Shown here piece by piece: positions 1 through 64,000 of a stretch of DNA of 64,000 bases (its first letter is position 1; each line of letters opens with the position of its first letter). The stretch covers positions 1 through 64,000 of the forward strand of contig JAJPHT010000039.1 in assembly GCA_021325135.1 (NCBI GenBank), in the 5' to 3' direction. The stretch is from Pseudomonadota bacterium. GTDB lineage: Archaea > Thermoplasmatota > SW-10-69-26 > JACQPN01 > JAJPHT01. The notes under the pieces are model-generated. The model searched no databases and was not told the origin of the DNA. It worked only from the letters and a program-made list of their open reading frames with translations. The translations under genes were made by a program, and so were the position numbers.

Positions 1-132
1 GGCTACACCACCTGCCCCCGCGCGGGCGGCGACGACGGCTACTGGATCTTCCTCCAGAGCGGCGTCACCGAGGACGGCGGCGGCGCGACCGTCGGAACGG
101 CCACGACCGGCACCCTCACGGCGGACTCCTAA
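1..132 (+). CDS. 3' end of an unknown (probably secreted) protein, truncated by the window edge
   Basis: Frame 1 is open (GYTTCPRAGGDDGYWIFLQSG...TLTADS*) with high-GC3 codons, TAA at 130-132, followed by a T-rich tract. Confidence 0.6.
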   Translation, partial: GYTTCPRAGGDDGYWIFLQSGVTEDGGGATVGTATTGTLTADS

Positions 133-153
133 GCCCGCCAAAGCGTCGATGAC

Positions 154-190
154 CCGCTTCCCGCGGCGAGGCCCCCCTTTCTTTTTCCCT
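154..190 (+). terminator. Putative archaeal T-rich terminator
   Basis: GC-rich stretch then CCCCCCTTTCTTTTTCCC after the stop at 132. Confidence 0.45.
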
Positions 191-283
191 CTCCTGTAGA
201 ACACCCGTTGTCCACCGGGCGTTCGCTCAAAGCCCCGATCCAATGTCCACTTGAAGCCACATCCGGACCCCGGCTCGACAGCC

Positions 284-1762
284 ATGAGGTCCGCCACGTT
301 CGCCCTCGCCGCGGCCGCCGTGATCGCCCTGTCGGGCTCCGGCTACGCGACCTACGTCCTGGTCCACCCCCCCACCGCGCCCCCCTCGCTGGACGCGATG
401 CCCATGACGGGCATGAAGAGCGGCGACCCGTCGGACGACGAGATGATGGCCGGGGCCCACGACTGGCACGGGGGCACAGGGACGATCCCCTCGCTGGCCG
501 ACGCGCTCACCAAGCTGGAGCGGCGCGACAGCATCGTCATCCAGGGCGACAAGGCGTTCAACCCCGCCAACGGCGTGCGCAGCGGCAGCGGGACCTTCGA
601 GGACCCGTACGTCATCAGCGGGTGGTACGTGGACACGGTGCTCGTGAAGGACACCAGCAGGGCGTTCGTCTTCAGCGGCAACTACGTGAGCAGCATCCTC
701 GTCCTGGACTGGACCGGCCAGGGCGGCTACGTGCACCACAACCACCTGGAGAACCTGCGCACGAACCGCAACGTCGCGCGCACGGGCGCGCCCAGCGCGA
801 CGGTCATCGAGAACAACGAGATCCTCCAGGTCCAGGAGCTTCGCCACTTCGACGGCGAGGTGCGCAACGACACCATCGGCAACCCCGACCCCGTGCAACG
901 CCTCCTCCAGCCCGACGTGATCTTCAACATCGCGGGCCTGAACGGCGCGGGCATCCACGACAACCTGGTCTACGGCGGCGTGGACATGAAGATCCACGGC
1001 CACCACCACAGCGACGCGCCCGGCGAGCCCAGCCACAACCACGCGGCGACGCACGTCAACGACACGAACCCCGATGGCACGAAGGAGGACCACCAGGTGC
1101 GCTACGTGGACTTCGAGTTCTACGGCAACCACCTCGTGGACGACAAGTTCGGCCTGCGCTACAACGACCTCAACCACGCGGGCGACGACCGCGAGGCCAC
1201 CAGCGAGCAGAACCCCGACCTGGAGCTTCCCCACGTCCACCACACGACCATCCGCATCCACGACAACCTCATCGAGGGCGCGACGCTCCACGTCGCCACG
1301 GTGAACGCGCCCGACGAGCGCCACCTGCCCGGCGAGAGCGCGATGCTGGACGTCTACAACAACACCGTCGCGAAGCCCGTCGCGGGCAACGGCATCCAGG
1401 TCCAGGACGTGCGCGACGCCATGGTGATGATCCACGACAACCACGTCCAGAAGGGCTCGCTCCAGACGGGCGCCACGGCGGCCATCGAGCTGCTGCGCTT
1501 CAAGAACAGCACGGTCGTGGTCATGGACAACGACCTGGGCGCGTACCAGTACGGCGTGCAGGCGCACGACTTCGACGCCAAGACCAACTGGACCGTCGCG
1601 GACAACTCGGGGCCCGGCATCTCGCAGATGGTCTTCTGGGACTCCAGCGTCGCGAACCCGCCCACCAGGGGCGACGGCGGGAACATGACCATGGACGAGG
1701 GCCACGGGCACTCCGACCTCGCGGGGCTCGCCGCCACCGCGCCGCGGCTCGGGGGGCTCTGA
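284..1762 (+). CDS. Secreted parallel beta-helix-like protein with His/Met-rich segments
   Basis: Signal peptide MRSATFALAAAAVIAL; GSGTFEDPYVISGW motif and repeated IxxN turns; HGHHHSD, PHVHHT, MPMTGM. Confidence 0.7.
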   Translation: MRSATFALAAAAVIALSGSGYATYVLVHPPTAPPSLDAMPMTGMKSGDPSDDEMMAGAHDWHGGTGTIPSLADALTKLERRDSIVIQGDKAFNPANGVRSGSGTFEDPYVISGWYVDTVLVKDTSRAFVFSGNYVSSILVLDWTGQGGYVHHNHLENLRTNRNVARTGAPSATVIENNEILQVQELRHFDGEVRNDTIGNPDPVQRLLQPDVIFNIAGLNGAGIHDNLVYGGVDMKIHGHHHSDAPGEPSHNHAATHVNDTNPDGTKEDHQVRYVDFEFYGNHLVDDKFGLRYNDLNHAGDDREATSEQNPDLELPHVHHTTIRIHDNLIEGATLHVATVNAPDERHLPGESAMLDVYNNTVAKPVAGNGIQVQDVRDAMVMIHDNHVQKGSLQTGATAAIELLRFKNSTVVVMDNDLGAYQYGVQAHDFDAKTNWTVADNSGPGISQMVFWDSSVANPPTRGDGGNMTMDEGHGHSDLAGLAATAPRLGGL

Positions 1763-1909
1763 GCAACCATTCGACGTCCGCAACACGCCCCTTATGTCCC
1801 TGGCCGAAGGGTGGAGGTGCTGAAGGCGGCCCGCGTCCGCACCTCCCCCGCCAAGCCATCTCGCCCGCCTGCGGACGCGGCCGCCTCTTCCGATCAAGAG
1901 GCTGGACCC

Positions 1910-2863
1910 ATGCGAACCCTGACGATCCTGCTTGCGACCGCCCTCCTGCTTTCCGCCGCCGGCGCCGCGCTGGCCGAAGACCACGGCAAGGGCAAGCCCG
2001 ACGACAAGGGCAAGGACGGCGCGCGCGGCGACGACCACCACGGCAAGCCCGAGTTCCGTCCGCAGGGCGACCGCTTCCTCTTCCACAACGACCAGATCGC
2101 GGTCCTCTTCCACGAGAACAAGAACCACGCTGCGCCCGACGTGCGCGTCGTCTTCAACGGCACCGCGGACAACGAGTCCTCGGGCTACCGCGTGAAGCTG
2201 CTCTCCCTCTACGAGGCCGACCGCAACGACACCAACGGCGACCGCCACCTGCCGCGCATCAACCTCGCGCGCATGGACGACTGGAACGTGAAGACCACCG
2301 AGGGCAACGGCACGCTGACGCTCACCATGGTCCGCGCCGAGGCGCAGGGCATCGTGACGCTGACGTGGCACCTGGACACCGTCGACGCCAAGGTCAAGTT
2401 CGACGTGGGCGTCGACAACTGGCGCTGGGCCAACGCCTCCGACGTGCTCATCCTCGACATGCTCGTCCAGGGCAAGAACCTCAAGAACGAGACCGGCGCC
2501 AAGGTCAGCGTCGAGGACGCGGGCTACGTCAGCTGGAGCGACAACGCCAGCGCCACCTACGGCAACTCGACGCAGTCCATCCCCGTCTCCGCCTTCCAGG
2601 GCAAGCCCACGGGCGGCGACGACGAGCGCGGCGCCGAGGACGAGAGCGAGCACGAGAAGGCCGAGGACCACTCCGGCAAGGGTGGCCACATCTACCTCGT
2701 GTTCAACGGCACGGGCGGCTACGACAAGCTCTCCTACGACCCCGAGCTTGGCGTGCAGGAGAGCGGCGCGAGCCCCGTCGCCGCGGCGCCCGGCTTCGAG
2801 GCCGTCCTCGCGGTCGCGGCCGTCTTCGGCGTGGCGCTCCTCGTCGTGCGCCGCAAGCCCTGA
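1910..2863 (+). CDS. Secreted surface protein with PGF-CTERM archaeosortase signal
   Basis: Signal peptide MRTLTILLATALLLS; C-terminal APGFEAVLAVAAVFGVALLVVRRKP (PGF, TM helix, basic tail). Confidence 0.8.
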   Translation: MRTLTILLATALLLSAAGAALAEDHGKGKPDDKGKDGARGDDHHGKPEFRPQGDRFLFHNDQIAVLFHENKNHAAPDVRVVFNGTADNESSGYRVKLLSLYEADRNDTNGDRHLPRINLARMDDWNVKTTEGNGTLTLTMVRAEAQGIVTLTWHLDTVDAKVKFDVGVDNWRWANASDVLILDMLVQGKNLKNETGAKVSVEDAGYVSWSDNASATYGNSTQSIPVSAFQGKPTGGDDERGAEDESEHEKAEDHSGKGGHIYLVFNGTGGYDKLSYDPELGVQESGASPVAAAPGFEAVLAVAAVFGVALLVVRRKP

Positions 2864-2904
2864 GCCGCGCTGGGTTCATCCCGCAGGCGCGCGCTGCCCG
2901 TCCG

Positions 2905-3423
2905 ATGCCCCTGGCGGACGACGTGCGCCGCGCCCTGCGGACCTTCCCCGATTTTCCCGGCAAGGGCGTCCTCTTCCAGGACGTGGCGCCCGTGCTGCGC
3001 GACCCCGTTCTGCTATCACGCATCGTGGAGGCCATGGCGGAGCCCTTCCGCGGCCGCGCGCAGGCCGTGGCGGGCGTCGAGTCGCGCGGCTTCATGCTGG
3101 GGACGCCCGTCGCGCTGCGCCTCGGCGTCCCCTTCGTCCCGGTGCGCAAGGCGGGCAAGCTCCCCGGCCCCACGCTGCGCGAGGACTACGCGCTGGAGTA
3201 CGCCAAGGCCACGGTGGAGGTGCAGCGCGACGCGTTCGCCCCGGGCGCGCGGGTGCTCGTGGTGGACGACGTGCTGGCCACCGGGGGCACGGCCCTCGCG
3301 GCGGCGCGCCTCGTGGAGGCCGCGGGCGCGCAGGTCGCGGGCTGGTCGTTCCTCCTGGAGATCGGCGCGCTGCGCGGCCGCGCGAAGCTGGGGCCCCAGG
3401 CGCACGTCGTGGCGACGGCCTAG
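2905..3423 (+). CDS. apt: Adenine phosphoribosyltransferase
   Basis: PDFPGKGVLFQD, VESRGF, RKAGKLPG, LEY and PRPP motif VVDDVLATGGT; real gene is the 3' part of ORF 208..3423. Confidence 0.95.
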   Translation: MPLADDVRRALRTFPDFPGKGVLFQDVAPVLRDPVLLSRIVEAMAEPFRGRAQAVAGVESRGFMLGTPVALRLGVPFVPVRKAGKLPGPTLREDYALEYAKATVEVQRDAFAPGARVLVVDDVLATGGTALAAARLVEAAGAQVAGWSFLLEIGALRGRAKLGPQAHVVATA

Positions 3424-4271
3424 CCCTTCTCCACCGGCCGCATGGGGTTCCGGATCCACTCGCTCCAGCTTCCCGGGTAGAGCGCCGCGCCCGGCAGGCC
3501 CGCGACGTGCATGGCCAGGATGTCGTGGGGCGCGGTCACGCCGCTGCCGCAGTAGAACGCCACGTCCTGGGGGCGCGCGCCGGCGAGGGCCGCCTCGTAC
3601 TTCGCGCGAAGCTCGGCCGCGGGCAGGAAGCGCCCCGACTCGTCGGTGTTGCGCGCGAAGGGGAGGTTCACCGCCTGCGGGATGTGGCCCGCCACGGGGT
3701 CCACGGGCTCCACGTCGCCGCGATATCGTTCCGGCGCGCGGGCGTCCACCAGGCAGCGCGGCGCGCGCGTCGTGAGGTCCCAGGTGGTGACCGTGGGCAT
3801 GTGGCCCGGCGCGCCCGCGAAGCGGCGCGGCGCGCGCTTCGTCTCCTCGCGCGAGAGGGGCAGGCCCGCGGCGGTCCACGCGCCAATGCCGCCGTCGAGC
3901 ACGGCGACCGCGTCGTGGCCGTAGTGCTTCAGGAGCCACCACGCGCGGCTGGCCCACGCGCCGCCCCAGTCGTCGTAGGCCACCACCTGCACGGAGGCGT
4001 CGATGCCCCACGCCGAGCACGTCGCGCGGAAGGCGTCCACGTCGGGCAGCGGGTGGCGCCCCGTCTGGGGGCGCGGAGGGGAGGAGAGGTCGCGGTCGAC
4101 GTGCGCGTGCACCGAGCCCGGGATGTGTCCCTCCTTCCAGAGGCGCGGCCCTTTCTCGGGGTCCTTGAGGTCGTGGCGCACGTCCAGCACCACCACGCGC
4201 TCCGGGTCGTCGCGCAGGGCCTTCGCCAGGCTCGGCGCGTCCACGAGGGTCCGCCACGGGCGGGGCGTCAC
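3420..4271 (-). CDS. Tandem-rhodanese sulfurtransferase (SseA/MPST family)
   Basis: GHIPGS, GRHPLP, DARAPERYRG, GHIPQA, active site YCGSGVTA, LYPGSWSEW. Confidence 0.92.
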   Translation of the reverse strand: MTPRPWRTLVDAPSLAKALRDDPERVVVLDVRHDLKDPEKGPRLWKEGHIPGSVHAHVDRDLSSPPRPQTGRHPLPDVDAFRATCSAWGIDASVQVVAYDDWGGAWASRAWWLLKHYGHDAVAVLDGGIGAWTAAGLPLSREETKRAPRRFAGAPGHMPTVTTWDLTTRAPRCLVDARAPERYRGDVEPVDPVAGHIPQAVNLPFARNTDESGRFLPAAELRAKYEAALAGARPQDVAFYCGSGVTAPHDILAMHVAGLPGAALYPGSWSEWIRNPMRPVEKG

Positions 4272-4292
4272 GCGCGGCCAGAGGAGCCGCGC

Positions 4293-5495
4293 CTAAGGAG
4301 CTTTCCCCACGCCGGGGAACGGCGCCCACCGGCACGGCGAGGCGGAGAGCTGCACCCACGTCGCGTGGCCCGGCTCGTCGGGCGCGCAGGACGGCTGCCA
4401 CGTCGCGGTGGGCGGCGCCACGGTCTCGTAGGAGAAGGTGGAGCCGTCGGTCGCCACGAACCCCCCTGAGGGCGCGGCGCGCCACGCGGGGTGGTACTCG
4501 CGCCAGCCGCCGTGGTCCTCGGTCCACGGGCGGAGCAGCACGGCGGCGCTGGCCTGCCACGAGCGGTTGCCATCCATCGTCTCCATGGAGGCGCTGACGA
4601 CGTACTCCCCCGAGGGCGCGGGCGCCGAGCCGCAGGGGACGATCCAGCCCCCGCCCTCGGCGCAGCCTGCGGCCACCGTGCCGTTCCACCACCCCGCGAC
4701 CTCGCGGGCCTGGCCGGGCACGATCCAGTCGGGGCGAAGCTGGAGGATCGGCCCGCAGCTGGGGCCCACGAAGCCCAGCGTGCCGTTGAGCACCACGCCG
4801 CCCGCGGGGCCCGAGACGGAGGGCGTGAGGCGCGGCCAGTGGCAGGAGAGGGGCGAGAGCGGCAGCGCGTCGGCGCCGCAGTCCTGGAAGCGCGCGACGA
4901 AGGAGACGTTGCCCCCCACGTCCAGCGCGAAGGCCGAGGGCTCCAGCGTCAGCGGCTCGCAGGAGGGGGAGCCGCTGGCGGGCTTGTCCTGGGGAGGGCC
5001 CACGAGGATGCGGGCCGTCGCGTCCCACGACCGGTTGCCATGCACGGTGCGCAGGCCCACGCGCGCCACGTATTCCCCCGGAGGCGCCCCGCTCGCGTCC
5101 CACCGCGCGCTCCGCGTCGCGTTCTGGCCCGGCACAAGCCACGTGCCCGCGTCGATCCGCAAGGCCTGGCAGCCGTGGACCCCGTTGAAGAGCGGCCCGT
5201 CCTCGATCTCGCCGGAGACGGGCCCCGAGAGGGACATCTCCAGGAGGCCGCGGCACTGGTCCTCGATCTCCAGCGGCTCGGTCCCGCAGTTCTCGAAGCG
5301 CACCTGGAACGAGACGTTTCCCCCGGCGTCGATCCACCACGCGGAGGGGACGAGGCTCAGCGCCCCGCAGGCCCACGTCGCTTCGGCCTCGCGCGCCGGC
5401 TCGGGCGGCGCGACATCTCCGGTCCGGCCAGGCAGCGCGCACCCGGGGCTCGCGACCCAGAAGGCGGCCAGCACGAGGGCCAGGGTCCGGAGCAC
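4293..5495 (-). CDS. Predicted lipoprotein with two tandem Ig-like (BsuPI-like) domains
   Basis: Hydrophobic N-terminus ending SPGC; internal repeats GGNVSFQVRFENCG/GGNVSFVARFQDCG and GEYV...GNRSW twice. Confidence 0.65.
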   Translation of the reverse strand: MLRTLALVLAAFWVASPGCALPGRTGDVAPPEPAREAEATWACGALSLVPSAWWIDAGGNVSFQVRFENCGTEPLEIEDQCRGLLEMSLSGPVSGEIEDGPLFNGVHGCQALRIDAGTWLVPGQNATRSARWDASGAPPGEYVARVGLRTVHGNRSWDATARILVGPPQDKPASGSPSCEPLTLEPSAFALDVGGNVSFVARFQDCGADALPLSPLSCHWPRLTPSVSGPAGGVVLNGTLGFVGPSCGPILQLRPDWIVPGQAREVAGWWNGTVAAGCAEGGGWIVPCGSAPAPSGEYVVSASMETMDGNRSWQASAAVLLRPWTEDHGGWREYHPAWRAAPSGGFVATDGSTFSYETVAPPTATWQPSCAPDEPGHATWVQLSASPCRWAPFPGVGKAP

Positions 5496-5589
5496 GCGCC
5501 CCGGTTCCCGGGGGCCGGCTTCAGGATTGCCCCCTGCGCGCGAGGCCCAGTTGCGAGGGCTTAAGACCGACCTTTTCCCACTCTGCGAT

Positions 5590-6531
5590 GTGCGTGCGCT
5601 GGTGCTCTCCGGGGGCGGGGGCCGGGGCGCCTACGAGCTGGGGGTCTACAAGGCCTTCACCGAGCGCCACCGGACCTTCGACCTCATCAGCGGGACCAGC
5701 GTGGGCGCCATCACGGCGGCGGGCATCGCCTCGGGCCTCACGGTGGACGAGCTGGAAGGCATGTGGGCGCGCATGCACAACTTCCGCGTCATGCAGCCCC
5801 GCGGCGACTTCTGGCGGCTCCCCTCGTGGACGCACCTCATGTACACCAAGCCGCTCCTGGAGTTCCTGGAGCGCGAGATCGACTACGAGGCCGTGAAGCG
5901 CTCGCCCATCGAGATCCGCGTCGCGGCGGTGGACGTGGGCTCGGGCGACCTGCGCGTGTTCACCAACATGGAGCTGACCCCGAAGCGCCTTCTCGCCAGC
6001 AGCAGCATCCCCATCCTCTTTCCCATGGTGCACGACGACGACGGGCGCGCCTACTGGGACGGCGGCACCGTGGTCAACACGCCCTTGCAGCCCGCCATCG
6101 AGGCCGGCGCCACGGAGATCGTCTGCGTGCTGCTCTCGCCGGTGGGCGCGCGCCCGCTGGAGCCGCCGCGCAACCTGTGGGAGGCCATCTCCCGCACCGC
6201 GGACCTCCGGCAGATGGGGAACCTCAAGGAGGACATCAAGCACGCCGAGTTCATCAACGGGCTCGTGGACGCGGGCACCGCGGACCCGGCGTGGCACCAC
6301 ATCGACTTCCACATCGTGAGCCCCCGGGAGACGTTGGGCCTCACCACCATCCTCAACTTCGACAGCAAGCTGGCGCGCCGCCTCATCGACTGGGGCTATC
6401 GCGACGGCCTGGAGTACCTCGACGGCGACCGCAACGAGCATCGCGTCGAGGTGCGCGCCCGCGAGGAGCTGGCCGAGGCCGCGGAGCGCGAGGCGCGCTT
6501 CTGGCAGATCCTCCCGGGCACCGACTTCTGA
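5590..6531 (+). CDS. Patatin-like phospholipase/esterase
   Basis: LVLSGGGGRGAY, GTSVG nucleophile elbow, DGG; GTG start ~29 nt after CTTAAG. Confidence 0.92.
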   Translation: MRALVLSGGGGRGAYELGVYKAFTERHRTFDLISGTSVGAITAAGIASGLTVDELEGMWARMHNFRVMQPRGDFWRLPSWTHLMYTKPLLEFLEREIDYEAVKRSPIEIRVAAVDVGSGDLRVFTNMELTPKRLLASSSIPILFPMVHDDDGRAYWDGGTVVNTPLQPAIEAGATEIVCVLLSPVGARPLEPPRNLWEAISRTADLRQMGNLKEDIKHAEFINGLVDAGTADPAWHHIDFHIVSPRETLGLTTILNFDSKLARRLIDWGYRDGLEYLDGDRNEHRVEVRAREELAEAAEREARFWQILPGTDF

Positions 6532-6745
6532 GCCGCCTCCAGTTTCGGAGGCCCGGGGGGGAGGTTCCTACCTTTGGGGTTGGGTGAAGGGGTGACGCGC
6601 ACGACCCCGGGACGCAGAGTGCTGCCCCGTCCCTCTTCTCCCCGCGTCCCGAGGGTTTGGCATGCACAGGAACGGGGCCACTGGCGAGGATTGTTGCGAA
6701 ACGCGGGCCGAAGCTGACTTCCCCTGGGCGCGGATTCCGCCCAGG

Positions 6746-7258
6746 ATGAGGCGGCGGCTTCCCCCGGCGGTCCCCGCGACGTGGGGGCTTGGCTTCCTGC
6801 TGGGCGTCGCGGCGACGGGCTTGGCCGCGGCCGCGGCGTGGGTGGCCGCGCGCAGGAGCGTGGGGGAGATGACCCGCCTCGCCGAGGCCTCGGCGGCGCA
6901 GGGCGACCTGGAGGGGGCGCTCCGGTGGCTGCGCCGCGCGCGCCGCCGCGCCCCGGACGACGTGGAGCTTGCGCTGGACGAGGGGTGGCACCTCGCGAAG
7001 CTGGGCCGCACCGACGAGGCCATCGCGCTCTACGCGCGGCTCCCCCTCCCTCCGGGCCAGGCCGCGTGGCTCACGGCCCTGACCCTCTTCGAGGGGGGTG
7101 GCGACCTCGCCCGCGTCGAGGGGCTGGTGGTGGAGGCCCTGGACGCGGCGCCCCTCCTGGTGGAGGAGCTGGCCCTGGAGCCCGGCCTCTCGCGGGCACT
7201 GGAGGGGAGGCTCCAGGTCGAGGAGGCCCGGGAGCGGGCGCGCCGAAGGCTGGGCTAG
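6746..7258 (+). CDS. Membrane-anchored TPR-like protein
   Basis: N-terminal TM segment, helical repeat GDLEGALRWLRRA...LAKLGRTDEAIALY. Confidence 0.6.
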   Translation: MRRRLPPAVPATWGLGFLLGVAATGLAAAAAWVAARRSVGEMTRLAEASAAQGDLEGALRWLRRARRRAPDDVELALDEGWHLAKLGRTDEAIALYARLPLPPGQAAWLTALTLFEGGGDLARVEGLVVEALDAAPLLVEELALEPGLSRALEGRLQVEEARERARRRLG

Positions 7259-7548
7259 GCGGTGGGGTCGGGGACGCCCGCGGCCCGGAGGACCTCGTTC
7301 ATGCGCACGATGTGATGGACAAGCTCGTGCCCCAGGGGCGTCATCGAGATGGCGGCGACCTGCAACATGCCGCGCCCCTTGCGCTCGTCCGAGACGAGGC
7401 CGAGGGTCACGAGCCTCTTGAGGGCCTGCCGGGCGCGGCGCGGGGCGCAGCGGCAGGCCATGACGAAGTTGCGCATGTTGAGCGGCCCCTCGCGGAGCTT
7501 CATCAGGCCGGACACTTCCGGGCAACCCAACGCATCGATAACGGCCAC
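7255..7548 (-). CDS. Winged-helix DNA-binding protein
   Basis: ARQALKRLVTLGLV...ISMTPLGHEL pattern; 3' part of ORF 7255..7950. Confidence 0.6.
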   Translation of the reverse strand: MAVIDALGCPEVSGLMKLREGPLNMRNFVMACRCAPRRARQALKRLVTLGLVSDERKGRGMLQVAAISMTPLGHELVHHIVRMNEVLRAAGVPDPTA

Positions 7549-7599
7549 GCCCCCAGAAAGGCGCCGACCCGTTTGAATAGCGGTTCGCGATAACGGAGC

Positions 7600-7630
7600 G
7601 ATTTCAAGCACCGTATGTTTTATAATAGAA
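7600..7630. promoter_or_regulatory. AT-rich divergent promoter region (TATA box)
   Basis: TGTTTTTATAATAG ~25 nt before the GTG at 7649, between divergent genes. Confidence 0.55.
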
Positions 7631-7648
7631 GCCGGCGCTGAGGGGCGC

Positions 7649-8083
7649 GTGACGCGGGCGGCCGGGGGGAAGACGCACCCGTGGCACTGCCTCCGGTGCG
7701 GCCGCCCGGTCCAACGGGTCCTCTGGCTCGTCGACCTGCGCCGGCACGTCCACGCGGCCCGCGGCCAGCCCGGCCCCGAGGGCACGCCCTCCTGCTGCGG
7801 CGGCGAGGTCGTCCACCCGGAGGACGCGGGCGCCCGCCCGCCGCAGCCCGGCGACGTGGTCCTGTGCATGCCCTCCTGGGGGAGCCTCGCCATGCACCTC
7901 GTCCGGCTGGGGCGCGTCGCGGACGTGGGCAACGCCTCCTGGAGCGGCACGGCGCTGTGCGGGCAGACCTACCGCTCGCGCTACTGGGTGGTGGTGCAGC
8001 GCAGCGTCGAGCCCCAGGAGCGCTGCCGAGACTGCGAGGAGAGGGCGCAAAGAGCGGGGGGTTCGGGGGGCGAGGGCCCCTGA
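7649..8083 (+). CDS. Small Cys-rich putative zinc-binding protein
   Basis: CLRC, SCCG, LCG, CRDC motifs; TATA upstream. Confidence 0.55.
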   Translation: MTRAAGGKTHPWHCLRCGRPVQRVLWLVDLRRHVHAARGQPGPEGTPSCCGGEVVHPEDAGARPPQPGDVVLCMPSWGSLAMHLVRLGRVADVGNASWSGTALCGQTYRSRYWVVVQRSVEPQERCRDCEERAQRAGGSGGEGP

Positions 8084-8147
8084 CGTCTTGATCGTCTGCT
8101 GGAACGGTCCTTTCACGTCAGGGGGGCGAGCCCCCCTGAAACCCCCC
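8056..8147. repeat. REPIN/MITE-like inverted-repeat element, copy 1
   Basis: Arms GGGGGTTCGGGGGGCGAGGGCCCCTGACGT and ACGTCAGGGGGGCGAGCCCCCCTGAAACCCCCC; spacer similar to the copy at 57051-57140 in opposite orientation. Confidence 0.8.
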
Positions 8148-8187
8148 ATTTTGGCCGCGCTGCGGCGCGGCCGGACGACGAACGACC

Positions 8188-8215
8188 TCAGGGGGCTTCG
8201 CCCCCCGAACCCCCC
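8188..8215. repeat. Solo REP-like unit of the same family
   Basis: TCAGGGGGCTTCGCCCCCCGAACCCCC. Confidence 0.65.
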
Positions 8216-8216
8216 T

Positions 8217-8687
8217 TCAGAGCAGCACGATCTCCTTCGTGTCCGCATCGTAGGACAGGATGCCGCCGTGGCGCCCCCAGTTGATGAGCGTCCGCACCGC
8301 GGTCTCCTGGTCGTGGGTCCAGAGCTTGAAGCCCAGGATGTCGGCGAGGTCGTCCTTCTGCATGCGGCCGCCCGCCTTCTGGAGCTTGCTCACGACGTCC
8401 ATGAAGATGGGCGTCTTGAGGGCCTGCTCGCGGAAGATGGTCTTGCGCGTCTTCAGCGAGGCCTTCAGCATCTTGCGCCCCACGTCGGTCAGCGCGACGT
8501 CCCCCTCCGCGACCTTGACGAAGCCCAGGAGCTCCGCCGCGTGGACGCTGGGGAGGAACTCGTCGATGTCGAGGTCGTAGTCCGCGGCGATGCGCGCGGC
8601 GTCCACCTTGCCCTTGTAGTCGTCCACGATCTCGAGGACGCCAACGATGGAGCCGACGGGAACGTTCGGGAGCTGGGGACTTAACAT
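8217..8687 (-). CDS. Stand-alone AAA-associated C-terminal domain of NitT/TauT ABC ATPases
   Basis: DIDEFLPSVHAAELLGFV...GDVALT and INWGRHGGILSYD motifs; directly downstream of the ATPase. Confidence 0.85.
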   Translation of the reverse strand: MLSPQLPNVPVGSIVGVLEIVDDYKGKVDAARIAADYDLDIDEFLPSVHAAELLGFVKVAEGDVALTDVGRKMLKASLKTRKTIFREQALKTPIFMDVVSKLQKAGGRMQKDDLADILGFKLWTHDQETAVRTLINWGRHGGILSYDADTKEIVLL

Positions 8688-8702
8688 GGGCGGCCTCCCA
8701 GC

Positions 8703-8795
8703 CACGTCGAGACGCCACGGCGCGACGGCGCGACGGCGCCACGCCTCCTGGGATCGTGGCGTCGTGGCGTCGTGGCGGCGTCGCGTATCGACGTG
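8703..8795. repeat. Inverted array of 8-mer GACGCCAC/GGCGCGAC repeats
   Basis: Four 8-mers at 8711-8742 face complementary GTGGCGTC units at 8756-8782, bounded by CACGTCGA/TCGACGTG. Confidence 0.7.
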
Positions 8796-8824
8796 TCGAT
8801 GCGTGCTATCATGGATTCCAACTC

Positions 8825-9577
8825 TCACGTGATGAGCTTGTAGATGCGGTCCGACTCCTCGTAGAACTCGGGGGACTTGCGGTCGCGGGGCCGCGGGAGC
8901 TTGATGCGCTCGTCCGCGAGGATTCGGCCCGGGCGCGTGCCGAAGACGATGACGCGGTCCGCCATGTAGACGGCCTCCTCCACGTTGTGCGTGACCATGC
9001 AGACCGCCTCGGGGGGCAGGTCGGGGTCGCCCCAGAGGCGGAGCACCTCCTCGCGCAGCGTCTCGGTGGTCAGGGGATCGAGCGCGCTGAACGGCTCGTC
9101 CATGCAAAGCAGGATGGGGTCCGTGGCGAGGGCCCGCGCGAGCCCCACGCGCTGCTTCATGCCGCCGGAAAGCTCGCGCGGGTACGCGTTCTCGAAGCCC
9201 GCGAGGCCCACGATGTCGATGAGGTCCGCGGCCTTGGCGTGGCGGTCCTTCTTGGCGTAGCCCTGCGCCTCCAGGCCCAGGGAGACGTTGTCCAGCACGT
9301 CGAGCCACGGCATGAGGGCGAAGTTCTGGAAGACCATCGTGACCTTGGGGTTGTCCACGCGGATGGGCGCGCCCTGGTAGAGCACCTCGCCCTGCGTGGG
9401 GCGGTCCAGCCCGCAGAGCAGGCGCAGGAGCGTCGACTTGCCGCACCCGCTGGGCCCGACGAGCGCCACGAACTCGTTGCGCTGCATCTCGAAGTTGATG
9501 TCCTTGAGCACGACGATCTTCTTCTGCCCGTCGTCGTACTCCTTCCAGACGTTCTTCACCTCGACGAGGGGGGGCAA
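8825..9577 (-). CDS. NitT/TauT family ABC transporter ATP-binding protein
   Basis: Walker A GPSGCGKST, LSGGMKQR, MDEPFSALD, H-loop VTHN; TTG start chosen. Confidence 0.95.
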   Translation of the reverse strand: MPPLVEVKNVWKEYDDGQKKIVVLKDINFEMQRNEFVALVGPSGCGKSTLLRLLCGLDRPTQGEVLYQGAPIRVDNPKVTMVFQNFALMPWLDVLDNVSLGLEAQGYAKKDRHAKAADLIDIVGLAGFENAYPRELSGGMKQRVGLARALATDPILLCMDEPFSALDPLTTETLREEVLRLWGDPDLPPEAVCMVTHNVEEAVYMADRVIVFGTRPGRILADERIKLPRPRDRKSPEFYEESDRIYKLIT

Positions 9578-9657
9578 CGCCGGGCCATCCCCGGGCCCCG
9601 ATATGAACGCGCGCCATGGTGGAGGGCCCGACCGGGGATGGTGGGGCCCCCGACGGC

Positions 9658-9900
9658 TCAGGCGAGGATGTTGCACGAGCCGGGCCCGAAGAGGAAGACC
9701 AGGGTGGCGCACGCCAAGGCCACGGCCGCGGTGCAGACGATGCCCACGACGCCGCCCCCACATGAGATGATGTAGTTCTCGGGGGCGCTCACGGAAAGCC
9801 CCGAGGCGGCAGCGGTGGGGGCGACGAGCAGGGCTGAGATCAGGAGGATGACGAGGATTCTCAAGGAATCACCGTGGGACGCATGGCGCGAGGGCATCAT
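9658..9900 (-). CDS. Small secreted 4-Cys hydrophobic peptide
   Basis: Signal LRILVILLISALLVAPTAAA, mature ...SCGGGVVGIVCTAAVALACATLVFLFGPGSCNILA; start may be TTG at 9864. Confidence 0.55.
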   Translation of the reverse strand: MMPSRHASHGDSLRILVILLISALLVAPTAAASGLSVSAPENYIISCGGGVVGIVCTAAVALACATLVFLFGPGSCNILA

Positions 9901-9939
9901 GGCTGTTCGCGTGGCACACTAGAGATTGGCTGTGAAATC

Positions 9940-11625
9940 CTACCCTTCCAGTTGATACTTGGTTATCGCGCGCCGGTACATGCGCTTCCAGAAGAGCGCG
10001 TTGATGAGGTAGATGAACGCGACCATGGAGAGCACGGAGAGCAGCAGGAGCGCGGGGTCGGGCGTCTCGAAGGTCGCCTTGTCGATGAGGTAGCCGATGC
10101 CGAACGTGTGATAGCTTTGTCCGCCGTACTTCTGGTACTCGCTCACGATGAGGGCGTTCCAGCCGCCGCCCCAAGCGGTGATGCTTCCCGTGACCAGCGC
10201 GGGCATCATGGCGGGGATCATGACGCGGCGCCAGAGGAGCCAGCCCTTGACGCCCTGCACCTCGGCCGCGCTGAGCAGGTCCGCGGGGACGAGGCGCGCG
10301 CCCGCGATGAGGTTGAACAGCAGGTACCACTGCATGCCGGTGAGCACGAGGAGGATGCTCGCGACGCCCAGGCCGCCGGTCACGCCCACGAGAAGGAGGA
10401 GGATCAGCGGGAAGAAGGCGACCGCGGGGATGCTCGCCATGACCTCGGTCAACGGCATGAGGATGCGGCTCGCCTTCTCGTTCCTCGCGATGAAGATGGC
10501 CGCGGGGATGGTCCACGCGAGGGTGATGCCGTAGGCGACGAGGAGGCGCAGCGTGCTCGCGAGGAGGGCCAGCGGGATGCTCGCCGTCTCCGAGGGCACG
10601 CCCGCGAGCAGCACGCGCACGAGGGCGGCGCCCACCAGCGCGGCGACGGCGAAGAGGAGCGCGCCGAAGAGCGCCGCCACGACGACGCGGCCCGCCTTGA
10701 GGACGCGCGGGTTGCGCATGCGCGCGTGGAGGCGCACGGGCTTCAGGCGGACGTCCTTGAGGATCGGGATGTCGGGCAGGCCGCCCTCGGTGCCGCGCAG
10801 GAGCCGGTAGAAGTCGAGGGCGCGGCTCCTGGGGTGCGCGGTGCTGCGCACCGACTCGAACTTGAAGCGCTCCCCCCACACCTGGAGCGGCCGCCACAGG
10901 AGAAGCTCGAAGGCCAGCACGGCGAGCACGAGCACGAGGATCCCCACGAGCACGCCGCGCACGTCGCCCCCGCTCGCCGCCAGCGAGATGTAGGAGCCCA
11001 GGCCCGGAAGCTGGAGGTCCTTGCCGTTGGCGCTGATGATCTCGCTGGCGGTGACGAAGTACCAGCCGCCGGCCCACGAGACGATGCCGTTGTAGACGAG
11101 CTTGGGCACGCACGCGGGGAGGATCACGCGGCGCAGGCGCATCCAGCCTGCGGCGCCCAGGACCTCGCCCGCATCGTACGTGTCGCGCGGGATGGTGCTG
11201 ATGGACTCGTAGACGCCGAAGGCGAGGTTCCACGACTGGCTCGTGAAGATGAGGAACACGCTGGCGGCCTCCAGGCCCAGGATGCTCCCGTTGAACAGCG
11301 CGACGAAGAAGAGCACCGCGGCGGGGAAGAAGCCGAGGATGGGCACGCTCTGGAGCACGTCCAGCAGCGGGAGGAGCACCTTCGCGGCGCGCCTGCTCGT
11401 GGCGGCGGTGTAGCCGTAGGTGATGGCGAAGGTCAGCGAGAGGACGAACGCCAGCAGCATGCGCAGGATGCTTCGCGCCGCCAGGTAGGGCAGCCGCAGC
11501 GCGGAGCTTGCGTCGTCGCGCGCCCCCGCGCCCACCAGCGCGCCCACGAGCACGGCGAGGACGAGGACGCCCAGCCACGCGGCGGCGCGCTCGAACCTCT
11601 CCGGGATCACGCGCCGCGGGGGCAT
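9940..11625 (-). CDS. NitT/TauT family ABC permease (two fused BPD_transp_1 domains)
   Basis: LLDVLQSVPILGF, SWAGGWYF, WGGGWNALIVSE; about 12 TM helices. Confidence 0.92.
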   Translation of the reverse strand: MPPRRVIPERFERAAAWLGVLVLAVLVGALVGAGARDDASSALRLPYLAARSILRMLLAFVLSLTFAITYGYTAATSRRAAKVLLPLLDVLQSVPILGFFPAAVLFFVALFNGSILGLEAASVFLIFTSQSWNLAFGVYESISTIPRDTYDAGEVLGAAGWMRLRRVILPACVPKLVYNGIVSWAGGWYFVTASEIISANGKDLQLPGLGSYISLAASGGDVRGVLVGILVLVLAVLAFELLLWRPLQVWGERFKFESVRSTAHPRSRALDFYRLLRGTEGGLPDIPILKDVRLKPVRLHARMRNPRVLKAGRVVVAALFGALLFAVAALVGAALVRVLLAGVPSETASIPLALLASTLRLLVAYGITLAWTIPAAIFIARNEKASRILMPLTEVMASIPAVAFFPLILLLLVGVTGGLGVASILLVLTGMQWYLLFNLIAGARLVPADLLSAAEVQGVKGWLLWRRVMIPAMMPALVTGSITAWGGGWNALIVSEYQKYGGQSYHTFGIGYLIDKATFETPDPALLLLSVLSMVAFIYLINALFWKRMYRRAITKYQLEG

Positions 11626-11673
11626 CGCCCCGGCAGCCTGCGGGGGCGATTTGAACCCCTCGGGAGGCGCGGC

Positions 11674-12603
11674 TCAGAGCAGCCCGACGAGGGCGAGGAA
11701 CTGGGGGTGGTCCTTGAGGCCGGCGAAGGCGTCGTCCTCGGAGACGTCCTGCGCAAGCTCGGGGAGCGCCGCGAGGATGGGCGCAAGCTGGGCCATGGCC
11801 TCGGCGCTCTCGCCGACGCGGGCGCAGGAGCGGGCCAGCTCGAAGCGGTACGCGCCCTCGGTGGGCTCCAGCTCCACGGCGCGGGCCAGCGCGGCGCGCG
11901 CCTCGGCGTGGCGGTCCAGCCCCGAGAGGCAGACGCCGCGGCAGAAGTGCGCAACGTGGAGGCGCGGGTCCAGCACGAGCGCGGTGTCCAGCCACGCCAG
12001 CGCCTCGGCGAGCTTGCCCTCCTTCACGGCCGTCTGCGCGGCGCGCAGGAGCGAGGGCACGTCGATGGGGACGAGGTTGAGATGGACCTTGGGGGCCGCC
12101 TTGGGGACGCGCGGGACGCCCAGGGGCCGCGCGCCCACCGCGAAGACGGCACCCACGGCGACGACGCCCAGCAGCGCGGCGAGCCAGGGGCTGGCGCCCG
12201 CGGGGATGGGCGCCTGCGTCGCGGCGAGGACGACGGGCGCGGCCGACTCCTGGACGACGCCGGGGTCGATGGTGGGGTCGTGCAGGCGCCAGACGGTGGA
12301 CGAGGCGATGGGCTTGGGCGTCTCGGGCGTGGAGGTGGTGGGGTTCGACGCCGCGGGCTCCGGGTCGGGCGCTGGCGCCGCGGCGGGCTCAGGAGCCGGC
12401 GCGATGAGGTGCTCCTCGGGAAGCTGCGGCGGCGACGAGGGGGCTGGCACCGGCGCGGGCGAAGGCGCAGGGGCCGGAGGGGGCGGCGTGCCCCCCTGGG
12501 CGTGGCCGCGCTGCGGCGCCACGGTGGGCTTGCCCGCCACGGCCCCGCCGGCCACCGCAACGAGGAGCAGAAGGAGGGCGAGACCCAGGGCAGTCGACCG
12601 CAT
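11674..12603 (-). CDS. Membrane protein with Pro-rich extracellular stalk and cytoplasmic TPR domain
   Basis: Signal peptide, PA-rich region, TM WLAALLGVVAVGAVFAV, TPRs, C-terminal DDAFAGLKDHPQF. Confidence 0.75.
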   Translation of the reverse strand: MRSTALGLALLLLLVAVAGGAVAGKPTVAPQRGHAQGGTPPPPAPAPSPAPVPAPSSPPQLPEEHLIAPAPEPAAAPAPDPEPAASNPTTSTPETPKPIASSTVWRLHDPTIDPGVVQESAAPVVLAATQAPIPAGASPWLAALLGVVAVGAVFAVGARPLGVPRVPKAAPKVHLNLVPIDVPSLLRAAQTAVKEGKLAEALAWLDTALVLDPRLHVAHFCRGVCLSGLDRHAEARAALARAVELEPTEGAYRFELARSCARVGESAEAMAQLAPILAALPELAQDVSEDDAFAGLKDHPQFLALVGLL

Positions 12604-12806
12604 CGGCGCGGCACCGCGCCATCGATGCACGAACGCTGCGGAAAATTCCCCAGGGCCGAAACCGAAAATCCTTATGTGCAACCCCTTGGAGGCGCCCGCT
12701 TCGTGTTACCCTGGAGGGGTTGAGCCCTCCCGGGCGGAGCCGCCGCTGGGGCGCGAAGAATGAAAAAAGGAGGGTCGGGGGCGCGAGGCCCCCTGTTGGC
12801 TTCTCG

Positions 12807-12924
12807 GCTTCACTCAGCCGAAGAGCGCGCTTCGGCCGAATTCCTCTCCGCGGCGCCAAAGGCGCCGCGTCGGGTTCGGCCTCGTGCTCTCTTCGGCTTC
12901 GCTTCACTCAGCCGAAGAGAGCAC
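12807..12924. repeat. Duplicated rpl12 3' end with palindromic insert
   Basis: GCTTCACTCAGCCGAAGAG at 12807-12825 and 12901-12919; 15-bp inverted repeat 12884-12898/12910-12924; internal hairpin CGCGGCGCC-AAA-GGCGCCGCG. Confidence 0.75.
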
Positions 12925-13207
12925 CCAGGCCGGCCATCGCCTCTTCCTCGGAGGGGCCCTTCTCCTCGGGCCTCTCCTCGGCAGCGGGCGCGGCGGCGGC
13001 CGCGGGGCCAGCGCCGGCGGCGGGGGCCGCGGCGACGGCGGTCTTGATGGCCTCGTCGATGTCGACACCGTCGAGGGAGCTCACGAGGGCCTTGACGCGC
13101 GCGTCGTTGGCCTCGACACCGGCAGCCTTGAGGACGGCCTTGATGCCGGCCTCGTCGATCTTCTTGCCCGCAGCGTGCAGGACAAGCGCAGCGTAGACGT
13201 ATTCCAT
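12908..13207 (-). CDS. rpl12: 50S ribosomal protein P1 (archaeal L12)
   Basis: [19 protein letters not shown]... Ala hinge, C-terminal [13 protein letters not shown]. Confidence 0.97.
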
Positions 13208-13303
13208 GTTTGACATCTCCTTAGGGGGTGCCCATACCCAGGGCGGGGGCGAGAGCCGCGCGAGCGGCGCTCTGGACATTCACAGACGATCCGCCGAAGC
13301 AGA

Positions 13304-14242
13304 TCATCCGAACAGCGCTCCCAGGCCAGCCATGGCCTCTTCCTCGCTGGGGCCCTTCTCCTCGGGCTTCTCCTCTTCCTTCTTCTCGGCAGAGGCGGCC
13401 TGGGGAGCGGCGGCCGCGGCGGCGGCGCGCGAGGCGAGAGCGTTCTTGAGGGCGTCGGACTTGGCGTCCTCGCTGAGCTTCCCGGCCACGCCGATGAGGC
13501 CCGAGTAGGCCTTGCCGATGAGGAAGGGAATCGTCGTCTTCGTGGGGTAGCCCGCGAAGACCGCGAGGTTGATCGCCTGGACGTGGGCCTGCTGGAGGCG
13601 CGCCGTCTCGTCCACCGCGAGCATGTCGCGGGTGTAGACGGTGCCGTCCTCGAACACGGCCTTGAGGTCCATCCCGACGGTCATCGGGAAGATCTCCAGG
13701 CGGGCCAGCATGGTGGCCAGGTCGGGCGTCGCGGCCTCGCCGGCCTTGAGCACGACCTTGTTCTGCTTGATCACGACCTTGCCCGCGTCGATGGCGGCGG
13801 GGATGCCCGCGCGCTGGAGCTCACCGACGATGGGGCCGGGCTTGAACTGCGTCTCGCCCTTCGCGACCGAGATGTCCTCGGGCGCCTTCTGGCCGATCTT
13901 GATCGGGGCCTTCGTCTTGGAGGCCTCGAGCCGGCGGTAGAGGCGGTGGGGCTTCATCTTGGTCGCGATGATCGCGGTGGAGCCGCCGATGTTCGACGTG
14001 AGGTTGTCGAGGCCCTTCTTGTTGGCGCCGACCTGCTTGAGGGCGAGCGTCAGGAGGGTATTCTTGCTGATCTTGATCGTCGCGTCCTCGCGCAGCGCCT
14101 TGCGCATGGCGTGCATCTGCGCGGAGGGGATCGCGTCGACGTTGGCCAGCCCGATGACGGGACTGTCCTTGAGCAGCGTCACGATCTCCGCCAGCTCCTC
14201 CTTCTTCCACTTGGCGACGTGGGCGTGGGCTTCGTCGGCCAT
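13304..14242 (-). CDS. rpl10: 50S ribosomal protein L10/P0 (archaeal)
   Basis: HVAKWKKEE, SKNTL, GETQFKPGPIVGELQRAGIPAAI, C-terminal AGLGALFG. Confidence 0.97.
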   Translation of the reverse strand: MADEAHAHVAKWKKEELAEIVTLLKDSPVIGLANVDAIPSAQMHAMRKALREDATIKISKNTLLTLALKQVGANKKGLDNLTSNIGGSTAIIATKMKPHRLYRRLEASKTKAPIKIGQKAPEDISVAKGETQFKPGPIVGELQRAGIPAAIDAGKVVIKQNKVVLKAGEAATPDLATMLARLEIFPMTVGMDLKAVFEDGTVYTRDMLAVDETARLQQAHVQAINLAVFAGYPTKTTIPFLIGKAYSGLIGVAGKLSEDAKSDALKNALASRAAAAAAAPQAASAEKKEEEKPEEKGPSEEEAMAGLGALFG

Positions 14243-14243
14243 C

Positions 14244-14885
14244 TCACATCACCTTCTCGGAGGGGCCCATCGTCGTCTTCACGAAGATGGACGCGATGTT
14301 CTGCTCGCCGCGCTCCAGCTTCTTGACGACGCGGTCGATGATCAGGAACGCGTTCTCCGTCAGGTCCTCCGCCGTCATCTGGCGGGTGCCGATGGCCGCG
14401 TGGAACGTGCGGCGGTCGCGGGAGCGGACGCGGACGGTGTTCTTGAGGTTCCGGACGATCGCGGCGGGGTCACCGGCGGGAGGCATCGGGCGGGGCATCT
14501 TGCCGCGGGGACCGAGGACGGTACCGAGCGTACGACCGATGGTGGGCATGAGCGGCGCTTCGGCCACGAAATAGCCCATCTCGTTGGCGAGCTTGCGGGC
14601 CCGGCGCTTGTCGCCGGAAAGCTCGTCGATCTGCTCGGGCACGACCACGACGTCCGCGACGGCCCGCGCGCGGGCCGCGAGTTCGCCCGAAGCGAACACG
14701 GCGACCTTGGGCGCCTTGCCGCGGCCCTTGGGAAGCTGGACCTCCTCGTCAACGCGGTTCTTCGGGATCGTGAGGTCGACGTTCTTGAGGTTGAACGCCA
14801 ATTCCACGCTCTCTCCGAACTTGCGCTCGGGAGCCGCCTCCAGGGCCTTCTTGACGGCCGTGAGGATGGCTGCCTTTTCTACCAA
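14244..14885 (-). CDS. rpl1: 50S ribosomal protein L1 (archaeal type)
   Basis: ERKFGESVELAFNLKNVD, LGPRGKMP, KTTMGP; 213 aa. Confidence 0.97.
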   Translation of the reverse strand: MVEKAAILTAVKKALEAAPERKFGESVELAFNLKNVDLTIPKNRVDEEVQLPKGRGKAPKVAVFASGELAARARAVADVVVVPEQIDELSGDKRRARKLANEMGYFVAEAPLMPTIGRTLGTVLGPRGKMPRPMPPAGDPAAIVRNLKNTVRVRSRDRRTFHAAIGTRQMTAEDLTENAFLIIDRVVKKLERGEQNIASIFVKTTMGPSEKVM

Positions 14886-14985
14886 GCTATCACCTGTGCC
14901 CGTAGTGTCGCGGTCAGAAAGAGCGCGGCGAGCCCGTCAGGGCTCTACTATGGGCAGCGCGCAGAGGAAAGGGGTGGTCTTAAAG
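14886..14985 (-). promoter_or_regulatory. TATA box and structured 5' leader of the rpl1 operon
   Basis: CTTTAAG on the minus strand near 14980; leader pairing GCCCATAGTAG...CTACGGGC, hairpin GAGCCC-TGAC-GGGCTC, SD AGGTGA. Confidence 0.55.
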
Positions 14986-15002
14986 GTTTGCCCGCAGCGG
15001 TC

Positions 15003-16253
15003 CTACCCCATCGCCAGCAGGAAATCCCCGGGAACGCCGCCCGTCCACGACACCGTGGCGCTCGTGGCCGCCGCCGGGACGGCGCCATACGTGGTCGCCC
15101 CCATGTGGTCGCAGCGCAGCGTCACGGCGCCCGCGGACCAGCAGACGGAGTAGTCGGAGGCGGGCGCGTTGGCGTAGACGAGGAGCGCGGAGTCGGGCCC
15201 GGGCGTGAGCGAGAAGAACTTCCCTTGGCACCCCGGAGGGACGGCGACGGGGGTCGCCAGCGCGGCGTCCGCTGCGGTGCCGTGGAGCGCCGCGCTGCAT
15301 CCGGGCGTGAAGGCCAGGAAGCGGTTCGCGGGCGCGCCGACGTCCCAGTGCGTCGCGAGGTAGGAGCCCGGCGCGGGGGCGGGGTCGAAGTAGTCGTCGT
15401 GGCCGCAGTCGAAGGGCGCGCCCACGGCGCAGGCGGTCCCCGAGTAGTCGGAGCGGCTGCCCCCGTCGGCGTAGCACATGATGTCGTTCCCGTCGTTGCA
15501 GTGGAACGCGCCCGAGGTGTGCTGCGCGTCAAGCTGCACGGCGCCCATGGTGTGGCCGCTCTCGTGGAGCAGCACGTTCCATCCGCAGCCGTACACGATG
15601 GCGAACATGTCGCCGCGGTTGTTGAGGTTGGCCGCGCCGGGGCGGCTGTCGGCGAAGATGGCGCCCTGGCCGCAGTAGCCCCCGACGCTTCCGTCGTACC
15701 AGACGACGTACTTCGTGTTGGCGTCGGAGTAGCCCCGCGCGTGCAGGTCGTTGACGATGCTGGAGTAGCTCGTGGCCGCGGCGGTGGCGCCGAGGTGCTC
15801 GATGGGCACGCTGGGCCGCCCGTCGGCGCCGCACGCGTAGGAGAGGCGGAGGCTCACGCCCAGGGCCGCGGCCTCGGCGCGCACGTGCGCGTTCGCCTGC
15901 TCGGCGTAGGTCTTCGCCGTCTCCACGCGCGTCGCGGAGCGGTCGACGCCGTCGGCGGGGTACGCGTACATGAGCTGCGCGCGCGGCGTGCCCGCGGGCG
16001 CGCACGAGACGGGGAGCGGATCGGGGTTGGGCGGGATGGAGACGCCGACGCTGGCGGGCTCGGCGGGGTCGGGCCCGTGGGTGAGGACGGAGGTCCCGTC
16101 CGCGAGCGCGACGAGCCACCCCCCTTCGACGGGGCACGAAGGGCCCTGGTAGGGCACGAGGGTGAATCCCGGGCAGGGGGCCGCGTCCGCGGCGATCCCG
16201 AAGGAGCCGAGGGCGGCCGCGACGAGGACGAGGGCCAGGGTGGGCGCGCGCAA
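15003..16253 (-). CDS. Secreted zinc metalloprotease-like protein (HExxH)
   Basis: Signal peptide; LLHESGHTMGAVQ, HCNDGNDIMCY, FDCGHDDYF; TTG start chosen within ORF 15003..16649. Confidence 0.8.
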   Translation of the reverse strand: MRAPTLALVLVAAALGSFGIAADAAPCPGFTLVPYQGPSCPVEGGWLVALADGTSVLTHGPDPAEPASVGVSIPPNPDPLPVSCAPAGTPRAQLMYAYPADGVDRSATRVETAKTYAEQANAHVRAEAAALGVSLRLSYACGADGRPSVPIEHLGATAAATSYSSIVNDLHARGYSDANTKYVVWYDGSVGGYCGQGAIFADSRPGAANLNNRGDMFAIVYGCGWNVLLHESGHTMGAVQLDAQHTSGAFHCNDGNDIMCYADGGSRSDYSGTACAVGAPFDCGHDDYFDPAPAPGSYLATHWDVGAPANRFLAFTPGCSAALHGTAADAALATPVAVPPGCQGKFFSLTPGPDSALLVYANAPASDYSVCWSAGAVTLRCDHMGATTYGAVPAAATSATVSWTGGVPGDFLLAMG

Positions 16254-16318
16254 GGGAGAAGCCTCGGCGTGCCCACCCGGGGCCGGACCATAACAGCTGT
16301 GCCGAGACCCTAGCTGGA

Positions 16319-16639
16319 TCAGGGCAGCACGACGGTCTTCTGGGCGGCGCAGGAGACGTGCCCCGGGAGAAGAGGCGTCGGCGGCGTCACCTCGTAGGTC
16401 GTGCAGACGTAGGCCGTGCCGCCGAAGCAGCTCGTGCCCGTGAAGCCCGCGTAGGCGCCGACCTTCTCGGTGGGCAGCGTCTTGCACGCGATGATCGGGT
16501 CGAGGCACGCGAGGAGCGAAGGCCCGCAGGGCGGCGGGCAGCCCCCCGTGCTCTCGGGGCAGATCTGGGCGGACGCCAGCGGCGCCACGGGGGCGAGCGC
16601 AAGGACGGCGAGCGCGGCGAGGAGAAGGGCGCGGAGCAT
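16319..16639 (-). CDS. Small secreted 8-Cys protein
   Basis: MLRALLLAALAVLALAPVAPLASA signal then 8 Cys in about 82 aa. Confidence 0.7.
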   Translation of the reverse strand: MLRALLLAALAVLALAPVAPLASAQICPESTGGCPPPCGPSLLACLDPIIACKTLPTEKVGAYAGFTGTSCFGGTAYVCTTYEVTPPTPLLPGHVSCAAQKTVVLP

Positions 16640-16650
16640 CCCTCTCCACC

Positions 16651-16893
16651 TCACGGCAGCGTCGCGATGGGCTGGCAGCTCCAGCCGACCTCGTGGTGGA
16701 CGACGGTGCCCTGGCACTCGTACAGGGTCACGCTGTTGCCGCACTCCGCGCCGGTGCGCACGTCGGCGACGTGGATCATGCCGACGCTGACGTTGAGGTA
16801 GCCGCACACCGCGGACGCGGTGGGGACGAGCGCGGTGGTCGCGCCCAGCGTCGCGCCGATCACGAGCAGGCTGAGGAGAAGGGTGGTCTTCAT
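16651..16893 (-). CDS. Small secreted 4-Cys protein
   Basis: MKTTLLLSLLVIGATLG...PTASA signal; GGAGG upstream. Confidence 0.7.
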   Translation of the reverse strand: MKTTLLLSLLVIGATLGATTALVPTASAVCGYLNVSVGMIHVADVRTGAECGNSVTLYECQGTVVHHEVGWSCQPIATLP

Positions 16894-16963
16894 GAGTGGC
16901 CTCCGCGGCCGCCACGCACGCGGCGCGCCATAATCCCTGCGGAGGCGCACCCGGACGGGGACC

Positions 16964-17731
16964 TCAACGGGTCAGGCTGCGCATCAACGTCTCGGGCGTG
17001 ATGATGCCCAGGACGCGGGCGTCGCCGTTGCTCACGATGGCGTAGTCCCAGCTCTCCAGCGCGCGCTCGACCTCCTCGAACGTCGCGTGCGGGGGCACGA
17101 TGCCCACGGGCTCGTCGGCGAAGCCGGACACGGGGTCCTTGAGCGGGTGATGGCGCTCTCCGATGGCGTCCATGCGCCCCTTGTCGCCGTTGTTGGCGCC
17201 CAGCACGACGACGTCGCGCCGGTGGATGACGCCGCGGATGCGCCCGTCGCCGTCCAGCACGGGCAGGTGGTCCACGTACTCCTGGGAGAACGCGTGCAGC
17301 GCCTCGCCGAGCGTCTGCTCCATGCGCAGCGTCGCGATGGGGACCGCCAGGTCGCGCGCCTTCCGATCGGCCGCGCCGCGCTCGCGCGCGACGTCGATGG
17401 CGCTCACGTACCCCGCGAGCTTGCCCTTCTTGTCCTCGATGGGGAGGAACGCGGCGCGAAGCTCCGCCATGCGGCGCGCGACCTCCTCCAGCGACGCGGT
17501 CTCGGGCAGCGCGCGCGTGACGAGCGAGTAGCTCTCGACCTTCGCGCGCTCGTCGAGCCGGCGGCCCGTGGTGATGGCGCGGTCGTTGACGAGCCCGAAG
17601 GGCCTGCCCTCGTCGACGACGATGGGCAGCGTGTCGGTGTCGCCCTTGATCCAGCCCATGACGGAGTGGATCCCGTCGCGCTTGTCCACGGCCTTGAAGT
17701 CGGTGCGGAGGAAGGGGCCCAGCTCGCTCAT
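16964..17731 (-). CDS. CBS-domain protein (four CBS repeats)
   Basis: LPIVVDEGRPFGLV, LPIEDKKGKLAGYVS, LPVLDGDGRIRGVI, VLGIITPE. Confidence 0.88.
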   Translation of the reverse strand: MSELGPFLRTDFKAVDKRDGIHSVMGWIKGDTDTLPIVVDEGRPFGLVNDRAITTGRRLDERAKVESYSLVTRALPETASLEEVARRMAELRAAFLPIEDKKGKLAGYVSAIDVARERGAADRKARDLAVPIATLRMEQTLGEALHAFSQEYVDHLPVLDGDGRIRGVIHRRDVVVLGANNGDKGRMDAIGERHHPLKDPVSGFADEPVGIVPPHATFEEVERALESWDYAIVSNGDARVLGIITPETLMRSLTR

Positions 17732-17785
17732 CGTGAACACTGGCCTCCGATGAGGGATAACCCTGTCGAGTCCCCGCAAAAAGGC

Positions 17786-20700
17786 CTATCCAGCCCGCTT
17801 GGCGAGCAGCACCTTGGCCCACGCCAGGACGCGCTCCCCTTCGCGGCGTGCCTCGATCTCCACGGACTCGCCGTCCAGGAGGCCGAAGCGCTCCTTCGCC
17901 GCGCCGCGCAGGTCCACCTGCACGTGGCCGTTCTGGATGCCGAGGCGCACGTCGTGCAGGTTCACCGAGAGGCCGACGCCCAACGCCTTGAGGACCGCCT
18001 CCTTCGCGCTCCACGCCAGCGCGACCGCGGCGTGGCGCGCGGCGCCCTGCGGGAACGCGGCGCGCTCCTCGGGCGTGAACGCCTCGTCCTCGAACGCGGG
18101 GGCGCGCGGCTCCACGACCTCGACGTCCACGCCGACGCGCTCGCGCCGCGCGTCGAAGACGCTGGCGACGGCGACGCCGCCCGCGTGGCTCAGGGTGAGG
18201 CCGCGCTCGCCGTGCGCGAGGGGCGCGCCGTCGGCGCCGCGCTGGATGGGCATCGCGGTCCACGGGCGCTCGTCCCCGGCGGCGCGCAGCGCGGCCTTGG
18301 CGGCGAGCGTGGCGGCGAGCCACTCCTCCTTGCGCTTGGCCGCCGGCAATGCGCTGAGCGCCGCCTGCTCCTCCGAGGCGAGCAGGCCGCTCCAGAGGCC
18401 CGGGCGCTCCAGCAGGGCGCGCGCGGCGTCCACGGGGACGCGCATGACGCGCGAGCCGCCCAGCGTCGTCTCCTCGTGGGGCCACGGCGCGGGGCCCACC
18501 AGCGCGGAGGCGCCCGTGACGATGAGCGCGACGCCCTTCATCTCGACGGCGACCTTGCCGTCCACGAGGCACTGCACGTCGCCCTTGACGCGGTGGTCCT
18601 CGACCCGCGCGTTGAGGACGCGGTAGACCGCGCGCCCCGGCTCAAAGGGCCCGAAGAGGGAGACGCGCGCGACGCGCTCGGGAAGCGCCATGACGCTGCC
18701 CAGGGCGAGGCCCCAGAGGCCCAACGCCTGGAACGCGCCTTCCATGAGGGCCGCGGCGGGCGGGACGCCAGCGGCGGGCGCGCGGCCCTCGGCCTCCATG
18801 CCGTCCCACGACGCGCGGGAGGCCTTTGATAGCACCTGGAAGGCGGGCCCGTGGAAGAAGGGCGGATAGATGCGGTCGAACGACCACGCCCAGCCCGGGG
18901 CGTCGCGGACGGGGGGCGCGGGGCCCGCGTCGGGCAGCAGGCGCGCGGTGAAGTGCGTGCGCGGCTGCTTCACGGGGCCGGGAGGGATGGACGTGACCGA
19001 GGCCCTTCCGTCGGCCTCGACCTTGACCGTGATGTCGACCGGCTGGTCCCGGAGCAGCTTCACGGGGTACGCGAAGTGGACCTCCTCCAGCGCGGCGACG
19101 GGCGTGGGGCTGGCGCTGGTCATGGCGCTCATGCCCATGACGCCCGCGAGGTAGGGCACGCCATCCACCCGGTGGTCGTTGAGCGCGGGCTCGGAGGCGC
19201 GCAGCGTCTGCGTCCCCGAAGCCTGCGGCGCCTCCTCGTGGTGGGCTTGTTCAAGGCCCCCCAAGCCTTTCGCGAGCACGACCTCGGGCTCGTCGAGGCG
19301 CGCCAGCTCGCTGAGGAAGGCGCTGACGCCCTCCGCGGTGGTGATGGGCTCGACGCCCGCGGCCTTGAGCACGGTGAGCGTGCTGCCCTTGGTGGCCATG
19401 CCCACCTCGCCCCACGGGCCCCAGGCGAACACGGCGGCGGCGACGCCCTTGGCGCGCAGCGCGCGGGCGAGCTTCGCGATGGCGTCGTTGGCGGCGCTGT
19501 AGTCGGCCTGCGCGGCGTTGCCGTAGCGGCCCGCGACGCTGCCGAACATGACGAAGAACGCGGGGTGGTCCTTTTCCGTGAGGCGCGCGAGGGTGAACGC
19601 GGCCTCGGCCTTGGGCCTCCACGCGCGGTCGAAGGCGCCCTCGTCCTTGTCGGCGAGGCGCTTGGACTCCTCCAGGCCGGCGGCGTGCAGCACGCCGTGG
19701 ACCTTGCCGTGCCGCAGGCGCACGTCGGAGAGCGCGCGCTCCAGCGCGGCGGCGTCGCCCGCGTCGGCCTGCACGTACTCGACGGTGGCGCCCGCGCTGC
19801 GCAGGTCGCGCAGATTCCGCGCGATCTCGGCGCGGGCGCGCAGGGGAGCCACCATCTTCTCGATGGCGACGGGCGTCACGCGGTCGCCCTTGGCCTTGAG
19901 GTCCGCCATGCCCTGGTCCTTGGCGCGAGCCTCGTCGAAGGAGAGGTCTGCGTCGGTGGGCGCGGGGGTGCGGCCCAGGAGCACGAGCCTGGGCTTCTGC
20001 GGCGCGAGGGCCTTGAGCGCCTCGGCGGTGATGCCGCGCGCGCCGCCGGTGACGACGAGCACCGCGCCCGTGGGCAAGGTGGGGTGCTGGCCGTCGGTGG
20101 TCCCGGCCTCGATGGTGCGCACGACGACGCGGCCCCGCGCCGAGCGGCCCACCTCCACGAGCGACTTGTCGACCTTCAGCTCGGCCTCGACGTGGCGCAC
20201 GCGCGCGGCGACGTCCTCGGAGGGGTCGAGGTCCAGCGCGCGGACCCACGCCTTGGGGAACTCCGCGGCGAGGGACTTCGCCAGGCCCGTGACGCCGCCC
20301 TGCTCCGGGTGCGCGGCCTTGTCGATGCCCTGGTGGCCGCCCATCTCGGTCAACGCGAGGATGCCCAGCTTGCCCGCGTCCAGGTCGGCGGCGCGGCTGC
20401 GCGCGAAGAGGAACAGCTCCTTGGCGGGTCCGCTGAAGAGGGCGATATCACCCGCGGCGTGCGGGTACTTGTGGCGCAGCGCCTCGGCCAGCGCGCCGTG
20501 CCCGACGACGAACGCGCTGCGCGCCGCGCTCCCTTCCGCGGGCGCGGGGCTCACGCGCGGCACGCGGCGCACGAGGCCGCCACCCTTGTAGGGCGCGACC
20601 ATGGCGGTGTCCAGGGGCGGCGCGCTCGCGGCGGCCTGCGCAGGGACCGCGCGCCCGGCGTGCGTGGAGACGAAGCCCGCGACGTGGCTGATGGTCGGGT

Positions 20701-23700
20701 AGTCCTTGAGGTTCACGCCCTCGATCCGGGGGATGCCGAAGGCCTCGCGCACCTCGCCGAAGATCTCCGCCTGCTTCACGGTGTCAATCCCGAGGTCCGC
20801 CTCCATGTCGAGGTTGGGGTCCAGCATCTCGGGCGGGTAGCCGGTCTTCGACGCGATCATCGCGGTGACCTTGGCCAGGACGTCGTGCGCGGCTCCGGGG
20901 CCCTTGCCTGGGAGCGGCGTCGGGGCGGTGGCGGCGGGGTTGGGCGCGACCATGGCGGGCGGCGCGTTGAAGGGAACGGGCGGCGTGGGCGCGACGGCGG
21001 CCTCCGCGGTCACCGGGGCGCCCATGCGCGAGACGAGGTAGTCCGCGACCTTCGCCAGCGTCGGGATGTCCTTGAGCGTGAGCTTGTCGTCGCGCCCGAT
21101 GCCGTAGCTCTCGCGGAGCATGCCGAAGATCTCGGCCTGCTTCACGGTGTCAATCCCGAGGTCGGCCTCCATGTCGAGGTTCGGGTCGAGCATCTCCTGG
21201 GGGTAGCCCGTCTTCTCGGCGACGAGGGCCATCACCTTGCGGAGCACGTCGTCGCGGGAGGCGCCGGCTGGAGCGGCCGCGGGGGCGGGGCTCGGCGCCG
21301 CGCGCGCGGGCGCAGGCGTGGGGGCCTCCACCTTCACCGGGACGGCCGTGGGGACCGCCCCCGCCGGGGCGCTCACGCGCAGGACCCTGCCCTGCATCGC
21401 GGCCTTGGCGCCGGGGGCGCCCACGCTCTGGTCCAGGAAGGATTGATAGCGCGCCGGGTCCGCGACGCGGGCGTCGCCCTGCGCCATGCGCTCGAAGAAC
21501 GCCATGGCGAGCTGCGAGCCGAAGCCGGCGCTGAAGCGCATGGCGAAGCGGCGCTGGTGCGCGCCCCCCTTGCTGAGGTTGAGGTCCGCGAACTCGGGGT
21601 CGGTGTCGCGCAGGTTCGCGATGGGCGGCACCTTGCCGAGCTGGAGCGCCTTCACCGCGAGGGCGTCCTCGATGCCGGCGCCCATGGGGTGGCCGGTGAA
21701 GCCCTTGGTGTTGGTGACGAGCACCTTCGTCGCGCCGCTTCCGAAGGCCTGCCGCATGGCGGCCGCCTCCGCGCTGGCGCTGCCGCCGCGGGCGGGCGTG
21801 TACGTCTCGTGGCTGACGAAGATCGTCTCGGGCCCGAGCGCGTCGGGCGTCGTGCCCAGGCGCTTCGCGGCGGTCTCCACGAGCGCGCGCGCCTCCTTGG
21901 CGATGTGCTCGACGTGGAGGCGGCTGCCGTGGTACGCGCTGTTGGCGATGCGCGTCGCGACGAGCCGCGCGACGGGGACCATGCCGCGCGCCTCGACGTC
22001 CTCGCGGCGCTCCAGCACGAGGCCCACGGCGCCCATGCCGATGATCATGCCATGCCGGCGCCGGTCGAAGGGCAGGGCGCCCTCCTCGACGGAGCCCGCG
22101 GTGGTGGCCGCGCCCGAGACGAGGAAGCCGCTGCCGATCCACTCCAGCAGGTTGTCGCTGGTCACGTCGTCCGCGCCCACGACGACGACGCGCCGGGCGC
22201 GGCCCGTGCGCATCCAGTCCTCGGCGATGGCGATGGCCTGCGTGCTGCTGCTGCACGCGGCGTTGACCTGCGTGTTGGGTCCGCGGGCGCAGATCGTCTC
22301 GGCAAGCTCCGCGTGGCCCAGCGAGAGGATGCTGAAGAGGAAGTGCCGGTTGAACGCCTCCACCTTCTCGGCGTCGCCCGCGATGCGGTGAAGCTCGCCC
22401 GCGTGCTTCGCGTAGAAGCCCGACACCTTGGACTTCCTGTCGGCGGGCACGGCGTCCAGAAGCTCGTGGTAGAGCGCGTCAAGCTCGGTCAGCGTCGCCT
22501 TCGCGTAGCGGCGCGCCAGGTGGCGGCTGACCTCCTGCACGAAGTTGTCGTAGCCGGGGAAGGCGCTGGCGAAGATGATGCCCGTGTCGTCCTGGAGGTG
22601 GGGAGGCAGCACCCAGTCGCCGGGCAGGATCTTCCCGGTGGTCGTGCGCTTCATCTCCTGCACCATGGGGATGCCCGCGTCCCGGAGCGCCTCGTAGGCG
22701 GCCGCGATGGCGAGCTTGCTGGTGATATCAAGGGTCTTGAGCAGCTTGGGGTCGACCTGGTAGTCGCCCTGCATGTCGAGCCCGCCGCGGCGGCCCGCGA
22801 GCTTGAGGACCTCGCTGGCGTCCTTCACGGGCTCCATGCGCGGCTCGCCCTCGCCCTTGACGAGGCGCACGATGTCCTTGTCCAGGAAGCGGCCCGCCCA
22901 CATGGAGTCGAGCCGGTCGATGCGGTTCTCGCCGCGGAAGAGCGTCTCGAAGTTGTCGTCGCTGAACACGCGGCGCGCGCCGCCGGGGAGGCCCGCCGCG
23001 GCGCCGCTCACCACGACGTCCACCGGGAGGAGGCCGTAGCGGGAGAACGCTCCTTCGGCCTCCTTGAGGCGCGCGAGCTCGCGCTGGAACTGGTCGAAGC
23101 CCGCCTTGAGCGCGGCCTCCAGCGTGGGCTGCACCGCGCTGCGGAACGCCTCGTAGGTGCCGTCCGTCGGGCCGGCGAGCACGGTGGGGCGCGGCATGGG
23201 CGCGGGCTGCGCGACGGGCATCGCCTCGGTGGCGTCCCCGGCGGGCAGGTCCAGCGCGAAGCCCAGCGCGCCCATCCTGGCGGCGGCGTCGAGGAAGGAC
23301 GCGAGGTCGCCGCGCTTGGGGTGGTTCGTGGTGACGGCGACGGCGGCGCTGCCCAGCGTGGCCTCGACGAAGCCCGAGAGCGCGCGCTTGGGGCCCACCT
23401 CGACGAAGACGGTGGCGCCGGCGGCCTGCATGGCCTTCAGCTCCGCGATCCACTCGACGGGCGCGGCGACCTGCTTGGAGAGGATGTCGCGGATGGCGTT
23501 GGGGTCCGCGGGGTAGGGCGTCGCGTCGACGTTGGTGAAGCAGGGGATTCTGGGCGCGCGGAAGGAGAGGCGGTCCAGCACGCGGCGCAGGGGCTGGCTC
23601 GCGGGCGCCACGATGCTGGTGTGGAAGGCCGCGCTCACGTTGAGCTGCATGACCTCCACGCCCATGCTGCGCGCGACCTCCATGGCCTTCTGCACGGCGG

Positions 23701-26700
23701 GCGTCTCGCCCGCGATGACAGTCTGGACGGGGCAGTTCTTGTTGGCGGCCACGACGTAGCCGGGCACGCGCTTGAGCACCTGCTCGACCTGGTCGGGCCC
23801 GGCGCTGACGGAGGCCATGAGCCCCTTGTCGGGCACCTGCACGCCGGCCATCTCCTTGCCGCGGGCGGAGACGGCGAGGAGCGCGTCCTCGAACGATAGC
23901 ACCTCGGCCGCGACAAGCGCCGCGTACTCGCCCAGGCTGTGGCCGCCCACCATGTCGGGGCGGATGCCGTGCTCGGCGAGGAGGCGGAAGATGGCGACGT
24001 CCGCCGCGAGCATCGCGGGCTGCGTGACCTCGGTCTGCTTGAGGGACTCTTCGGCGCGCGCGACGGCGGCGGCGTCCTTGGGGTCGACCCAGAGGAGCGT
24101 GGTGAGCTTGCTGCCCAGGAGCGGCTCCAGCACGCGGTCCGCCTCGGCGAACGTCTCGCGCACGATGGGGTAGCGCTTCGCGAGCTCGCGGCCCATGTTG
24201 GCGTACTGCGAGCCCTGGCCGGGGAAGAGGAACGCGACCTTGCCGCGGGGCTGCCCTTCGCCGAACGAGGCGCCCTTGACCTTGAGGGGGAGCGCCTGGC
24301 GCCCCTTGGGGTCGAGGATCAGCGGAGCGGCGGTCTCCAGCGCGGAGGCCAGCGTGGCGCGGTCCTGGGCCCCCACGCCGAGGCGCACGCTGCGCGCGTG
24401 GGCGCGGGGCGTGCGGGCGTGGCGCGCGGCCTGGTCCAGCGTGGCGGCGGACTTCACGGCGGCGACGGCGGCCTTGGCCTCGGCCGCGAGACCCTCGATG
24501 CTATCAGCGGCGATGACGACGACCTCGCCCTCCATCTCGGGCGCGAGGCGCGGCGGGGCGCGGGGCGCGGCCGCAGGCGCGGGCGCCGCGGCGCGGGGCG
24601 CCAGGTGGTACTCGGGGAGGAACTCCTCCAGGATGACGTGGAAGTTCGTGCCGCCGAAGCCGAACGCGGACACCGCGGCGCGGCGCGGCTCTCCGTTGGC
24701 GGGCGCGGGCCACGGCTCGACGGAGGTCTGCACCTTGAAGGGCACCTTGCTCCAGTCGATGTTGGGGTTGGCCGCGCGGAAGTTGATGCTGGGCGGCAGG
24801 ACCTTGTGGTGGATGGCTAGCGCGGCCTTGAGGATGCCCGCCGCTCCCGCGGCGCTCTTGAGGTGGCCGATCTGGCTCTTGACGCTGCCCAGCGCGACGC
24901 TGCGCGGCGGCATGGGGCCGAACACCTCGGCGATGCTCTCCACCTCGACGACGTCGCCGACCTTCGTCGACGTTCCGTGCGCCTCGATGAGCTGGACGTG
25001 CTTCGGCTGGACCTCGGCGACCTGGAAGGCGCGCTGCACGGCGAGCTCCTGGCCCGCGGGGTTGGGTGCGGTGATGCCCTTGCCCTTGCCGTCGCTGCTG
25101 CTGCCCATGCCGCGGATGACGGCATAGACCTTGTCGCCGTCCCTCACGGCCTGTGACAGCTTCTTGAGAAGGAGGATCGCGACGCCTTCGCCCATGACGA
25201 AGCCGTCGGCGCCCGCGTCGAAGGGGCGGCTGCCGGTGGGGGAGAGCGCGCCGATCTTGCAGAACTTGACGTAGGTCGCGGGGTCCATGCTGCGGTCCGC
25301 GCCGCCGCAGAGCACCATGTCGGCCTCGCCGCCGAGGATGGCCTTGACCGCGGTGTCCAGCGCGGCGTGGCTGCTGGCGCACGCGGCGTCGGTGGTGAGG
25401 TTCTTGCCCGCGAGGTTGAGCACGTTGGCCAGGCGGCCGGCGATGACGTTTGATAGCTCGCCGGGCATCGTGTCCTCCGTGATGGGGGGCAGCGAGGCCT
25501 TGATCTGCGCCTCGGCGCGCGCGACCTGCTCGGGGGGCAGCGACTTGCGAAGCTCGGCGGTGAACTCCGCGAGGTGCATGCGCTTATTCGTCTCGTCCTT
25601 GCGCTCGCCGCCCAGGGAGTTGCCCAGGATGACGGCGCAGCGCTGGCGGTCGAACGGCTTGCGGTCGTAGCCCGCGTCGGCGAGCGCCTCGGCCGCGGCG
25701 GCGAGGGCCATCTGCTGCACGGGGTCGAGGGCCTTCGCCGTGTTGGGCGGGATGCGGAACTTCAGCGCGTCGAACTTGAACCCGGTGATGAAGCCCCCGA
25801 TCTTCGTGTAGGTCTTGTCCTCCTTGGTGGGGTCGGGGTCGTAGTGGATGGAGGCGTCCCAGCGGTCCGCGGGCACCTCGACGATGCAGTCCACCTGGTT
25901 GAGGACGTTCTGCCAGAACTCGCCGGCGCTGTTGGCCTTGGGCAGCACGGCGCCCACGCCGATGATGGCCACCGCCTCCTCGGGCGGGACCGTCTCGAAC
26001 TGGCGCGAAGCGGACGCGGCGACGGGCACCGCGTTGGGGCGCGTGTGGCCGATGGGCGCGGCGGGGGGCTCCACGGCGCGCGGGTCCGGCATGGCCTCGA
26101 CCTTCGCGGGCGCGGCCGCGGGGGCGGGGCTCGGCGCGGGCGCGTTGCCCATGCGGGAGGAGAGGTACTCGGCGACCTTGCCCAGCGTGGGGATGTCCTT
26201 GAGCGTGAGCGTGTCGTCGCGCGGCAATTGATAGCTTTCGCGCAGGATGCCGAAGATCTCGGCCTGCTTCACGGTGTCGATGCCCAGGTCGGCCTCCATG
26301 TCGAGGCCCGGGTCGAGGAGGTCCTTGGGGTAGCCCGTCTTCTGCGCGACGAGGTCGATGACGCGGGCGAGGACTTCGCCGGAGGCCGCGGCGGGAGGGG
26401 CCGCGGGCGGAGCGACCGTGGGCGCGGGGACCGGCGTCGGGGGCGGCGCCGGCGCGGGAGGGGGGGCCTGCGCGGGCGCTCCCGCATCCATGGCCACCTG
26501 CGCGAGCGCGGCGGCGAGGGAGCCCGCGCGGCGCGCGAGGAAGGGCGCGAGCAGCGCGTCGCGGCCCACCTTCAGGCCGCTGGGGAGCGTGGCGTGGCCC
26601 GTCGCCTGGAAGTCGGCGGCGCTGAGGCGCGCGAGGGCGGCCTTGTCGTCCGCGGAGAGGGGCGACTCGGGGAGGAGCCAGAGTTGCGCGTCGAGGACGA

Positions 26701-26938
26701 CGCCGGAGGCGCCCGCCTCCGCGACGGCCTTCAGCGTCGCGCGGTCGAGGCCGCCGTGGGCGAGGGGCTGGCGGCCCGCGAGGCGCTTGACCTCGGCGAC
26801 GGTCTCCGCGCTGGTCTTGCCGCTGGCCACGGGGCGCCCGTCCACGGTGGAGGCGAGGGCGGCGATGGGCGTGGCGCCGGCGGCCTGCACGCGCGCGGCG
26901 TACTCGGCGTTGCCGTTCGTGACGACGTAGAGCTTCAT
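17786..26938 (-). CDS. Type I FAS/PKS-like megasynthase: [ER remnant]-ACP-KS-AT-KS-ACP-ACP-KR-DH-PPTase
   Basis: KS1 DAACASS/EAHGTST/GHLKSAAG; AT GHSLG and SAAFH; KS2 NAACSS/SHETYT/GHPMG; three copies of DMEADLGIDTVKQAEIFG; KR TGGARGI and YSAAN; DH HRVDGVP and HGPAFQ; PPTase VGVDVE...WSAKEAVLKA. Confidence 0.95.
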   Translation of the reverse strand: MKLYVVTNGNAEYAARVQAAGATPIAALASTVDGRPVASGKTSAETVAEVKRLAGRQPLAHGGLDRATLKAVAEAGASGVVLDAQLWLLPESPLSADDKAALARLSAADFQATGHATLPSGLKVGRDALLAPFLARRAGSLAAALAQVAMDAGAPAQAPPPAPAPPPTPVPAPTVAPPAAPPAAASGEVLARVIDLVAQKTGYPKDLLDPGLDMEADLGIDTVKQAEIFGILRESYQLPRDDTLTLKDIPTLGKVAEYLSSRMGNAPAPSPAPAAAPAKVEAMPDPRAVEPPAAPIGHTRPNAVPVAASASRQFETVPPEEAVAIIGVGAVLPKANSAGEFWQNVLNQVDCIVEVPADRWDASIHYDPDPTKEDKTYTKIGGFITGFKFDALKFRIPPNTAKALDPVQQMALAAAAEALADAGYDRKPFDRQRCAVILGNSLGGERKDETNKRMHLAEFTAELRKSLPPEQVARAEAQIKASLPPITEDTMPGELSNVIAGRLANVLNLAGKNLTTDAACASSHAALDTAVKAILGGEADMVLCGGADRSMDPATYVKFCKIGALSPTGSRPFDAGADGFVMGEGVAILLLKKLSQAVRDGDKVYAVIRGMGSSSDGKGKGITAPNPAGQELAVQRAFQVAEVQPKHVQLIEAHGTSTKVGDVVEVESIAEVFGPMPPRSVALGSVKSQIGHLKSAAGAAGILKAALAIHHKVLPPSINFRAANPNIDWSKVPFKVQTSVEPWPAPANGEPRRAAVSAFGFGGTNFHVILEEFLPEYHLAPRAAAPAPAAAPRAPPRLAPEMEGEVVVIAADSIEGLAAEAKAAVAAVKSAATLDQAARHARTPRAHARSVRLGVGAQDRATLASALETAAPLILDPKGRQALPLKVKGASFGEGQPRGKVAFLFPGQGSQYANMGRELAKRYPIVRETFAEADRVLEPLLGSKLTTLLWVDPKDAAAVARAEESLKQTEVTQPAMLAADVAIFRLLAEHGIRPDMVGGHSLGEYAALVAAEVLSFEDALLAVSARGKEMAGVQVPDKGLMASVSAGPDQVEQVLKRVPGYVVAANKNCPVQTVIAGETPAVQKAMEVARSMGVEVMQLNVSAAFHTSIVAPASQPLRRVLDRLSFRAPRIPCFTNVDATPYPADPNAIRDILSKQVAAPVEWIAELKAMQAAGATVFVEVGPKRALSGFVEATLGSAAVAVTTNHPKRGDLASFLDAAARMGALGFALDLPAGDATEAMPVAQPAPMPRPTVLAGPTDGTYEAFRSAVQPTLEAALKAGFDQFQRELARLKEAEGAFSRYGLLPVDVVVSGAAAGLPGGARRVFSDDNFETLFRGENRIDRLDSMWAGRFLDKDIVRLVKGEGEPRMEPVKDASEVLKLAGRRGGLDMQGDYQVDPKLLKTLDITSKLAIAAAYEALRDAGIPMVQEMKRTTTGKILPGDWVLPPHLQDDTGIIFASAFPGYDNFVQEVSRHLARRYAKATLTELDALYHELLDAVPADRKSKVSGFYAKHAGELHRIAGDAEKVEAFNRHFLFSILSLGHAELAETICARGPNTQVNAACSSSTQAIAIAEDWMRTGRARRVVVVGADDVTSDNLLEWIGSGFLVSGAATTAGSVEEGALPFDRRRHGMIIGMGAVGLVLERREDVEARGMVPVARLVATRIANSAYHGSRLHVEHIAKEARALVETAAKRLGTTPDALGPETIFVSHETYTPARGGSASAEAAAMRQAFGSGATKVLVTNTKGFTGHPMGAGIEDALAVKALQLGKVPPIANLRDTDPEFADLNLSKGGAHQRRFAMRFSAGFGSQLAMAFFERMAQGDARVADPARYQSFLDQSVGAPGAKAAMQGRVLRVSAPAGAVPTAVPVKVEAPTPAPARAAPSPAPAAAPAGASRDDVLRKVMALVAEKTGYPQEMLDPNLDMEADLGIDTVKQAEIFGMLRESYGIGRDDKLTLKDIPTLAKVADYLVSRMGAPVTAEAAVAPTPPVPFNAPPAMVAPNPAATAPTPLPGKGPGAAHDVLAKVTAMIASKTGYPPEMLDPNLDMEADLGIDTVKQAEIFGEVREAFGIPRIEGVNLKDYPTISHVAGFVSTHAGRAVPAQAAASAPPLDTAMVAPYKGGGLVRRVPRVSPAPAEGSAARSAFVVGHGALAEALRHKYPHAAGDIALFSGPAKELFLFARSRAADLDAGKLGILALTEMGGHQGIDKAAHPEQGGVTGLAKSLAAEFPKAWVRALDLDPSEDVAARVRHVEAELKVDKSLVEVGRSARGRVVVRTIEAGTTDGQHPTLPTGAVLVVTGGARGITAEALKALAPQKPRLVLLGRTPAPTDADLSFDEARAKDQGMADLKAKGDRVTPVAIEKMVAPLRARAEIARNLRDLRSAGATVEYVQADAGDAAALERALSDVRLRHGKVHGVLHAAGLEESKRLADKDEGAFDRAWRPKAEAAFTLARLTEKDHPAFFVMFGSVAGRYGNAAQADYSAANDAIAKLARALRAKGVAAAVFAWGPWGEVGMATKGSTLTVLKAAGVEPITTAEGVSAFLSELARLDEPEVVLAKGLGGLEQAHHEEAPQASGTQTLRASEPALNDHRVDGVPYLAGVMGMSAMTSASPTPVAALEEVHFAYPVKLLRDQPVDITVKVEADGRASVTSIPPGPVKQPRTHFTARLLPDAGPAPPVRDAPGWAWSFDRIYPPFFHGPAFQVLSKASRASWDGMEAEGRAPAAGVPPAAALMEGAFQALGLWGLALGSVMALPERVARVSLFGPFEPGRAVYRVLNARVEDHRVKGDVQCLVDGKVAVEMKGVALIVTGASALVGPAPWPHEETTLGGSRVMRVPVDAARALLERPGLWSGLLASEEQAALSALPAAKRKEEWLAATLAAKAALRAAGDERPWTAMPIQRGADGAPLAHGERGLTLSHAGGVAVASVFDARRERVGVDVEVVEPRAPAFEDEAFTPEERAAFPQGAARHAAVALAWSAKEAVLKALGVGLSVNLHDVRLGIQNGHVQVDLRGAAKERFGLLDGESVEIEARREGERVLAWAKVLLAKRAG

Positions 26939-27765
26939 CAGACGGGTCCCTCGGGGGGGTTGAGTCGGGGCTCGATGAGCACGCGGTCCATCTCGGGGGG
27001 CGCGCCGACGCTGAAGTAGCCCGCGTCGACGTAGATCGTCTGCCCGGTGATGCCGCTGCTATCAGAGGAGAGGAGGAAGCGCGCCGCGTGGGCGACGTCC
27101 GCCTGCGTCACGTTGCGGCGCAGGGGGGTGTTGCTGGCCATCCAGTCGAGGATCTGGTCGAAGCCCGGGACGCCCGAGGCGGCCAGGGTCTTCACGGGGC
27201 CTGCGCTGACGGCGTTCACGCGGAAGCCCATGGGGCCCACGCTGGCGGCAAGCTCGCGGACGAGCTGCTCCAGCGCCGCCTTGGCGGTGCCCATGATACG
27301 ATATCCCGGGACGGTGCGCTCGGCGCCCAGGTAGGTGAGCGTCACGACGGCGGCGTTGGGGTTGAGCTTGGGCAGGCCGTGGCGCACGACGCGGATGAGC
27401 GAGTAGGCGCTGACGGTCATGGCGACGCCGAAGTCCTCCTGCGTCGTCTCGGTGATGGGCTTCATCAGCGCCTCGGCGGGCGCGAAGGCGACGGCGTGCA
27501 CGATGCCGTCGTACTTGCCGGTGAGCTTGGCGTGGAACGCCTTGGTGGAGTCCTCGCTGGCGAGGTCGCACTCCTCCATCTGGTCGATCCACTTCTGCTC
27601 CTTGGCGAGCTGGAGCACGCGCGACATGAAGCGCTTCTGGTAGGCGAGCGTGCAGGTGGCGCCGCGCTCCGCGAGGTCCTTCGCGATGGCCCACGCGAGG
27701 GAGGTGTCGCTGGCCACGCCGTACACGAGGAATCGCTTGCCTTGGAGGTCGTTCACGTGGATCAC
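26938..27765 (-). CDS. fabI: Enoyl-ACP reductase (FabI family SDR)
   Basis: GVASDTSLAWAIA, HAVAFAP, LTYLGAERTVPGYRIMGTAKAALE, SAGPVKTLAA, ITGQTIYVDAG; stop overlaps the megasynthase ATG; GTG start at 27765 or 27756. Confidence 0.93.
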   Translation of the reverse strand: MIHVNDLQGKRFLVYGVASDTSLAWAIAKDLAERGATCTLAYQKRFMSRVLQLAKEQKWIDQMEECDLASEDSTKAFHAKLTGKYDGIVHAVAFAPAEALMKPITETTQEDFGVAMTVSAYSLIRVVRHGLPKLNPNAAVVTLTYLGAERTVPGYRIMGTAKAALEQLVRELAASVGPMGFRVNAVSAGPVKTLAASGVPGFDQILDWMASNTPLRRNVTQADVAHAARFLLSSDSSGITGQTIYVDAGYFSVGAPPEMDRVLIEPRLNPPEGPV

Positions 27766-27788
27766 GTCCCAATCGGGGCTTCGACGGT

Positions 27789-29381
27789 TTAAAGGGGAAT
27801 GTTCCCGTGCTTGCGAGGCGGCCGCTCGACGTGCTTCGAGGCGAGGCGCGCCAGGTGGCGGGCCACGTGCTGGCGCGTCAGGGCCGGGTCGACGATGTCG
27901 TCCACGAAGCCAAGCTCGGCCGCGAACATGGGGTTGCCGAAGCGGTCGCGGTAGCCGGCCTCCAGCTCCTTGCGGAAGTCGGCGTCGGCGTTCTTCAGCT
28001 CCCGGCGGTGGAGGATCTGCACGGCGCCCTGCGCGCCCAGCACGGCGATCTCCGCCTGGGGCCACGCGAGGTTGACGTCGCTGCGCAGGTGCTTGCTGCA
28101 CATGACGATGTACGCGCCGCCGTAGGCCTTGCGCGTGACGACGGTGATCTTGGGCACGGTGGCCTCGCAGTAGGCGTAGAGGAGCTTCGCGCCGTGGCGG
28201 ATGATGCCGCCGTGCTCCTGCTCGCGCCCGGGGAGGAAGCCGGGCACGTCCACGAGGCTGAGGAGGGGGACGTTGAACGCGTCGCAGAAGCGCACGAAGC
28301 GCGCGGCCTTCTCGGAGGCCTGCACGTCCAGCACACCCGCGAGCACCTTGGGCTGGTTCGCGACGATGCCCACGACGCGCCCTTCGACGCGGCCGAAGCC
28401 GACGACGACGTTGCGCGCCATCTCGGCGTGGATCTCGAAGAAGCTGTCCCGATCGAGGATGCCCGCCATGACGTCGCGCATGTCGTAGGGCATCGACGGG
28501 TCGGGCGGGACCACGGTGCGCAGCGCCTCGGGGTCGTGCGCGGAGATGGGCTCGTAGCGCGGCGGGTGCTCCAGGTGGTTCTGCGGCAGGTAGGAGAGGA
28601 GCGCGCGGATCTTGTCCAGCGTCTCCTCGTCCGTCTCGCCCGTGAGGTGGCAGACGCCCGAGTCGTTGGCGTGCACGTCCGCGCCGCCCAGCTCCTCGTG
28701 GGTCGTCTCCTCGCCCAGCACGGTCTTCACCACGTCGGGCCCGGTGAGGTACATGTACGAGGTCTTGCGCGTCATGAGGACGAAGTCCGTGAGCGCGGGG
28801 CCGTACACCGCGCCGCCGGCGCAGGGGCCCAGGATTCCCGCGACCTGCGGGATGACGCCCGAGGCGTCGACGTGGCGCTGGAAGATGTCGCCGTAGCCGC
28901 CCAGCGCGGCGACGCCCTCCTGGATGCGCGCGCCGCCAGAGTCGTTGAGCGCGACGAGGGGCACGCCGGTGGCGATGGCCTGCTCCATGATCTTGCAGAT
29001 CTTCCGCGCCTGCGCGCTGCCCAGCGAGCCGCCCGAGACGGTGAAGTCCTGCGCGTAGACGCACACGTCGCGGCCGTGGACCTTGCCGTAGCCCGTGACG
29101 ACGCCATCGCCCGGGTGCGGGTCCTGCGGCAGGCCGCGGCTGAGCCCCTGGTGGACGGCGAAGGAGTCGGTCTCCATGAAGGAGCCCGGGTCCAGGAGGT
29201 AGTCCAGGCGCTCGCGGGCCGTCATCTTGCCCTTCGCGTGCTGCGCCGCGACCTTCTCGGGGCCGCCGCCTTCGCGGGCGCGCTGGCGGGCCAGCTCGAT
29301 GGGGTCCAGCGTGAGGCGGCCCGACGAAGGGGTGACGCGCACGATGGAGGGCTTCTGTGGCGCGGCAGTGGGGACGGTCAT
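27789..29381 (-). CDS. Acyl-CoA carboxylase carboxyltransferase (beta) subunit, PccB/AccD family
   Basis: GKMTARER, QDFTVSGGSLG, DSGGARIQEG, GPCAGGAVY, DVPGFLPG, RKAYGGAY, RKHGNIPL. Confidence 0.95.
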   Translation of the reverse strand: MTVPTAAPQKPSIVRVTPSSGRLTLDPIELARQRAREGGGPEKVAAQHAKGKMTARERLDYLLDPGSFMETDSFAVHQGLSRGLPQDPHPGDGVVTGYGKVHGRDVCVYAQDFTVSGGSLGSAQARKICKIMEQAIATGVPLVALNDSGGARIQEGVAALGGYGDIFQRHVDASGVIPQVAGILGPCAGGAVYGPALTDFVLMTRKTSYMYLTGPDVVKTVLGEETTHEELGGADVHANDSGVCHLTGETDEETLDKIRALLSYLPQNHLEHPPRYEPISAHDPEALRTVVPPDPSMPYDMRDVMAGILDRDSFFEIHAEMARNVVVGFGRVEGRVVGIVANQPKVLAGVLDVQASEKAARFVRFCDAFNVPLLSLVDVPGFLPGREQEHGGIIRHGAKLLYAYCEATVPKITVVTRKAYGGAYIVMCSKHLRSDVNLAWPQAEIAVLGAQGAVQILHRRELKNADADFRKELEAGYRDRFGNPMFAAELGFVDDIVDPALTRQHVARHLARLASKHVERPPRKHGNIPL

Positions 29382-29544
29382 GGGCACCCCGCGCGGCGAG
29401 GCCAGGCTTCGGGTAAATGCCTTTTCGTCGTGACAAGGAGTGAAAACGAGTGAACGCCACCGTGGGAATCGGCGAGCGCCGGGGGGCGCATCGGCGGTCT
29501 TGTGGGGGACTGTGGGGGGCACAATCCTGGCGTCTTGGTCACCT

Positions 29545-29582
29545 CGTTGGCGCGACGACGCCACGGCGCCACGACGTGACGA
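29545..29582. repeat. Tandem 8-mer CGCCACGA-family array
   Basis: CGCGACGA CGCCACGG CGCCACGA CGTGACGA, intergenic. Confidence 0.55.
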
Positions 29583-29682
29583 TTCCCCCAAGCATCGCGC
29601 TGAGGGGGAAGCATCCGCTCAAAGAAGTGAGAGAATGGAAGAAGAAAGGGGCCCCACCGCGCAGGGCCCCGGAGCCGGGCGC

Positions 29683-30525
29683 CTACCAGGCGAGGTTCTC
29701 GGCGCGGATGCCCTGGTCCGAGAAGGCCTGGGGCAGCGTGCCCTCGTTGGCCCACTTGTAGAGGCCCGCGACGAGGATGCCGTCCACCGCGCTGTTGACC
29801 GCGGAGAGGACGATCCAGTAGACCACCGCGACCGCGATGAACGCGACGCCCAGCACGACGGACGCGCCCATGGCGAGGACGCCCAGGAAGAAGGGCACGA
29901 GGCCCAGCAGGCCCAGGAAGAAGAAGATGATCCCGGTCGTGGCCACGCCCGTGAGGCTCTCGCCCCAGCTGCGCTTCATGAGGCCCATGCTGCCCTTGAT
30001 CGCGTCGAAGGGCCCGACGTCCTGGAAGACGAGGACGGGCACGACGAAGAAGACCGCGACGTTCCAGCCGAACTCCAGGAAGCTGACCAGGATGCGGGCC
30101 AGGATGTTGTCCTTGGCCTGGTCGCGCAGGATGCGGAAGATGATGCCCACGGTCGCCGCGACGACGGCCCACTGCAGGATGCGGCCGATGCGGCTCCACG
30201 ACTTGCGCAGGCCGTCCTTGAGGACGGGGTCGCCGCCGTTGAAGCGGATGGTGGCCATCTCGATGACGGCCGCGTTGAAGAAGATCACGATGGCGTAGAC
30301 CACGACGTAGATCGCGAAGATCGCGAGGTAGCCGGCGAGGCCGAGGCCGCCGCCGTCGGCGCCGCTGAAGAGGCCGAGGCCCCAGGCGCCGAGGCCCAAG
30401 GCGACGACCGCGATGATCTGGAGGACACCCGCGAGCAGCGGGAGCGCGACCATCTCCTTGTCAAGGCTGAGGACCTTGAAGGAGGCCTTGGTGAGACTCC
30501 AACCACGGGCGATGCGTTCGAACAT
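29683..30525 (-). CDS. Membrane protein (DUF6159-like)
   Basis: MFERIARGWSLTKASFKVL..., AIKGSMGLMKRSWGE, 5-6 TM segments. Confidence 0.8.
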   Translation of the reverse strand: MFERIARGWSLTKASFKVLSLDKEMVALPLLAGVLQIIAVVALGLGAWGLGLFSGADGGGLGLAGYLAIFAIYVVVYAIVIFFNAAVIEMATIRFNGGDPVLKDGLRKSWSRIGRILQWAVVAATVGIIFRILRDQAKDNILARILVSFLEFGWNVAVFFVVPVLVFQDVGPFDAIKGSMGLMKRSWGESLTGVATTGIIFFFLGLLGLVPFFLGVLAMGASVVLGVAFIAVAVVYWIVLSAVNSAVDGILVAGLYKWANEGTLPQAFSDQGIRAENLAW

Positions 30526-30680
30526 GAGGATTTGACACCTCTCGGGGGCGGCGATTCCTGGCCCGCGGATATAAGGCTAGCGGGCAACGTGGGGTGCGGA
30601 AGGAAGGCGCAACCGGCCGGCGACGGGCAGGCGTTTCTCCGGCGGCGCGGCCCCCCGGCCGGAGCCCGCCCGGCGTGGGG

Positions 30681-31133
30681 TCAACGGGCGAGTCGCCGCG
30701 CCGCCGCCAGCAAAGCCGTGTCGAGCAGGGCGGCGACTGCGCCCACCAGGCAGCCGCCGACGAACCCGAACGCGGCCGCCTCCAGCGAGAAGAGGTAGGC
30801 GATGGGCGGCGCGCGGCCCGAGATGAACGATGCCGTGAGGGCGATCCACACGAACGACGCGCCCACCGCGCCGCCCCACACGCCGCCCACGCCCATCGCC
30901 TCGCGCAGCGGCTTCTCCCGCATCTGGACGAGGGCCTGGCGCGTGGCCCCGAGGGTGAGCCCCCAGAGGACGAGGAAGAGCGCGACGCCAGGGAGCGTGC
31001 CGATCCCCTGGAGCAGCTGCCCCAGCGTGCCGGCGCGGTGCAGCGCGAGGACGAGGGCGCCCACCAGGAGCGAGACGTGGAGCGTCGCGAGGCCCACCGC
31101 CTCCAGCCAGCCCGCCTCGCGCGCCTCATCCAT
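30681..31133 (-). CDS. Hypothetical 4-TM membrane protein
   Basis: Hydrophobic helices; overlaps the stop of the upstream gene. Confidence 0.65.
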   Translation of the reverse strand: MDEAREAGWLEAVGLATLHVSLLVGALVLALHRAGTLGQLLQGIGTLPGVALFLVLWGLTLGATRQALVQMREKPLREAMGVGGVWGGAVGASFVWIALTASFISGRAPPIAYLFSLEAAAFGFVGGCLVGAVAALLDTALLAAARRLAR

Positions 31134-31506
31134 GGGCCAGCACCACCGCGAGGCCGCCGATGATGGCGAGGAGGAGCGCCGTGCCGCCGTAGGCCCACCG
31201 CAGCGCGGGAGCTTTCAGCCGGGGCCGCGCCAGGAGCCGCAACGCGGAGGCGACCAGCAGGAGGAGCACGAGGGCGAGCTTCCACGTGAGGAGCGTCCCC
31301 CACGTCGTGGCGGGCCCCGGGTCGCCCACGGCGCCGAGGTTCCCGACGCCTGTGAGGACCTGCACACCCATGGCGACCCAGAAGGCCCACTCATAGGCGC
31401 GCGACGCGGGGGCGGGGTCCCGCAGCGAGGCCACCAGCACGGCGCCGCCCAGCAGCACGCCCATGCCCAGCGTGTGGACCAGGCGCACCGCGACGTGCAC
31501 GTCCAT
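31126..31506 (-). CDS. Hypothetical membrane protein (CopD-like helical pattern)
   Basis: VRLVHTLGMGVLLGG, VLTGVGN, WGTLLTWKL, C-terminal LAHG. Confidence 0.65.
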   Translation of the reverse strand: MDVHVAVRLVHTLGMGVLLGGAVLVASLRDPAPASRAYEWAFWVAMGVQVLTGVGNLGAVGDPGPATTWGTLLTWKLALVLLLLVASALRLLARPRLKAPALRWAYGGTALLLAIIGGLAVVLAHG

Positions 31507-31569
31507 GCAGGGCCGTCGCTGGCGGAAGGGAGAATGGTTTCGCACCGAAGCCCACTTGCGCGGCAGGGG

Positions 31570-31713
31570 TCAACGCTGGGCGAGCCAGGCCAGCGTGGCC
31601 TCGGCGTTGCGCCGGGCGCGGCGGATGACGCGGAGGTCCTCTTCGATCTCCGCGCGGAACTGCGTGAGGAACGCCCGAAGCTCAGGGTCCATCTCGCGGC
31701 CTTCCATGATCAT
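31570..31713 (-). CDS. Small helical hypothetical protein (47 aa)
   Basis: GGAGG SD; MIMEGREMDPELRAFLTQFRAEIEEDL... Confidence 0.45.
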   Translation of the reverse strand: MIMEGREMDPELRAFLTQFRAEIEEDLRVIRRARRNAEATLAWLAQR

Positions 31714-32091
31714 TGACTTTCCTCCGTGCTTCATAAATCTTCTCCGCCAGACGATCGTCGTCCTCCGCCATCTCGGAGAGCGCGCGCAGGACCTGGGAGG
31801 CGCGCTCGGCCCGCGACGCGGCGCTGCTCGACTCGCGCAGCCTGCCCGCGGCCTGCATCCTCCCTTCGTGCTCCTCCAGCGCGATGCGCGCCACGCGGTC
31901 CACGTCGCCGCGTCCGAAGAGATAGCCCAACGCCCGGTGACCACCGAAACCATGGTCCGCATCAGCAGGTCCGCGGGGCCGGCCTCCAGGTGCGCCCAGC
32001 CCCACCAGACCATGGCGAGGCTCGCGACGACCGCCGCGCCCGCGACGAGGGTCCGCACGGCGTTGGTCGTGCCCCACCAGGGAGGGTCCAT
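31682..32091 (-). pseudogene. Frameshifted 2-TM plus coiled-coil protein
   Basis: N-terminal half (MDPPWW...VSVVTG) and C-terminal half (ALGYLFGRGD...) join if one G is added in the G-run near 31933-31935. Confidence 0.5.
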
Positions 32092-32138
32092 CGCGGATGG
32101 ATGGGCGGGGGAGGCTTCTCCTTTGTCCCGGAATCGCC

Positions 32139-33026
32139 TCACGCGACGCGCTGGAAGCGCCCGTCCTGGCGCGCCATGGCGAAGTCCTTCTCCAGGAGGC
32201 GCGCGAGGTGCTTCTCCACCATGACGCGCTCGTGATAGCGCGCCAACGGCGTCGTGGGCTTGCCCATGCAGTGGCCCATCTCGGCCAGCTCGTCCAGGCT
32301 GCGCGGCGTCTCCAGGGAGGCGAGGATGCGGCGGTCGCGCTCGCGGATGGACTCGGCCATGCCGCGGAAGAGCGGCTTGATGCCCCGCTTGCGCGGCTCG
32401 GCGTGGCTGGAGACGAGGATCGCCACCGGCACGTCCGCGAGGGTCGAGGCGGTGCGCTCCAGCTCCGTGGGGTCGCTGGTGGGGTAGCCGTACCACGCCT
32501 TGTCGTCCGCGCCCACGTCAGCCGCGAAGAGGATGTGCCGCTCGGGGTCCAGCAGGGCGATCATGCCCGGCGAGTGGCCCGGCGCGGGGAGGAGGTGCCA
32601 CTCGTGCTTGTCCAGCTTGACGATGCCGTCCCCGCGCAGCTCCTTCTGGACGTGCGCCGGCTCGTAGCCCGCCTTGCGGATGGCGCTGGCCACCACGTCG
32701 CGGTCGCGGCGGCTGACCTCGTAGGTCTGGAGGTAGTCCTCGGCCCCCAGCATGGCGCGCGCCTCGGCCTTGGGGGCCCACACCTCGCGGAAGTCGCGCG
32801 CGCCGTGGCTGTGCGCCACGTGGCAGTGCGTGAGCAGGCACACGTCCACGTGGGGCGCGAGCTTGCGGCGCAGCGGGGCGGGGAGGCCCGCGTCCACGAG
32901 CACGACCTCGGACCCCTCGTCCAGGAGCAGCGAGCTGGCGCCCGGGTGCTCCGGCGGGCATGCGACCAGCCCCACGCCCTCCGCGACCCACGTCAGGGTC
33001 TTGGCGAGGTCCGGGGGCAGGGCCAT
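32139..33026 (-). CDS. MBL-fold hydrolase with C-terminal winged helix
   Basis: VLVDAG, THCHVAH (HxHxDH variant), PGHSPG, FAAD, SSH. Confidence 0.8.
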   Translation of the reverse strand: MALPPDLAKTLTWVAEGVGLVACPPEHPGASSLLLDEGSEVVLVDAGLPAPLRRKLAPHVDVCLLTHCHVAHSHGARDFREVWAPKAEARAMLGAEDYLQTYEVSRRDRDVVASAIRKAGYEPAHVQKELRGDGIVKLDKHEWHLLPAPGHSPGMIALLDPERHILFAADVGADDKAWYGYPTSDPTELERTASTLADVPVAILVSSHAEPRKRGIKPLFRGMAESIRERDRRILASLETPRSLDELAEMGHCMGKPTTPLARYHERVMVEKHLARLLEKDFAMARQDGRFQRVA

Positions 33027-33070
33027 CGGCGGGGGACCCCCGCGCGCCGCGAAAACCCTTCCTAAGGCGA

Positions 33071-33172
33071 TCAGCCGGGGCTGGCGTGCGCCAGGAGCTT
33101 CACGATGTCCAGCGTGCAGAGGTGGACCGTGTCCTTGTGGCGGGCCATGCCGCACAGGCAGCAGAAGTCCAT
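33071..33172 (-). CDS. Putative Cys/His micro-protein (33 aa)
   Basis: MDFCCLCGMARHKDTVHLCTLDIVKLLAHASPG*; high GC3; CTTACC ~25 nt upstream. Confidence 0.5.
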   Translation of the reverse strand: MDFCCLCGMARHKDTVHLCTLDIVKLLAHASPG

Positions 33173-33272
33173 GCTGTGGGGTCGACGGCGGGGGGTAAGA
33201 GCGGCGCGTCCCTACCCATGGTGGTGGTGACAAACGATGGAGCCGCCGGCCGGCCCACCGGCTGCCCGGCCG

Positions 33273-34388
33273 CTACCACGAGTAGGCGCGCGAGACGCCC
33301 AGCGCGTGCACGATGCGCCTCAGCTCGCCCACCTTGCCGAGGTTCGCCAGCAGCGTCTTCGCGAGGACGGGGAGGTAGGCGCGCTCGGTGCTGACGCCGG
33401 GGCGCACGTCGATGAGCTTGGGCGCGAAGCGCGTGAGTCGGGCGAAGTCCTCGTTGCTCCACGCGCGCAGCGACTCCAGCGCGGGGCGGAAGGAGGGGTC
33501 GCACATGGGGTGCGCCGCGATGCGCGCGCCGTACTCGGAGAGCTTCCCTTCGTGGAGGCAGCGCGCGAGCGCGTCCGCCGCGTGGACGACCGCCGCCATG
33601 CCCCCCTTGGTGATGGGGTTCGTGAGCCCCGCGGCGTCGCCCACGAGGACGACGTTCCCCTCCTGCACCTTGTCGCCGAAGAAGCCGATGGGGTACGCCT
33701 CGCGCTTGCGCACCTTGCCCGCGACGCCCTTGTCCGCCATGAAGCGGTCGAGCCGCTCCCAGTCGTGGCCGTCGCCCGTCGCCAGGAGGCCCACGTTCCA
33801 CAGGTCGCCCCGCGGGAAGACCCACGCGTACTCGGGCGAGTACGTCTTGTCGGTGTAGAAGAGGAGCCGCTCGGGAGACGGGCCCTGCGCCTCGACGCGG
33901 TACTGGATGCCCAGCATCGTCTCGTGCGAGCCGCCCACGACCTTGCGCGTCACGCTGCCGGGCCCGTCGGCGCCGATGACGACGTCCGCTTCGCGCGACA
34001 TGCGGATGATATCATCCTGCGAGACCTTCACGCCAGTCCGGTAGTCGGCGCCCAGCGCGCGGCACTCCTCCGCCATCGCGGGGATCCACCGTTCGCGCGC
34101 CATGGTGTGCCCCTTCTGGTGCACGCGCGCCTCGACGCCCTCGGGGAAGAACCACGAGGCGCCCTCGAACGTCTGCGCGACGTAGGGCGCGGAGTCGAAC
34201 GCGCGGAAGAGGCGCAGCGTGTCGTCCGAGAGCCCCTCGCCGCAGAGCGTCGTGTGCGCCGCCGGCTCGCGCTCGTAGATCGTGACGTGCGCGTCGACGG
34301 CGTGCTCGCCGTTGAGCAGCGTCAGCGCGGTCACGACGCCCGCGAAGCCGCCCCCCACGATGCGGACGTCCAGCGAGCGCGAGGGCAT
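33273..34388 (-). CDS. Geranylgeranyl reductase family FAD oxidoreductase
   Basis: IVGGGFAG, LCGEGLS, IGADG, YAWVFPRG, VGDAAGLTNPITKGGM. Confidence 0.88.
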   Translation of the reverse strand: MPSRSLDVRIVGGGFAGVVTALTLLNGEHAVDAHVTIYEREPAAHTTLCGEGLSDDTLRLFRAFDSAPYVAQTFEGASWFFPEGVEARVHQKGHTMARERWIPAMAEECRALGADYRTGVKVSQDDIIRMSREADVVIGADGPGSVTRKVVGGSHETMLGIQYRVEAQGPSPERLLFYTDKTYSPEYAWVFPRGDLWNVGLLATGDGHDWERLDRFMADKGVAGKVRKREAYPIGFFGDKVQEGNVVLVGDAAGLTNPITKGGMAAVVHAADALARCLHEGKLSEYGARIAAHPMCDPSFRPALESLRAWSNEDFARLTRFAPKLIDVRPGVSTERAYLPVLAKTLLANLGKVGELRRIVHALGVSRAYSW

Positions 34389-34429
34389 CGGGGCGGGCGA
34401 GGGGTGGACCCCGGAAAGAGGTTTGTCCC

Positions 34430-34891
34430 CTAGAGGGTTCCCTTCTTCACCGCGGCCGCCAGATGGTCGAGGCTGAGGGCGCGCTCCTTGCCCAGCGCCT
34501 TGGCTGCCGCCTCCCGAAGCTTCTCGTCCTGCACGAGGAGCACGCTCCCCGGAGTCGCGAGCGCGAGGTCCAGGAAGGTCGCGTCGTAGTAGGTGACGCC
34601 GTGCCGCTCCGTGATCTCGCCGGCCCGCGCGACGCTCTCCTTCTCCCAGGCGGCGATGGTGACGCCCTGGAGGATCTCCGCGACGACCTGCTGGCGGTCC
34701 TCCAGGGACTTGCCGAAGGCCTCGGGGTGCTTGCGGTGGACGATGTTGCCCACCTCGTACACGACGCGCAGCGGGGCGAGCACGTCGTACCGGGCCTGCA
34801 CGTGCGCGAACGCCTCGGACCACGCCTCGTGGTCGGCCTGGAGGGAGTCGATGAGCGCGCTGGTGTCGACGACGAAGACGGGCGCGCTCAT
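34430..34891 (-). CDS. vapC: PIN-domain toxin (VapC)
   Basis: VVDTSALI, YEVGN, TYYDATFL, QDEKL. Confidence 0.88.
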   Translation of the reverse strand: MSAPVFVVDTSALIDSLQADHEAWSEAFAHVQARYDVLAPLRVVYEVGNIVHRKHPEAFGKSLEDRQQVVAEILQGVTIAAWEKESVARAGEITERHGVTYYDATFLDLALATPGSVLLVQDEKLREAAAKALGKERALSLDHLAAAVKKGTL

Positions 34892-35103
34892 TCGTCGCGC
34901 TCCTCGCGGGTCCAGCGCGCGCCCGCGCCCTTGGGCAGCCGGATGCGCCGCTTCGCGAGGCTTTCCCGGCGCTTCCTGGCCATCATGCCCCGGACCTTCT
35001 CCTCGAAGGCCTGGCGCGCGACGTCGTTGGCGTTGAGCCCGGAGGCGAGGATGTAGGCCGTGATCCCCTCGTTCGTCTCCCGGAACTGGATCTTGATCGA
35101 CAT
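34888..35103 (-). CDS. Putative antitoxin (VapB-like)
   Basis: 71 aa, ATGA overlap with the PIN gene, C-terminal TREERDE. Confidence 0.75.
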   Translation of the reverse strand: MSIKIQFRETNEGITAYILASGLNANDVARQAFEEKVRGMMARKRRESLAKRRIRLPKGAGARWTREERDE

Positions 35104-35125
35104 CCTTGGGTTTGATCCGCATCAC

Positions 35126-35143
35126 GGATACATGAACGTATCC
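35126..35143. promoter_or_regulatory. Palindromic operator of the vapBC pair
   Basis: GGATAC-ATGAAC-GTATCC, 23-40 nt upstream of the antitoxin ATG. Confidence 0.55.
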
Positions 35144-35342
35144 CCAGGGCGCTGCGTTGCAGCAGGGTCCTCCCAGGTCCCCTTCGCTGGGGCTTGCCCC
35201 CTTTTCTTCGCCAAACCACCGCCGGCGATCCGGCGACGACGGGCCAGCGAGAAGGATCGCCACAAAGTCCCGGGGCCCCTGAGAGATCGCTTTCCAAGCC
35301 CTCAAATCCCCCTCCGCCCTCGGAAAGCCCCGAGGTGCACCC

Positions 35343-35759
35343 ATGAGCGGAGACGCCCGCCCGATCTGCCCCCAGTGCGGGGCCCCCCTGTTCCACCGCG
35401 CGCACGGCGACCAGACCTGCGTGCAGCACGGCCACTGGCTGCCCAGCGAGGTGCTCGACGCCACCTTCGGCGGCGGGGCCTCCGGCGCGGTGCGCGCCGC
35501 CACGCAGCGCACGGGCCTGACGCCGCGCAAGTGCCCGGACGACCGCTACGAGATGAGCCACGTCGCCAACGCCAGCGGCACCGTGCAGGCCGACGCGTGC
35601 GGCCGCTGCGGCGGCGTCTGGATCCCGCTCTCCCTCGTGGAATCGCTGAAGGCCACGACGCCGGTCAACGCCTCCACGGACGCCGAGGCGCGCAGCCTGC
35701 TCGCGCTGGCCGCGGCGCGGGCGCTCTGCTCGCCCGCCCCCGCGCCGCGGCGGCGCTGA
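35343..35759 (+). CDS. Double zinc-ribbon (zf-TFIIB-like) protein
   Basis: CPQC, CVQH, CPDD, DACGRCGGVW. Confidence 0.75.
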   Translation: MSGDARPICPQCGAPLFHRAHGDQTCVQHGHWLPSEVLDATFGGGASGAVRAATQRTGLTPRKCPDDRYEMSHVANASGTVQADACGRCGGVWIPLSLVESLKATTPVNASTDAEARSLLALAAARALCSPAPAPRRR

Positions 35760-35768
35760 GCCGTTTTC

Positions 35769-38189
35769 TTACGGCGTCGGCACCGGGATGGGCGTTCCTC
35801 CGGTGCCGGTCGTCGTTCCTGTGCCCGTCCCCGTGGGCGTCCCGCCGGTCGAAATGGGGATGCTCTTCCCCGTCACGTCCACCAGCGCCAGGGGCGGCAT
35901 CACCGGCGCGGGCGGCGGCAGAAGCGCGGGGTGGATCTTCTCCAGGTCCACCGCGAGCTTCAGCAGGCCCTGCAGCGCCTCGGCGTACGAGCCGGGCGCC
36001 GCGATCTGGATGAGCGTCGCCGCGCCGGGGTCCGCGAGCATCTGCTTGACCTCGGCGTCCGCGGCGTCGGCCTCCTTCACGATGAGCGCGCGGTTGCCCT
36101 CGAAGCCCACGATGGGCAGGCGCCAGATGGGGTGGTCCCCGTTGAACGAGTCGAACTGCGGGACGTCGTCGCGCAGCGAGGGCTCCAGGAGCGCCGCCTG
36201 GCAGAGGAGGCCGAAGTAGTACGTCTTGTTGTGGTTGACGTGCTGGAGCAGCGGGTCCGCGTCCGTGATGACGATGGGCGGCGGCACCTCGAAGGAGGGC
36301 GTCGCCGTCGCGGTCGGGGTGCCATCATCCGCGCGCAGCGTGCTGCCCAGCGGGATCGTCAGGCGGCGGCGGTAGCCCGAGGCCGTGACGAACGCCAGCT
36401 CGACGCGGTTGACCTGCGCGAAGTTGGGGATGGAGAGGTTGCCCAGCACCGTGAGGTCGGGGCCCAGCGTGAGGTCCATCTGCGCGCCCGTGAGGTCGGA
36501 GGCCGGGGCGGGCACGTTGAGGCGGATCGTCTGCGTCGCGCGGGTCGTGCCGGGGCGCAGGCTGAACGTCGTCGTGCCGTCGCCCACCGCGACGTCCACG
36601 GTGGCGCCGCCGCTGCCCACGCCGTAGTCCAGCGTCACGTCCACCGCGACGACGGGCAGGTTCGCGCCGCGGCGCACGTCCACGGCGGCCGCCAGCGTGT
36701 CGAAGTGCGGCCGCAGCTTGCGCTCCAGGAGGTTGGGCTCGAAGATGCGCCGCAGGTCGACGATCTGCTCGTCGGTGAAGAGGTACGCCTGGCCTGGCTG
36801 GCTGAGGTCCGCGATGGTCTCGCTCTCCACCTCCAGCACGTCCTCGACGTGGGTGCAGACCATGTAGTTCTCGTACATCGTCCAGCGGATGAGGTTCGTG
36901 ACGCGCGAGAGCAGCGGCGAGACCTTGCCCAGCGTGCTGGTCACGGCGTCGGAGAGGTCGCGCTGCGTGGACTGCGCGAGGCGCGTCGCCTGGTTCACCA
37001 GCGTCTTCGCGGCGTGGAGCGAGGAGTTGACGTCCAGCGACGTGTCGACGTGGCTGTGCGAGGTCGCGGTCGCCGTGACCTTCACGTCCGCGCCGCCACC
37101 GCCGAAGGCGAACGGAGGCAGGAAGAACCCGCCGCCGCCCGCGAGCGCCGTCGTGCGGACGCTGGTGGCGAGGCTCGTGACCGCGTCCACGCTGCCCACG
37201 CTGTGGAGGCCGTTCACGACGTCCTCGGTCGCGCGGGAGACCAGCTCGTCCACGCTGCGCGTCGCGTTCTGCACGAGCTTCTCGGCGGTCTGCGTCGTCT
37301 CCTTGAGGATGGAACCCGGGTCCAGGGGCTCAAGCTGCGTCAGCTCGCCCAGCGTGTAGCCCAGGAAGTTCCACTCCTGCCGGACGCGCACGAGGTAGCG
37401 GCGCGGGGGCTTGCCGTTGACGGACGCGCCGATGCGCGGGACGACGAGGCGCTTCACCAGCGGCACGCGGCGCTTGCGGAAGTCCGTCTCGTCGCCGCCC
37501 ATCTGGCCCAGGATCGGGTCGTTGACGGGCCCGAGCAGCTTCGTCAAGTCCTGGCAGAGGTCCGTCGTGAAGTCCGCCGGCAGGCGGTCCAGCGGGTTGT
37601 CCGTGAGCGGCACCGACGCGATGGCCTTCTGCGCGGTGGAGGCCACGCTCGTCACCTCAATGGGCACCTCCACGGGCGGGTCGATGGTGAGGTCCATGAC
37701 CTGGTGCTGCTTGCCCATGGGGATGTTCACGGGGCGCGTGATGGCGGGGGCGCCCTTGCGGAGGATCTCCACCGTGCCGTTGGAGGGCGTCGACGGCATG
37801 TCGCCCATCATGTTGCCCGACATCGCGGGGAAGAGGAGGAGGGCGGCGCCGCGGCGGTCCGTCGTCGTCTCGTCGCGCAGGTCGCTCCCCTGGAGAAGCC
37901 GCACGCGCAGGCCGGGCACGGGGTCGCCCGACGCGGTGCGCGCCAGGAGGAGGACGACGGGCTGCTTGCGGCCGTCCATGGCCGTCGTGGCCTTGCTGGC
38001 GAGCTTCGCGGGCCGGTCGACGAAGGGGCGAAGGCCGTGCGGGTCCTCCAGGCGCCGCGTGAACTGCGCGCGCAGCTTGGGGGTGAACGTCTTGACCGGC
38101 GAAGGCTGGGGCGCGGGCGCCGGGCCCGCCCTCACGGGCTTCGTCGCGATGGGCTCTCGGGCCGGGCGCTTGCTGGCGGTGGGCGGCAT
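35769..38189 (-). CDS. Large hypothetical protein (806 aa) with helical region and Gly/Phe hydrophobic hairpin
   Basis: Coding-like codon usage; QEWNFLGYTLGEL, AGGGGFFLPPFAFGGGGA, LLQHVNHNKTYY, GT-rich tail. Confidence 0.75.
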   Translation of the reverse strand: MPPTASKRPAREPIATKPVRAGPAPAPQPSPVKTFTPKLRAQFTRRLEDPHGLRPFVDRPAKLASKATTAMDGRKQPVVLLLARTASGDPVPGLRVRLLQGSDLRDETTTDRRGAALLLFPAMSGNMMGDMPSTPSNGTVEILRKGAPAITRPVNIPMGKQHQVMDLTIDPPVEVPIEVTSVASTAQKAIASVPLTDNPLDRLPADFTTDLCQDLTKLLGPVNDPILGQMGGDETDFRKRRVPLVKRLVVPRIGASVNGKPPRRYLVRVRQEWNFLGYTLGELTQLEPLDPGSILKETTQTAEKLVQNATRSVDELVSRATEDVVNGLHSVGSVDAVTSLATSVRTTALAGGGGFFLPPFAFGGGGADVKVTATATSHSHVDTSLDVNSSLHAAKTLVNQATRLAQSTQRDLSDAVTSTLGKVSPLLSRVTNLIRWTMYENYMVCTHVEDVLEVESETIADLSQPGQAYLFTDEQIVDLRRIFEPNLLERKLRPHFDTLAAAVDVRRGANLPVVAVDVTLDYGVGSGGATVDVAVGDGTTTFSLRPGTTRATQTIRLNVPAPASDLTGAQMDLTLGPDLTVLGNLSIPNFAQVNRVELAFVTASGYRRRLTIPLGSTLRADDGTPTATATPSFEVPPPIVITDADPLLQHVNHNKTYYFGLLCQAALLEPSLRDDVPQFDSFNGDHPIWRLPIVGFEGNRALIVKEADAADAEVKQMLADPGAATLIQIAAPGSYAEALQGLLKLAVDLEKIHPALLPPPAPVMPPLALVDVTGKSIPISTGGTPTGTGTGTTTGTGGTPIPVPTP

Positions 38190-38370
38190 GGTTCTCCGCC
38201 GGCCGGACGAGCATGGCCTCGTGAATCCCCTCCGGGGCGCACGCCGCCCGGCTGCGCGCACGGGGGATATCATGCACCCGCGGCGCCATCCAAGACGGAC
38301 AGCGGCAGGACGCCCCGGAGTCGTCCGGCGTGGGAAACGCTTTTTCCCTCCCCCGCCCGGTGAGGCCGCG

Positions 38371-38745
38371 ATGCCCGCCCTCTTCACGCCGGCCTTCTTC
38401 GACGAGCTGGTCAAGCGCCTCAACAACGACGCGGACTTCAAGCAGAAGGCCGGGAGCATCGCGGCCACGGTGCTCATGGTGAACACCGACAGCAAGACCT
38501 CCTTCATCCTCACGCTCAACAAGGGCAGCGCGTCGTGGTCGCCGGGCGCGGCGGACAGCAAGGCGGACTTCACGTTCCTGGGCGACTCCGCGACGTGGCT
38601 CTCCAACCACAAGGGCGAGGCGCCCATGGAGAAGCTCGTCATGACGGGGAAGCTGAAGTTCAAGGGCAGCATCCCCAAGATCATGGGCCTGCGCTCGCAG
38701 CTTGGCGTCATCGACCGGATCGCGCAGGGCGTGCCGCTGGAGTAA
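38371..38745 (+). CDS. SCP2 sterol/lipid-binding domain protein
   Basis: ADFTFLGDSATW...LVMTGKLKFKGSIPKIM. Confidence 0.85.
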   Translation: MPALFTPAFFDELVKRLNNDADFKQKAGSIAATVLMVNTDSKTSFILTLNKGSASWSPGAADSKADFTFLGDSATWLSNHKGEAPMEKLVMTGKLKFKGSIPKIMGLRSQLGVIDRIAQGVPLE

Positions 38746-38748
38746 GGC

Positions 38749-39291
38749 CTAGAGCTTCAGACGGCCTTTCCTGCGGGTGGCTGCGGGCAGCTCCCCACGC
38801 TCAGCGAGATGCACCGCGAGCCGGCTGATGATTGCCACGAGCTCGTCCTCGCTCTCCCAGTTGATGGTCGTCACGAACGGCTCGCTGGCGTGGCCTTCGT
38901 GCTCATTGCTGACGACCTGGCTCAGCGGGAAGTCCACGTGGGTGAGGATGGCGCGCTTCCGGGCTCCCTCGGGTTGGCGCGCCTGGATGTCGCTGAACTC
39001 GCTGCTCCAGCCGCCCTCCCGGCCCCAGGGAGCGGCCACGTAGACGGTGAAGTCGCTGACCTCTTCGAGCCTGCGGGTCATGGGGGCCGGACGCAGGCCC
39101 GGCGCAAGCTCCTGCGCCCGAGGGTGGCGCTGGGTGTAGGCGTCAAAGCCCAAGGCGCGGAGACGGTCTTGGACCCGGTCGAGGAGGTCGCGCGCATCCC
39201 TCCCCGCGCCCTGGATGTCGCGGAAGGATCCGCAGATGTAGATCCGGAATGGCTGTTCCTTCTCATCGGGAGAGGGAAGCGTGTCCGGCAT
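38749..39291 (-). CDS. Hypothetical protein, nucleoside-deoxyribosyltransferase/TIR-like fold
   Basis: IYICGSF, LRALGFDAY, SDFTVYVA, GGWSSEF; atypical codon usage. Confidence 0.55.
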   Translation of the reverse strand: MPDTLPSPDEKEQPFRIYICGSFRDIQGAGRDARDLLDRVQDRLRALGFDAYTQRHPRAQELAPGLRPAPMTRRLEEVSDFTVYVAAPWGREGGWSSEFSDIQARQPEGARKRAILTHVDFPLSQVVSNEHEGHASEPFVTTINWESEDELVAIISRLAVHLAERGELPAATRRKGRLKL

Positions 39292-39537
39292 GACGACGAA
39301 AAAACCGTGGGGGAACCATCAAGGTTCCGTCTCTCGTCAGATGTTGAGCGAAAATTCAATCTCTGCTGTAGACTTCTGGAGCGTTGTTGAGAACGCCAAA
39401 TGCCTTGCCTGAGGGCCCCAAAAGGCTATCCGGAATCGCACCTGGGCGTCGTATTGAAATTCCGTTCAGTCTATGACTGTGCGAGAAGGTAGTTGAAGGG
39501 CCTTTCAGACCCTTCCAGCCCTTCAGGAGGACCTCAC

Positions 39538-39879
39538 GTGCCAAAGCTTCCGCCCCGTGCCCGCTATGAGCTCATCCAGGCGGTCATCCGAGCGTTCGAC
39601 AGCCCTACGCGCCAGAAGCTCATGGGGCACCTGTTCGAGGCAGGGAAGGATGGCCTGCGAACATCGGACCTCGCACGGCTCACGGGGGAGCGGGCCGACA
39701 CCGTGCGGAAGGCGCTTCAAGTGCTGGAGCAGGCGCTTCTGGTAGCGAACCAAGTGGGCCGCGATGAGAGCGGCGTGTTCAGCCGCTACGTCATCACGGA
39801 TTATGGCGACGAATGGTTCGACCGGAAGATGGGCCTTGCCGAAGGCAGGCGCGCTCTCCCGCTCGTCGCGGAAGCCTGA
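39538..39879 (+). CDS. ArsR-like winged-helix regulator
   Basis: GGAGG SD and GTG start; FDSPTRQKLM, TSDLARLTG, ALQVLEQALLV, YVITDYG. Confidence 0.8.
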   Translation: MPKLPPRARYELIQAVIRAFDSPTRQKLMGHLFEAGKDGLRTSDLARLTGERADTVRKALQVLEQALLVANQVGRDESGVFSRYVITDYGDEWFDRKMGLAEGRRALPLVAEA

Positions 39880-39887
39880 GCGGTCTC

Positions 39888-40886
39888 CTACTCCTCGAAG
39901 TCGTCCGTGCGCGCGTACGACATCATGGGCGCGGGCGCCTGCTCGTTGGGGCGCTCGTGGAGGCTGAAGGGGAGCGTGAAGCCGCGCTTCTGCTCCTGCA
40001 TCTCCAGGGGCTCCACCGTGACCTTGAGCTGGAAGTACTGGTCCACGATGGCCTCCAGCATCTCGCCCAGGAAGATGGGGAGAAGCGGGTAGTGCATCTC
40101 GCGGAGGCTGTGCACGGCGTCGAAGTCCGCGAGGCCCACGACCTCCAGCGCGTAGTGCTCGCCGCGCTTCGCGACGTGGATCTTCTCGGCGTAGCCCATG
40201 GCCTCCAGGCGGCCGTAGAACTCGTTCAACGCGCGGATGGGCTCCTTGCTCTTGGGCGGGAGCCAGCCGCGCTTGTAGCCGTACTCCAGCATGCGCAGCG
40301 CGGCGTTCTTCACCACGTTGCGGCCCGCGAAGCCGAACGTCTTGTTGATGGCCGCGAAGAGGCCGTAGGACACGGCGCTCATCATCTGGTGGTCCACGTG
40401 CCCGGGCTTGGCAGGGGGCGGGGGCGGGGCCAGGGCGGGGGCGGGCTCGTTGAGGGGGCGGAAGATGGGCGTCGCGGCGAGGCTCGTCGTCGGGATGGCC
40501 TTCTTCTTGGGGGCCTTGGCGGGGGCCGCCGCCTTCGCGGCCGGGGCGGCGGGAGCCGGGGGCGGCGCGGGCGCAGGCGCGGGAGGGGCCGGCTTGGCCG
40601 GGGGCGCGGGCGCCTTGGCGGCGGGCTTGGCGGGAGGAGAGGGCTTCGGAGCCGGGGCGGGCTTCGCCACTGGCTTGGGCGCGGCCTTGGCCGGGGGCGC
40701 CGCCGCCTTCTTGGGCGGAGCGGGCTTCGGGGCCGGCTTGGGCTTCGGCTTGGGGGCCGCCTTCTTGGGGGCGGGCTTCTTCGCCGCGGGCTTGGCCTTC
40801 GCGGCGGGCTTTTTGGGAGGGGCCTTTTTTGCGGCCGGTTTCTTCGACTTGGAGGCCTTCGCGGCGCTCTTCTTGCCGGTCGCCAT
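39888..40886 (-). CDS. Histone-H1-like K/A/P-rich N-terminus fused to a globular (V4R-like) domain
   Basis: About 130 aa of KKPAAK/PAKP repeats followed by a folded alpha/beta domain. Confidence 0.75.
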   Translation of the reverse strand: MATGKKSAAKASKSKKPAAKKAPPKKPAAKAKPAAKKPAPKKAAPKPKPKPAPKPAPPKKAAAPPAKAAPKPVAKPAPAPKPSPPAKPAAKAPAPPAKPAPPAPAPAPPPAPAAPAAKAAAPAKAPKKKAIPTTSLAATPIFRPLNEPAPALAPPPPPAKPGHVDHQMMSAVSYGLFAAINKTFGFAGRNVVKNAALRMLEYGYKRGWLPPKSKEPIRALNEFYGRLEAMGYAEKIHVAKRGEHYALEVVGLADFDAVHSLREMHYPLLPIFLGEMLEAIVDQYFQLKVTVEPLEMQEQKRGFTLPFSLHERPNEQAPAPMMSYARTDDFEE

Positions 40887-40973
40887 GTTCAACCCTTTAT
40901 ATCTCGGCAGGCCGGGATGGGGGAACGACGGGCAAGAGGCTTTCGTTCCGTGTTCCAGCGGAAGCGCGGGCCC

Positions 40974-41210
40974 CTACTCCGGCCGTTCGGAGGGGAAGTC
41001 GCTCTCCGCGGCGAACCCCGCGTCCACCAAGGCGTGCTCCAGCGAGTGGGCCGCGAAGTAGAGGTCGAGGGCCTCCGACACGGCCTCGCTGATGGGCTTG
41101 CCGGTGAGGACCTTCACGGAATGCAGCTTCACGTGGTGCCCCACCGGGATCTTCACCTTGACTTCCTTCTCCTTCGTCCACACGTCGTGCTCTGGTTGGT
41201 CCGTCGACAC
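40974..41210 (-). CDS. Ribbon-helix-helix DNA-binding protein
   Basis: KEVKVKIP...KLHSVKVLTGKPISEAVSEALDLYF; GGAG SD. Confidence 0.75.
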   Translation of the reverse strand: MSTDQPEHDVWTKEKEVKVKIPVGHHVKLHSVKVLTGKPISEAVSEALDLYFAAHSLEHALVDAGFAAESDFPSERPE

Positions 41211-41520
41211 GATGGTCTCCCCCGAGACAGCCCGGCAAGCGGGCCGGGCCAAGCTCGTGGGTTGTCTGTTGTCTACAAAAACTTTGGCGGTTGTTCCCCT
41301 CGCCCGCATCCGATCGGCTGCACCGCGGACGTGGGACCTTCGCCCGTTGGCTGCCAGGGACTTGAACCCGTGCGCCCCAACCCTCGTCGGGCCGGTGGGC
41401 GCGGCGCCTTCCCCCGAAAGCTCACTTGCCGGCGGCATTGCGGCCGGCTCGCCGCGCCCATGGCCTGCCCCCGCGGAAGGAACCCAGCGGTTAAATCGAA
41501 CGGCAGGCATCGAGCGCCCC

Positions 41521-42045
41521 ATGAAGCGCCACCGCGTGCCCGAGTTCGGCATGCTGCAACGGCAGCTTCCCGCGGGCCTCCACCCGTACCTGCGCGTGCT
41601 GCCGGGCGCGGCGGAGAGCCCGGGCCTCCGGCGCATCGAGCCGGACGACGCCAAGCGGAAGCAGCTTCTCGCCGACGCCCTCGTCTTCATCAAGCCGGGT
41701 GGCGGCTTCGCCTACGTCGACGTGGAGACGCCCTGCATTGTGCTCGCGGAGGAGTACTACCGGACGGGCTCCGACATGGACCTGTACATGGACATGCTCC
41801 ACGAGCTGACGCACATCCGCCAGCACCACGAGGGGCGCGACCTGTGGGACGAGCGATACGAGTATGTCGACCGCCCCACGGAGATCGAGGGGTACGCCGT
41901 CGCGGTGGAGGAGGGCCGGCGCCTGGGCATGACCGACGAGGACGTCATCGACCACCTCACCAACCCGTGGATGGACGAGGAGGACGTGCTGCGCCTCCTG
42001 CGCCACACCCAGGAGTTCCTGGCGAAGGAGCCACCCGTGGGCTGA
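41521..42045 (+). CDS. Zincin-like HExxH protein
   Basis: LHELTHIRQ...YVDRPTEIEGY; GGTTAAAT ~28 nt upstream. Confidence 0.75.
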   Translation: MKRHRVPEFGMLQRQLPAGLHPYLRVLPGAAESPGLRRIEPDDAKRKQLLADALVFIKPGGGFAYVDVETPCIVLAEEYYRTGSDMDLYMDMLHELTHIRQHHEGRDLWDERYEYVDRPTEIEGYAVAVEEGRRLGMTDEDVIDHLTNPWMDEEDVLRLLRHTQEFLAKEPPVG

Positions 42046-43746
42046 TCAGGTCCCTGGCAGCGGGATCGGGCGCAGCTCCACGAACGAGGAGTCCGCCGGA
42101 TAACAGGGGATCAGGACCTCGCCCTCGCCCGGGAACGCCTGCTGGCCGGGGAAGCGCGCGAAGCCCGGTCCGTCCGGGGCGGCCATCGCCACCAGGCGTG
42201 AATCGGCGTCTGTCGCGTTGAAGCGCAGCGCCCAGACCGCGTCGCCGTCCGCTTGGAGGATGCGCAGGTGGAGGGCCGCCAGCGTTGCGTTGGCGAGGGG
42301 CGCCTCGGCCGATGCGCGCCAGTCCTCCAGCGTCCCGTTGGGCAGCCGCGTCGCGTACCAGGCCGTGCCGCCATCGGGGTCGAAGGCCATGCGCGCCGAT
42401 CCGGGCCCCGGACCCACGACGGTCGCGGCGCCATTGGCCGCAAGACGCACCAGGGTGGGCTCGGCCGGGTCGCCGGTCCAGTAGAACCCCTCGTCGCGCG
42501 CCGCGTTCCACGACAGGGCGGAGACGGGGAACGGAACGGTTCCCACGACGCGGCTCGTGTCGCCGACCCACGCCACCGCGCCGGCGCCGTTGGCAAGGCC
42601 CAAGGCCAGGACGCTGCCGTCCGAGCGGCACGCGAGGCTCACCGCGAAGAAGCCCAGCGGCGAGAGGTCGTACGAGCTGCGGTCGCCGCCGCGCGCCATG
42701 AGCCACGACGAGCGCCCGTCGGTGCGCACCACCCACGTCATGCCGCCGCGCTGGCAGGCGTCCAAGAGACTGTCGGAGCCCGGCGCCGTCACGATGGCGT
42801 CCGCGGGAGGCGGAGGGAGGATGGACGCGGCGGCGCGGTCCGACGCCGCCTGAAGGGCGACGCGCCACCCGGCGACGAGGTCGGGCTCCGACGCGCCGCA
42901 GCGCTCGAACAGGGCTCTCCCGAGGCCGCCCGACGGGGGACTTGGCGTGGGGTCCACGACGGGCCCCGGCGTGTGGGAGACGGGAACGGCGCGGACCTGA
43001 GAGGCGACCAGGGTCGTGGCGGGTCCGATGGCCTCGACCAGGTCGATCCACGGCGGCGACGACAGGTTGCAACGCGTCGCCAGGTAGCGCAGCGCAAGCT
43101 CGCCGCCGAAGTGGACTGCCTTGGAGCGGTTCTCAGGCGAGACGTCGTCGAAGACCCGGGCGAAGCTGGGCACCGGCGCGTGGTCGAGCAGGATGCGCGC
43201 CGCGCCGACGACCTCCTCCGGCGGCATCTCGCCCTCGCCGCGCGCCTCCCACGTCGCGCCGCCTTCGAGGATCCAATCCGGGACGTGCCGGGTCCCGGCA
43301 TCGTGCGCCCGCTCGAACTGGAAGACGTGCACCAGCTCGTGCGTGAGCGACCCCGTGTGGTTGGTCGGGCGCGGGGGGCTCAGCGGCATCCACGCGATGG
43401 GGAGCGTCGGCAGCCAGATGCGCGCGCCATCGCCGGGGTTCGCCTCCATCTGCGCGGGGAACCCGCGGAGCCGGGTGCCATCCGGCGCGGGCGGCGGCTG
43501 CGGCAGGTAGGCCCACACGTCCACCGGCCCGCGCAGCGTCTGGTTGAGGGCGCGCGACAGGTTCGCTGCCGCGCCCAGCGCCTCGGCCTCGAGGCCGGGG
43601 AACTCGGCGACGTCGCGCTCGGGCACGTGGAACCGGAACGCCCCGGCGCTCCACTCGCGCCAGCCGGAGTCCGTCCGGAAGATGCCTCCGAGACACCCGG
43701 GCAGGACCAGCGCGGCCAGGAGGGCCGCGGCGACAAGCCTCCTCAC
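42046..43746 (-). CDS. Lipoprotein with peptidase MA-like domain
   Basis: LPGC lipobox; THELVH...PDWILEGGA gluzincin motif. Confidence 0.7.
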   Translation of the reverse strand: MRRLVAAALLAALVLPGCLGGIFRTDSGWREWSAGAFRFHVPERDVAEFPGLEAEALGAAANLSRALNQTLRGPVDVWAYLPQPPPAPDGTRLRGFPAQMEANPGDGARIWLPTLPIAWMPLSPPRPTNHTGSLTHELVHVFQFERAHDAGTRHVPDWILEGGATWEARGEGEMPPEEVVGAARILLDHAPVPSFARVFDDVSPENRSKAVHFGGELALRYLATRCNLSSPPWIDLVEAIGPATTLVASQVRAVPVSHTPGPVVDPTPSPPSGGLGRALFERCGASEPDLVAGWRVALQAASDRAAASILPPPPADAIVTAPGSDSLLDACQRGGMTWVVRTDGRSSWLMARGGDRSSYDLSPLGFFAVSLACRSDGSVLALGLANGAGAVAWVGDTSRVVGTVPFPVSALSWNAARDEGFYWTGDPAEPTLVRLAANGAATVVGPGPGSARMAFDPDGGTAWYATRLPNGTLEDWRASAEAPLANATLAALHLRILQADGDAVWALRFNATDADSRLVAMAAPDGPGFARFPGQQAFPGEGEVLIPCYPADSSFVELRPIPLPGT

Positions 43747-43814
43747 AAGGCAGGCAAAGAGTGAACGGGTCAAGAACCCAACCGGCGCGAAGCGCTCGGG
43801 TCCCGCGCCAGAAG

Positions 43815-43886
43815 AGCCGCCTCGGGGAATCGAACCCCGGACCTACGCCTTACCAAGGCGTCGCTATACCTCTAAGCCAAGGCGGC
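43815..43886 (-). tRNA. tRNA-Thr(GGT)
   Basis: GCCGCCT acceptor stem, anticodon arm ACGCC-TTGGTAA-GGCGT, T-arm GGGGTTCGATTCCCC; CCA not encoded. Confidence 0.95.
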
Positions 43887-43972
43887 ACGACGTTTCCCAC
43901 CCGAGGGCGGGCACGCCGGGAGGCCTCGTCCCATTCATAAGCGTTTGGTCGGCCCAGGCTTCGGCCTGCGTC

Positions 43973-44230
43973 TCAGCGGAGGATCACGTCGGCGCGGTGG
44001 ATCGTCTCGCGGGCGAGGGGGACGTGGAGCGCCTCGTGGTGCTTCACGATGGCCGCCGCGTCGGGCGCCTCCAGGATGCAGTGCATCTCGCGCCCCTCCT
44101 GGTCGATGACGATGCCGCGGTCGACGACGCCGAAGTCGTCCTTGGCGCCGCTGCGCACGCGCGACTCGACGGTGCGGCGCAGGTCGTTCGGGAGATCCGT
44201 GCCCTGGTGCGTGTCCATGAAGACGGGCAT
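43973..44230 (-). CDS. DUF4242/SCO4226-like metal-binding protein
   Basis: MPVFMDTH...MHCILEAPDAAAIVKHHE. Confidence 0.8.
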   Translation of the reverse strand: MPVFMDTHQGTDLPNDLRRTVESRVRSGAKDDFGVVDRGIVIDQEGREMHCILEAPDAAAIVKHHEALHVPLARETIHRADVILR

Positions 44231-44288
44231 GGGACCCCGGAGGGGCGCCCCAGGGAAACGCCTGTCGGATTTCCGGCTGGCGGGGCGC

Positions 44289-44490
44289 CTACTCGCGCCC
44301 TTGGGCGGCAAGCTGGGGGATGCGCCACGGCGCGAGGAGCCAGACGAGGATCCCCTCCGCGCCGGCTGCAAAATCAGCCGGCACTTTCGTTGTGCTGCCT
44401 CCGGCAGCACCTCTGCACGGGTGGTCGTCACTCCCGGCCCTGGACGGCAAGTTGAGGGATGCGCCACGGCGCGAGGAGCCAGACGAGGAT
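44289..44490. repeat. 63-bp duplication of the argF 3' end flanking a 76-bp two-hairpin insert
   Basis: Copies at 44289-44351 and 44428-44490: 35 bp identical, 8 differences in the remainder. Confidence 0.9.
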
Positions 44491-45444
44491 GGCCATCTGC
44501 GCCCAGAGGCGGTTCTCGGCCTCGTCGAAGACGACGCTCTGCGGGCCGTGGGCGACGTCCTTCTCCACCTCGTAGCCGTAGTAGGCGGGGAGGCAGTGGA
44601 GGAAGATGCCGTCGTTGGTCTTCGCCATGTGCTCGGCGGTGACGGTGTAGCCCGCGAAGTCCTTGACGCGCTGCTCCTTCTCGTCCTCGTCGCCCATGCT
44701 GATCCAGGTGTCGGTGGCGACGACGTCCTGGCCTTCGAACGCGCCATCGAACCCGTCGTGCCGCACCGCGACGCTGCCGCCGGTGGCGCGGGCGATGGCC
44801 TCGGCCTCCTTGACGACGGCGCCATCGGGGGCATAGCCTGCGGGCGTGACGACGGTGACGTGCATGCCCGCCATCGCCATGCCCACGAGATAGCTGTGGC
44901 ACATGTTGTTGCCGTCGCCCACGTAGAGGAAGCGGAGGCCCGCGAGGGTCCCCTTGTGCTCCAGGATGGTGAGGAGGTCCGCCGCGACCTGGCAGGGGTG
45001 CTCCAGGTCGTCCAGGGCGTTGACCACCGGGCTCGTGGCGTGCTGCGCGAGGGCCTTCACGTCCTCGTTGCGGAACGCGCGGTAGACCAGCACGTCGGCG
45101 TAGCGCGAGAGCACGAGGGCGGTGTCCTCGATGCTCTCGCCGCGGCCCATCTGGATGTCGCGCGTGGAGAGGAAGGTCGCGGTCATGCCCAGCTTGGCGA
45201 GGCCCACCTCGAAGCTGACGCGCGTGCGCGTGCTGGCCTTCTCGAAGATGAGGACCGCGGACTTGGCGGAGAGGTAGGGCGTCGGGTGGCCCGACTTGTT
45301 GAGCCGCTTGAGGGCGCGCGCGGCGTCCAGCACGTCCTCCAGGTCCGCGCCGAAGTCGGCCATGCGGAGGAGGTCGCGGCCCGCCGGCGCGGTTGCCGTG
45401 GCGGGGGAGTCGGTGGGCGTGGACGCGACGCCGGTCTTGCTCAC
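44428..45444 (-). CDS. argF: Ornithine carbamoyltransferase
   Basis: FEKASTRTRVSFE, HPCQ, GDGNN, WISMG, HCLP, EAENR. Confidence 0.96.
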   Translation of the reverse strand: MSKTGVASTPTDSPATATAPAGRDLLRMADFGADLEDVLDAARALKRLNKSGHPTPYLSAKSAVLIFEKASTRTRVSFEVGLAKLGMTATFLSTRDIQMGRGESIEDTALVLSRYADVLVYRAFRNEDVKALAQHATSPVVNALDDLEHPCQVAADLLTILEHKGTLAGLRFLYVGDGNNMCHSYLVGMAMAGMHVTVVTPAGYAPDGAVVKEAEAIARATGGSVAVRHDGFDGAFEGQDVVATDTWISMGDEDEKEQRVKDFAGYTVTAEHMAKTNDGIFLHCLPAYYGYEVEKDVAHGPQSVVFDEAENRLWAQMAILVWLLAPWRIPQLAVQGRE

Positions 45445-45604
45445 GGGTCCGGAGGGGGTGGACAGGAAGAAGAAGCGAACGACCAGGACGAGCCGAAAGC
45501 CGACACGCGCGTCCCGTTCTGGACATCCCCGGTTGGCCAACGGGGCTGCGGCAAGGGTTAAGTGGCCAACCCCGGGCTTCCCGCATCCCGCCGGAGAGCA
45601 GAGC

Positions 45605-47269
45605 ATGAGCCGCGCCCCGTCCTTCGTCCTCCTTGGAGCCCTTCTTGCCGCCGGCGTCCTCGCCAGCGGGTGCGTCACCTCGCCCGGGCAGGGCCCCACC
45701 ACGGCGTCGGCCCCCGACGCGCTGGACACGTCGTGGGCCGCCAAGGCGCTGGTCAACGACACGCCCGCGCCCGGCGTCAAGCACGACCACCGCAACTGGT
45801 CGCAGCACGTCGGCCTCTCCACGCCCAACTTCGTCGAGCTGGCGCACGACTCGCTGGGCGTCAAGTACTACGACAACGCCTCGGCGGGCGAGTACTTCTG
45901 CGGCGGCACGGGCACGACCAAGGACGGCCACAAGCTCGCCGTCATCAGCTCCTACGACACGGACGTCGCGTTCGTGCTCGTGGACGTGACCGACCCTCTC
46001 CACCCCGTCCACCTGGGCGACTACCTCCTGGGCGCGCCCACGCCCACCGGCCAGGACGTCGGCCCCACCACCTACGACGTGGACATCACGCCCGACGGCG
46101 CGCACGTCGTCATCGCGGCGGACTTGCCCCTGGGCCAGAACCACGCGCCCACCGGCGACGCGGTCGCGCTCCCCGGCATCGCCAGCGCGGCGCTGGCGCC
46201 CCACGTGACGATCCAGCCCCGGTTCCGCGACGCCTGCACGGGCGAGGTCCGCGCGGAGGGCCCCGAGCAGAGCCTCCCCATGTGGCCCGGCACCGTGCTC
46301 GTCTCCCTGGCGGACCCGAAGAACCCGGCCTTCGAGGACTTCGTCCCCGCGCCGGTCATCGGCCCGCACAGCGTGAGCACGGCGTCCATCGACAACGTGA
46401 CCTACGTCGCGGCCTCCACGACGAACCTCGTGCACCAGGGCAGCTACTTCCAGTTCTTCCAGATCGAGGAGCTTCCCACGGGCGGCAAGCTCGTGCCCGT
46501 CTCCATGGTGGACGCGGGCCAGTACGGCAACCCCGTCGTGGGCACGTTCAACGGCCACGTCGACGCCGAGATCGCCGTGCACCCCGTGACGAAGAAGCCC
46601 GTCGTCTACCTCTCCGACTGGGACGGCGGCCTCGTCGTCTTGGACTTCTCCAACCCCGCGGCCCCCCTGGAGCTTGGCGCGTGGCACGACGCGGGCGCCG
46701 ACGGCGGCGCGCTCCACAGCACGCGCAGCATCGAGGGCGTCTACAACGGGCACCACTACCTGCTCGCGGGCCAGGAGTTCACGAGCCACCCCTCCAACCG
46801 CCCCAGCGGGTGGATCTACATCCTCGACGACACCGACCCCGCCAACGTCAAGGAGGTCGGCCGCTGGACGCTGCCCGCCGAGACGCAGGACAACTGGGCG
46901 CGCTCCAACAACGGCGGAGGGGTCGAGCTGTTCAGCACACACTACTTCCGCGTCATCAACGACACGGCCTTCGTCGCCATGTACCACGCGGGCGTCTGGG
47001 CGTTCAAGCTGAACTTCACCAACCCCGAGATGATGAAGGAGCCGCCCAGCGTCGGCGTGTTCGTCCCCGACAAGCCCGCGGACAAGGGCCGCGTCCCCAA
47101 GTCGGGCTACGACTTCGCGCCCTTCGTGCTGGACGTGCTGCCCACCGGCGGCAACTACCTCACGGTGTTCGACGGCCTCACGGGCGTCTACTCGCTCCAG
47201 TACGATCCCGACCATCCGATGCCCTCGCCCACGCCCTGGCCCGCCAGCGGCAAGACGGGCGCGGGCTGA
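45605..47269 (+). CDS. Lipoprotein with LVIVD-type beta-propeller repeats (paralog 1)
   Basis: LASGC lipobox; FVLVDVTDP, LVVLDFSNP, IYILDDTDP repeats. Confidence 0.82.
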   Translation: MSRAPSFVLLGALLAAGVLASGCVTSPGQGPTTASAPDALDTSWAAKALVNDTPAPGVKHDHRNWSQHVGLSTPNFVELAHDSLGVKYYDNASAGEYFCGGTGTTKDGHKLAVISSYDTDVAFVLVDVTDPLHPVHLGDYLLGAPTPTGQDVGPTTYDVDITPDGAHVVIAADLPLGQNHAPTGDAVALPGIASAALAPHVTIQPRFRDACTGEVRAEGPEQSLPMWPGTVLVSLADPKNPAFEDFVPAPVIGPHSVSTASIDNVTYVAASTTNLVHQGSYFQFFQIEELPTGGKLVPVSMVDAGQYGNPVVGTFNGHVDAEIAVHPVTKKPVVYLSDWDGGLVVLDFSNPAAPLELGAWHDAGADGGALHSTRSIEGVYNGHHYLLAGQEFTSHPSNRPSGWIYILDDTDPANVKEVGRWTLPAETQDNWARSNNGGGVELFSTHYFRVINDTAFVAMYHAGVWAFKLNFTNPEMMKEPPSVGVFVPDKPADKGRVPKSGYDFAPFVLDVLPTGGNYLTVFDGLTGVYSLQYDPDHPMPSPTPWPASGKTGAG

Positions 47270-47311
47270 GGGCGTGCACGGGTTCAAATCCTCTGGCGCT
47301 GTTAGCCCCGC

Positions 47312-48178
47312 GTGGCGCGCATCCTCGTGGGCGAGGTCGTCGGCTCGACCTTCCGGACCGTCTTCCAGAACCTCGGCCTCTTCCTGCGCGCCGTGGGCGT
47401 CTTCTCGGTCGCCTCCGCCCTCATTGGCCTCCTCGTGGCCCTGAGGACCCAATCCACCTTGACGGACGTCATCGCCCAGGTGCGCCAGGGCGCGAAGCCG
47501 TTCCAGGCCATGCTCCCCTCCCTCGCGGGGGCGGTCGCCGTCGGCGTCGTCTGCTTCCTGGTGGGCATCGCGTCCTTCCTCGTCGCCAGCGTCGTCGCGG
47601 CGCGCTTGGAGGAGGGCCGCAGGCTTTCGCTGCGCGAGGCGTGGGCCGAGGCGGGATCGCGCTATGGCAACCTCGCCATCACGGGCCTCCTGGTCTTCCT
47701 CCTCCTCGCCGCGATCCTCCTCCTGGGCGCGCTCCTGTCCATCCTCATCCTGCCCTTCTTCCTCGCGCTGGGCCTCATCGTCGCCCTCGGCCTGCGCTGG
47801 TCCATCGCGGGCGCCGTGGGCGTCTTCGAGCGCCGCAGCCCGGGCGGCAACCTGACCCGCAGCCGCGACCTCACCAAGGGCTCCCGCGGCGCCATCCTGG
47901 GCGCGCTCATCCTCGTCTGCCTCGTCTTCGTCGTCCCCGAGATGGCCGTCGGCATCCCGTTCGACATCGTGAGCCGCGCGCAGGCCCGGCAGGGGCTCCC
48001 CCCGCCCATGGGCCTCACGCTGGCCAACTGGGCCGTGACCGCGGTCGCCGGCTTCTTCGGCACTTGCCTCTGGGCCGCGTTCAACGCCGTCGTCTACCGC
48101 CGCCTCGCGGCCTCGGAGCCTTCGGCCGAAGCGCCGCCCGCGCCCGAGCCCACCCTGGGCCCCATCGGCGGGCCCTAG
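47312..48178 (+). CDS. Multi-TM membrane protein (GDPD membrane-domain-like)
   Basis: About 6 TM segments, LTRSRDLTKGSRG motif. Confidence 0.7.
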   Translation: MARILVGEVVGSTFRTVFQNLGLFLRAVGVFSVASALIGLLVALRTQSTLTDVIAQVRQGAKPFQAMLPSLAGAVAVGVVCFLVGIASFLVASVVAARLEEGRRLSLREAWAEAGSRYGNLAITGLLVFLLLAAILLLGALLSILILPFFLALGLIVALGLRWSIAGAVGVFERRSPGGNLTRSRDLTKGSRGAILGALILVCLVFVVPEMAVGIPFDIVSRAQARQGLPPPMGLTLANWAVTAVAGFFGTCLWAAFNAVVYRRLAASEPSAEAPPAPEPTLGPIGGP

Positions 48179-49602
48179 CCGCGCAGCAGCGCCTCTTCGG
48201 CCGCGTCGATGCGCCCGCGCGCCGCGCGCTCCGCCTGGCGCAGCGCCACGGTGCGCGCCTGCGCCGTGGCGATGGCCTCGCGCACGCGCGCGGGCGCCGT
48301 GCCGCCGGGGCTCGTCTTGCGCGCGGCCGCGTCGCGCGGGCCGAAGCCCGCGAGGTCCGCGCCCGCGAAGGCGGGGTGCGCCGCGGCGAGCGCGCCCAGG
48401 CCCTTGCCCGTGCGCTCGGCCTCCTTCACCAGCGAGCCCACGACGTGGTGCGCCTCGCGGAAGGGCGTGCCCCGCTGCGCGAGGAGGTCCGCAAGCTCGG
48501 TGGCCTCCAGGAAGCCCAGCGCGAGCGCATCCTGCATGCGCGCGGGCACGGGCTCCAGGCCGGCCACCAGCGCGCGCGCCATGCGCAGGCTCTCCAGCGC
48601 GTGGAGCGCGGAGCGCATCGCGGGCGCCTTCGCCTCCTGGAGGTCGCGGTTGTACGCCAGCGGCAGGCCCTTCAGGATCGATAGCACGGCCTGGAGCGCG
48701 CCGATCTCGCGCCCCGCGCGGGCGCGCAGCAGCTCCGCGCTGTCGGCGTTGCGCTTCTGCGGCATGATGCTGCTCCCCGACGTGTAGGCCTCCGGCAGGC
48801 GCAGGAAGCCGAAGGCGGGGCTCGTGAAGAGGACGAGCTCCTCGCCCAGCCCCGAGAGGTGGACCGCGGCGAGCGCGCCCACGAACGTCGCCTCCGCCGC
48901 GAAGTCGCGGTCGCTCACGGCGTCCAGGCTGTTGGCGAACGCCCGCTCGAACGCGAGGCGCTCCGCGGTGCGGCGAGGGTCGATGGGGAAGGAGGTGCCC
49001 GCCAGCGCCGCGGCGCCCAGGGGGCTCGCGTTGCAGCGGCGAAAGGCGTCCATCGCGCGCTCCGCGTCGCGCATCGCGCGCTCGGCGTGCGCGTGCAGCG
49101 CGTGGCCCAGCGTGACGGGCTGCGCGGGCTGGACGTGCGTGTAGCCCGGCATCGCCGCGTCCGCGGTGGCCGCCGCCTTCGCGAGGAGCGCGTCTGCGAG
49201 GTCCAGCGACGCGGCCGCCAGGTCCAACAGCACGCGCCGCGTCCAGAGGCGCAGGTCCAGCGCGACCTGGTCGTTGCGGGAGCGCGCCGTGTGGAGCTTC
49301 CCGGCCAGCGGCCCCACGAGCTTGGCGAGGTGCGTCTCCACGTTCATGTGGACGTCCTCCAATTCCTCGCGAAGCTCGACGCGCCCCTCGCGCAGGTCCG
49401 CGTAGGCCTGGCGCAGGCCCCGCGCGATGGCGTCGTGCTCCGCCGCCGTCAGCACGCCCGCGTCGCGCAGCGTGGCGACGTGCGCGAGGCTGCCCACCAC
49501 GTCCTCGCGCACGAGGAGCGCGTCCTCCGCGAGGCTGCTGCTGAAGGCCAGGAACGCCTTGTCGGGCGCCTCGTCGAAGCGGCCGGACCAGGGGTTGCTC
49601 AT
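48175..49602 (-). CDS. argH: Argininosuccinate lyase
   Basis: WSGRF, EDVHMNVE, HTARSRNDQV, GYTHVQPAQP, GSSIMPQKRN, LAYNRDLQE. Confidence 0.97.
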   Translation of the reverse strand: MSNPWSGRFDEAPDKAFLAFSSSLAEDALLVREDVVGSLAHVATLRDAGVLTAAEHDAIARGLRQAYADLREGRVELREELEDVHMNVETHLAKLVGPLAGKLHTARSRNDQVALDLRLWTRRVLLDLAAASLDLADALLAKAAATADAAMPGYTHVQPAQPVTLGHALHAHAERAMRDAERAMDAFRRCNASPLGAAALAGTSFPIDPRRTAERLAFERAFANSLDAVSDRDFAAEATFVGALAAVHLSGLGEELVLFTSPAFGFLRLPEAYTSGSSIMPQKRNADSAELLRARAGREIGALQAVLSILKGLPLAYNRDLQEAKAPAMRSALHALESLRMARALVAGLEPVPARMQDALALGFLEATELADLLAQRGTPFREAHHVVGSLVKEAERTGKGLGALAAAHPAFAGADLAGFGPRDAAARKTSPGGTAPARVREAIATAQARTVALRQAERAARGRIDAAEEALLRG

Positions 49603-49654
49603 GCGCGGGCCATCCTGGCCTCCGCACTTGAGGCTATTCCCGTTCGCAAGGTTG

Positions 49655-49870
49655 ATGGCGGCGCCGGGGGAGTCCCCGCCGATGGGCGACGCCGCGCGGC
49701 GGGCGTATCATGCGAGGACCACGCCAGCCCAGCGCTTCGACGAAGGCCTCCGCCTCGCTGACGCGGCGATGCGCGCCGCCCTCCGGGAGGAGGGGTTTCC
49801 CGAGACGTTCGTCAGCGAGGAGCAGGCGCGAGCCGCATTCCGCGCCCTCCTCCGCAGGAGCCGCCGATGA
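49655..49870 (+). CDS. Small partner protein of the nucleotidyltransferase
   Basis: 71 aa (TPAQRFDEGLRL), ATGA overlap with the next gene. Confidence 0.6.
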   Translation: MAAPGESPPMGDAARRAYHARTTPAQRFDEGLRLADAAMRAALREEGFPETFVSEEQARAAFRALLRRSRR

Positions 49871-50415
49871 GCGTTCCGCAGGACCTGGCGTTCCTCCTCT
49901 CGCGCCTTGATGGCGAAGGGCTCGCCGCGATGGTCGTCGGGGGCCTCGCCCTGGACGCCCTCGGGGTCCCGCGCTCGACCCTGGACGTCGATCTGCAGGT
50001 CGCCGCGCCCCAGGGGCTTCACCGGGACGCCTCCGTGCTCTACGGATGCATCGTCGAGGAGTGGACGCGCGACCCGGTTTTCGGCCAGGACGTCGTCATC
50101 CTTCAAGCCCCGACGGGCGCCACGCCCTTCGAGCTCTTCTTCGCGACCCATTGGCTGCCCCGCCAAGCGCTGGCCAGGCGGGTCGAGATGGACAGCCCTC
50201 TCCTGGAGCGTCGCGTCTGGGTCCCCACTCCCGAGGACTTCGTCCTCCTGAAGTCGGCCTACATGGCCTCGCCCGCGCGCTCCCGCGCCAAGGCCGCGCA
50301 GGACGGGGTCGACGTGGAGGGCGTGGCGCGGCTGCACGACCTTGACCGGTCCTACGTCGAGGAGAACGCGCGGCGCCTCGGCATGTGGGAGCGCCTCGCG
50401 CCCCTGCTTTCCTGA
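49867..50415 (+). CDS. Pol-beta superfamily nucleotidyltransferase (DUF6036/AbiEii-like)
   Basis: VVGGLAL...PRSTLDVDL, TPEDFVLLK, QDGVDV. Confidence 0.8.
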   Translation: MSVPQDLAFLLSRLDGEGLAAMVVGGLALDALGVPRSTLDVDLQVAAPQGLHRDASVLYGCIVEEWTRDPVFGQDVVILQAPTGATPFELFFATHWLPRQALARRVEMDSPLLERRVWVPTPEDFVLLKSAYMASPARSRAKAAQDGVDVEGVARLHDLDRSYVEENARRLGMWERLAPLLS

Positions 50416-50483
50416 GCGCATTGCGCAACCCCGCCGCCACAACGGTCAAATGGGCACACCGGCAGGTCGGGCCGAGCCCAGCC

Positions 50484-52067
50484 ATGCCCAGGCCCTTCCT
50501 CGTCACGGTCCTCCTCGCGCTCGCCGCCGCGCCCGTCCTCGCGGGGTGCCTGACCTCCAACGGACCCAGCGCCACCACGGCGTCCACCGCCGCGGCGCCC
50601 GCCATGAACGAGACGTGGTACGCGAAGGCGCTGGCCCACGAGAAGGACCACGACCACAAGGACGTCTTCCAGCACATGAACGCCAGCACGCCCAACTTCC
50701 AGCTGCTGGGCCACGACTTCCTGCTCACGGAGGCGTACAAGGGCGCGCCCGCGTTCGGTTACGGGTGCGGCGGCACGGCGACGCGCGCGGACGGGCACCG
50801 CTACGTCGTCGTCAACGGCTTCCAGAACGACCTGACCTTCGTGCTCGTGGACGTGACCAACGCCACCGAGCCCAAGAAGGTGGGCGAGTTCTACGCCCAG
50901 GGGCTCGGCTCCTACGACGCGGACATCACGCCCGACGGCAAGTACGTCGTGCTGGCGTTCGACGGCATCCTGCGCCAGCCCGGCGGATCGGGCATCATCG
51001 CCCAACCCGCGCTCGGCTTCCGCAGCGCGTGCGTCGACGAGCGCTTCGCGCTGCCCGACCTCGCGTTCACCAACGGCATCGTGCTCGTGGACATCAGCAA
51101 CCCCGAGAAGCCCGCCTACTCGGACTGGGACCCCTCGCCCGGCTTCAACCTGCACAGCGTGAGCACCGCCAGCGTCGACAACGTGACGTGGGTCACCGGC
51201 AGCGAGCTTGGCTTCACGCACGACACGTCGTACTGGGTCTTCGACCAGATCGTGGACACGCCCCTGGGCCCCAAGCTCGCGCGCATGTCCACCTTCACGA
51301 TGCCGCCCGTGACCATGGGCGACGGCGTCGCGATCCCGCTCACCAACGGCCACACCGACGTGTTCATCGCCAAGCACCCCCTGGACAAGAAGACCTACGC
51401 CTACCTCGCGGCGTGGGAGGGCGGCGTCATCACGCTGGACATGAGCGTCGCCCAGGCCCCCGTCATGGTGGGCATGTGGACGCCGCCCGCCGCGAGCCCC
51501 ACCGCGGACCTGCCCACGGGCGGCGGCTTCCTGGACTCGGGCCCGTGCTATCACAACGCCGTCCACGAGGTGCTGGCCGCGCCGGAGGCGTGGGACGGGC
51601 ACCACTACATCTTCGCGGGCCAGGAGTGCCCCATGAAGACCGACACCAAGACACCCGGCGGGCAGGTGTTCGTCATCGACAACACGGACCCCTCGAAGCC
51701 CAAGACCGTCGGCGAGTGGCACCTCCCCGAGGACACCGGCGTCTGGACCGTCGAATACCAGGCCAGCCCCCACTACCTGGCCCTTTCCAACCGCACCCTC
51801 TTCGTGAGCGACTACCACGCGGGCGTCTGGGCCGCGGACGTGAGCAACGCCACGCTCCTGAAGTCCCCGCCCAGCATCGGCGTGTACCTCCCGGCCATGG
51901 TCCCGCAGGTCCCGCCCAAGAAGAACGACACGCTGCCCTTCGACGAGCAGGTGGACGTCTTCCCCGACGGGACCCTCGTCATCAACGAGGACACCACCGG
52001 GCTCTACGTGGTGCGCTTCGACGCGACGAACCCCGCTCCTGCTGCGCCGCCGTTCAAGTACAGTTGA
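50484..52067 (+). CDS. Lipoprotein with LVIVD-type beta-propeller repeats (paralog 2)
   Basis: LAGC lipobox; collinear similarity to 45605..47269 (STPNF, HSVSTAS, NGH, YHAGVWA, PPSIGV). Confidence 0.82.
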   Translation: MPRPFLVTVLLALAAAPVLAGCLTSNGPSATTASTAAAPAMNETWYAKALAHEKDHDHKDVFQHMNASTPNFQLLGHDFLLTEAYKGAPAFGYGCGGTATRADGHRYVVVNGFQNDLTFVLVDVTNATEPKKVGEFYAQGLGSYDADITPDGKYVVLAFDGILRQPGGSGIIAQPALGFRSACVDERFALPDLAFTNGIVLVDISNPEKPAYSDWDPSPGFNLHSVSTASVDNVTWVTGSELGFTHDTSYWVFDQIVDTPLGPKLARMSTFTMPPVTMGDGVAIPLTNGHTDVFIAKHPLDKKTYAYLAAWEGGVITLDMSVAQAPVMVGMWTPPAASPTADLPTGGGFLDSGPCYHNAVHEVLAAPEAWDGHHYIFAGQECPMKTDTKTPGGQVFVIDNTDPSKPKTVGEWHLPEDTGVWTVEYQASPHYLALSNRTLFVSDYHAGVWAADVSNATLLKSPPSIGVYLPAMVPQVPPKKNDTLPFDEQVDVFPDGTLVINEDTTGLYVVRFDATNPAPAAPPFKYS

Positions 52068-52146
52068 GCCGGGCCGGGCTTCTGCTTGGGGCTCAGGCCC
52101 CCAATCTCCCTGCTTCACGACGGGAGGGGCTCGCGTTTTTCCCCGT

Positions 52147-52198
52147 CCGTCGCGTCGTGGCGTCGTCGCGTCACGGGGGGAAAGGGGGTGAAGCCCCC
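52147..52198. repeat. 8-mer array plus REP-like hairpin
   Basis: CGTCGCGTCGTGGCGTCGTCGCGTCACG followed by GGGGGAAAGGGGGTGAAGCCCCC. Confidence 0.5.
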
Positions 52199-52338
52199 AG
52201 CGGAGAAACGCGACCCTCTGCTATCACCGCTCCATCGATGGCGCCGCAAGGACGCAGCCACCCGGCCAGCGCGACCGACGAGGCGGCGAGAAGCGTCTTA
52301 GCGGGCGTCCTTTCGAGGGTCAGCTCGGTGAACCAGAG

Positions 52339-52536
52339 ATGCTGACTGCACTCGCCGCGACGTTCGGCATGCCCGGGGGCCTGTTGGGGCTCATCGTGCT
52401 CTTCCTCGTGCTCGCGCTGATCGCCTACGTGCTCGGAGCCCGGGGGGTGGCCGGCTTCTCCATGGAGCTGGCGCGCATCCTCATCGTGGTCTTCGTGATC
52501 CTCGCCGTCCTGGCGCTGATCGTAGGCGTCATCTAG
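52339..52536 (+). CDS. DUF1328 (UPF0391) small membrane protein
   Basis: FLVLALIAYVLGARGVAGFSMELARIL. Confidence 0.85.
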   Translation: MLTALAATFGMPGGLLGLIVLFLVLALIAYVLGARGVAGFSMELARILIVVFVILAVLALIVGVI

Positions 52537-54110
52537 CGCCGGCGCAGCAGAAGCGCAGCGCCCGCGACGCCCAGCGCCACCAGCGCGAGGGCGGGCTCGG
52601 GCGCGCGCTTCTCGCCCGCGGAGCCACCGATGGCCGCCGCGGAGACGACCTGCCCGGGCGCCACCTTGGCGTGGAACACGATGGGCTGCCCGGGGCCGTC
52701 GGGGCCCTGGAAGACCACGGGCTCGGCGTCGGTGGGCGCCGCGTCGACCTGCACCGTGTAGTCGCCCGCGTCGGGGAGGAGCACCGTGGCGTGCGTGAGG
52801 CCCGACTCGTGGGTGTGCAGCTTGAAGTTGTAGAGGGCGGGCTGGCCCTTGGCGCCGATGGTCACGTCGACCTCGCTGTGCTCGATGGCGCCGCCGGGGC
52901 CCATGACGCTGAAGGTGAGGTTGGCGGGCTGGCCCGCGACGATCTTGTCAAGGCCTTGGACGCTCACGGTGCCTTGCGCAGTGCCGGCGCCCGGGCTGCC
53001 CGTGAGGGAGAGGGGCGTCACCGGAGGAAGCACCTGGACGTGGAAGGGCACGGTGACGTGCGCCGATCCGTCGTTGGCGGTGAGCGTGCCGTCGTAGGCG
53101 CCCGGCGCGCTGGGGACGTAGAGGTACTCGAAGTGGCCGTCGTACTCGTGGAGCGACTTGCTCTGGAACACGGTGCCGCGGGGGCCGTGCAGCTCGAAGG
53201 CGAAGTCCACGTGGGGCATGGGCATGCTGTCGTTGCCCTCCACGAGGCCCGAGAGGCGGATGGGGTCGCCCATGCCCACCTGGTTCTGCGGGTCGTACAT
53301 GCCGTGGAGCGTGAGGCCGCCGGAGGACGCGGTCGCGCCCGCGGGGCTCATCACGTCGTCCTGCGACTGGGGCAGGCCCATGGGGTCGGGCGCGGCGGGG
53401 AGGGCAAGGGGGCCGGCGGTGAAGGAGGCGTCCGCGACGACGGCGCGCACGTCCGTGCTCTTGCCGGTGCCGAACGCCTTGTAGGCCGTGACGTGGAGCG
53501 CGTAGTCGCCCGGCGCGTCGAAGGCCTGCGTGAGCTTGATGGGCTCCTCGTGGATGTGCGCGTGCAGGCGCGAGACGAGCGCGCCCGTCGCCTTGCTGCG
53601 CCACTCCAGGAGCGCGTCCGTGTGGGGGATCGTCTTGCCGTCGGGGCCCACGATGTCCAGGACGACGTCGGCAGAGTTGCCGTTGTCCATGGTGGGCGCG
53701 GCCTTGACGACGGCCTTGGCGACGGTTTCATTCGCGGCCTGCACGGCGTCGCCCTCGAAGAGGCCCATGCCCATCTTGCCGCTCATGGCCATGACCTTGT
53801 AGTGGCCGGGGAAGGGGAACACGAGGTCGAGGCTGAAGAGGCCGTCGTACTCGTGCGTGTCGTTGGTGTGGAACACGGTCTCGTTGTCCAGCGTGACGAG
53901 GAACTCGGCGTTCTGGTGGACGACGGGCATGCCCTTGGCGTCCAGCAGCGCGAAGCCCAGGTGGGTCACGGCACCCACCACGGCGCGGCCGTTGTCGGGG
54001 CCGTCGTGGAGGACCATCGCCATGCCTTCGCCGCCCATCATGCCTTCGTGCTGGGCCGACGCAAGCGGGACGAGGGCGAGGACGGCCGCGAGGGCAAGCT
54101 GGAACCGCAT
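52533..54110 (-). CDS. Secreted, C-terminally anchored His/Met-rich multi-Ig-domain putative metal-binding protein
   Basis: Signal peptide, QHEGMMGGEGMAM, HEYDG twice, HIHE/HTHE, C-terminal APEPALALVALGVAGAALLLRRR. Confidence 0.8.
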   Translation of the reverse strand: MRFQLALAAVLALVPLASAQHEGMMGGEGMAMVLHDGPDNGRAVVGAVTHLGFALLDAKGMPVVHQNAEFLVTLDNETVFHTNDTHEYDGLFSLDLVFPFPGHYKVMAMSGKMGMGLFEGDAVQAANETVAKAVVKAAPTMDNGNSADVVLDIVGPDGKTIPHTDALLEWRSKATGALVSRLHAHIHEEPIKLTQAFDAPGDYALHVTAYKAFGTGKSTDVRAVVADASFTAGPLALPAAPDPMGLPQSQDDVMSPAGATASSGGLTLHGMYDPQNQVGMGDPIRLSGLVEGNDSMPMPHVDFAFELHGPRGTVFQSKSLHEYDGHFEYLYVPSAPGAYDGTLTANDGSAHVTVPFHVQVLPPVTPLSLTGSPGAGTAQGTVSVQGLDKIVAGQPANLTFSVMGPGGAIEHSEVDVTIGAKGQPALYNFKLHTHESGLTHATVLLPDAGDYTVQVDAAPTDAEPVVFQGPDGPGQPIVFHAKVAPGQVVSAAAIGGSAGEKRAPEPALALVALGVAGAALLLRRR

Positions 54111-54254
54111 GGCGTTCGGTTTCCACCACCTGGGGCGGCTTGAAGAACGTTGTGGCACGCCCCGCACCGATCATGCCAGGGGATTCGGGCATCGTGTGCC
54201 CACATGTGGGGAACGAGTCCAGAGCGGGGGAGCGAACCCCCGCGTCCGGCGGTC

Positions 54255-54449
54255 CTACGGGAGGACAGACGCGCCGTCGACGGCCAGGCTCGCGGAGCCG
54301 TCCGTGCCGACGGAGGCGTCCACGGTGTGGGTGCCGTCCGCGGGGGTGCCCGCGCCGATGGTCTGCTCGAGGTGCACGTTGATGCCGTCGGCCACTGCCA
54401 CGCCGCTGAACGCCAGCATGGCCACGACCGCGAAGAGGACGTACTTCAT
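54255..54449 (-). CDS. Small secreted peptide (64 aa)
   Basis: MKYVLFAVVAMLAFSGVAVA signal followed by a beta-rich acidic mature region. Confidence 0.6.
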   Translation of the reverse strand: MKYVLFAVVAMLAFSGVAVADGINVHLEQTIGAGTPADGTHTVDASVGTDGSASLAVDGASVLP

Positions 54450-54595
54450 GGGATCAGGTTCTCCGTAGCCCCCCGGGACTTGCGCCCCAGGCAGCACACC
54501 CTTGAATGCTATGGTTGAATTCTCCTTTCTCGTCCACGGCTGAATGCTCGCTTGGATTCTGGGGTCTGTTCTAGAACGCCTGATGTTCACGCTGG

Positions 54596-56011
54596 GTGCG
54601 CGGCGAGGGGAGGGCGGCGGAAGAGGGCGTCCCCACCGCCACGTTGAAGGCGGAGGCCCCGGCTGCCGCGGCCGTGGAGCGCATCCGGCCCTCGGCGACC
54701 GTGATCCTCGTCCGCCACCACCCCGACCTCCAGGTCTACCTCGTGGAGCGAGGCCAGCGCACGCGCTTCTTCCCGGGCTACCACGCCTTTCCCGGCGGCA
54801 CGCTGGACCCCGCCGACGGCCAGGGCGAGGACGCCCGACGCCGCGCCGCCGTGCGCGAGGTGGAGGAGGAGGTCCGCATCGCGCTGCGCCCCGAGGACCT
54901 CGTGGAGGCGGGCCGGCTCCTCACGCCCCCCTTCGGCCCGCTGCGCTACGACACGTCCTTCTTCGTCGCGGAGCTTCCCAAGGGCGCCGAGCCCCAGGTC
55001 GACGGCGAGGAGCTCGTCTCCGGCGCCTGGTGGCGCCCCGCCGAGGCCCTCGCGCGCTTCGAGCACCACGCCATGCCCATCCCCCCGCCGACGCTCGCCT
55101 ACCTGCATCTCCTGGCGACGCACGGCGACGCGCGCAAGGCCGCCGAGGCCGCGCGGGCCACCGACGGCAAGCCCCACCACGAGAGATTCCGCATCGAGCT
55201 TCACCCGGGCGTCTACGCGCTGCCGCTGCGCACGCCCACGCTGCCCCCCGCGACCACCACGAATTGCTATCTCCTCGACGGCGACCCCATCGTGGTGGTC
55301 GACCCCGGCTCGGCCGATCCCGCGGAGAACGTCGCCCTCACGCACACGCTGGACGGGATGACGCGGGACGGCCGCCAGGGCGTCGTCCTCCTCACGCACC
55401 ACCACCACGACCACACCGGCGGCGCGGCGCTGCTCAAGGAGCGGTACGGCTTCCGCGTCATCGCCCACGCCGCGACGCGCGACGCGCTGCCCGAGGGGCT
55501 CGTGGACGAAGTGGTGGAGGACGGCGAGGAGATGGACCTGGGCGTCTGGGGCCCCCGGCCGTGGACGGTCGAGGTGCTGCACACGCCGGGCCACACGCCG
55601 GGCCACGTCGCGCTGCGCGACGCGCGCTGGGGCGCCATCCTCGCGGGCGACCTCGTGAGCGGGGTCTCCACGATCCTCGTGGACCCCGACGAGGGCGACA
55701 TGGGCCAATACCTGGCCTCGCTGGCGCGCTGCGCTGCGCTGGCGCCCCCGCTGGTCCTGCCCGCGCACGGCCCCGTCATGCCCGGGCGCGCGTTCGCGCA
55801 GACGCTGGAGCACCGCCGCATGCGCGAGGCGAAGGCGCTGGCCGCCTTGCGCGCCGAGCCCCGCGCCGTCGCGGAGATGGTCCCCGAGGTCTACGACGAC
55901 ACGCCCCGCGAGGCGTGGCCCCTGGCGGAGCGCAGCCTGGAGTCGATCCTGCACTGGCTTGCGCGCGAAGGGAAGGCGCAGCGGGCGGGCCAGGGCTGGT
56001 GCCGGACGTAA
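54596..56011 (+). CDS. NUDIX plus MBL-fold hydrolase fusion (LACTB2-like); start uncertain
   Basis: FPGG...AAVREVEEE NUDIX box; THHHHDHTGG, TPGHTPGH, GD, PAHG. Confidence 0.9.
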   Translation: MRGEGRAAEEGVPTATLKAEAPAAAAVERIRPSATVILVRHHPDLQVYLVERGQRTRFFPGYHAFPGGTLDPADGQGEDARRRAAVREVEEEVRIALRPEDLVEAGRLLTPPFGPLRYDTSFFVAELPKGAEPQVDGEELVSGAWWRPAEALARFEHHAMPIPPPTLAYLHLLATHGDARKAAEAARATDGKPHHERFRIELHPGVYALPLRTPTLPPATTTNCYLLDGDPIVVVDPGSADPAENVALTHTLDGMTRDGRQGVVLLTHHHHDHTGGAALLKERYGFRVIAHAATRDALPEGLVDEVVEDGEEMDLGVWGPRPWTVEVLHTPGHTPGHVALRDARWGAILAGDLVSGVSTILVDPDEGDMGQYLASLARCAALAPPLVLPAHGPVMPGRAFAQTLEHRRMREAKALAALRAEPRAVAEMVPEVYDDTPREAWPLAERSLESILHWLAREGKAQRAGQGWCRT

Positions 56012-56055
56012 TCCGGCAAGCCTAAGCATGCCCCGCGAGAGAGCCTGCGAGCGCC

Positions 56056-56472
56056 ATGATGCCCGCGTTCACGGTCCACTGGCTCGCGGTGGCCCTCGGC
56101 GTCGTCATCAGCATGGTCGTGGGCGGCGTGACGTTCGCGCGCCCCGTGCTGGGCGACTACTGGATGGGCCTGATCGAGATGCGCGCCGACCGCGTCCGCC
56201 GCGAGGACGCCACGCGCGGCATCGTCGTCGCGCTCGTCCTCGCCCTCCTGCTCAACCTCGGCTTCAACGTCCTCCTGGGATGGACGGGCGCGGCGGGAGC
56301 GGGCCAGGGCGCGTTCCTCGGCCTCCTGGCGTGGCTCGCCTTCGCGGTGCCCACCGCCGTCGTCCATCCCACCTTCGAGGGGCGCCCCCCGATGCTGGCC
56401 GTCCTCTACGTGGGCCAGCACCTCGTGGAGTACCTGCTCATCGGGCTCGCGCAGGGCTGGCTGTCGAGCTGA
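56056..56472 (+). CDS. DUF1761-like membrane protein
   Basis: WLAVALGVVISMVVG...GDYWM, four TM segments. Confidence 0.75.
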   Translation: MMPAFTVHWLAVALGVVISMVVGGVTFARPVLGDYWMGLIEMRADRVRREDATRGIVVALVLALLLNLGFNVLLGWTGAAGAGQGAFLGLLAWLAFAVPTAVVHPTFEGRPPMLAVLYVGQHLVEYLLIGLAQGWLSS

Positions 56473-56797
56473 GCCACCGCGCGTACCGTTGCCGCGTGAG
56501 CCCCAGCAGCGGCCTCCCCTCCAGCCGCGCCCCCTCGCGCCCTTCTTCGAAGAGAAGCACGGTCGGGCTGATGCGCATGCCCCACGCGTCCCACTGCGCG
56601 TGGTCGCGCTCCTCCACGAGAAGGTCGGTGGCCGCGACCCCCTGCGCGGCGCTCACCTCGAAGAACGCCTGCCGGAACGCCGCGCCGTAAGGGCAGATGG
56701 TGCTCCGCAGCAGGACCGCGATGCGGGGCTCCCTCGCGAGGCGCGAGCGGAGTGCATCGGCCTCGTGGGGTGCGTAGTCGGCGGGCGGGACCAGCAT
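56438..56797 (-). CDS. Thioredoxin-like protein (single Cys, CPYG)
   Basis: STICPYG, WDAWGMRISPTVLLFEEGRE with cis-Pro motif. Confidence 0.7.
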   Translation of the reverse strand: MLVPPADYAPHEADALRSRLAREPRIAVLLRSTICPYGAAFRQAFFEVSAAQGVAATDLLVEERDHAQWDAWGMRISPTVLLFEEGREGARLEGRPLLGLTRQRYARWLSSTASPARAR

Positions 56798-56872
56798 CGA
56801 ATTGGCGAAGGGTCCACTCCTCCTGAAGCTTGCCCGTGGCGTTATCCGCTTGCGGGTCCATGGCGCGGGCGC

Positions 56873-57049
56873 ATGAAGACCGTCATCATCGCCATGCTCT
56901 GCATCGGCGCCATCCTTGGCTTGCCCCTCGCCAGCGCCGAGCCTTGCCTCCTGCCTTTCGCGTGCTTCCCCAGCGACCCGGTCTGCGATACCGTCGCCGG
57001 CGTGCTCAACGTGGTCGTTGACACTGTCAACGGCGTGACGTGCTCCTAG
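56873..57049 (+). CDS. Small secreted 4-Cys peptide
   Basis: MKTVIIAMLCIGAILGLPLASA signal then EPCLLPFACFPSDPVCDTV...VTCS. Confidence 0.65.
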   Translation: MKTVIIAMLCIGAILGLPLASAEPCLLPFACFPSDPVCDTVAGVLNVVVDTVNGVTCS

Positions 57050-57050
57050 A

Positions 57051-57140
57051 GGGGGGTTAGGGGGGCGAAGCCCCCTGACGTGAAGAAAAAGTCCAGCAGA
57101 CGACCAAAAACGTCAGGGGGCTGCGCCCCCTGAAACCCCC
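57051..57140. repeat. REPIN/MITE-like inverted-repeat element, copy 2
   Basis: GGGGGGTTAGGGGGGCGAAGCCCCCTGACGT...TCCAGCAGACGACCAA...ACGTCAGGGGGCTGCGCCCCCTGAAACCCCC. Confidence 0.8.
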
Positions 57141-57153
57141 GCTTTTGGCGCGC

Positions 57154-58152
57154 CTACTCCTTCTTCAGGTACTCCAGGATCTTCGGGATGATCTCGCGCG
57201 CGTCCCCGATGAGCCCGTACTGCGCGTAGCGGAAGATGGGCGCCTTCTTGTCGGCGTTGATGCCCACGACGGTGTCCGCGTCGCGGATGCCGTAGTAGTG
57301 CTCGAACTGGCCGGAGACGCCCGCGGCGACGTAGAGCTTCGGCGCGACGTGGTGCCCCGTGGCGCCCACCTGGCGCTCGGCGGGGGCGAGGCCGAACTGC
57401 ACCGCGGCGCGGGAGGCGCCCCACGCGCCGTTGAGGGCGTGGGCAAGCTGCTGCACGAGGGCGAACTCGTCCTTGGTGAAGCCCAAGCCGCCCGTGACGA
57501 CGACCTCCGCGGACTCCAGGGGCGCCTCGGGGAGCGGCTCGTCCTCGATGCCGAGAAGCTGCACCTTGAGCGCGGCCTTGGGGACGTCCACGTCGAGGCT
57601 CTCCACGCTGCCGTAGCGCGAGTCGTCGGGGAAGCCGGGGCGCGCGGCGCCGGGGCGCAGGCTCGCGATCTGCGGGCGGTGGCGCGGGATGGTGGCCGCG
57701 GCCTCCACGCTGCCGTCGTAGGTGAGGCGCTTCGCGATGAGGAGGCGGTCCGTCTCGTCCACGTCGAGCTTGGTCGCGTCGGAGAGGGCGCCCGTGCCCA
57801 GGGCGGCGCCCAGACGCGGCGCGAGGTCGAGGCCCAGGGGCGTCGCGCTCATGAGCACGATCTCGGGCTTGCGCTCCTTGACCACGGGCAGCGCGGCGGC
57901 GAAGTACGCGTCGATGTTGCCGATGGTCAGCTCCTCGTGGCGGCCCAGGAGCACGATGTCCGCGCCCTGGTGGATGGCGACTTCGCCCAGCCCCTCGACG
58001 TCGGTGCCCAGCACCAGCGCCTCCACGCGGCAGCCGAGGCCGTCCGCAAGCTCGCGGGCCTTGGAGAGCACCTCCAGGCTCGTCTTGGGGAAGTGGTCGC
58101 CCCGCGTCTCCAGGACGACGAGGATGTCGCGGTGGTCCGCGCGCTGCGCCAT
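57154..58152 (-). CDS. etfA: Electron transfer flavoprotein alpha subunit
   Basis: DLAPRLGA, GASRAAV, QVGATG, PKLYVAAGVSGQFEH, INADKKAPIF. Confidence 0.93.
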   Translation of the reverse strand: MAQRADHRDILVVLETRGDHFPKTSLEVLSKARELADGLGCRVEALVLGTDVEGLGEVAIHQGADIVLLGRHEELTIGNIDAYFAAALPVVKERKPEIVLMSATPLGLDLAPRLGAALGTGALSDATKLDVDETDRLLIAKRLTYDGSVEAAATIPRHRPQIASLRPGAARPGFPDDSRYGSVESLDVDVPKAALKVQLLGIEDEPLPEAPLESAEVVVTGGLGFTKDEFALVQQLAHALNGAWGASRAAVQFGLAPAERQVGATGHHVAPKLYVAAGVSGQFEHYYGIRDADTVVGINADKKAPIFRYAQYGLIGDAREIIPKILEYLKKE

Positions 58153-58950
58153 CTAGCTCATCCCCCGGGCGCGGATGCGGCGGACGAAGGAGCGCGCGAC
58201 CTCGTCGGCGTCCCCCTCGAAAAGCTCGCAGGCGGCCTTGTCCTTGCGCTCGGCGGCGATCTTCTCGAAGCGCCGGACGCGCGTCGGGCTCCCTTCGCGG
58301 CCCACGGAGTCCTCGTGGAGGTCCAGGTCGCGGCGGTTCCAGACGGTGACCTCCTTGTCGCGGAACGCGTCCGAGACGCCCCACGCCGTCGCGATGCGCG
58401 GCTTGGGCACCTCCTCGGAGACGGAGAGGAGGCACGGCAGCGGCACCTCGTAGGTGGCAATCTTCGCGCCGAAGCGCTTCTTGACGCGCAGCTTCTTGCC
58501 GGCGGCCTCCGCGCTGGTGATGAAGGTCACGCTGGGAACGTTGAGGATCTGCGCGATCATGGGGCCGACGCCCGCCGCGCGGCGGTCCGCGGTGCGTCCT
58601 CCGGTGAGGATCAATTCGGCGCGCATCTTCTCGGCGGCGGCAGCCAGCACGCGCGCGGTGGCCAGCGTGTCGGCGCCCTCGAAGCTCTTGTCGGCCAGGA
58701 GCACCGCCTTGTCGGCGCCCATGGCGAGGCCTTCGCGCAGCGCGACGGTGCGGTCCGAGTGGCTCATGCACGCGACGGTGACGCTGCCGCCCTGCTCCTC
58801 GCGCAGGCGCAGGCCAAGCTCGATGGCGCGCTTCTCCCACTTGTTGATGACGTAGCGCGCGCCCTCCAGCACGGGCTCCCCCGTGCGGCGGCTCACGGTG
58901 ACGTTGAGGTCGGAGGGGACGGGACGGACGAAGACGACGATGTTCGGCAC
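58153..58950 (-). CDS. etfB: Electron transfer flavoprotein beta subunit
   Basis: LAMGADKAVLL, GADTLATA, GVGPMIA, LPCLLSV, PR. Confidence 0.93.
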   Translation of the reverse strand: MPNIVVFVRPVPSDLNVTVSRRTGEPVLEGARYVINKWEKRAIELGLRLREEQGGSVTVACMSHSDRTVALREGLAMGADKAVLLADKSFEGADTLATARVLAAAAEKMRAELILTGGRTADRRAAGVGPMIAQILNVPSVTFITSAEAAGKKLRVKKRFGAKIATYEVPLPCLLSVSEEVPKPRIATAWGVSDAFRDKEVTVWNRRDLDLHEDSVGREGSPTRVRRFEKIAAERKDKAACELFEGDADEVARSFVRRIRARGMS

Positions 58951-58959
58951 GATATCACC

Positions 58960-60177
58960 TCAGACCGGGAGCTCTCCAAGCTTGTACAGCTCGCGCCCGA
59001 TGATGAGCCGCTGCACGTCGTTGGTGCCCTCGTAGATCTCGCTGATGATGTGGTCGCGGAAGGCGACCTCCAGGTCGTCGAAGCCCTCGATGAAGCCGCG
59101 GGCCCCGTAGACCTGCATGCACTTGTCGATGGTGCGGCCCGCGCACTCGGAGCCGAGCACCTTGACCATGGCGCTCTGGCGGGAGACCTGGTCGCGGAAC
59201 GGGCGCGGGACGGACTTCCCCTGCGCGACCATCTCGTAGTAGTGCTCGCAGTCCTGCGCGGCCTTGTAGCACGCCATCCTCAGGGCCCAGATCTCGGCGC
59301 CCGCCTCGGCGAGGGTGAACTGGATGGCCTGCTTCTTGCCCAGGGGCTCGCCGAACTGCTCGCGGGCCTTGACGTACTGGAGCGTGCGGTTGAGGATCGC
59401 GTGCGCGCCGGCCAGCGAGCCCAGGCCCAGGATGATGCGGCCGCCGTCCAGCGCGGTGAGCGCGGCGATGAACCCCTCGCCCACCTTGCCCAGGATGTTG
59501 TCCTTGGGCACGCGCACGCCGTCGAGGTGGATCTCCGCGGTCGTGCTGAGGCGGATGCCCATCTTGTCCTCGACGTTGGCGACCTTGAACCCCTCGCGCT
59601 TGGACTCCACGATGAAGGTCGTGACGCCGCCGCGGGCCCCGAGAGCCGGGTCGGTGACGGCGCTCACCATGAGGTAGTCCGCGACGTCTCCGTTGGTGAC
59701 GAAGATCTTCGTGCCCGAGAGCACGTACTCGTCCCCGTCCAGGACGGCCTGCGTCTGGATGTTCGCGGCGTCGCTGCCGGCCTGGGGCTCGGTGAGCGCG
59801 AAGGCGCCGATGGCCTTCCCCTCCGCGAGGGGCTTCACGAACTGCGCGCGCTGGTCCTCGGTGCCGAAGAGGTAGAGCGGCTGCACGCAGATGCCGGTGT
59901 GTGCGCCCACGATGGTCGCGATGCTGGCGTCAAGCTGCGCCAGCTCCTCGATCATGATGCAGTAGCCGACCTCGCCCATGCCGGCGCCGCCGTACTCCCG
60001 CGGGATGGGCACGCCCATGAGGCCCTGCTTCTGGAACTTCCGCACGATGGGCCACGGGAACTCGTGCCCTTCGACGAAGCCGCGCGGCAGCATGGGCCGC
60101 ACCTCCTCCTCGATGAACTCGCGCACCGTCTGCCGGAAGAGGTCCTGCTCCTCCGTGAACGAGAAGTCGAGCGCCAT
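58960..60177 (-). CDS. Acyl-CoA dehydrogenase
   Basis: FALTEPQAGSD, GTKIFVTNG, KMGIR, REQFG, IYEGTNDVQR. Confidence 0.95.
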   Translation of the reverse strand: MALDFSFTEEQDLFRQTVREFIEEEVRPMLPRGFVEGHEFPWPIVRKFQKQGLMGVPIPREYGGAGMGEVGYCIMIEELAQLDASIATIVGAHTGICVQPLYLFGTEDQRAQFVKPLAEGKAIGAFALTEPQAGSDAANIQTQAVLDGDEYVLSGTKIFVTNGDVADYLMVSAVTDPALGARGGVTTFIVESKREGFKVANVEDKMGIRLSTTAEIHLDGVRVPKDNILGKVGEGFIAALTALDGGRIILGLGSLAGAHAILNRTLQYVKAREQFGEPLGKKQAIQFTLAEAGAEIWALRMACYKAAQDCEHYYEMVAQGKSVPRPFRDQVSRQSAMVKVLGSECAGRTIDKCMQVYGARGFIEGFDDLEVAFRDHIISEIYEGTNDVQRLIIGRELYKLGELPV

Positions 60178-60279
60178 GGTGACGCCCCGCGATCGACCGC
60201 GGCGGCCATGAAGGTGTTGCCTTTGCGTGGTACGATGGGGAGTGAAAAGGCCATCCGGGGGCCCCGCTCTCCCCGGCCG

Positions 60280-60648
60280 ATGCGCCCGTGCCCAGGCTGC
60301 CGCGCCGAGCACCACAAGGACGCCTCCGGCCGCTGCGCCCGCTGCGGCGGCGCGTGGCTGCCCGGCCTCGCCGACGGCCCCTTGCGCCGCCTCGTGGGGA
60401 AGGGCCCGCTCACGTCGCTCAACTGCCCGGACTGCGGCGGCGCGCTCAAATCGCTGGACGTGCCAGGCCCCGTGTACGAGGGCGACCTCTTCTGGGGCCT
60501 GGAGACGGCGCGCCCCGCGGGAACGTGCGTCGCCGAGGGGTGCCCGCGCTGCGGCGGCGTGTGGGCCGACGCGGAGAACCTCCAGCGAGCGGGCGCCCTG
60601 CCGGCGTTCCTCGCCTCGCTGGAGCGCGTGCGCCGCGGCGCCTCGTGA
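60280..60648 (+). CDS. Double zinc-ribbon protein
   Basis: CPGC, CARC, CPDC, CPRCGGVW. Confidence 0.7.
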   Translation: MRPCPGCRAEHHKDASGRCARCGGAWLPGLADGPLRRLVGKGPLTSLNCPDCGGALKSLDVPGPVYEGDLFWGLETARPAGTCVAEGCPRCGGVWADAENLQRAGALPAFLASLERVRRGAS

Positions 60649-60686
60649 GACGCCAGGCTTTTCGACCGCTCGGCGGACGGCCCGGC

Positions 60687-61145
60687 ATGCCCACGCGGAC
60701 GCTCTGGGTCCCCCTCGTCCTCCTCCTGCTGGCGGGCTGCTCCATGCCGCAGCAATCGACGGCGCCCGGGCCCGCGCAGCTGGAGGGCGTCACGGCCGAC
60801 GCCCGCTTCTCCAACGCGACGACGCCCCAGGAGCTCGTCCGCACGCTCACGGCCGCCGGGTACGCCAACGTGAGCACCGACGACGCGAGCCGCGTCTGGT
60901 GGGTCGCCTCCCCGCACACCGCCGAGACGGCGACCCTCAACGCCTCCGGCGTCACGCTGCGCATCGCGTGGGAGGCGCGGCAGCCGCCCGCCTCGGCGCC
61001 TTACAGCAGCGACGTCTCCGCCCAGCAGGCGCAGATGCAGCAGGACGCGCAGCCGGAGGTGCAGGCGCGCCTCGACGCGTTCGAGGCCGCGACCGGCTGG
61101 ACGCACCAGGGCCCGCTGGCCTGGGGCCCCCTGGGCGGCTCCTAG
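60687..61145 (+). CDS. Lipoprotein of unknown function
   Basis: LLLLAGC lipobox. Confidence 0.7.
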   Translation: MPTRTLWVPLVLLLLAGCSMPQQSTAPGPAQLEGVTADARFSNATTPQELVRTLTAAGYANVSTDDASRVWWVASPHTAETATLNASGVTLRIAWEARQPPASAPYSSDVSAQQAQMQQDAQPEVQARLDAFEAATGWTHQGPLAWGPLGGS

Positions 61146-61324
61146 TTGCGCGGATCGTCCCGATTGCGGAGCCGCTGGACCCGCTCGTGGGCTTCGCGCT
61201 CGCGTCGCGCGGCGGCGGGGATCTCGTCGGGCTCGGACATGTTGATCTCGTCCTCCAGGTCCTTGAGGGCAGTTCGGTGCTCCCGGATGGCGTCGTGGAG
61301 CGAACGCCGTCGTCTCATCGCCAT
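61142..61324 (-). CDS. Small coiled-coil hypothetical protein
   Basis: MAMRRRRSLHDAIREHRTALKDLEDEI... Confidence 0.4.
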   Translation of the reverse strand: MAMRRRRSLHDAIREHRTALKDLEDEINMSEPDEIPAAARREREAHERVQRLRNRDDPRN

Positions 61325-61488
61325 AGGCTGGAGCACGTCTGCGCTCCGATCCGACTTAGGGATTGCGCCGACGGGGGGTTGCTTGACCGCGATCTTTTTC
61401 TCCCCCGTCTCGGACGGTTCCCGAAGCGTCCGGGGCTTCCAGCCCCGCTCCACAACGCGCTTCGCGCGCGACGCGCCCCGGCGCCACG

Positions 61489-62064
61489 ATGAACCGCGTC
61501 CCCCTCGTGCTCGGCGCCTGCGCGCTTGCCGTGATCGTCGTCGCCGCCGCGGCGGCCGTCCTGCCCGACGTCCCCGCGGCGCTGCCCCCCACGGGCCAAG
61601 GCTTCCTCCTGGTCCCGGGCATCCCGGGGGAGTCCCTGGACGCGCGGCACGCGGGCGAGACGGACGTGCTGGGCGTGCAGTTCGGCGAGACGCGGGAGTT
61701 CTCGCTGACGGGCTCCGGAGTCTCCTCGCGCGTGCAGTTCGCGAGCATCCTCGTGGAGACGCCCTTCGACAGCTCGACGCCCCAGCTCATCACCCGCGGA
61801 GCCTCCGGCGAGATCCTCCCCTTCGTCACCCTCACCCTGCGCCACGCGGACGGCTTCGAGTACCTGAGGATCAACATGACGAGCACCGTGATCTCGTCCG
61901 TGAACGTCAGCGGCGTCGATCCCGGCACCCCGTCCGCCCCCCTGGTCACGCTGGGCCTCGGCTTCCAGCGCATCACGTTCGACTACACGGTGGAGAACTC
62001 CGACGGCACCGCCGGGCCGACGATCCACGGCGGCTGGGACGTGGCGCTGGACCGCGCCGCGTGA
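61489..62064 (+). CDS. Hcp (T6SS tube) family protein with N-terminal signal/TM segment
   Basis: GIPGESLDARHAGETDVL, DSSTPQL...SGE, EYLRINMT...ISSV, FQRITFDY, GGWDV. Confidence 0.85.
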   Translation: MNRVPLVLGACALAVIVVAAAAAVLPDVPAALPPTGQGFLLVPGIPGESLDARHAGETDVLGVQFGETREFSLTGSGVSSRVQFASILVETPFDSSTPQLITRGASGEILPFVTLTLRHADGFEYLRINMTSTVISSVNVSGVDPGTPSAPLVTLGLGFQRITFDYTVENSDGTAGPTIHGGWDVALDRAA

Positions 62065-62074
62065 GCGGCCCGGC

Positions 62075-62680
62075 CTATGGCATCAGGCTGGAGGGGCCCC
62101 CGGCGAGGCCGATCGTGCTCGCGGCGTCATTGCACATGTGGACGTACCTGCAATAGGCGTAGTAGCCGCCGGCGACGCCCAGGCAGATGGCGCACGCCGC
62201 AGGGCCGTCGAAGAAGCAGACGAAGGCGCAATCCGCGCAGTCCTCGCCGAACTGCGCGGAGCACTCCGCGCAATCCGTCGCGTATCCCGATTCCGAGGTC
62301 AGCGTGTCGCACACCGAAGAGATCGCCACGGAGCAGTTGACGACGCTGGTCCCTCCGCGGGCCTCGCGCAGCGACAGGAGGACGGAATCGGGAATGCTCG
62401 CCGCCTTCGCAAGGTCCTTGACGACGTCTTCGTGCGCCTGGAGGAGATGCGAGTAGGGAAGCGTCCCCTCGTCGAGGGCGACGATCTCGGCCATCGTCTG
62501 CGCCGAGAGGACGCCGGAGGCCGCGAGCGGCTCGGCCTGCTGCCGGACCTCGTGGAGGAGCGCCGGGAGCTTCGAGAGATCGCCAGACGCCCCCGCAAGG
62601 GCGTCCCCGGCGGCGACCGAAGGCATCGTGAGGGACGTGAGCAGGACGACCGTCGCGATCGTCGCGATCCGCTGGACCAT
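62075..62680 (-). CDS. Secreted precursor with Cys-rich C-terminus (halocin C8-like organisation)
   Basis: Signal peptide, helical pro-region, 11 Cys including CAEC, CADC, CAIC. Confidence 0.65.
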   Translation of the reverse strand: MVQRIATIATVVLLTSLTMPSVAAGDALAGASGDLSKLPALLHEVRQQAEPLAASGVLSAQTMAEIVALDEGTLPYSHLLQAHEDVVKDLAKAASIPDSVLLSLREARGGTSVVNCSVAISSVCDTLTSESGYATDCAECSAQFGEDCADCAFVCFFDGPAACAICLGVAGGYYAYCRYVHMCNDAASTIGLAGGPSSLMP

Positions 62681-62808
62681 CGTGAGCTTGGGCTTGCAGG
62701 GCGTAGGTGACATGGCTCGCACTCCGCAGGCAGATGCCGCGGGCAGGGCATAACCTGCAGTCTGGCGCTCCCCGCTCCATCGGGTTGACCGCTGCTTGGT
62801 CCGGCGTC

Positions 62809-63840
62809 CTACGCCATCCGCAGCACGACCTTGCCCTCGGCGCCGCCTTCGGCGAGGCGGCGGTACGCCTCCGCCCCCCGCTCCAGGGGGAACGCCCCGT
62901 CGATCACGGCGCGGAGCCGCCCGGCGAAGACGAGGTCCATCACGGTGTCGAACTCGTCGCGCGTGCCCATGGTGCTGCCCAGGATGGAGAGCTGCTTCCA
63001 GAACACCTGGTTGACCTCCATGGGGAAGTCGTAGCCCGTCGTGCCGCCCACGGTCACGATGCGGCCCCCGCGGGCGGCGGCGCGCAGCGTCCTGGACCAG
63101 GTGGCGGCGCCCACGTTGTCCACCACCACGTCCACGCCGCGGCGGTCGGTGAGGCGGCCGATCTCCTTCTCCCACGCGGTGGAGGCGAGGAGGCCGTGGT
63201 CGGCGCCCAGGTCCAGCGCGGCCTTGAGCTTCGCCTCGCTGGTGCCCACGACGTGGATGGGCCGCGCGCCGGCGAGCTTCGCGATCTGGATGGCCGCGGT
63301 GTTGACGCCGCCGCCCGCGCCCACGACGAGCACGCTCTCCCCGGCGCGCAGGCGGGCGCGCGTGACGAGCATGCGCCACGCGGTGAGGAACGCGAGGCTC
63401 GCGGCGGCCGCCTGCTCCAGGGGGAAGCCGTCGGGCACGCGCTTGAGGTTCGCCACGGGGACGACGGCAAATTCCGCGAAGACGCCGCGCGTGTGCTCGC
63501 CGATGAGCCGGTGCTCGCGGCAGAGGCTCACCTCGCCCTGGCGGCAGTACGCGCAGTGGCCGCAGGAGAGCGAGGCCCACACGACGACGCGGTCGCCCGG
63601 CTTCCACGCGGTGACGCCCGGGCCCACCTTGTCCACGACGCCCGCCGCGTCGCTGCCGCCCACGTGCGGCTTCGCCAGCTCCAGCCCCTTCCACCCCTTC
63701 AGCACGAAGAGGTCGAGCCGGTTGAGCGCGGCGGCGTGGACGCGGAGGCGCACCTCGCCGGGGCCGGGCTCGGGCGCGGGGACGTCGAGGACCTGGAGCT
63801 TGGAGAGGTCGCCGTGCTCGTGGAAGCCCAGGGCGCGCAT
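62809..63840 (-). CDS. Zinc-binding dehydrogenase/quinone oxidoreductase (MDR family)
   Basis: ALNRLD, PHVGGSD, CGHCAYC...C, GAGGGV, GKVVL. Confidence 0.92.
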   Translation of the reverse strand: MRALGFHEHGDLSKLQVLDVPAPEPGPGEVRLRVHAAALNRLDLFVLKGWKGLELAKPHVGGSDAAGVVDKVGPGVTAWKPGDRVVVWASLSCGHCAYCRQGEVSLCREHRLIGEHTRGVFAEFAVVPVANLKRVPDGFPLEQAAAASLAFLTAWRMLVTRARLRAGESVLVVGAGGGVNTAAIQIAKLAGARPIHVVGTSEAKLKAALDLGADHGLLASTAWEKEIGRLTDRRGVDVVVDNVGAATWSRTLRAAARGGRIVTVGGTTGYDFPMEVNQVFWKQLSILGSTMGTRDEFDTVMDLVFAGRLRAVIDGAFPLERGAEAYRRLAEGGAEGKVVLRMA

Positions 63841-63879
63841 CGCGGGCCCATGCCGGCGGCGGGGGAAAACCCTTGCCGC

Positions 63880-64000
63880 TCAGCGCAGCGCGGGGCCATC
63901 CACCTGCGTCGCCAGCGTGATGTCGCTGCGCGGCTCCGCGGCGTCCAGGGCCATGCCCGTCGTCGCGGGCCGGTCCTTGGGGTACGCCGCCAGCAGGTGC
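63880..64000 (-). CDS. 3' end of an unknown gene, truncated by the window edge
   Basis: Open frame HLLAAYPKDRP...DGPALR*. Confidence 0.45.
   Translation of the reverse strand, partial: HLLAAYPKDRPATTGMALDAAEPRSDITLATQVDGPALR

What the first reader, a model, noticed from the sequence alone, without database searches (positions are those of the whole stretch)
17786..29381. Near-complete ACP-type fatty-acid/polyketide assembly line (carboxyltransferase, FabI, 3050-aa megasynthase with its own PPTase) in an archaeal chromosome
Seen: three co-oriented genes, with the fabI stop overlapping the megasynthase ATG. They sit 3 kb from archaeal rpl1/rpl10/rpl12 and 4 kb from a geranylgeranyl-reductase-family gene, with the same GC-rich codon style and no flanking mobility genes. 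Together they cover extender supply (carboxyltransferase), loading (AT with GHSLG/AFH), condensation (KS), reduction and dehydration (KR, DH, FabI in trans) and carrier activation (Sfp-type PPTase in cis). Established: characterised archaea build isoprenoid ether lipids and lack ACP-dependent FAS I/II, and type I PKSs are essentially bacterial or eukaryotic. Inference: this is an archaeal iterative synthase making long-chain acyl or alkyl lipids, possibly for a mixed membrane or envelope lipid. No thioesterase, biotin carboxylase or BCCP is present in the window.
Basis: partly seen in the sequence, partly recalled or inferred. Interest (0 to 1): 0.95.

Follow-up and report, generated by a model that had tools for sequence, protein, structure and literature searches.

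The report
Archaeal fatty-acyl megasynthase with threonine carriers
A soil archaeon (Thermoplasmatota) carries, as an old and stable part of its chromosome, a complete bacterial-style carrier-protein factory for fatty chains; its carrier domains have threonine where known carriers have the cofactor-bearing serine, and the genome also holds genes for bacterial-type ester lipids, which bears on the 'lipid divide' between archaea and bacteria.

Summary
Three co-oriented minus-strand genes are intact: a carboxyltransferase (27789-29381), FabI (26938-27756, its TGA overlapping the next ATG) and a 3050-aa megasynthase (17786-26938).

The domain order is vestigial FabK-like stub, ACP, KS, AT, second KS, ACP, ACP, KR, DH, Sfp-type PPTase. 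The contig is archaeal and not chimeric. Another species of the genus keeps the same synteny, depth is even, and codon use matches the flanks.

The synthase belongs to the uncharacterised 'Type R secondary lipid synthase' family (Shulse & Allen 2011). I found it in at least 554 species genomes, including 106 of 301 sampled Thermoplasmatota and a closed Heimdallarchaeum genome.

- All three carrier domains have Thr at the phosphopantetheine Ser site. This is a family-wide hallmark (433 of 461 domains).
- The 'CLF' keeps Cys-His-His.
- Most archaeal loci bring their own enoyl reductase, either FabI or a fused FabK/NMO domain.
- The genome's only PPTase and only carrier domains lie in this protein.
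- The same genome has G1P dehydrogenase, GGGP synthase and a PlsC-GpsA operon.

Most likely it makes saturated fatty-acyl chains for glycerolipids, but the product is not shown. This scan found the same family earlier on other archaeal DNA.

The parts
27789..29381 (-). Carboxyltransferase (acyl-CoA carboxylase beta subunit, PccB/MmdA-like), the presumed malonyl-CoA supply. It is one of three paralogues in the genome.
   Evidence: PF01039 at 635 bits and TIGR01117 at 711 bits, below its cut-off of 999.
26938..27756 (-). FabI-type enoyl reductase acting in trans. Its stop codon overlaps the megasynthase start codon.
   Evidence: PF13561 at 237 bits. The best FabI equivalog scores 234 bits, below its cut-off. 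The Tyr-x6-Lys motif reads YRIMGTAK. The overlap reads TGATG.
17786..26938 (-). A 3050-aa iterative type I megasynthase of the Type R / PfaA-like family.
   Evidence: PfaA TIGR02813 scores 968 bits against a cut-off of 1010.
26489..26938 (-). Residues 1-150: a shortened remnant of a FabK/NMO-like barrel domain that is full length in related archaeal synthases.
   Evidence: It has no Pfam hit. It aligns with the N-terminal domains of G007, G015 and G016. The G016 version folds as a FabK-like TIM barrel: top Foldseek match FabK 2z6j, E 2.9e-8.
26153..26386 (-). Carrier domain 0 (residues about 185-262), with Thr222 at the cofactor site. Among the loci examined, this N-terminal carrier was seen only in this genus.
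   Evidence: PF00550 at 20.9 bits. The motif is DLGIDTVKQAEIF. It is seen in G002 and G003 but not in G006 or G007.
24584..25987 (-). KS1 (residues about 318-785) with Cys520, His654 and His692.
   Evidence: PF00109 and PF02801.
23279..24241 (-). Acyltransferase (residues about 900-1220) with Ser1001 in GHSLGE and an AAFH motif of the malonyl type.
   Evidence: PF00698 at 155 bits, FabD TIGR00128 at 233 bits, motifs.
21569..23041 (-). KS2 (residues about 1300-1790), the 'CLF' of the 2011 catalogue. Here it keeps Cys1562, His1710 and His1750.
   Evidence: Weak PF00109 and PF02801 hits. Cys, His and His are invariant in 34 diverse family members.
21023..21256 (-). Carrier domain 1 (residues about 1895-1972) with Thr1931.
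   Evidence: PF00550. Thr position.
20663..20890 (-). Carrier domain 2 (residues about 2017-2092) with Thr2053.
   Evidence: PF00550. The Thr aligns with the modified Ser of the PigH ACPs and of mitochondrial ACP.
19379..20641 (-). Ketoreductase (residues about 2100-2520) with GGARGIT and Tyr2480.
   Evidence: PF08659 at 119 bits, motifs.
18419..19261 (-). PKS-type double-hotdog dehydratase (residues about 2560-2840) with His2589. An invariant Glu-x3-Gln takes the place of the usual Asp-x3-Gln/His.
   Evidence: PF21089 scores 26 bits, below its cut-off. Invariant residues come from 40 relatives. The AlphaFold model has pLDDT 83.7. Foldseek top match is the CurH DH 3kg7, E 2e-15.
17789..18361 (-). 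Sfp-type phosphopantetheinyl transferase fused at the C-terminus (residues about 2860-3050). It is the only PPTase found in the genome.
   Evidence: PF01648 at 64 bits and PF17837 at 26 bits. Alignment to the fungal FAS PPTase and to PptT. The own-genome search is.
16964..17731 (-). CBS-domain protein directly downstream on the same strand. It keeps this position in two other genomes of the genus and may be a regulator.
   Evidence: PF00571, gene call, and presence in G001 and G002.

Best explanation
This operon encodes a self-contained, iterative type I fatty-acyl synthase of the uncharacterised 'Type R' PfaA-like family, long resident in Thermoplasmatota archaea.

Proposed mechanism:
1. The carboxyltransferase, working with the biotin carboxylase and BCCP encoded on contig C6, makes malonyl-CoA.
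2. The AT loads malonyl units onto the carrier domains.
3. The two ketosynthases, both with Cys-His-His, condense. KR and the PKS-type DH process the beta-carbon.
4. FabI, translationally coupled and acting in trans, reduces the enoyl intermediate. The product is therefore a saturated or largely saturated long acyl chain.
5. The fused PPTase, the only one in the genome, activates the carriers, probably on the conserved threonine.
6. With no thioesterase present, the chain is most likely passed straight from the carrier to PlsC-family acyltransferases. These would acylate glycerol-3-phosphate made by the GpsA encoded next to one of them.

The result would be ester glycerolipids alongside the organism's isoprenoid ether lipids.

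Shown here: gene integrity, domain content, catalytic residues, archaeal residence, family-wide threonine, and co-occurrence with GpsA and PlsC. Inferred: every chemical step, the cofactor on Thr, the chain length, the saturation and the fate of the product.
For: - Domains and catalytic residues are intact.
- Translational coupling of fabI to the megasynthase gene.
- The sole PPTase and the sole PP-binding domains of the genome lie in this protein.
- accC scores above its curated cut-off, with BCCP adjacent, on C6.
- Three carboxyltransferase paralogues share one biotin carboxylase, and one of them sits in this operon.
- Enoyl reductase at the locus: FabI in this family, in G025/G036 and in one Elusimicrobiota locus; a fused NMO/FabK-type domain in G015, G016 and Heimdallarchaeum. 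Three complete Thermoplasmatota loci (L030-L032) showed neither with these probes, and most bacterial loci carry neither. This argues that full reduction is required.
- Residence: the family was found in 8 of 8 genomes of this family, and in 106 of 301 sampled Thermoplasmatota. G002 keeps the synteny with ribosomal protein L1. Contig depth is even, and one contig bridges the flank into the megasynthase. GC3 is 0.97, like the flanks.
- Lipid link: a PlsC-GpsA operon with a 2-nt gap lies on C8, the same contig as a G1P dehydrogenase that scores above its cut-off.
- Among 41 relatives, all 19 strong megasynthase carriers have a PlsC homologue, against 3 of 22 others.
- Across 301 genomes: 77 have both megasynthase and GpsA, 29 megasynthase only, 16 GpsA only, 179 neither.
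Against: - No product, transcript or protein has been observed.
- The carriers have Thr where characterised carriers have the Ser that bears phosphopantetheine. From my own knowledge, E. coli AcpS does not modify an S36T ACP, so the core chemistry is unproven.
- No thioesterase or other release enzyme was identified.
- The link to GpsA is not obligatory. Family f20 (23 of 24 with the megasynthase) and f35 (4 genomes) show no GpsA. About half of f11 has GpsA without the megasynthase. f25 has PlsC without either.
- The PlsC homologue and FabI score below NCBIfam equivalog cut-offs.
- Related genomes are not independent, so the co-occurrence counts overstate the support.
Confidence: 0.6

Rival explanations
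1. The synthase makes a specialised 'secondary' lipid or polyketide, such as a hydroxy or very-long-chain alkyl lipid, an envelope or storage lipid, or a signalling compound. It would not be bulk membrane fatty acid, and the PlsC/GpsA genes would serve another purpose.
For: - The family was catalogued among secondary lipid synthases whose products differ widely.
- Bacterial hosts of the family already have their own type II fatty-acid synthase (established knowledge), so there it cannot be the primary pathway.
- Two active-looking ketosynthases and multiple carriers recall PUFA, heterocyst-glycolipid and enediyne systems.
- f20 and f35 carry the synthase without GpsA.
- This genome keeps the full archaeal entry steps, G1P dehydrogenase and GGGP synthase.
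Against: - Most archaeal loci add an enoyl reductase and a carboxyltransferase, as expected if plain saturated chains must be made from scratch.
- There are no tailoring genes in the operon: no FabA-type dehydratase/isomerase, thioesterase, reductase, NRPS or glycosyltransferase.
- Co-occurrence with PlsC and GpsA is strong at family level.
Confidence: 0.28
2. The threonine carriers are not phosphopantetheinylated. The domains would be structural or would use another attachment chemistry, and the enzyme would be inactive as a classical synthase or work on CoA-bound substrates.
For: - Thr replaces the cofactor Ser in all three domains, and no Ser lies in the motif.
- I found no report of a Thr-linked phosphopantetheine.
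Against: - Thr is conserved in 433 of 461 carrier domains from 150 clusters at 50% identity. It is also present in 212 of 213 bacterial and 35 of 35 archaeal motif instances. That is purifying selection on a functional residue, not decay.
- A PPTase with intact catalytic motifs follows the synthase at 43 of the 91 loci and is fused in about 32 of 75 full-length representatives. This holds even in bacteria, which must already have AcpS.
- In this archaeon the PPTase has no other possible client.
Confidence: 0.1
3. The cluster is bacterial DNA: a mis-binned or chimeric contig, or a very recent transfer.
For: The MAG has 5.6% estimated contamination, and all the enzymes are of bacterial type.
Against: - Archaeal ribosomal genes and a PGF-CTERM protein lie on the same contig.
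- A 4429-base contig with no mismatch bridges 14870-19298, and pieces along 12000-31900 have an even depth of 20-29x. Independent mine metagenomes hold both the ribosomal part and the megasynthase at a matching 3-6x.
- G002 keeps L1, CBS, megasynthase, FabI, CT, DUF6159 and MBL in order.
- GC3 and codon use equal the flanks.
- In the KS2 tree this sequence sits in a Thermoplasmatota clade (SH-aLRT 99), outside the main bacterial clade (99). A single archaeal clade is not rejected (p-AU 0.265).
Confidence: 0.02

Closest known systems
Type R secondary lipid synthase cluster (Shulse & Allen 2011, PLoS One 6:e20146, PMC3098273): Koribacter, Solibacter, Elusimicrobium, Roseiflexus
   Same: - One pfaA homologue with KS-MAT-'CLF'-ACPn-KR, followed by a PPTase.
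- An acetyl-CoA carboxylase subunit gene inside the cluster in Koribacter.
- Product unknown.
- The nearest bacterial homologues here come from the same lineages: Korobacteraceae, Bryobacteraceae, Roseiflexaceae and Elusimicrobiota.
   Different: - The host is archaeal.
- The PPTase is fused.
- FabI lies in the operon, and the carboxyltransferase is upstream.
- There is an extra N-terminal carrier and a vestigial FabK-like stub.
- A DH domain, which the paper's architecture does not list, is present.
- The 'CLF' keeps Cys-His-His.
- The paper mentions neither archaea nor the threonine carriers.
PUFA synthase subunit PfaA (TIGR02813)
   Same: It is the best NCBIfam match, and it shares KS-AT, tandem carriers, KR and a dedicated Sfp-type PPTase.
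   Different: - The score of 968 bits is below the cut-off of 1010.
- The operon has no PfaB, no PfaC (KS-CLF plus FabA-type DH pair) and no PfaD.
- The DH is PKS-type, so there is no obvious route to cis double bonds.
- The carriers bear Thr.
Enediyne polyketide synthase PKSE (KS-AT-ACP-KR-DH-PPTase; from own knowledge)
   Same: The order of the shared domains matches, including the C-terminal fused PPTase.
   Different: - This protein has a second ketosynthase and several carriers.
- An enoyl reductase is supplied.
- No enediyne cassette or thioesterase lies nearby.
Bacterial-type lipid genes of Marine Group II and Asgard archaea (Villanueva et al. 2017, as cited in PMC7852524; Coleman et al. 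2019, PMC6431249)
   Same: Archaea carrying GpsA and PlsC-type acyltransferases beside archaeal lipid genes, which prompted the 'mixed membrane' idea.
   Different: - This genome also keeps G1P dehydrogenase.
- Those papers, as far as I could read them, do not describe this megasynthase as the source of the acyl chains. The 2017 paper itself was not available.

Membership tests
Type R secondary lipid synthase (Shulse & Allen 2011) | One pfaA homologue with the domain order KS-MAT-CLF-ACP(3-6)-KR | tested here: met
   The order here is KS1-AT-KS2-ACP-ACP-KR, plus DH, plus one N-terminal ACP, giving 3 carriers in all. The definition was read.
Type R secondary lipid synthase (Shulse & Allen 2011) | A PPTase directly downstream of the synthase | tested here: met
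   The PPTase is fused to the C-terminus. Fusion is common in the family, in about 32 of 75 full-length representatives.
Type R secondary lipid synthase (Shulse & Allen 2011) | The ketosynthase groups with the Type R reference sequences | tested here: inconclusive
   The reference proteins themselves were not in my tree. Homologues from the same lineages (Korobacteraceae, Bryobacteraceae, Roseiflexaceae, Elusimicrobiota) share 48-52% KS2 identity and the same architecture.
PUFA synthase PfaA (TIGR02813) | A score at or above the curated cut-off | tested here: not met
   968.4 bits against a cut-off of 1010.1.
PUFA synthase PfaA (TIGR02813) | Partner genes pfaB, pfaC (with FabA-type DH) and pfaD in the cluster | tested here: not met
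   The operon neighbours are the carboxyltransferase, FabI, a CBS protein and DUF6159.
Acyl carrier protein domain (PF00550) | A match to the PP-binding profile above its cut-off | tested here: met
   70.3 bits for the pair of internal domains and 20.9 bits for the N-terminal one, against a cut-off of 20.8.
Acyl carrier protein domain (PF00550) | A serine at the phosphopantetheine attachment site (DSL-type motif) | tested here: not met
   Thr222, Thr1931 and Thr2053 lie in DLGIDTVKQ. They align with the Ser of the PigH ACPs and of mitochondrial ACP.
Sfp-type PPTase | Two-lobed 4PPT_N plus ACPS architecture with the Mg-binding GxDxE and the W/FxxKE motifs | tested here: met
   PF01648 at 64 bits. 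PF17837 at 25.8 bits, just under its cut-off of 27. GVDVE lies at residue 2936 and WSAKEA at 2976.
FabI enoyl-ACP reductase | An SDR of the FabI subfamily with catalytic Tyr-x6-Lys | tested here: inconclusive
   PF13561 scores 237 bits and YRIMGTAK is present. The best NCBIfam FabI equivalog scores 234 bits, below its cut-off of 441.
PKS-type dehydratase | A double-hotdog fold with the catalytic His in HxxxGxxxxP | tested here: met
   The model has pLDDT 83.7. Foldseek matches the CurH DH at E 2e-15 with probability 1.0. His2589 is invariant. Glu-x3-Gln replaces Asp-x3-Gln/His.
Enediyne PKSE | KS-AT-ACP-KR-DH-PPTase with a single KS, next to the enediyne cassette and a thioesterase | tested here: not met
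   A second KS and an enoyl reductase are present, and no such neighbours are seen.

The most novel reading that the evidence does not exclude
The family would use a threonine-linked phosphopantetheine arm installed by its own co-evolved PPTase. That would be a carrier chemistry not described for any fatty-acid, polyketide or peptide synthase, and one insulated from the host's AcpS/Sfp. In Thermoplasmatota, and possibly in Heimdallarchaeia, it would supply de novo fatty acids to PlsC/GpsA. These archaea would then build G3P ester lipids beside G1P isoprenoid ether lipids, giving a natural heterochiral mixed membrane.
Probability: 0.3. Interest if true: 0.92.

Novelty: new variant of a known kind. 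Interest (0 to 1): 0.78.

Why it matters
- **Lipid divide.** Archaea are textbook cases of isoprenoid ether membranes without carrier-protein fatty-acid synthesis. Here a whole synthase sits stably in an archaeal chromosome with its own malonyl-CoA supply, enoyl reductase and carrier-activating enzyme. The same genome has both G1P and G3P dehydrogenases and PlsC-type acyltransferases. That gives the 'mixed membrane' hypothesis a concrete and testable source of acyl chains.
- **Carrier chemistry.** A family found in at least 554 species genomes of bacteria and archaea has threonine at the position that holds the cofactor in characterised carrier proteins. Cultured hosts exist for testing this: Planobispora takensis, plus the Koribacter, Solibacter and Roseiflexus strains of the 2011 catalogue. 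If the arm is on Thr, this is a new post-translational linkage and a naturally orthogonal carrier/PPTase pair.
- **Evolution.** Exchange of a fused FabK-type reductase for a trans FabI, leaving a vestigial stub, would show how such assembly lines are rebuilt.

Tried and rejected
- **RNA evidence.** No RNA holder was listed for the stretch, so expression could not be examined.
- **AU test on the full tree.** The 92-row mixture-model tree did not finish in three attempts. I reran it on 52 rows with LG+G4. The archaeal group was named after the tree had been seen.
- **Rooting.** Rooting the KS2 tree with the KS1 paralogue gave an outgroup branch of length 10, so I draw no direction of transfer from it.
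- **PlsC across the phylum.** That search used too strict a threshold (1e-25) and under-counts families whose PlsC scores lower, such as f11, f20 and f28. I use it only for the observation about f25 and f35.
- **PlsB-like enzyme.** The 919-aa frame around the PlsC hit on C38 looks like a spurious high-GC frame, not a PlsB-like enzyme.
- **Literature.** Searches found nothing on the carrier motif, on Thr-linked phosphopantetheine, on follow-up work on Type R, or on PKS in the archaeal lipid-divide papers. Villanueva et al. 2017 is not held. PMC8049014 was irrelevant.
- **Solved structures.** No close solved structure exists for the whole protein.
- **Not run.** Complex prediction, because a PPTase-carrier pass would rest on likeness to solved Sfp-carrier complexes and would say nothing about Thr.
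- **FabI docking.** The idea that the N-terminal stub is a FabI docking site is rejected as unsupported. The homologous domain also occurs in relatives that have a fused reductase and no FabI.

Full report
**Observation.** The window is 72% G+C. On the minus strand lie three tightly packed genes:
- a carboxyltransferase at 27789-29381 (PF01039, 635 bits);
- a FabI-type reductase at 26938-27756 (PF13561, 237 bits; Tyr-x6-Lys present);
- an uninterrupted 3050-codon gene at 17786-26938.

The fabI TGA shares a base with the megasynthase ATG, reading TGATG. A public gene call on a 101-kb ENA contig gives the same three genes.

**Anatomy of the megasynthase.** Pfam and NCBIfam on the whole protein and on pieces give this order:

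| Residues | Domain | Notes |
|---|---|---|
| 1-150 | no family | see 'Enoyl reduction' below |
| about 185-262 | carrier domain 0 | Thr222 |
| 318-785 | KS1 | Cys520, His654, His692 |
| 900-1220 | AT | GHSLGE, AAFH |
| 1300-1790 | second KS-like domain | Cys1562, His1710, His1750 |
| 1895-1972 | carrier domain 1 | Thr1931 |
| 2017-2092 | carrier domain 2 | Thr2053 |
| 2100-2520 | KR | |
| about 2560-2840 | DH | His2589 |
| 2860-3050 | Sfp-type PPTase | GVDVE, WSAKEA |

- In an alignment of 34 diverse relatives, the second KS keeps Cys, His and His invariant. It is therefore not a classical Cys-less chain-length factor.
- The DH was below Pfam's cut-off. An alignment of 40 relatives shows an invariant His in DHRxDGxPxLPG and an invariant Glu-x3-Gln. 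The AlphaFold model (pLDDT 83.7) matches PKS double-hotdog dehydratases, with CurH DH at E 2e-15.
- The best NCBIfam model is PfaA, at 968 bits against a cut-off of 1010.

**Archaeal and not chimeric.**
- The same contig carries L1, L10/P0 with the archaeal-eukaryotic insert, a P1-type stalk protein and a PGF-CTERM protein.
- In the probable source run, assembly pieces along 12000-31900 have an even depth of 20-29x. One 4429-base piece with no mismatch bridges 14870-19298, from the ribosomal flank into the megasynthase.
- Mine metagenomes from another study hold pieces of both parts at 3-6x.
- Another species of the genus (G002, 84% identical megasynthase) keeps L1, CBS, megasynthase, FabI, carboxyltransferase, DUF6159 and MBL in order.
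- GC3 of the megasynthase is 0.97, against 0.86-0.99 in the flanking genes. The codon-usage cosine is 0.967.

**Family and distribution.**
- A search of 1.84 billion representatives with KS2 plus the carriers gave 1250 clusters at E <= 1e-30.
- A scan of species genomes found relatives in at least 554 of them. They include Acidobacteriota, Chloroflexota, Myxococcota, Actinomycetota (with cultured Planobispora takensis), Gemmatimonadota, Elusimicrobiota, Thermoplasmatota and the closed genome of Ca. Heimdallarchaeum aukensis.
- The architecture and host range match the 'Type R secondary lipid synthase' of Shulse & Allen 2011. That type is KS-MAT-CLF-ACP(3-6)-KR plus a downstream PPTase, with an ACC subunit gene in the Koribacter cluster. 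Its product is unknown and the paper does not mention archaea.
- Within Thermoplasmatota the family is found in 8 of 8 genomes of this family, and in 106 of 301 genomes sampled across the phylum. It is fixed in several families (f28 42/42, f30 10/10, f20 23/24) and was not found in others (f8 0/36, f18 0/36).
- In a KS2 tree this sequence lies in a Thermoplasmatota clade (SH-aLRT 99). Archaeal rows fall outside the main bacterial clade of 64 rows (99).
- On a reduced set, a single archaeal clade is not rejected (p-AU 0.265). The root is unreliable, so I infer long residence but no direction of transfer.

**Threonine carriers.**
- All three carrier domains read DLGIDTVKQAEIF, with Thr at residues 222, 1931 and 2053.
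- This Thr aligns with the modified Ser of the PigH ACPs and of mitochondrial ACP.
- It is a family hallmark. Thr occupies this site in 433 of 461 carrier domains in the 150 best representative clusters. It also occupies 212 of 213 bacterial and 35 of 35 archaeal motif instances in named loci.
- I found no paper on the motif or on Thr-linked phosphopantetheine.
- A PPTase with intact motifs follows the synthase at 43 of the 91 loci compared, and it is fused in about 32 of 75 full-length representatives.
- In this genome the fused PPTase is the only PPTase, and these are the only PP-binding domains.
- The simplest reading is a dedicated PPTase that works on Thr carriers. That is inference.

**Enoyl reduction.**
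- Archaeal loci supply a reductase in two non-homologous ways. FabI lies next to the synthase here and in G002, G007, G025 and G036. A fused N-terminal NMO/FabK-type domain serves in G015, G016 and Heimdallarchaeum.
- Three complete Thermoplasmatota loci (L030-L032) showed neither with my probes.
- Most bacterial loci have neither next to the synthase.
- The unassigned residues 1-150 of this protein align with a longer N-terminal domain of G007, G015 and G016. The G016 version folds as a FabK-like TIM barrel, with FabK 2z6j as top match at E 2.9e-8.
- The stub here is therefore a remnant of a reductase-like barrel.

**Genome inventory (94% complete, 5.6% contamination).**
- Biotin carboxylase scores above the accC cut-off and has BCCP adjacent, on C6.
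- There are three carboxyltransferase paralogues.
- There are five PlsC-family acyltransferase hits, a family that rang in none of the four archaeal control genomes. No PlsY was found.
- A PlsC-GpsA operon lies on C8 (GpsA 375 bits against a cut-off of 257).
- On the same contig lies a G1P dehydrogenase (498 bits against 413). GGGP synthase lies on C49.
- Among 41 relatives, all 19 strong carriers of the megasynthase have PlsC, against 3 of 22 others. PlsC-GpsA adjacency recurs in families f1, f4, f5 and f6.
- Across 301 genomes: 77 have megasynthase and GpsA, 29 megasynthase only (mainly f20 and f35), 16 GpsA only (mainly f11), 179 neither.
- The association is strong but not obligatory, and related genomes are not independent.

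**Mechanism proposed.**
1. Malonyl-CoA is made by the operon's carboxyltransferase with the shared biotin carboxylase and BCCP.
2. The AT loads it onto the carriers.
3. Two ketosynthases carry out iterative condensation.
4. KR, DH and trans FabI complete each cycle.
5. The fused PPTase activates the carriers.
6. The acyl chain passes directly from the carrier to PlsC-type acyltransferases on G3P.

Every chemical step is inferred.

**Comparison and novelty.**
- It works like an iterative FAS/PKS. It is a member, or at least a close relative, of the Type R family.
- It is not a PfaA-type PUFA synthase (below cut-off, no PfaB, PfaC or PfaD).
- It is not an enediyne PKSE (second KS, reductase, no cassette).
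- Bacterial-type lipid genes in Marine Group II and Asgard archaea are known. I found no description of this synthase in archaea or of its threonine carriers.
- This scan reported the same family earlier on other archaeal DNA. I saw the threonine before reading those notes, and I checked their literature lead myself.
- Particular to this window and its genus are the fused PPTase, the extra N-terminal carrier and the shrunken FabK-like stub. Here the gene set also sits together with G1P dehydrogenase and a PlsC-GpsA operon in one genome.

Noticed in passing
window:43973-49627 (-): A 1884-codon open frame with no Pfam or NCBIfam match. In DNA of 72% G+C, long spurious frames are common, so it may not be a gene.
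   Followed up: partly
window:1811-2863 (+): A protein ending in a PGF-CTERM motif, the archaeosortase sorting signal. This is another archaeal mark on the contig.
   Followed up: no
window:15003-16649 (-): A reprolysin-like (M12B) metallopeptidase homologue with weak hits, between the ribosomal genes and the CBS gene.
   Followed up: no
G000:C23:68342-69802 (just beyond the window) and G000:C12:79619-81064: Two further carboxyltransferase paralogues, against a single biotin carboxylase/BCCP pair on C6. This recalls the shared alpha subunit of actinobacterial acyl-CoA carboxylases.
   Followed up: partly
G000:C8:2389-2829 and G000:C8:60515-62069: G1P dehydrogenase (archaeal backbone) and the PlsC-GpsA operon (bacterial backbone) lie on one 70-kb contig. 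Both belong to the same organism rather than to different bins.
   Followed up: yes
L113:15639-17669 (G016) and L111:13110-15116 (G015): Megasynthases of a sister family start with two tandem FabK/NMO-like barrels. The first is degenerate and invisible to Pfam. The second is a detectable NMO domain.
   Followed up: partly
L036 (Ca. Heimdallarchaeum aukensis CP084166.1:479788-501254): A closed Asgard genome carries the same cluster: carboxyltransferase, NMO-type reductase, KS-AT-KS, a Thr carrier, KR and PPTase.
   Followed up: partly
window:27936-29263: Summed contig depth rises to 270-750 in all four runs over the carboxyltransferase gene. The likely cause is that conserved carboxyltransferase sequence of other organisms passes the 90% likeness filter, not a copy-number change.
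   Followed up: no
window:58960-60315 (-) and G000:C6 next to BC/BCCP: Acyl-CoA dehydrogenase genes, one beside the biotin carboxylase. The organism probably also degrades acyl-CoA.
   Followed up: no
L109/L110 (G025, G036): In the KS2 tree these small Thermoplasmatota genomes group (SH-aLRT 97) with marine Myxococcota and 'Deltaproteobacteria' bins, and with bins labelled Enterobacterales, rather than with the other archaea. This could mean a separate transfer or mislabelled bins.
   Followed up: no
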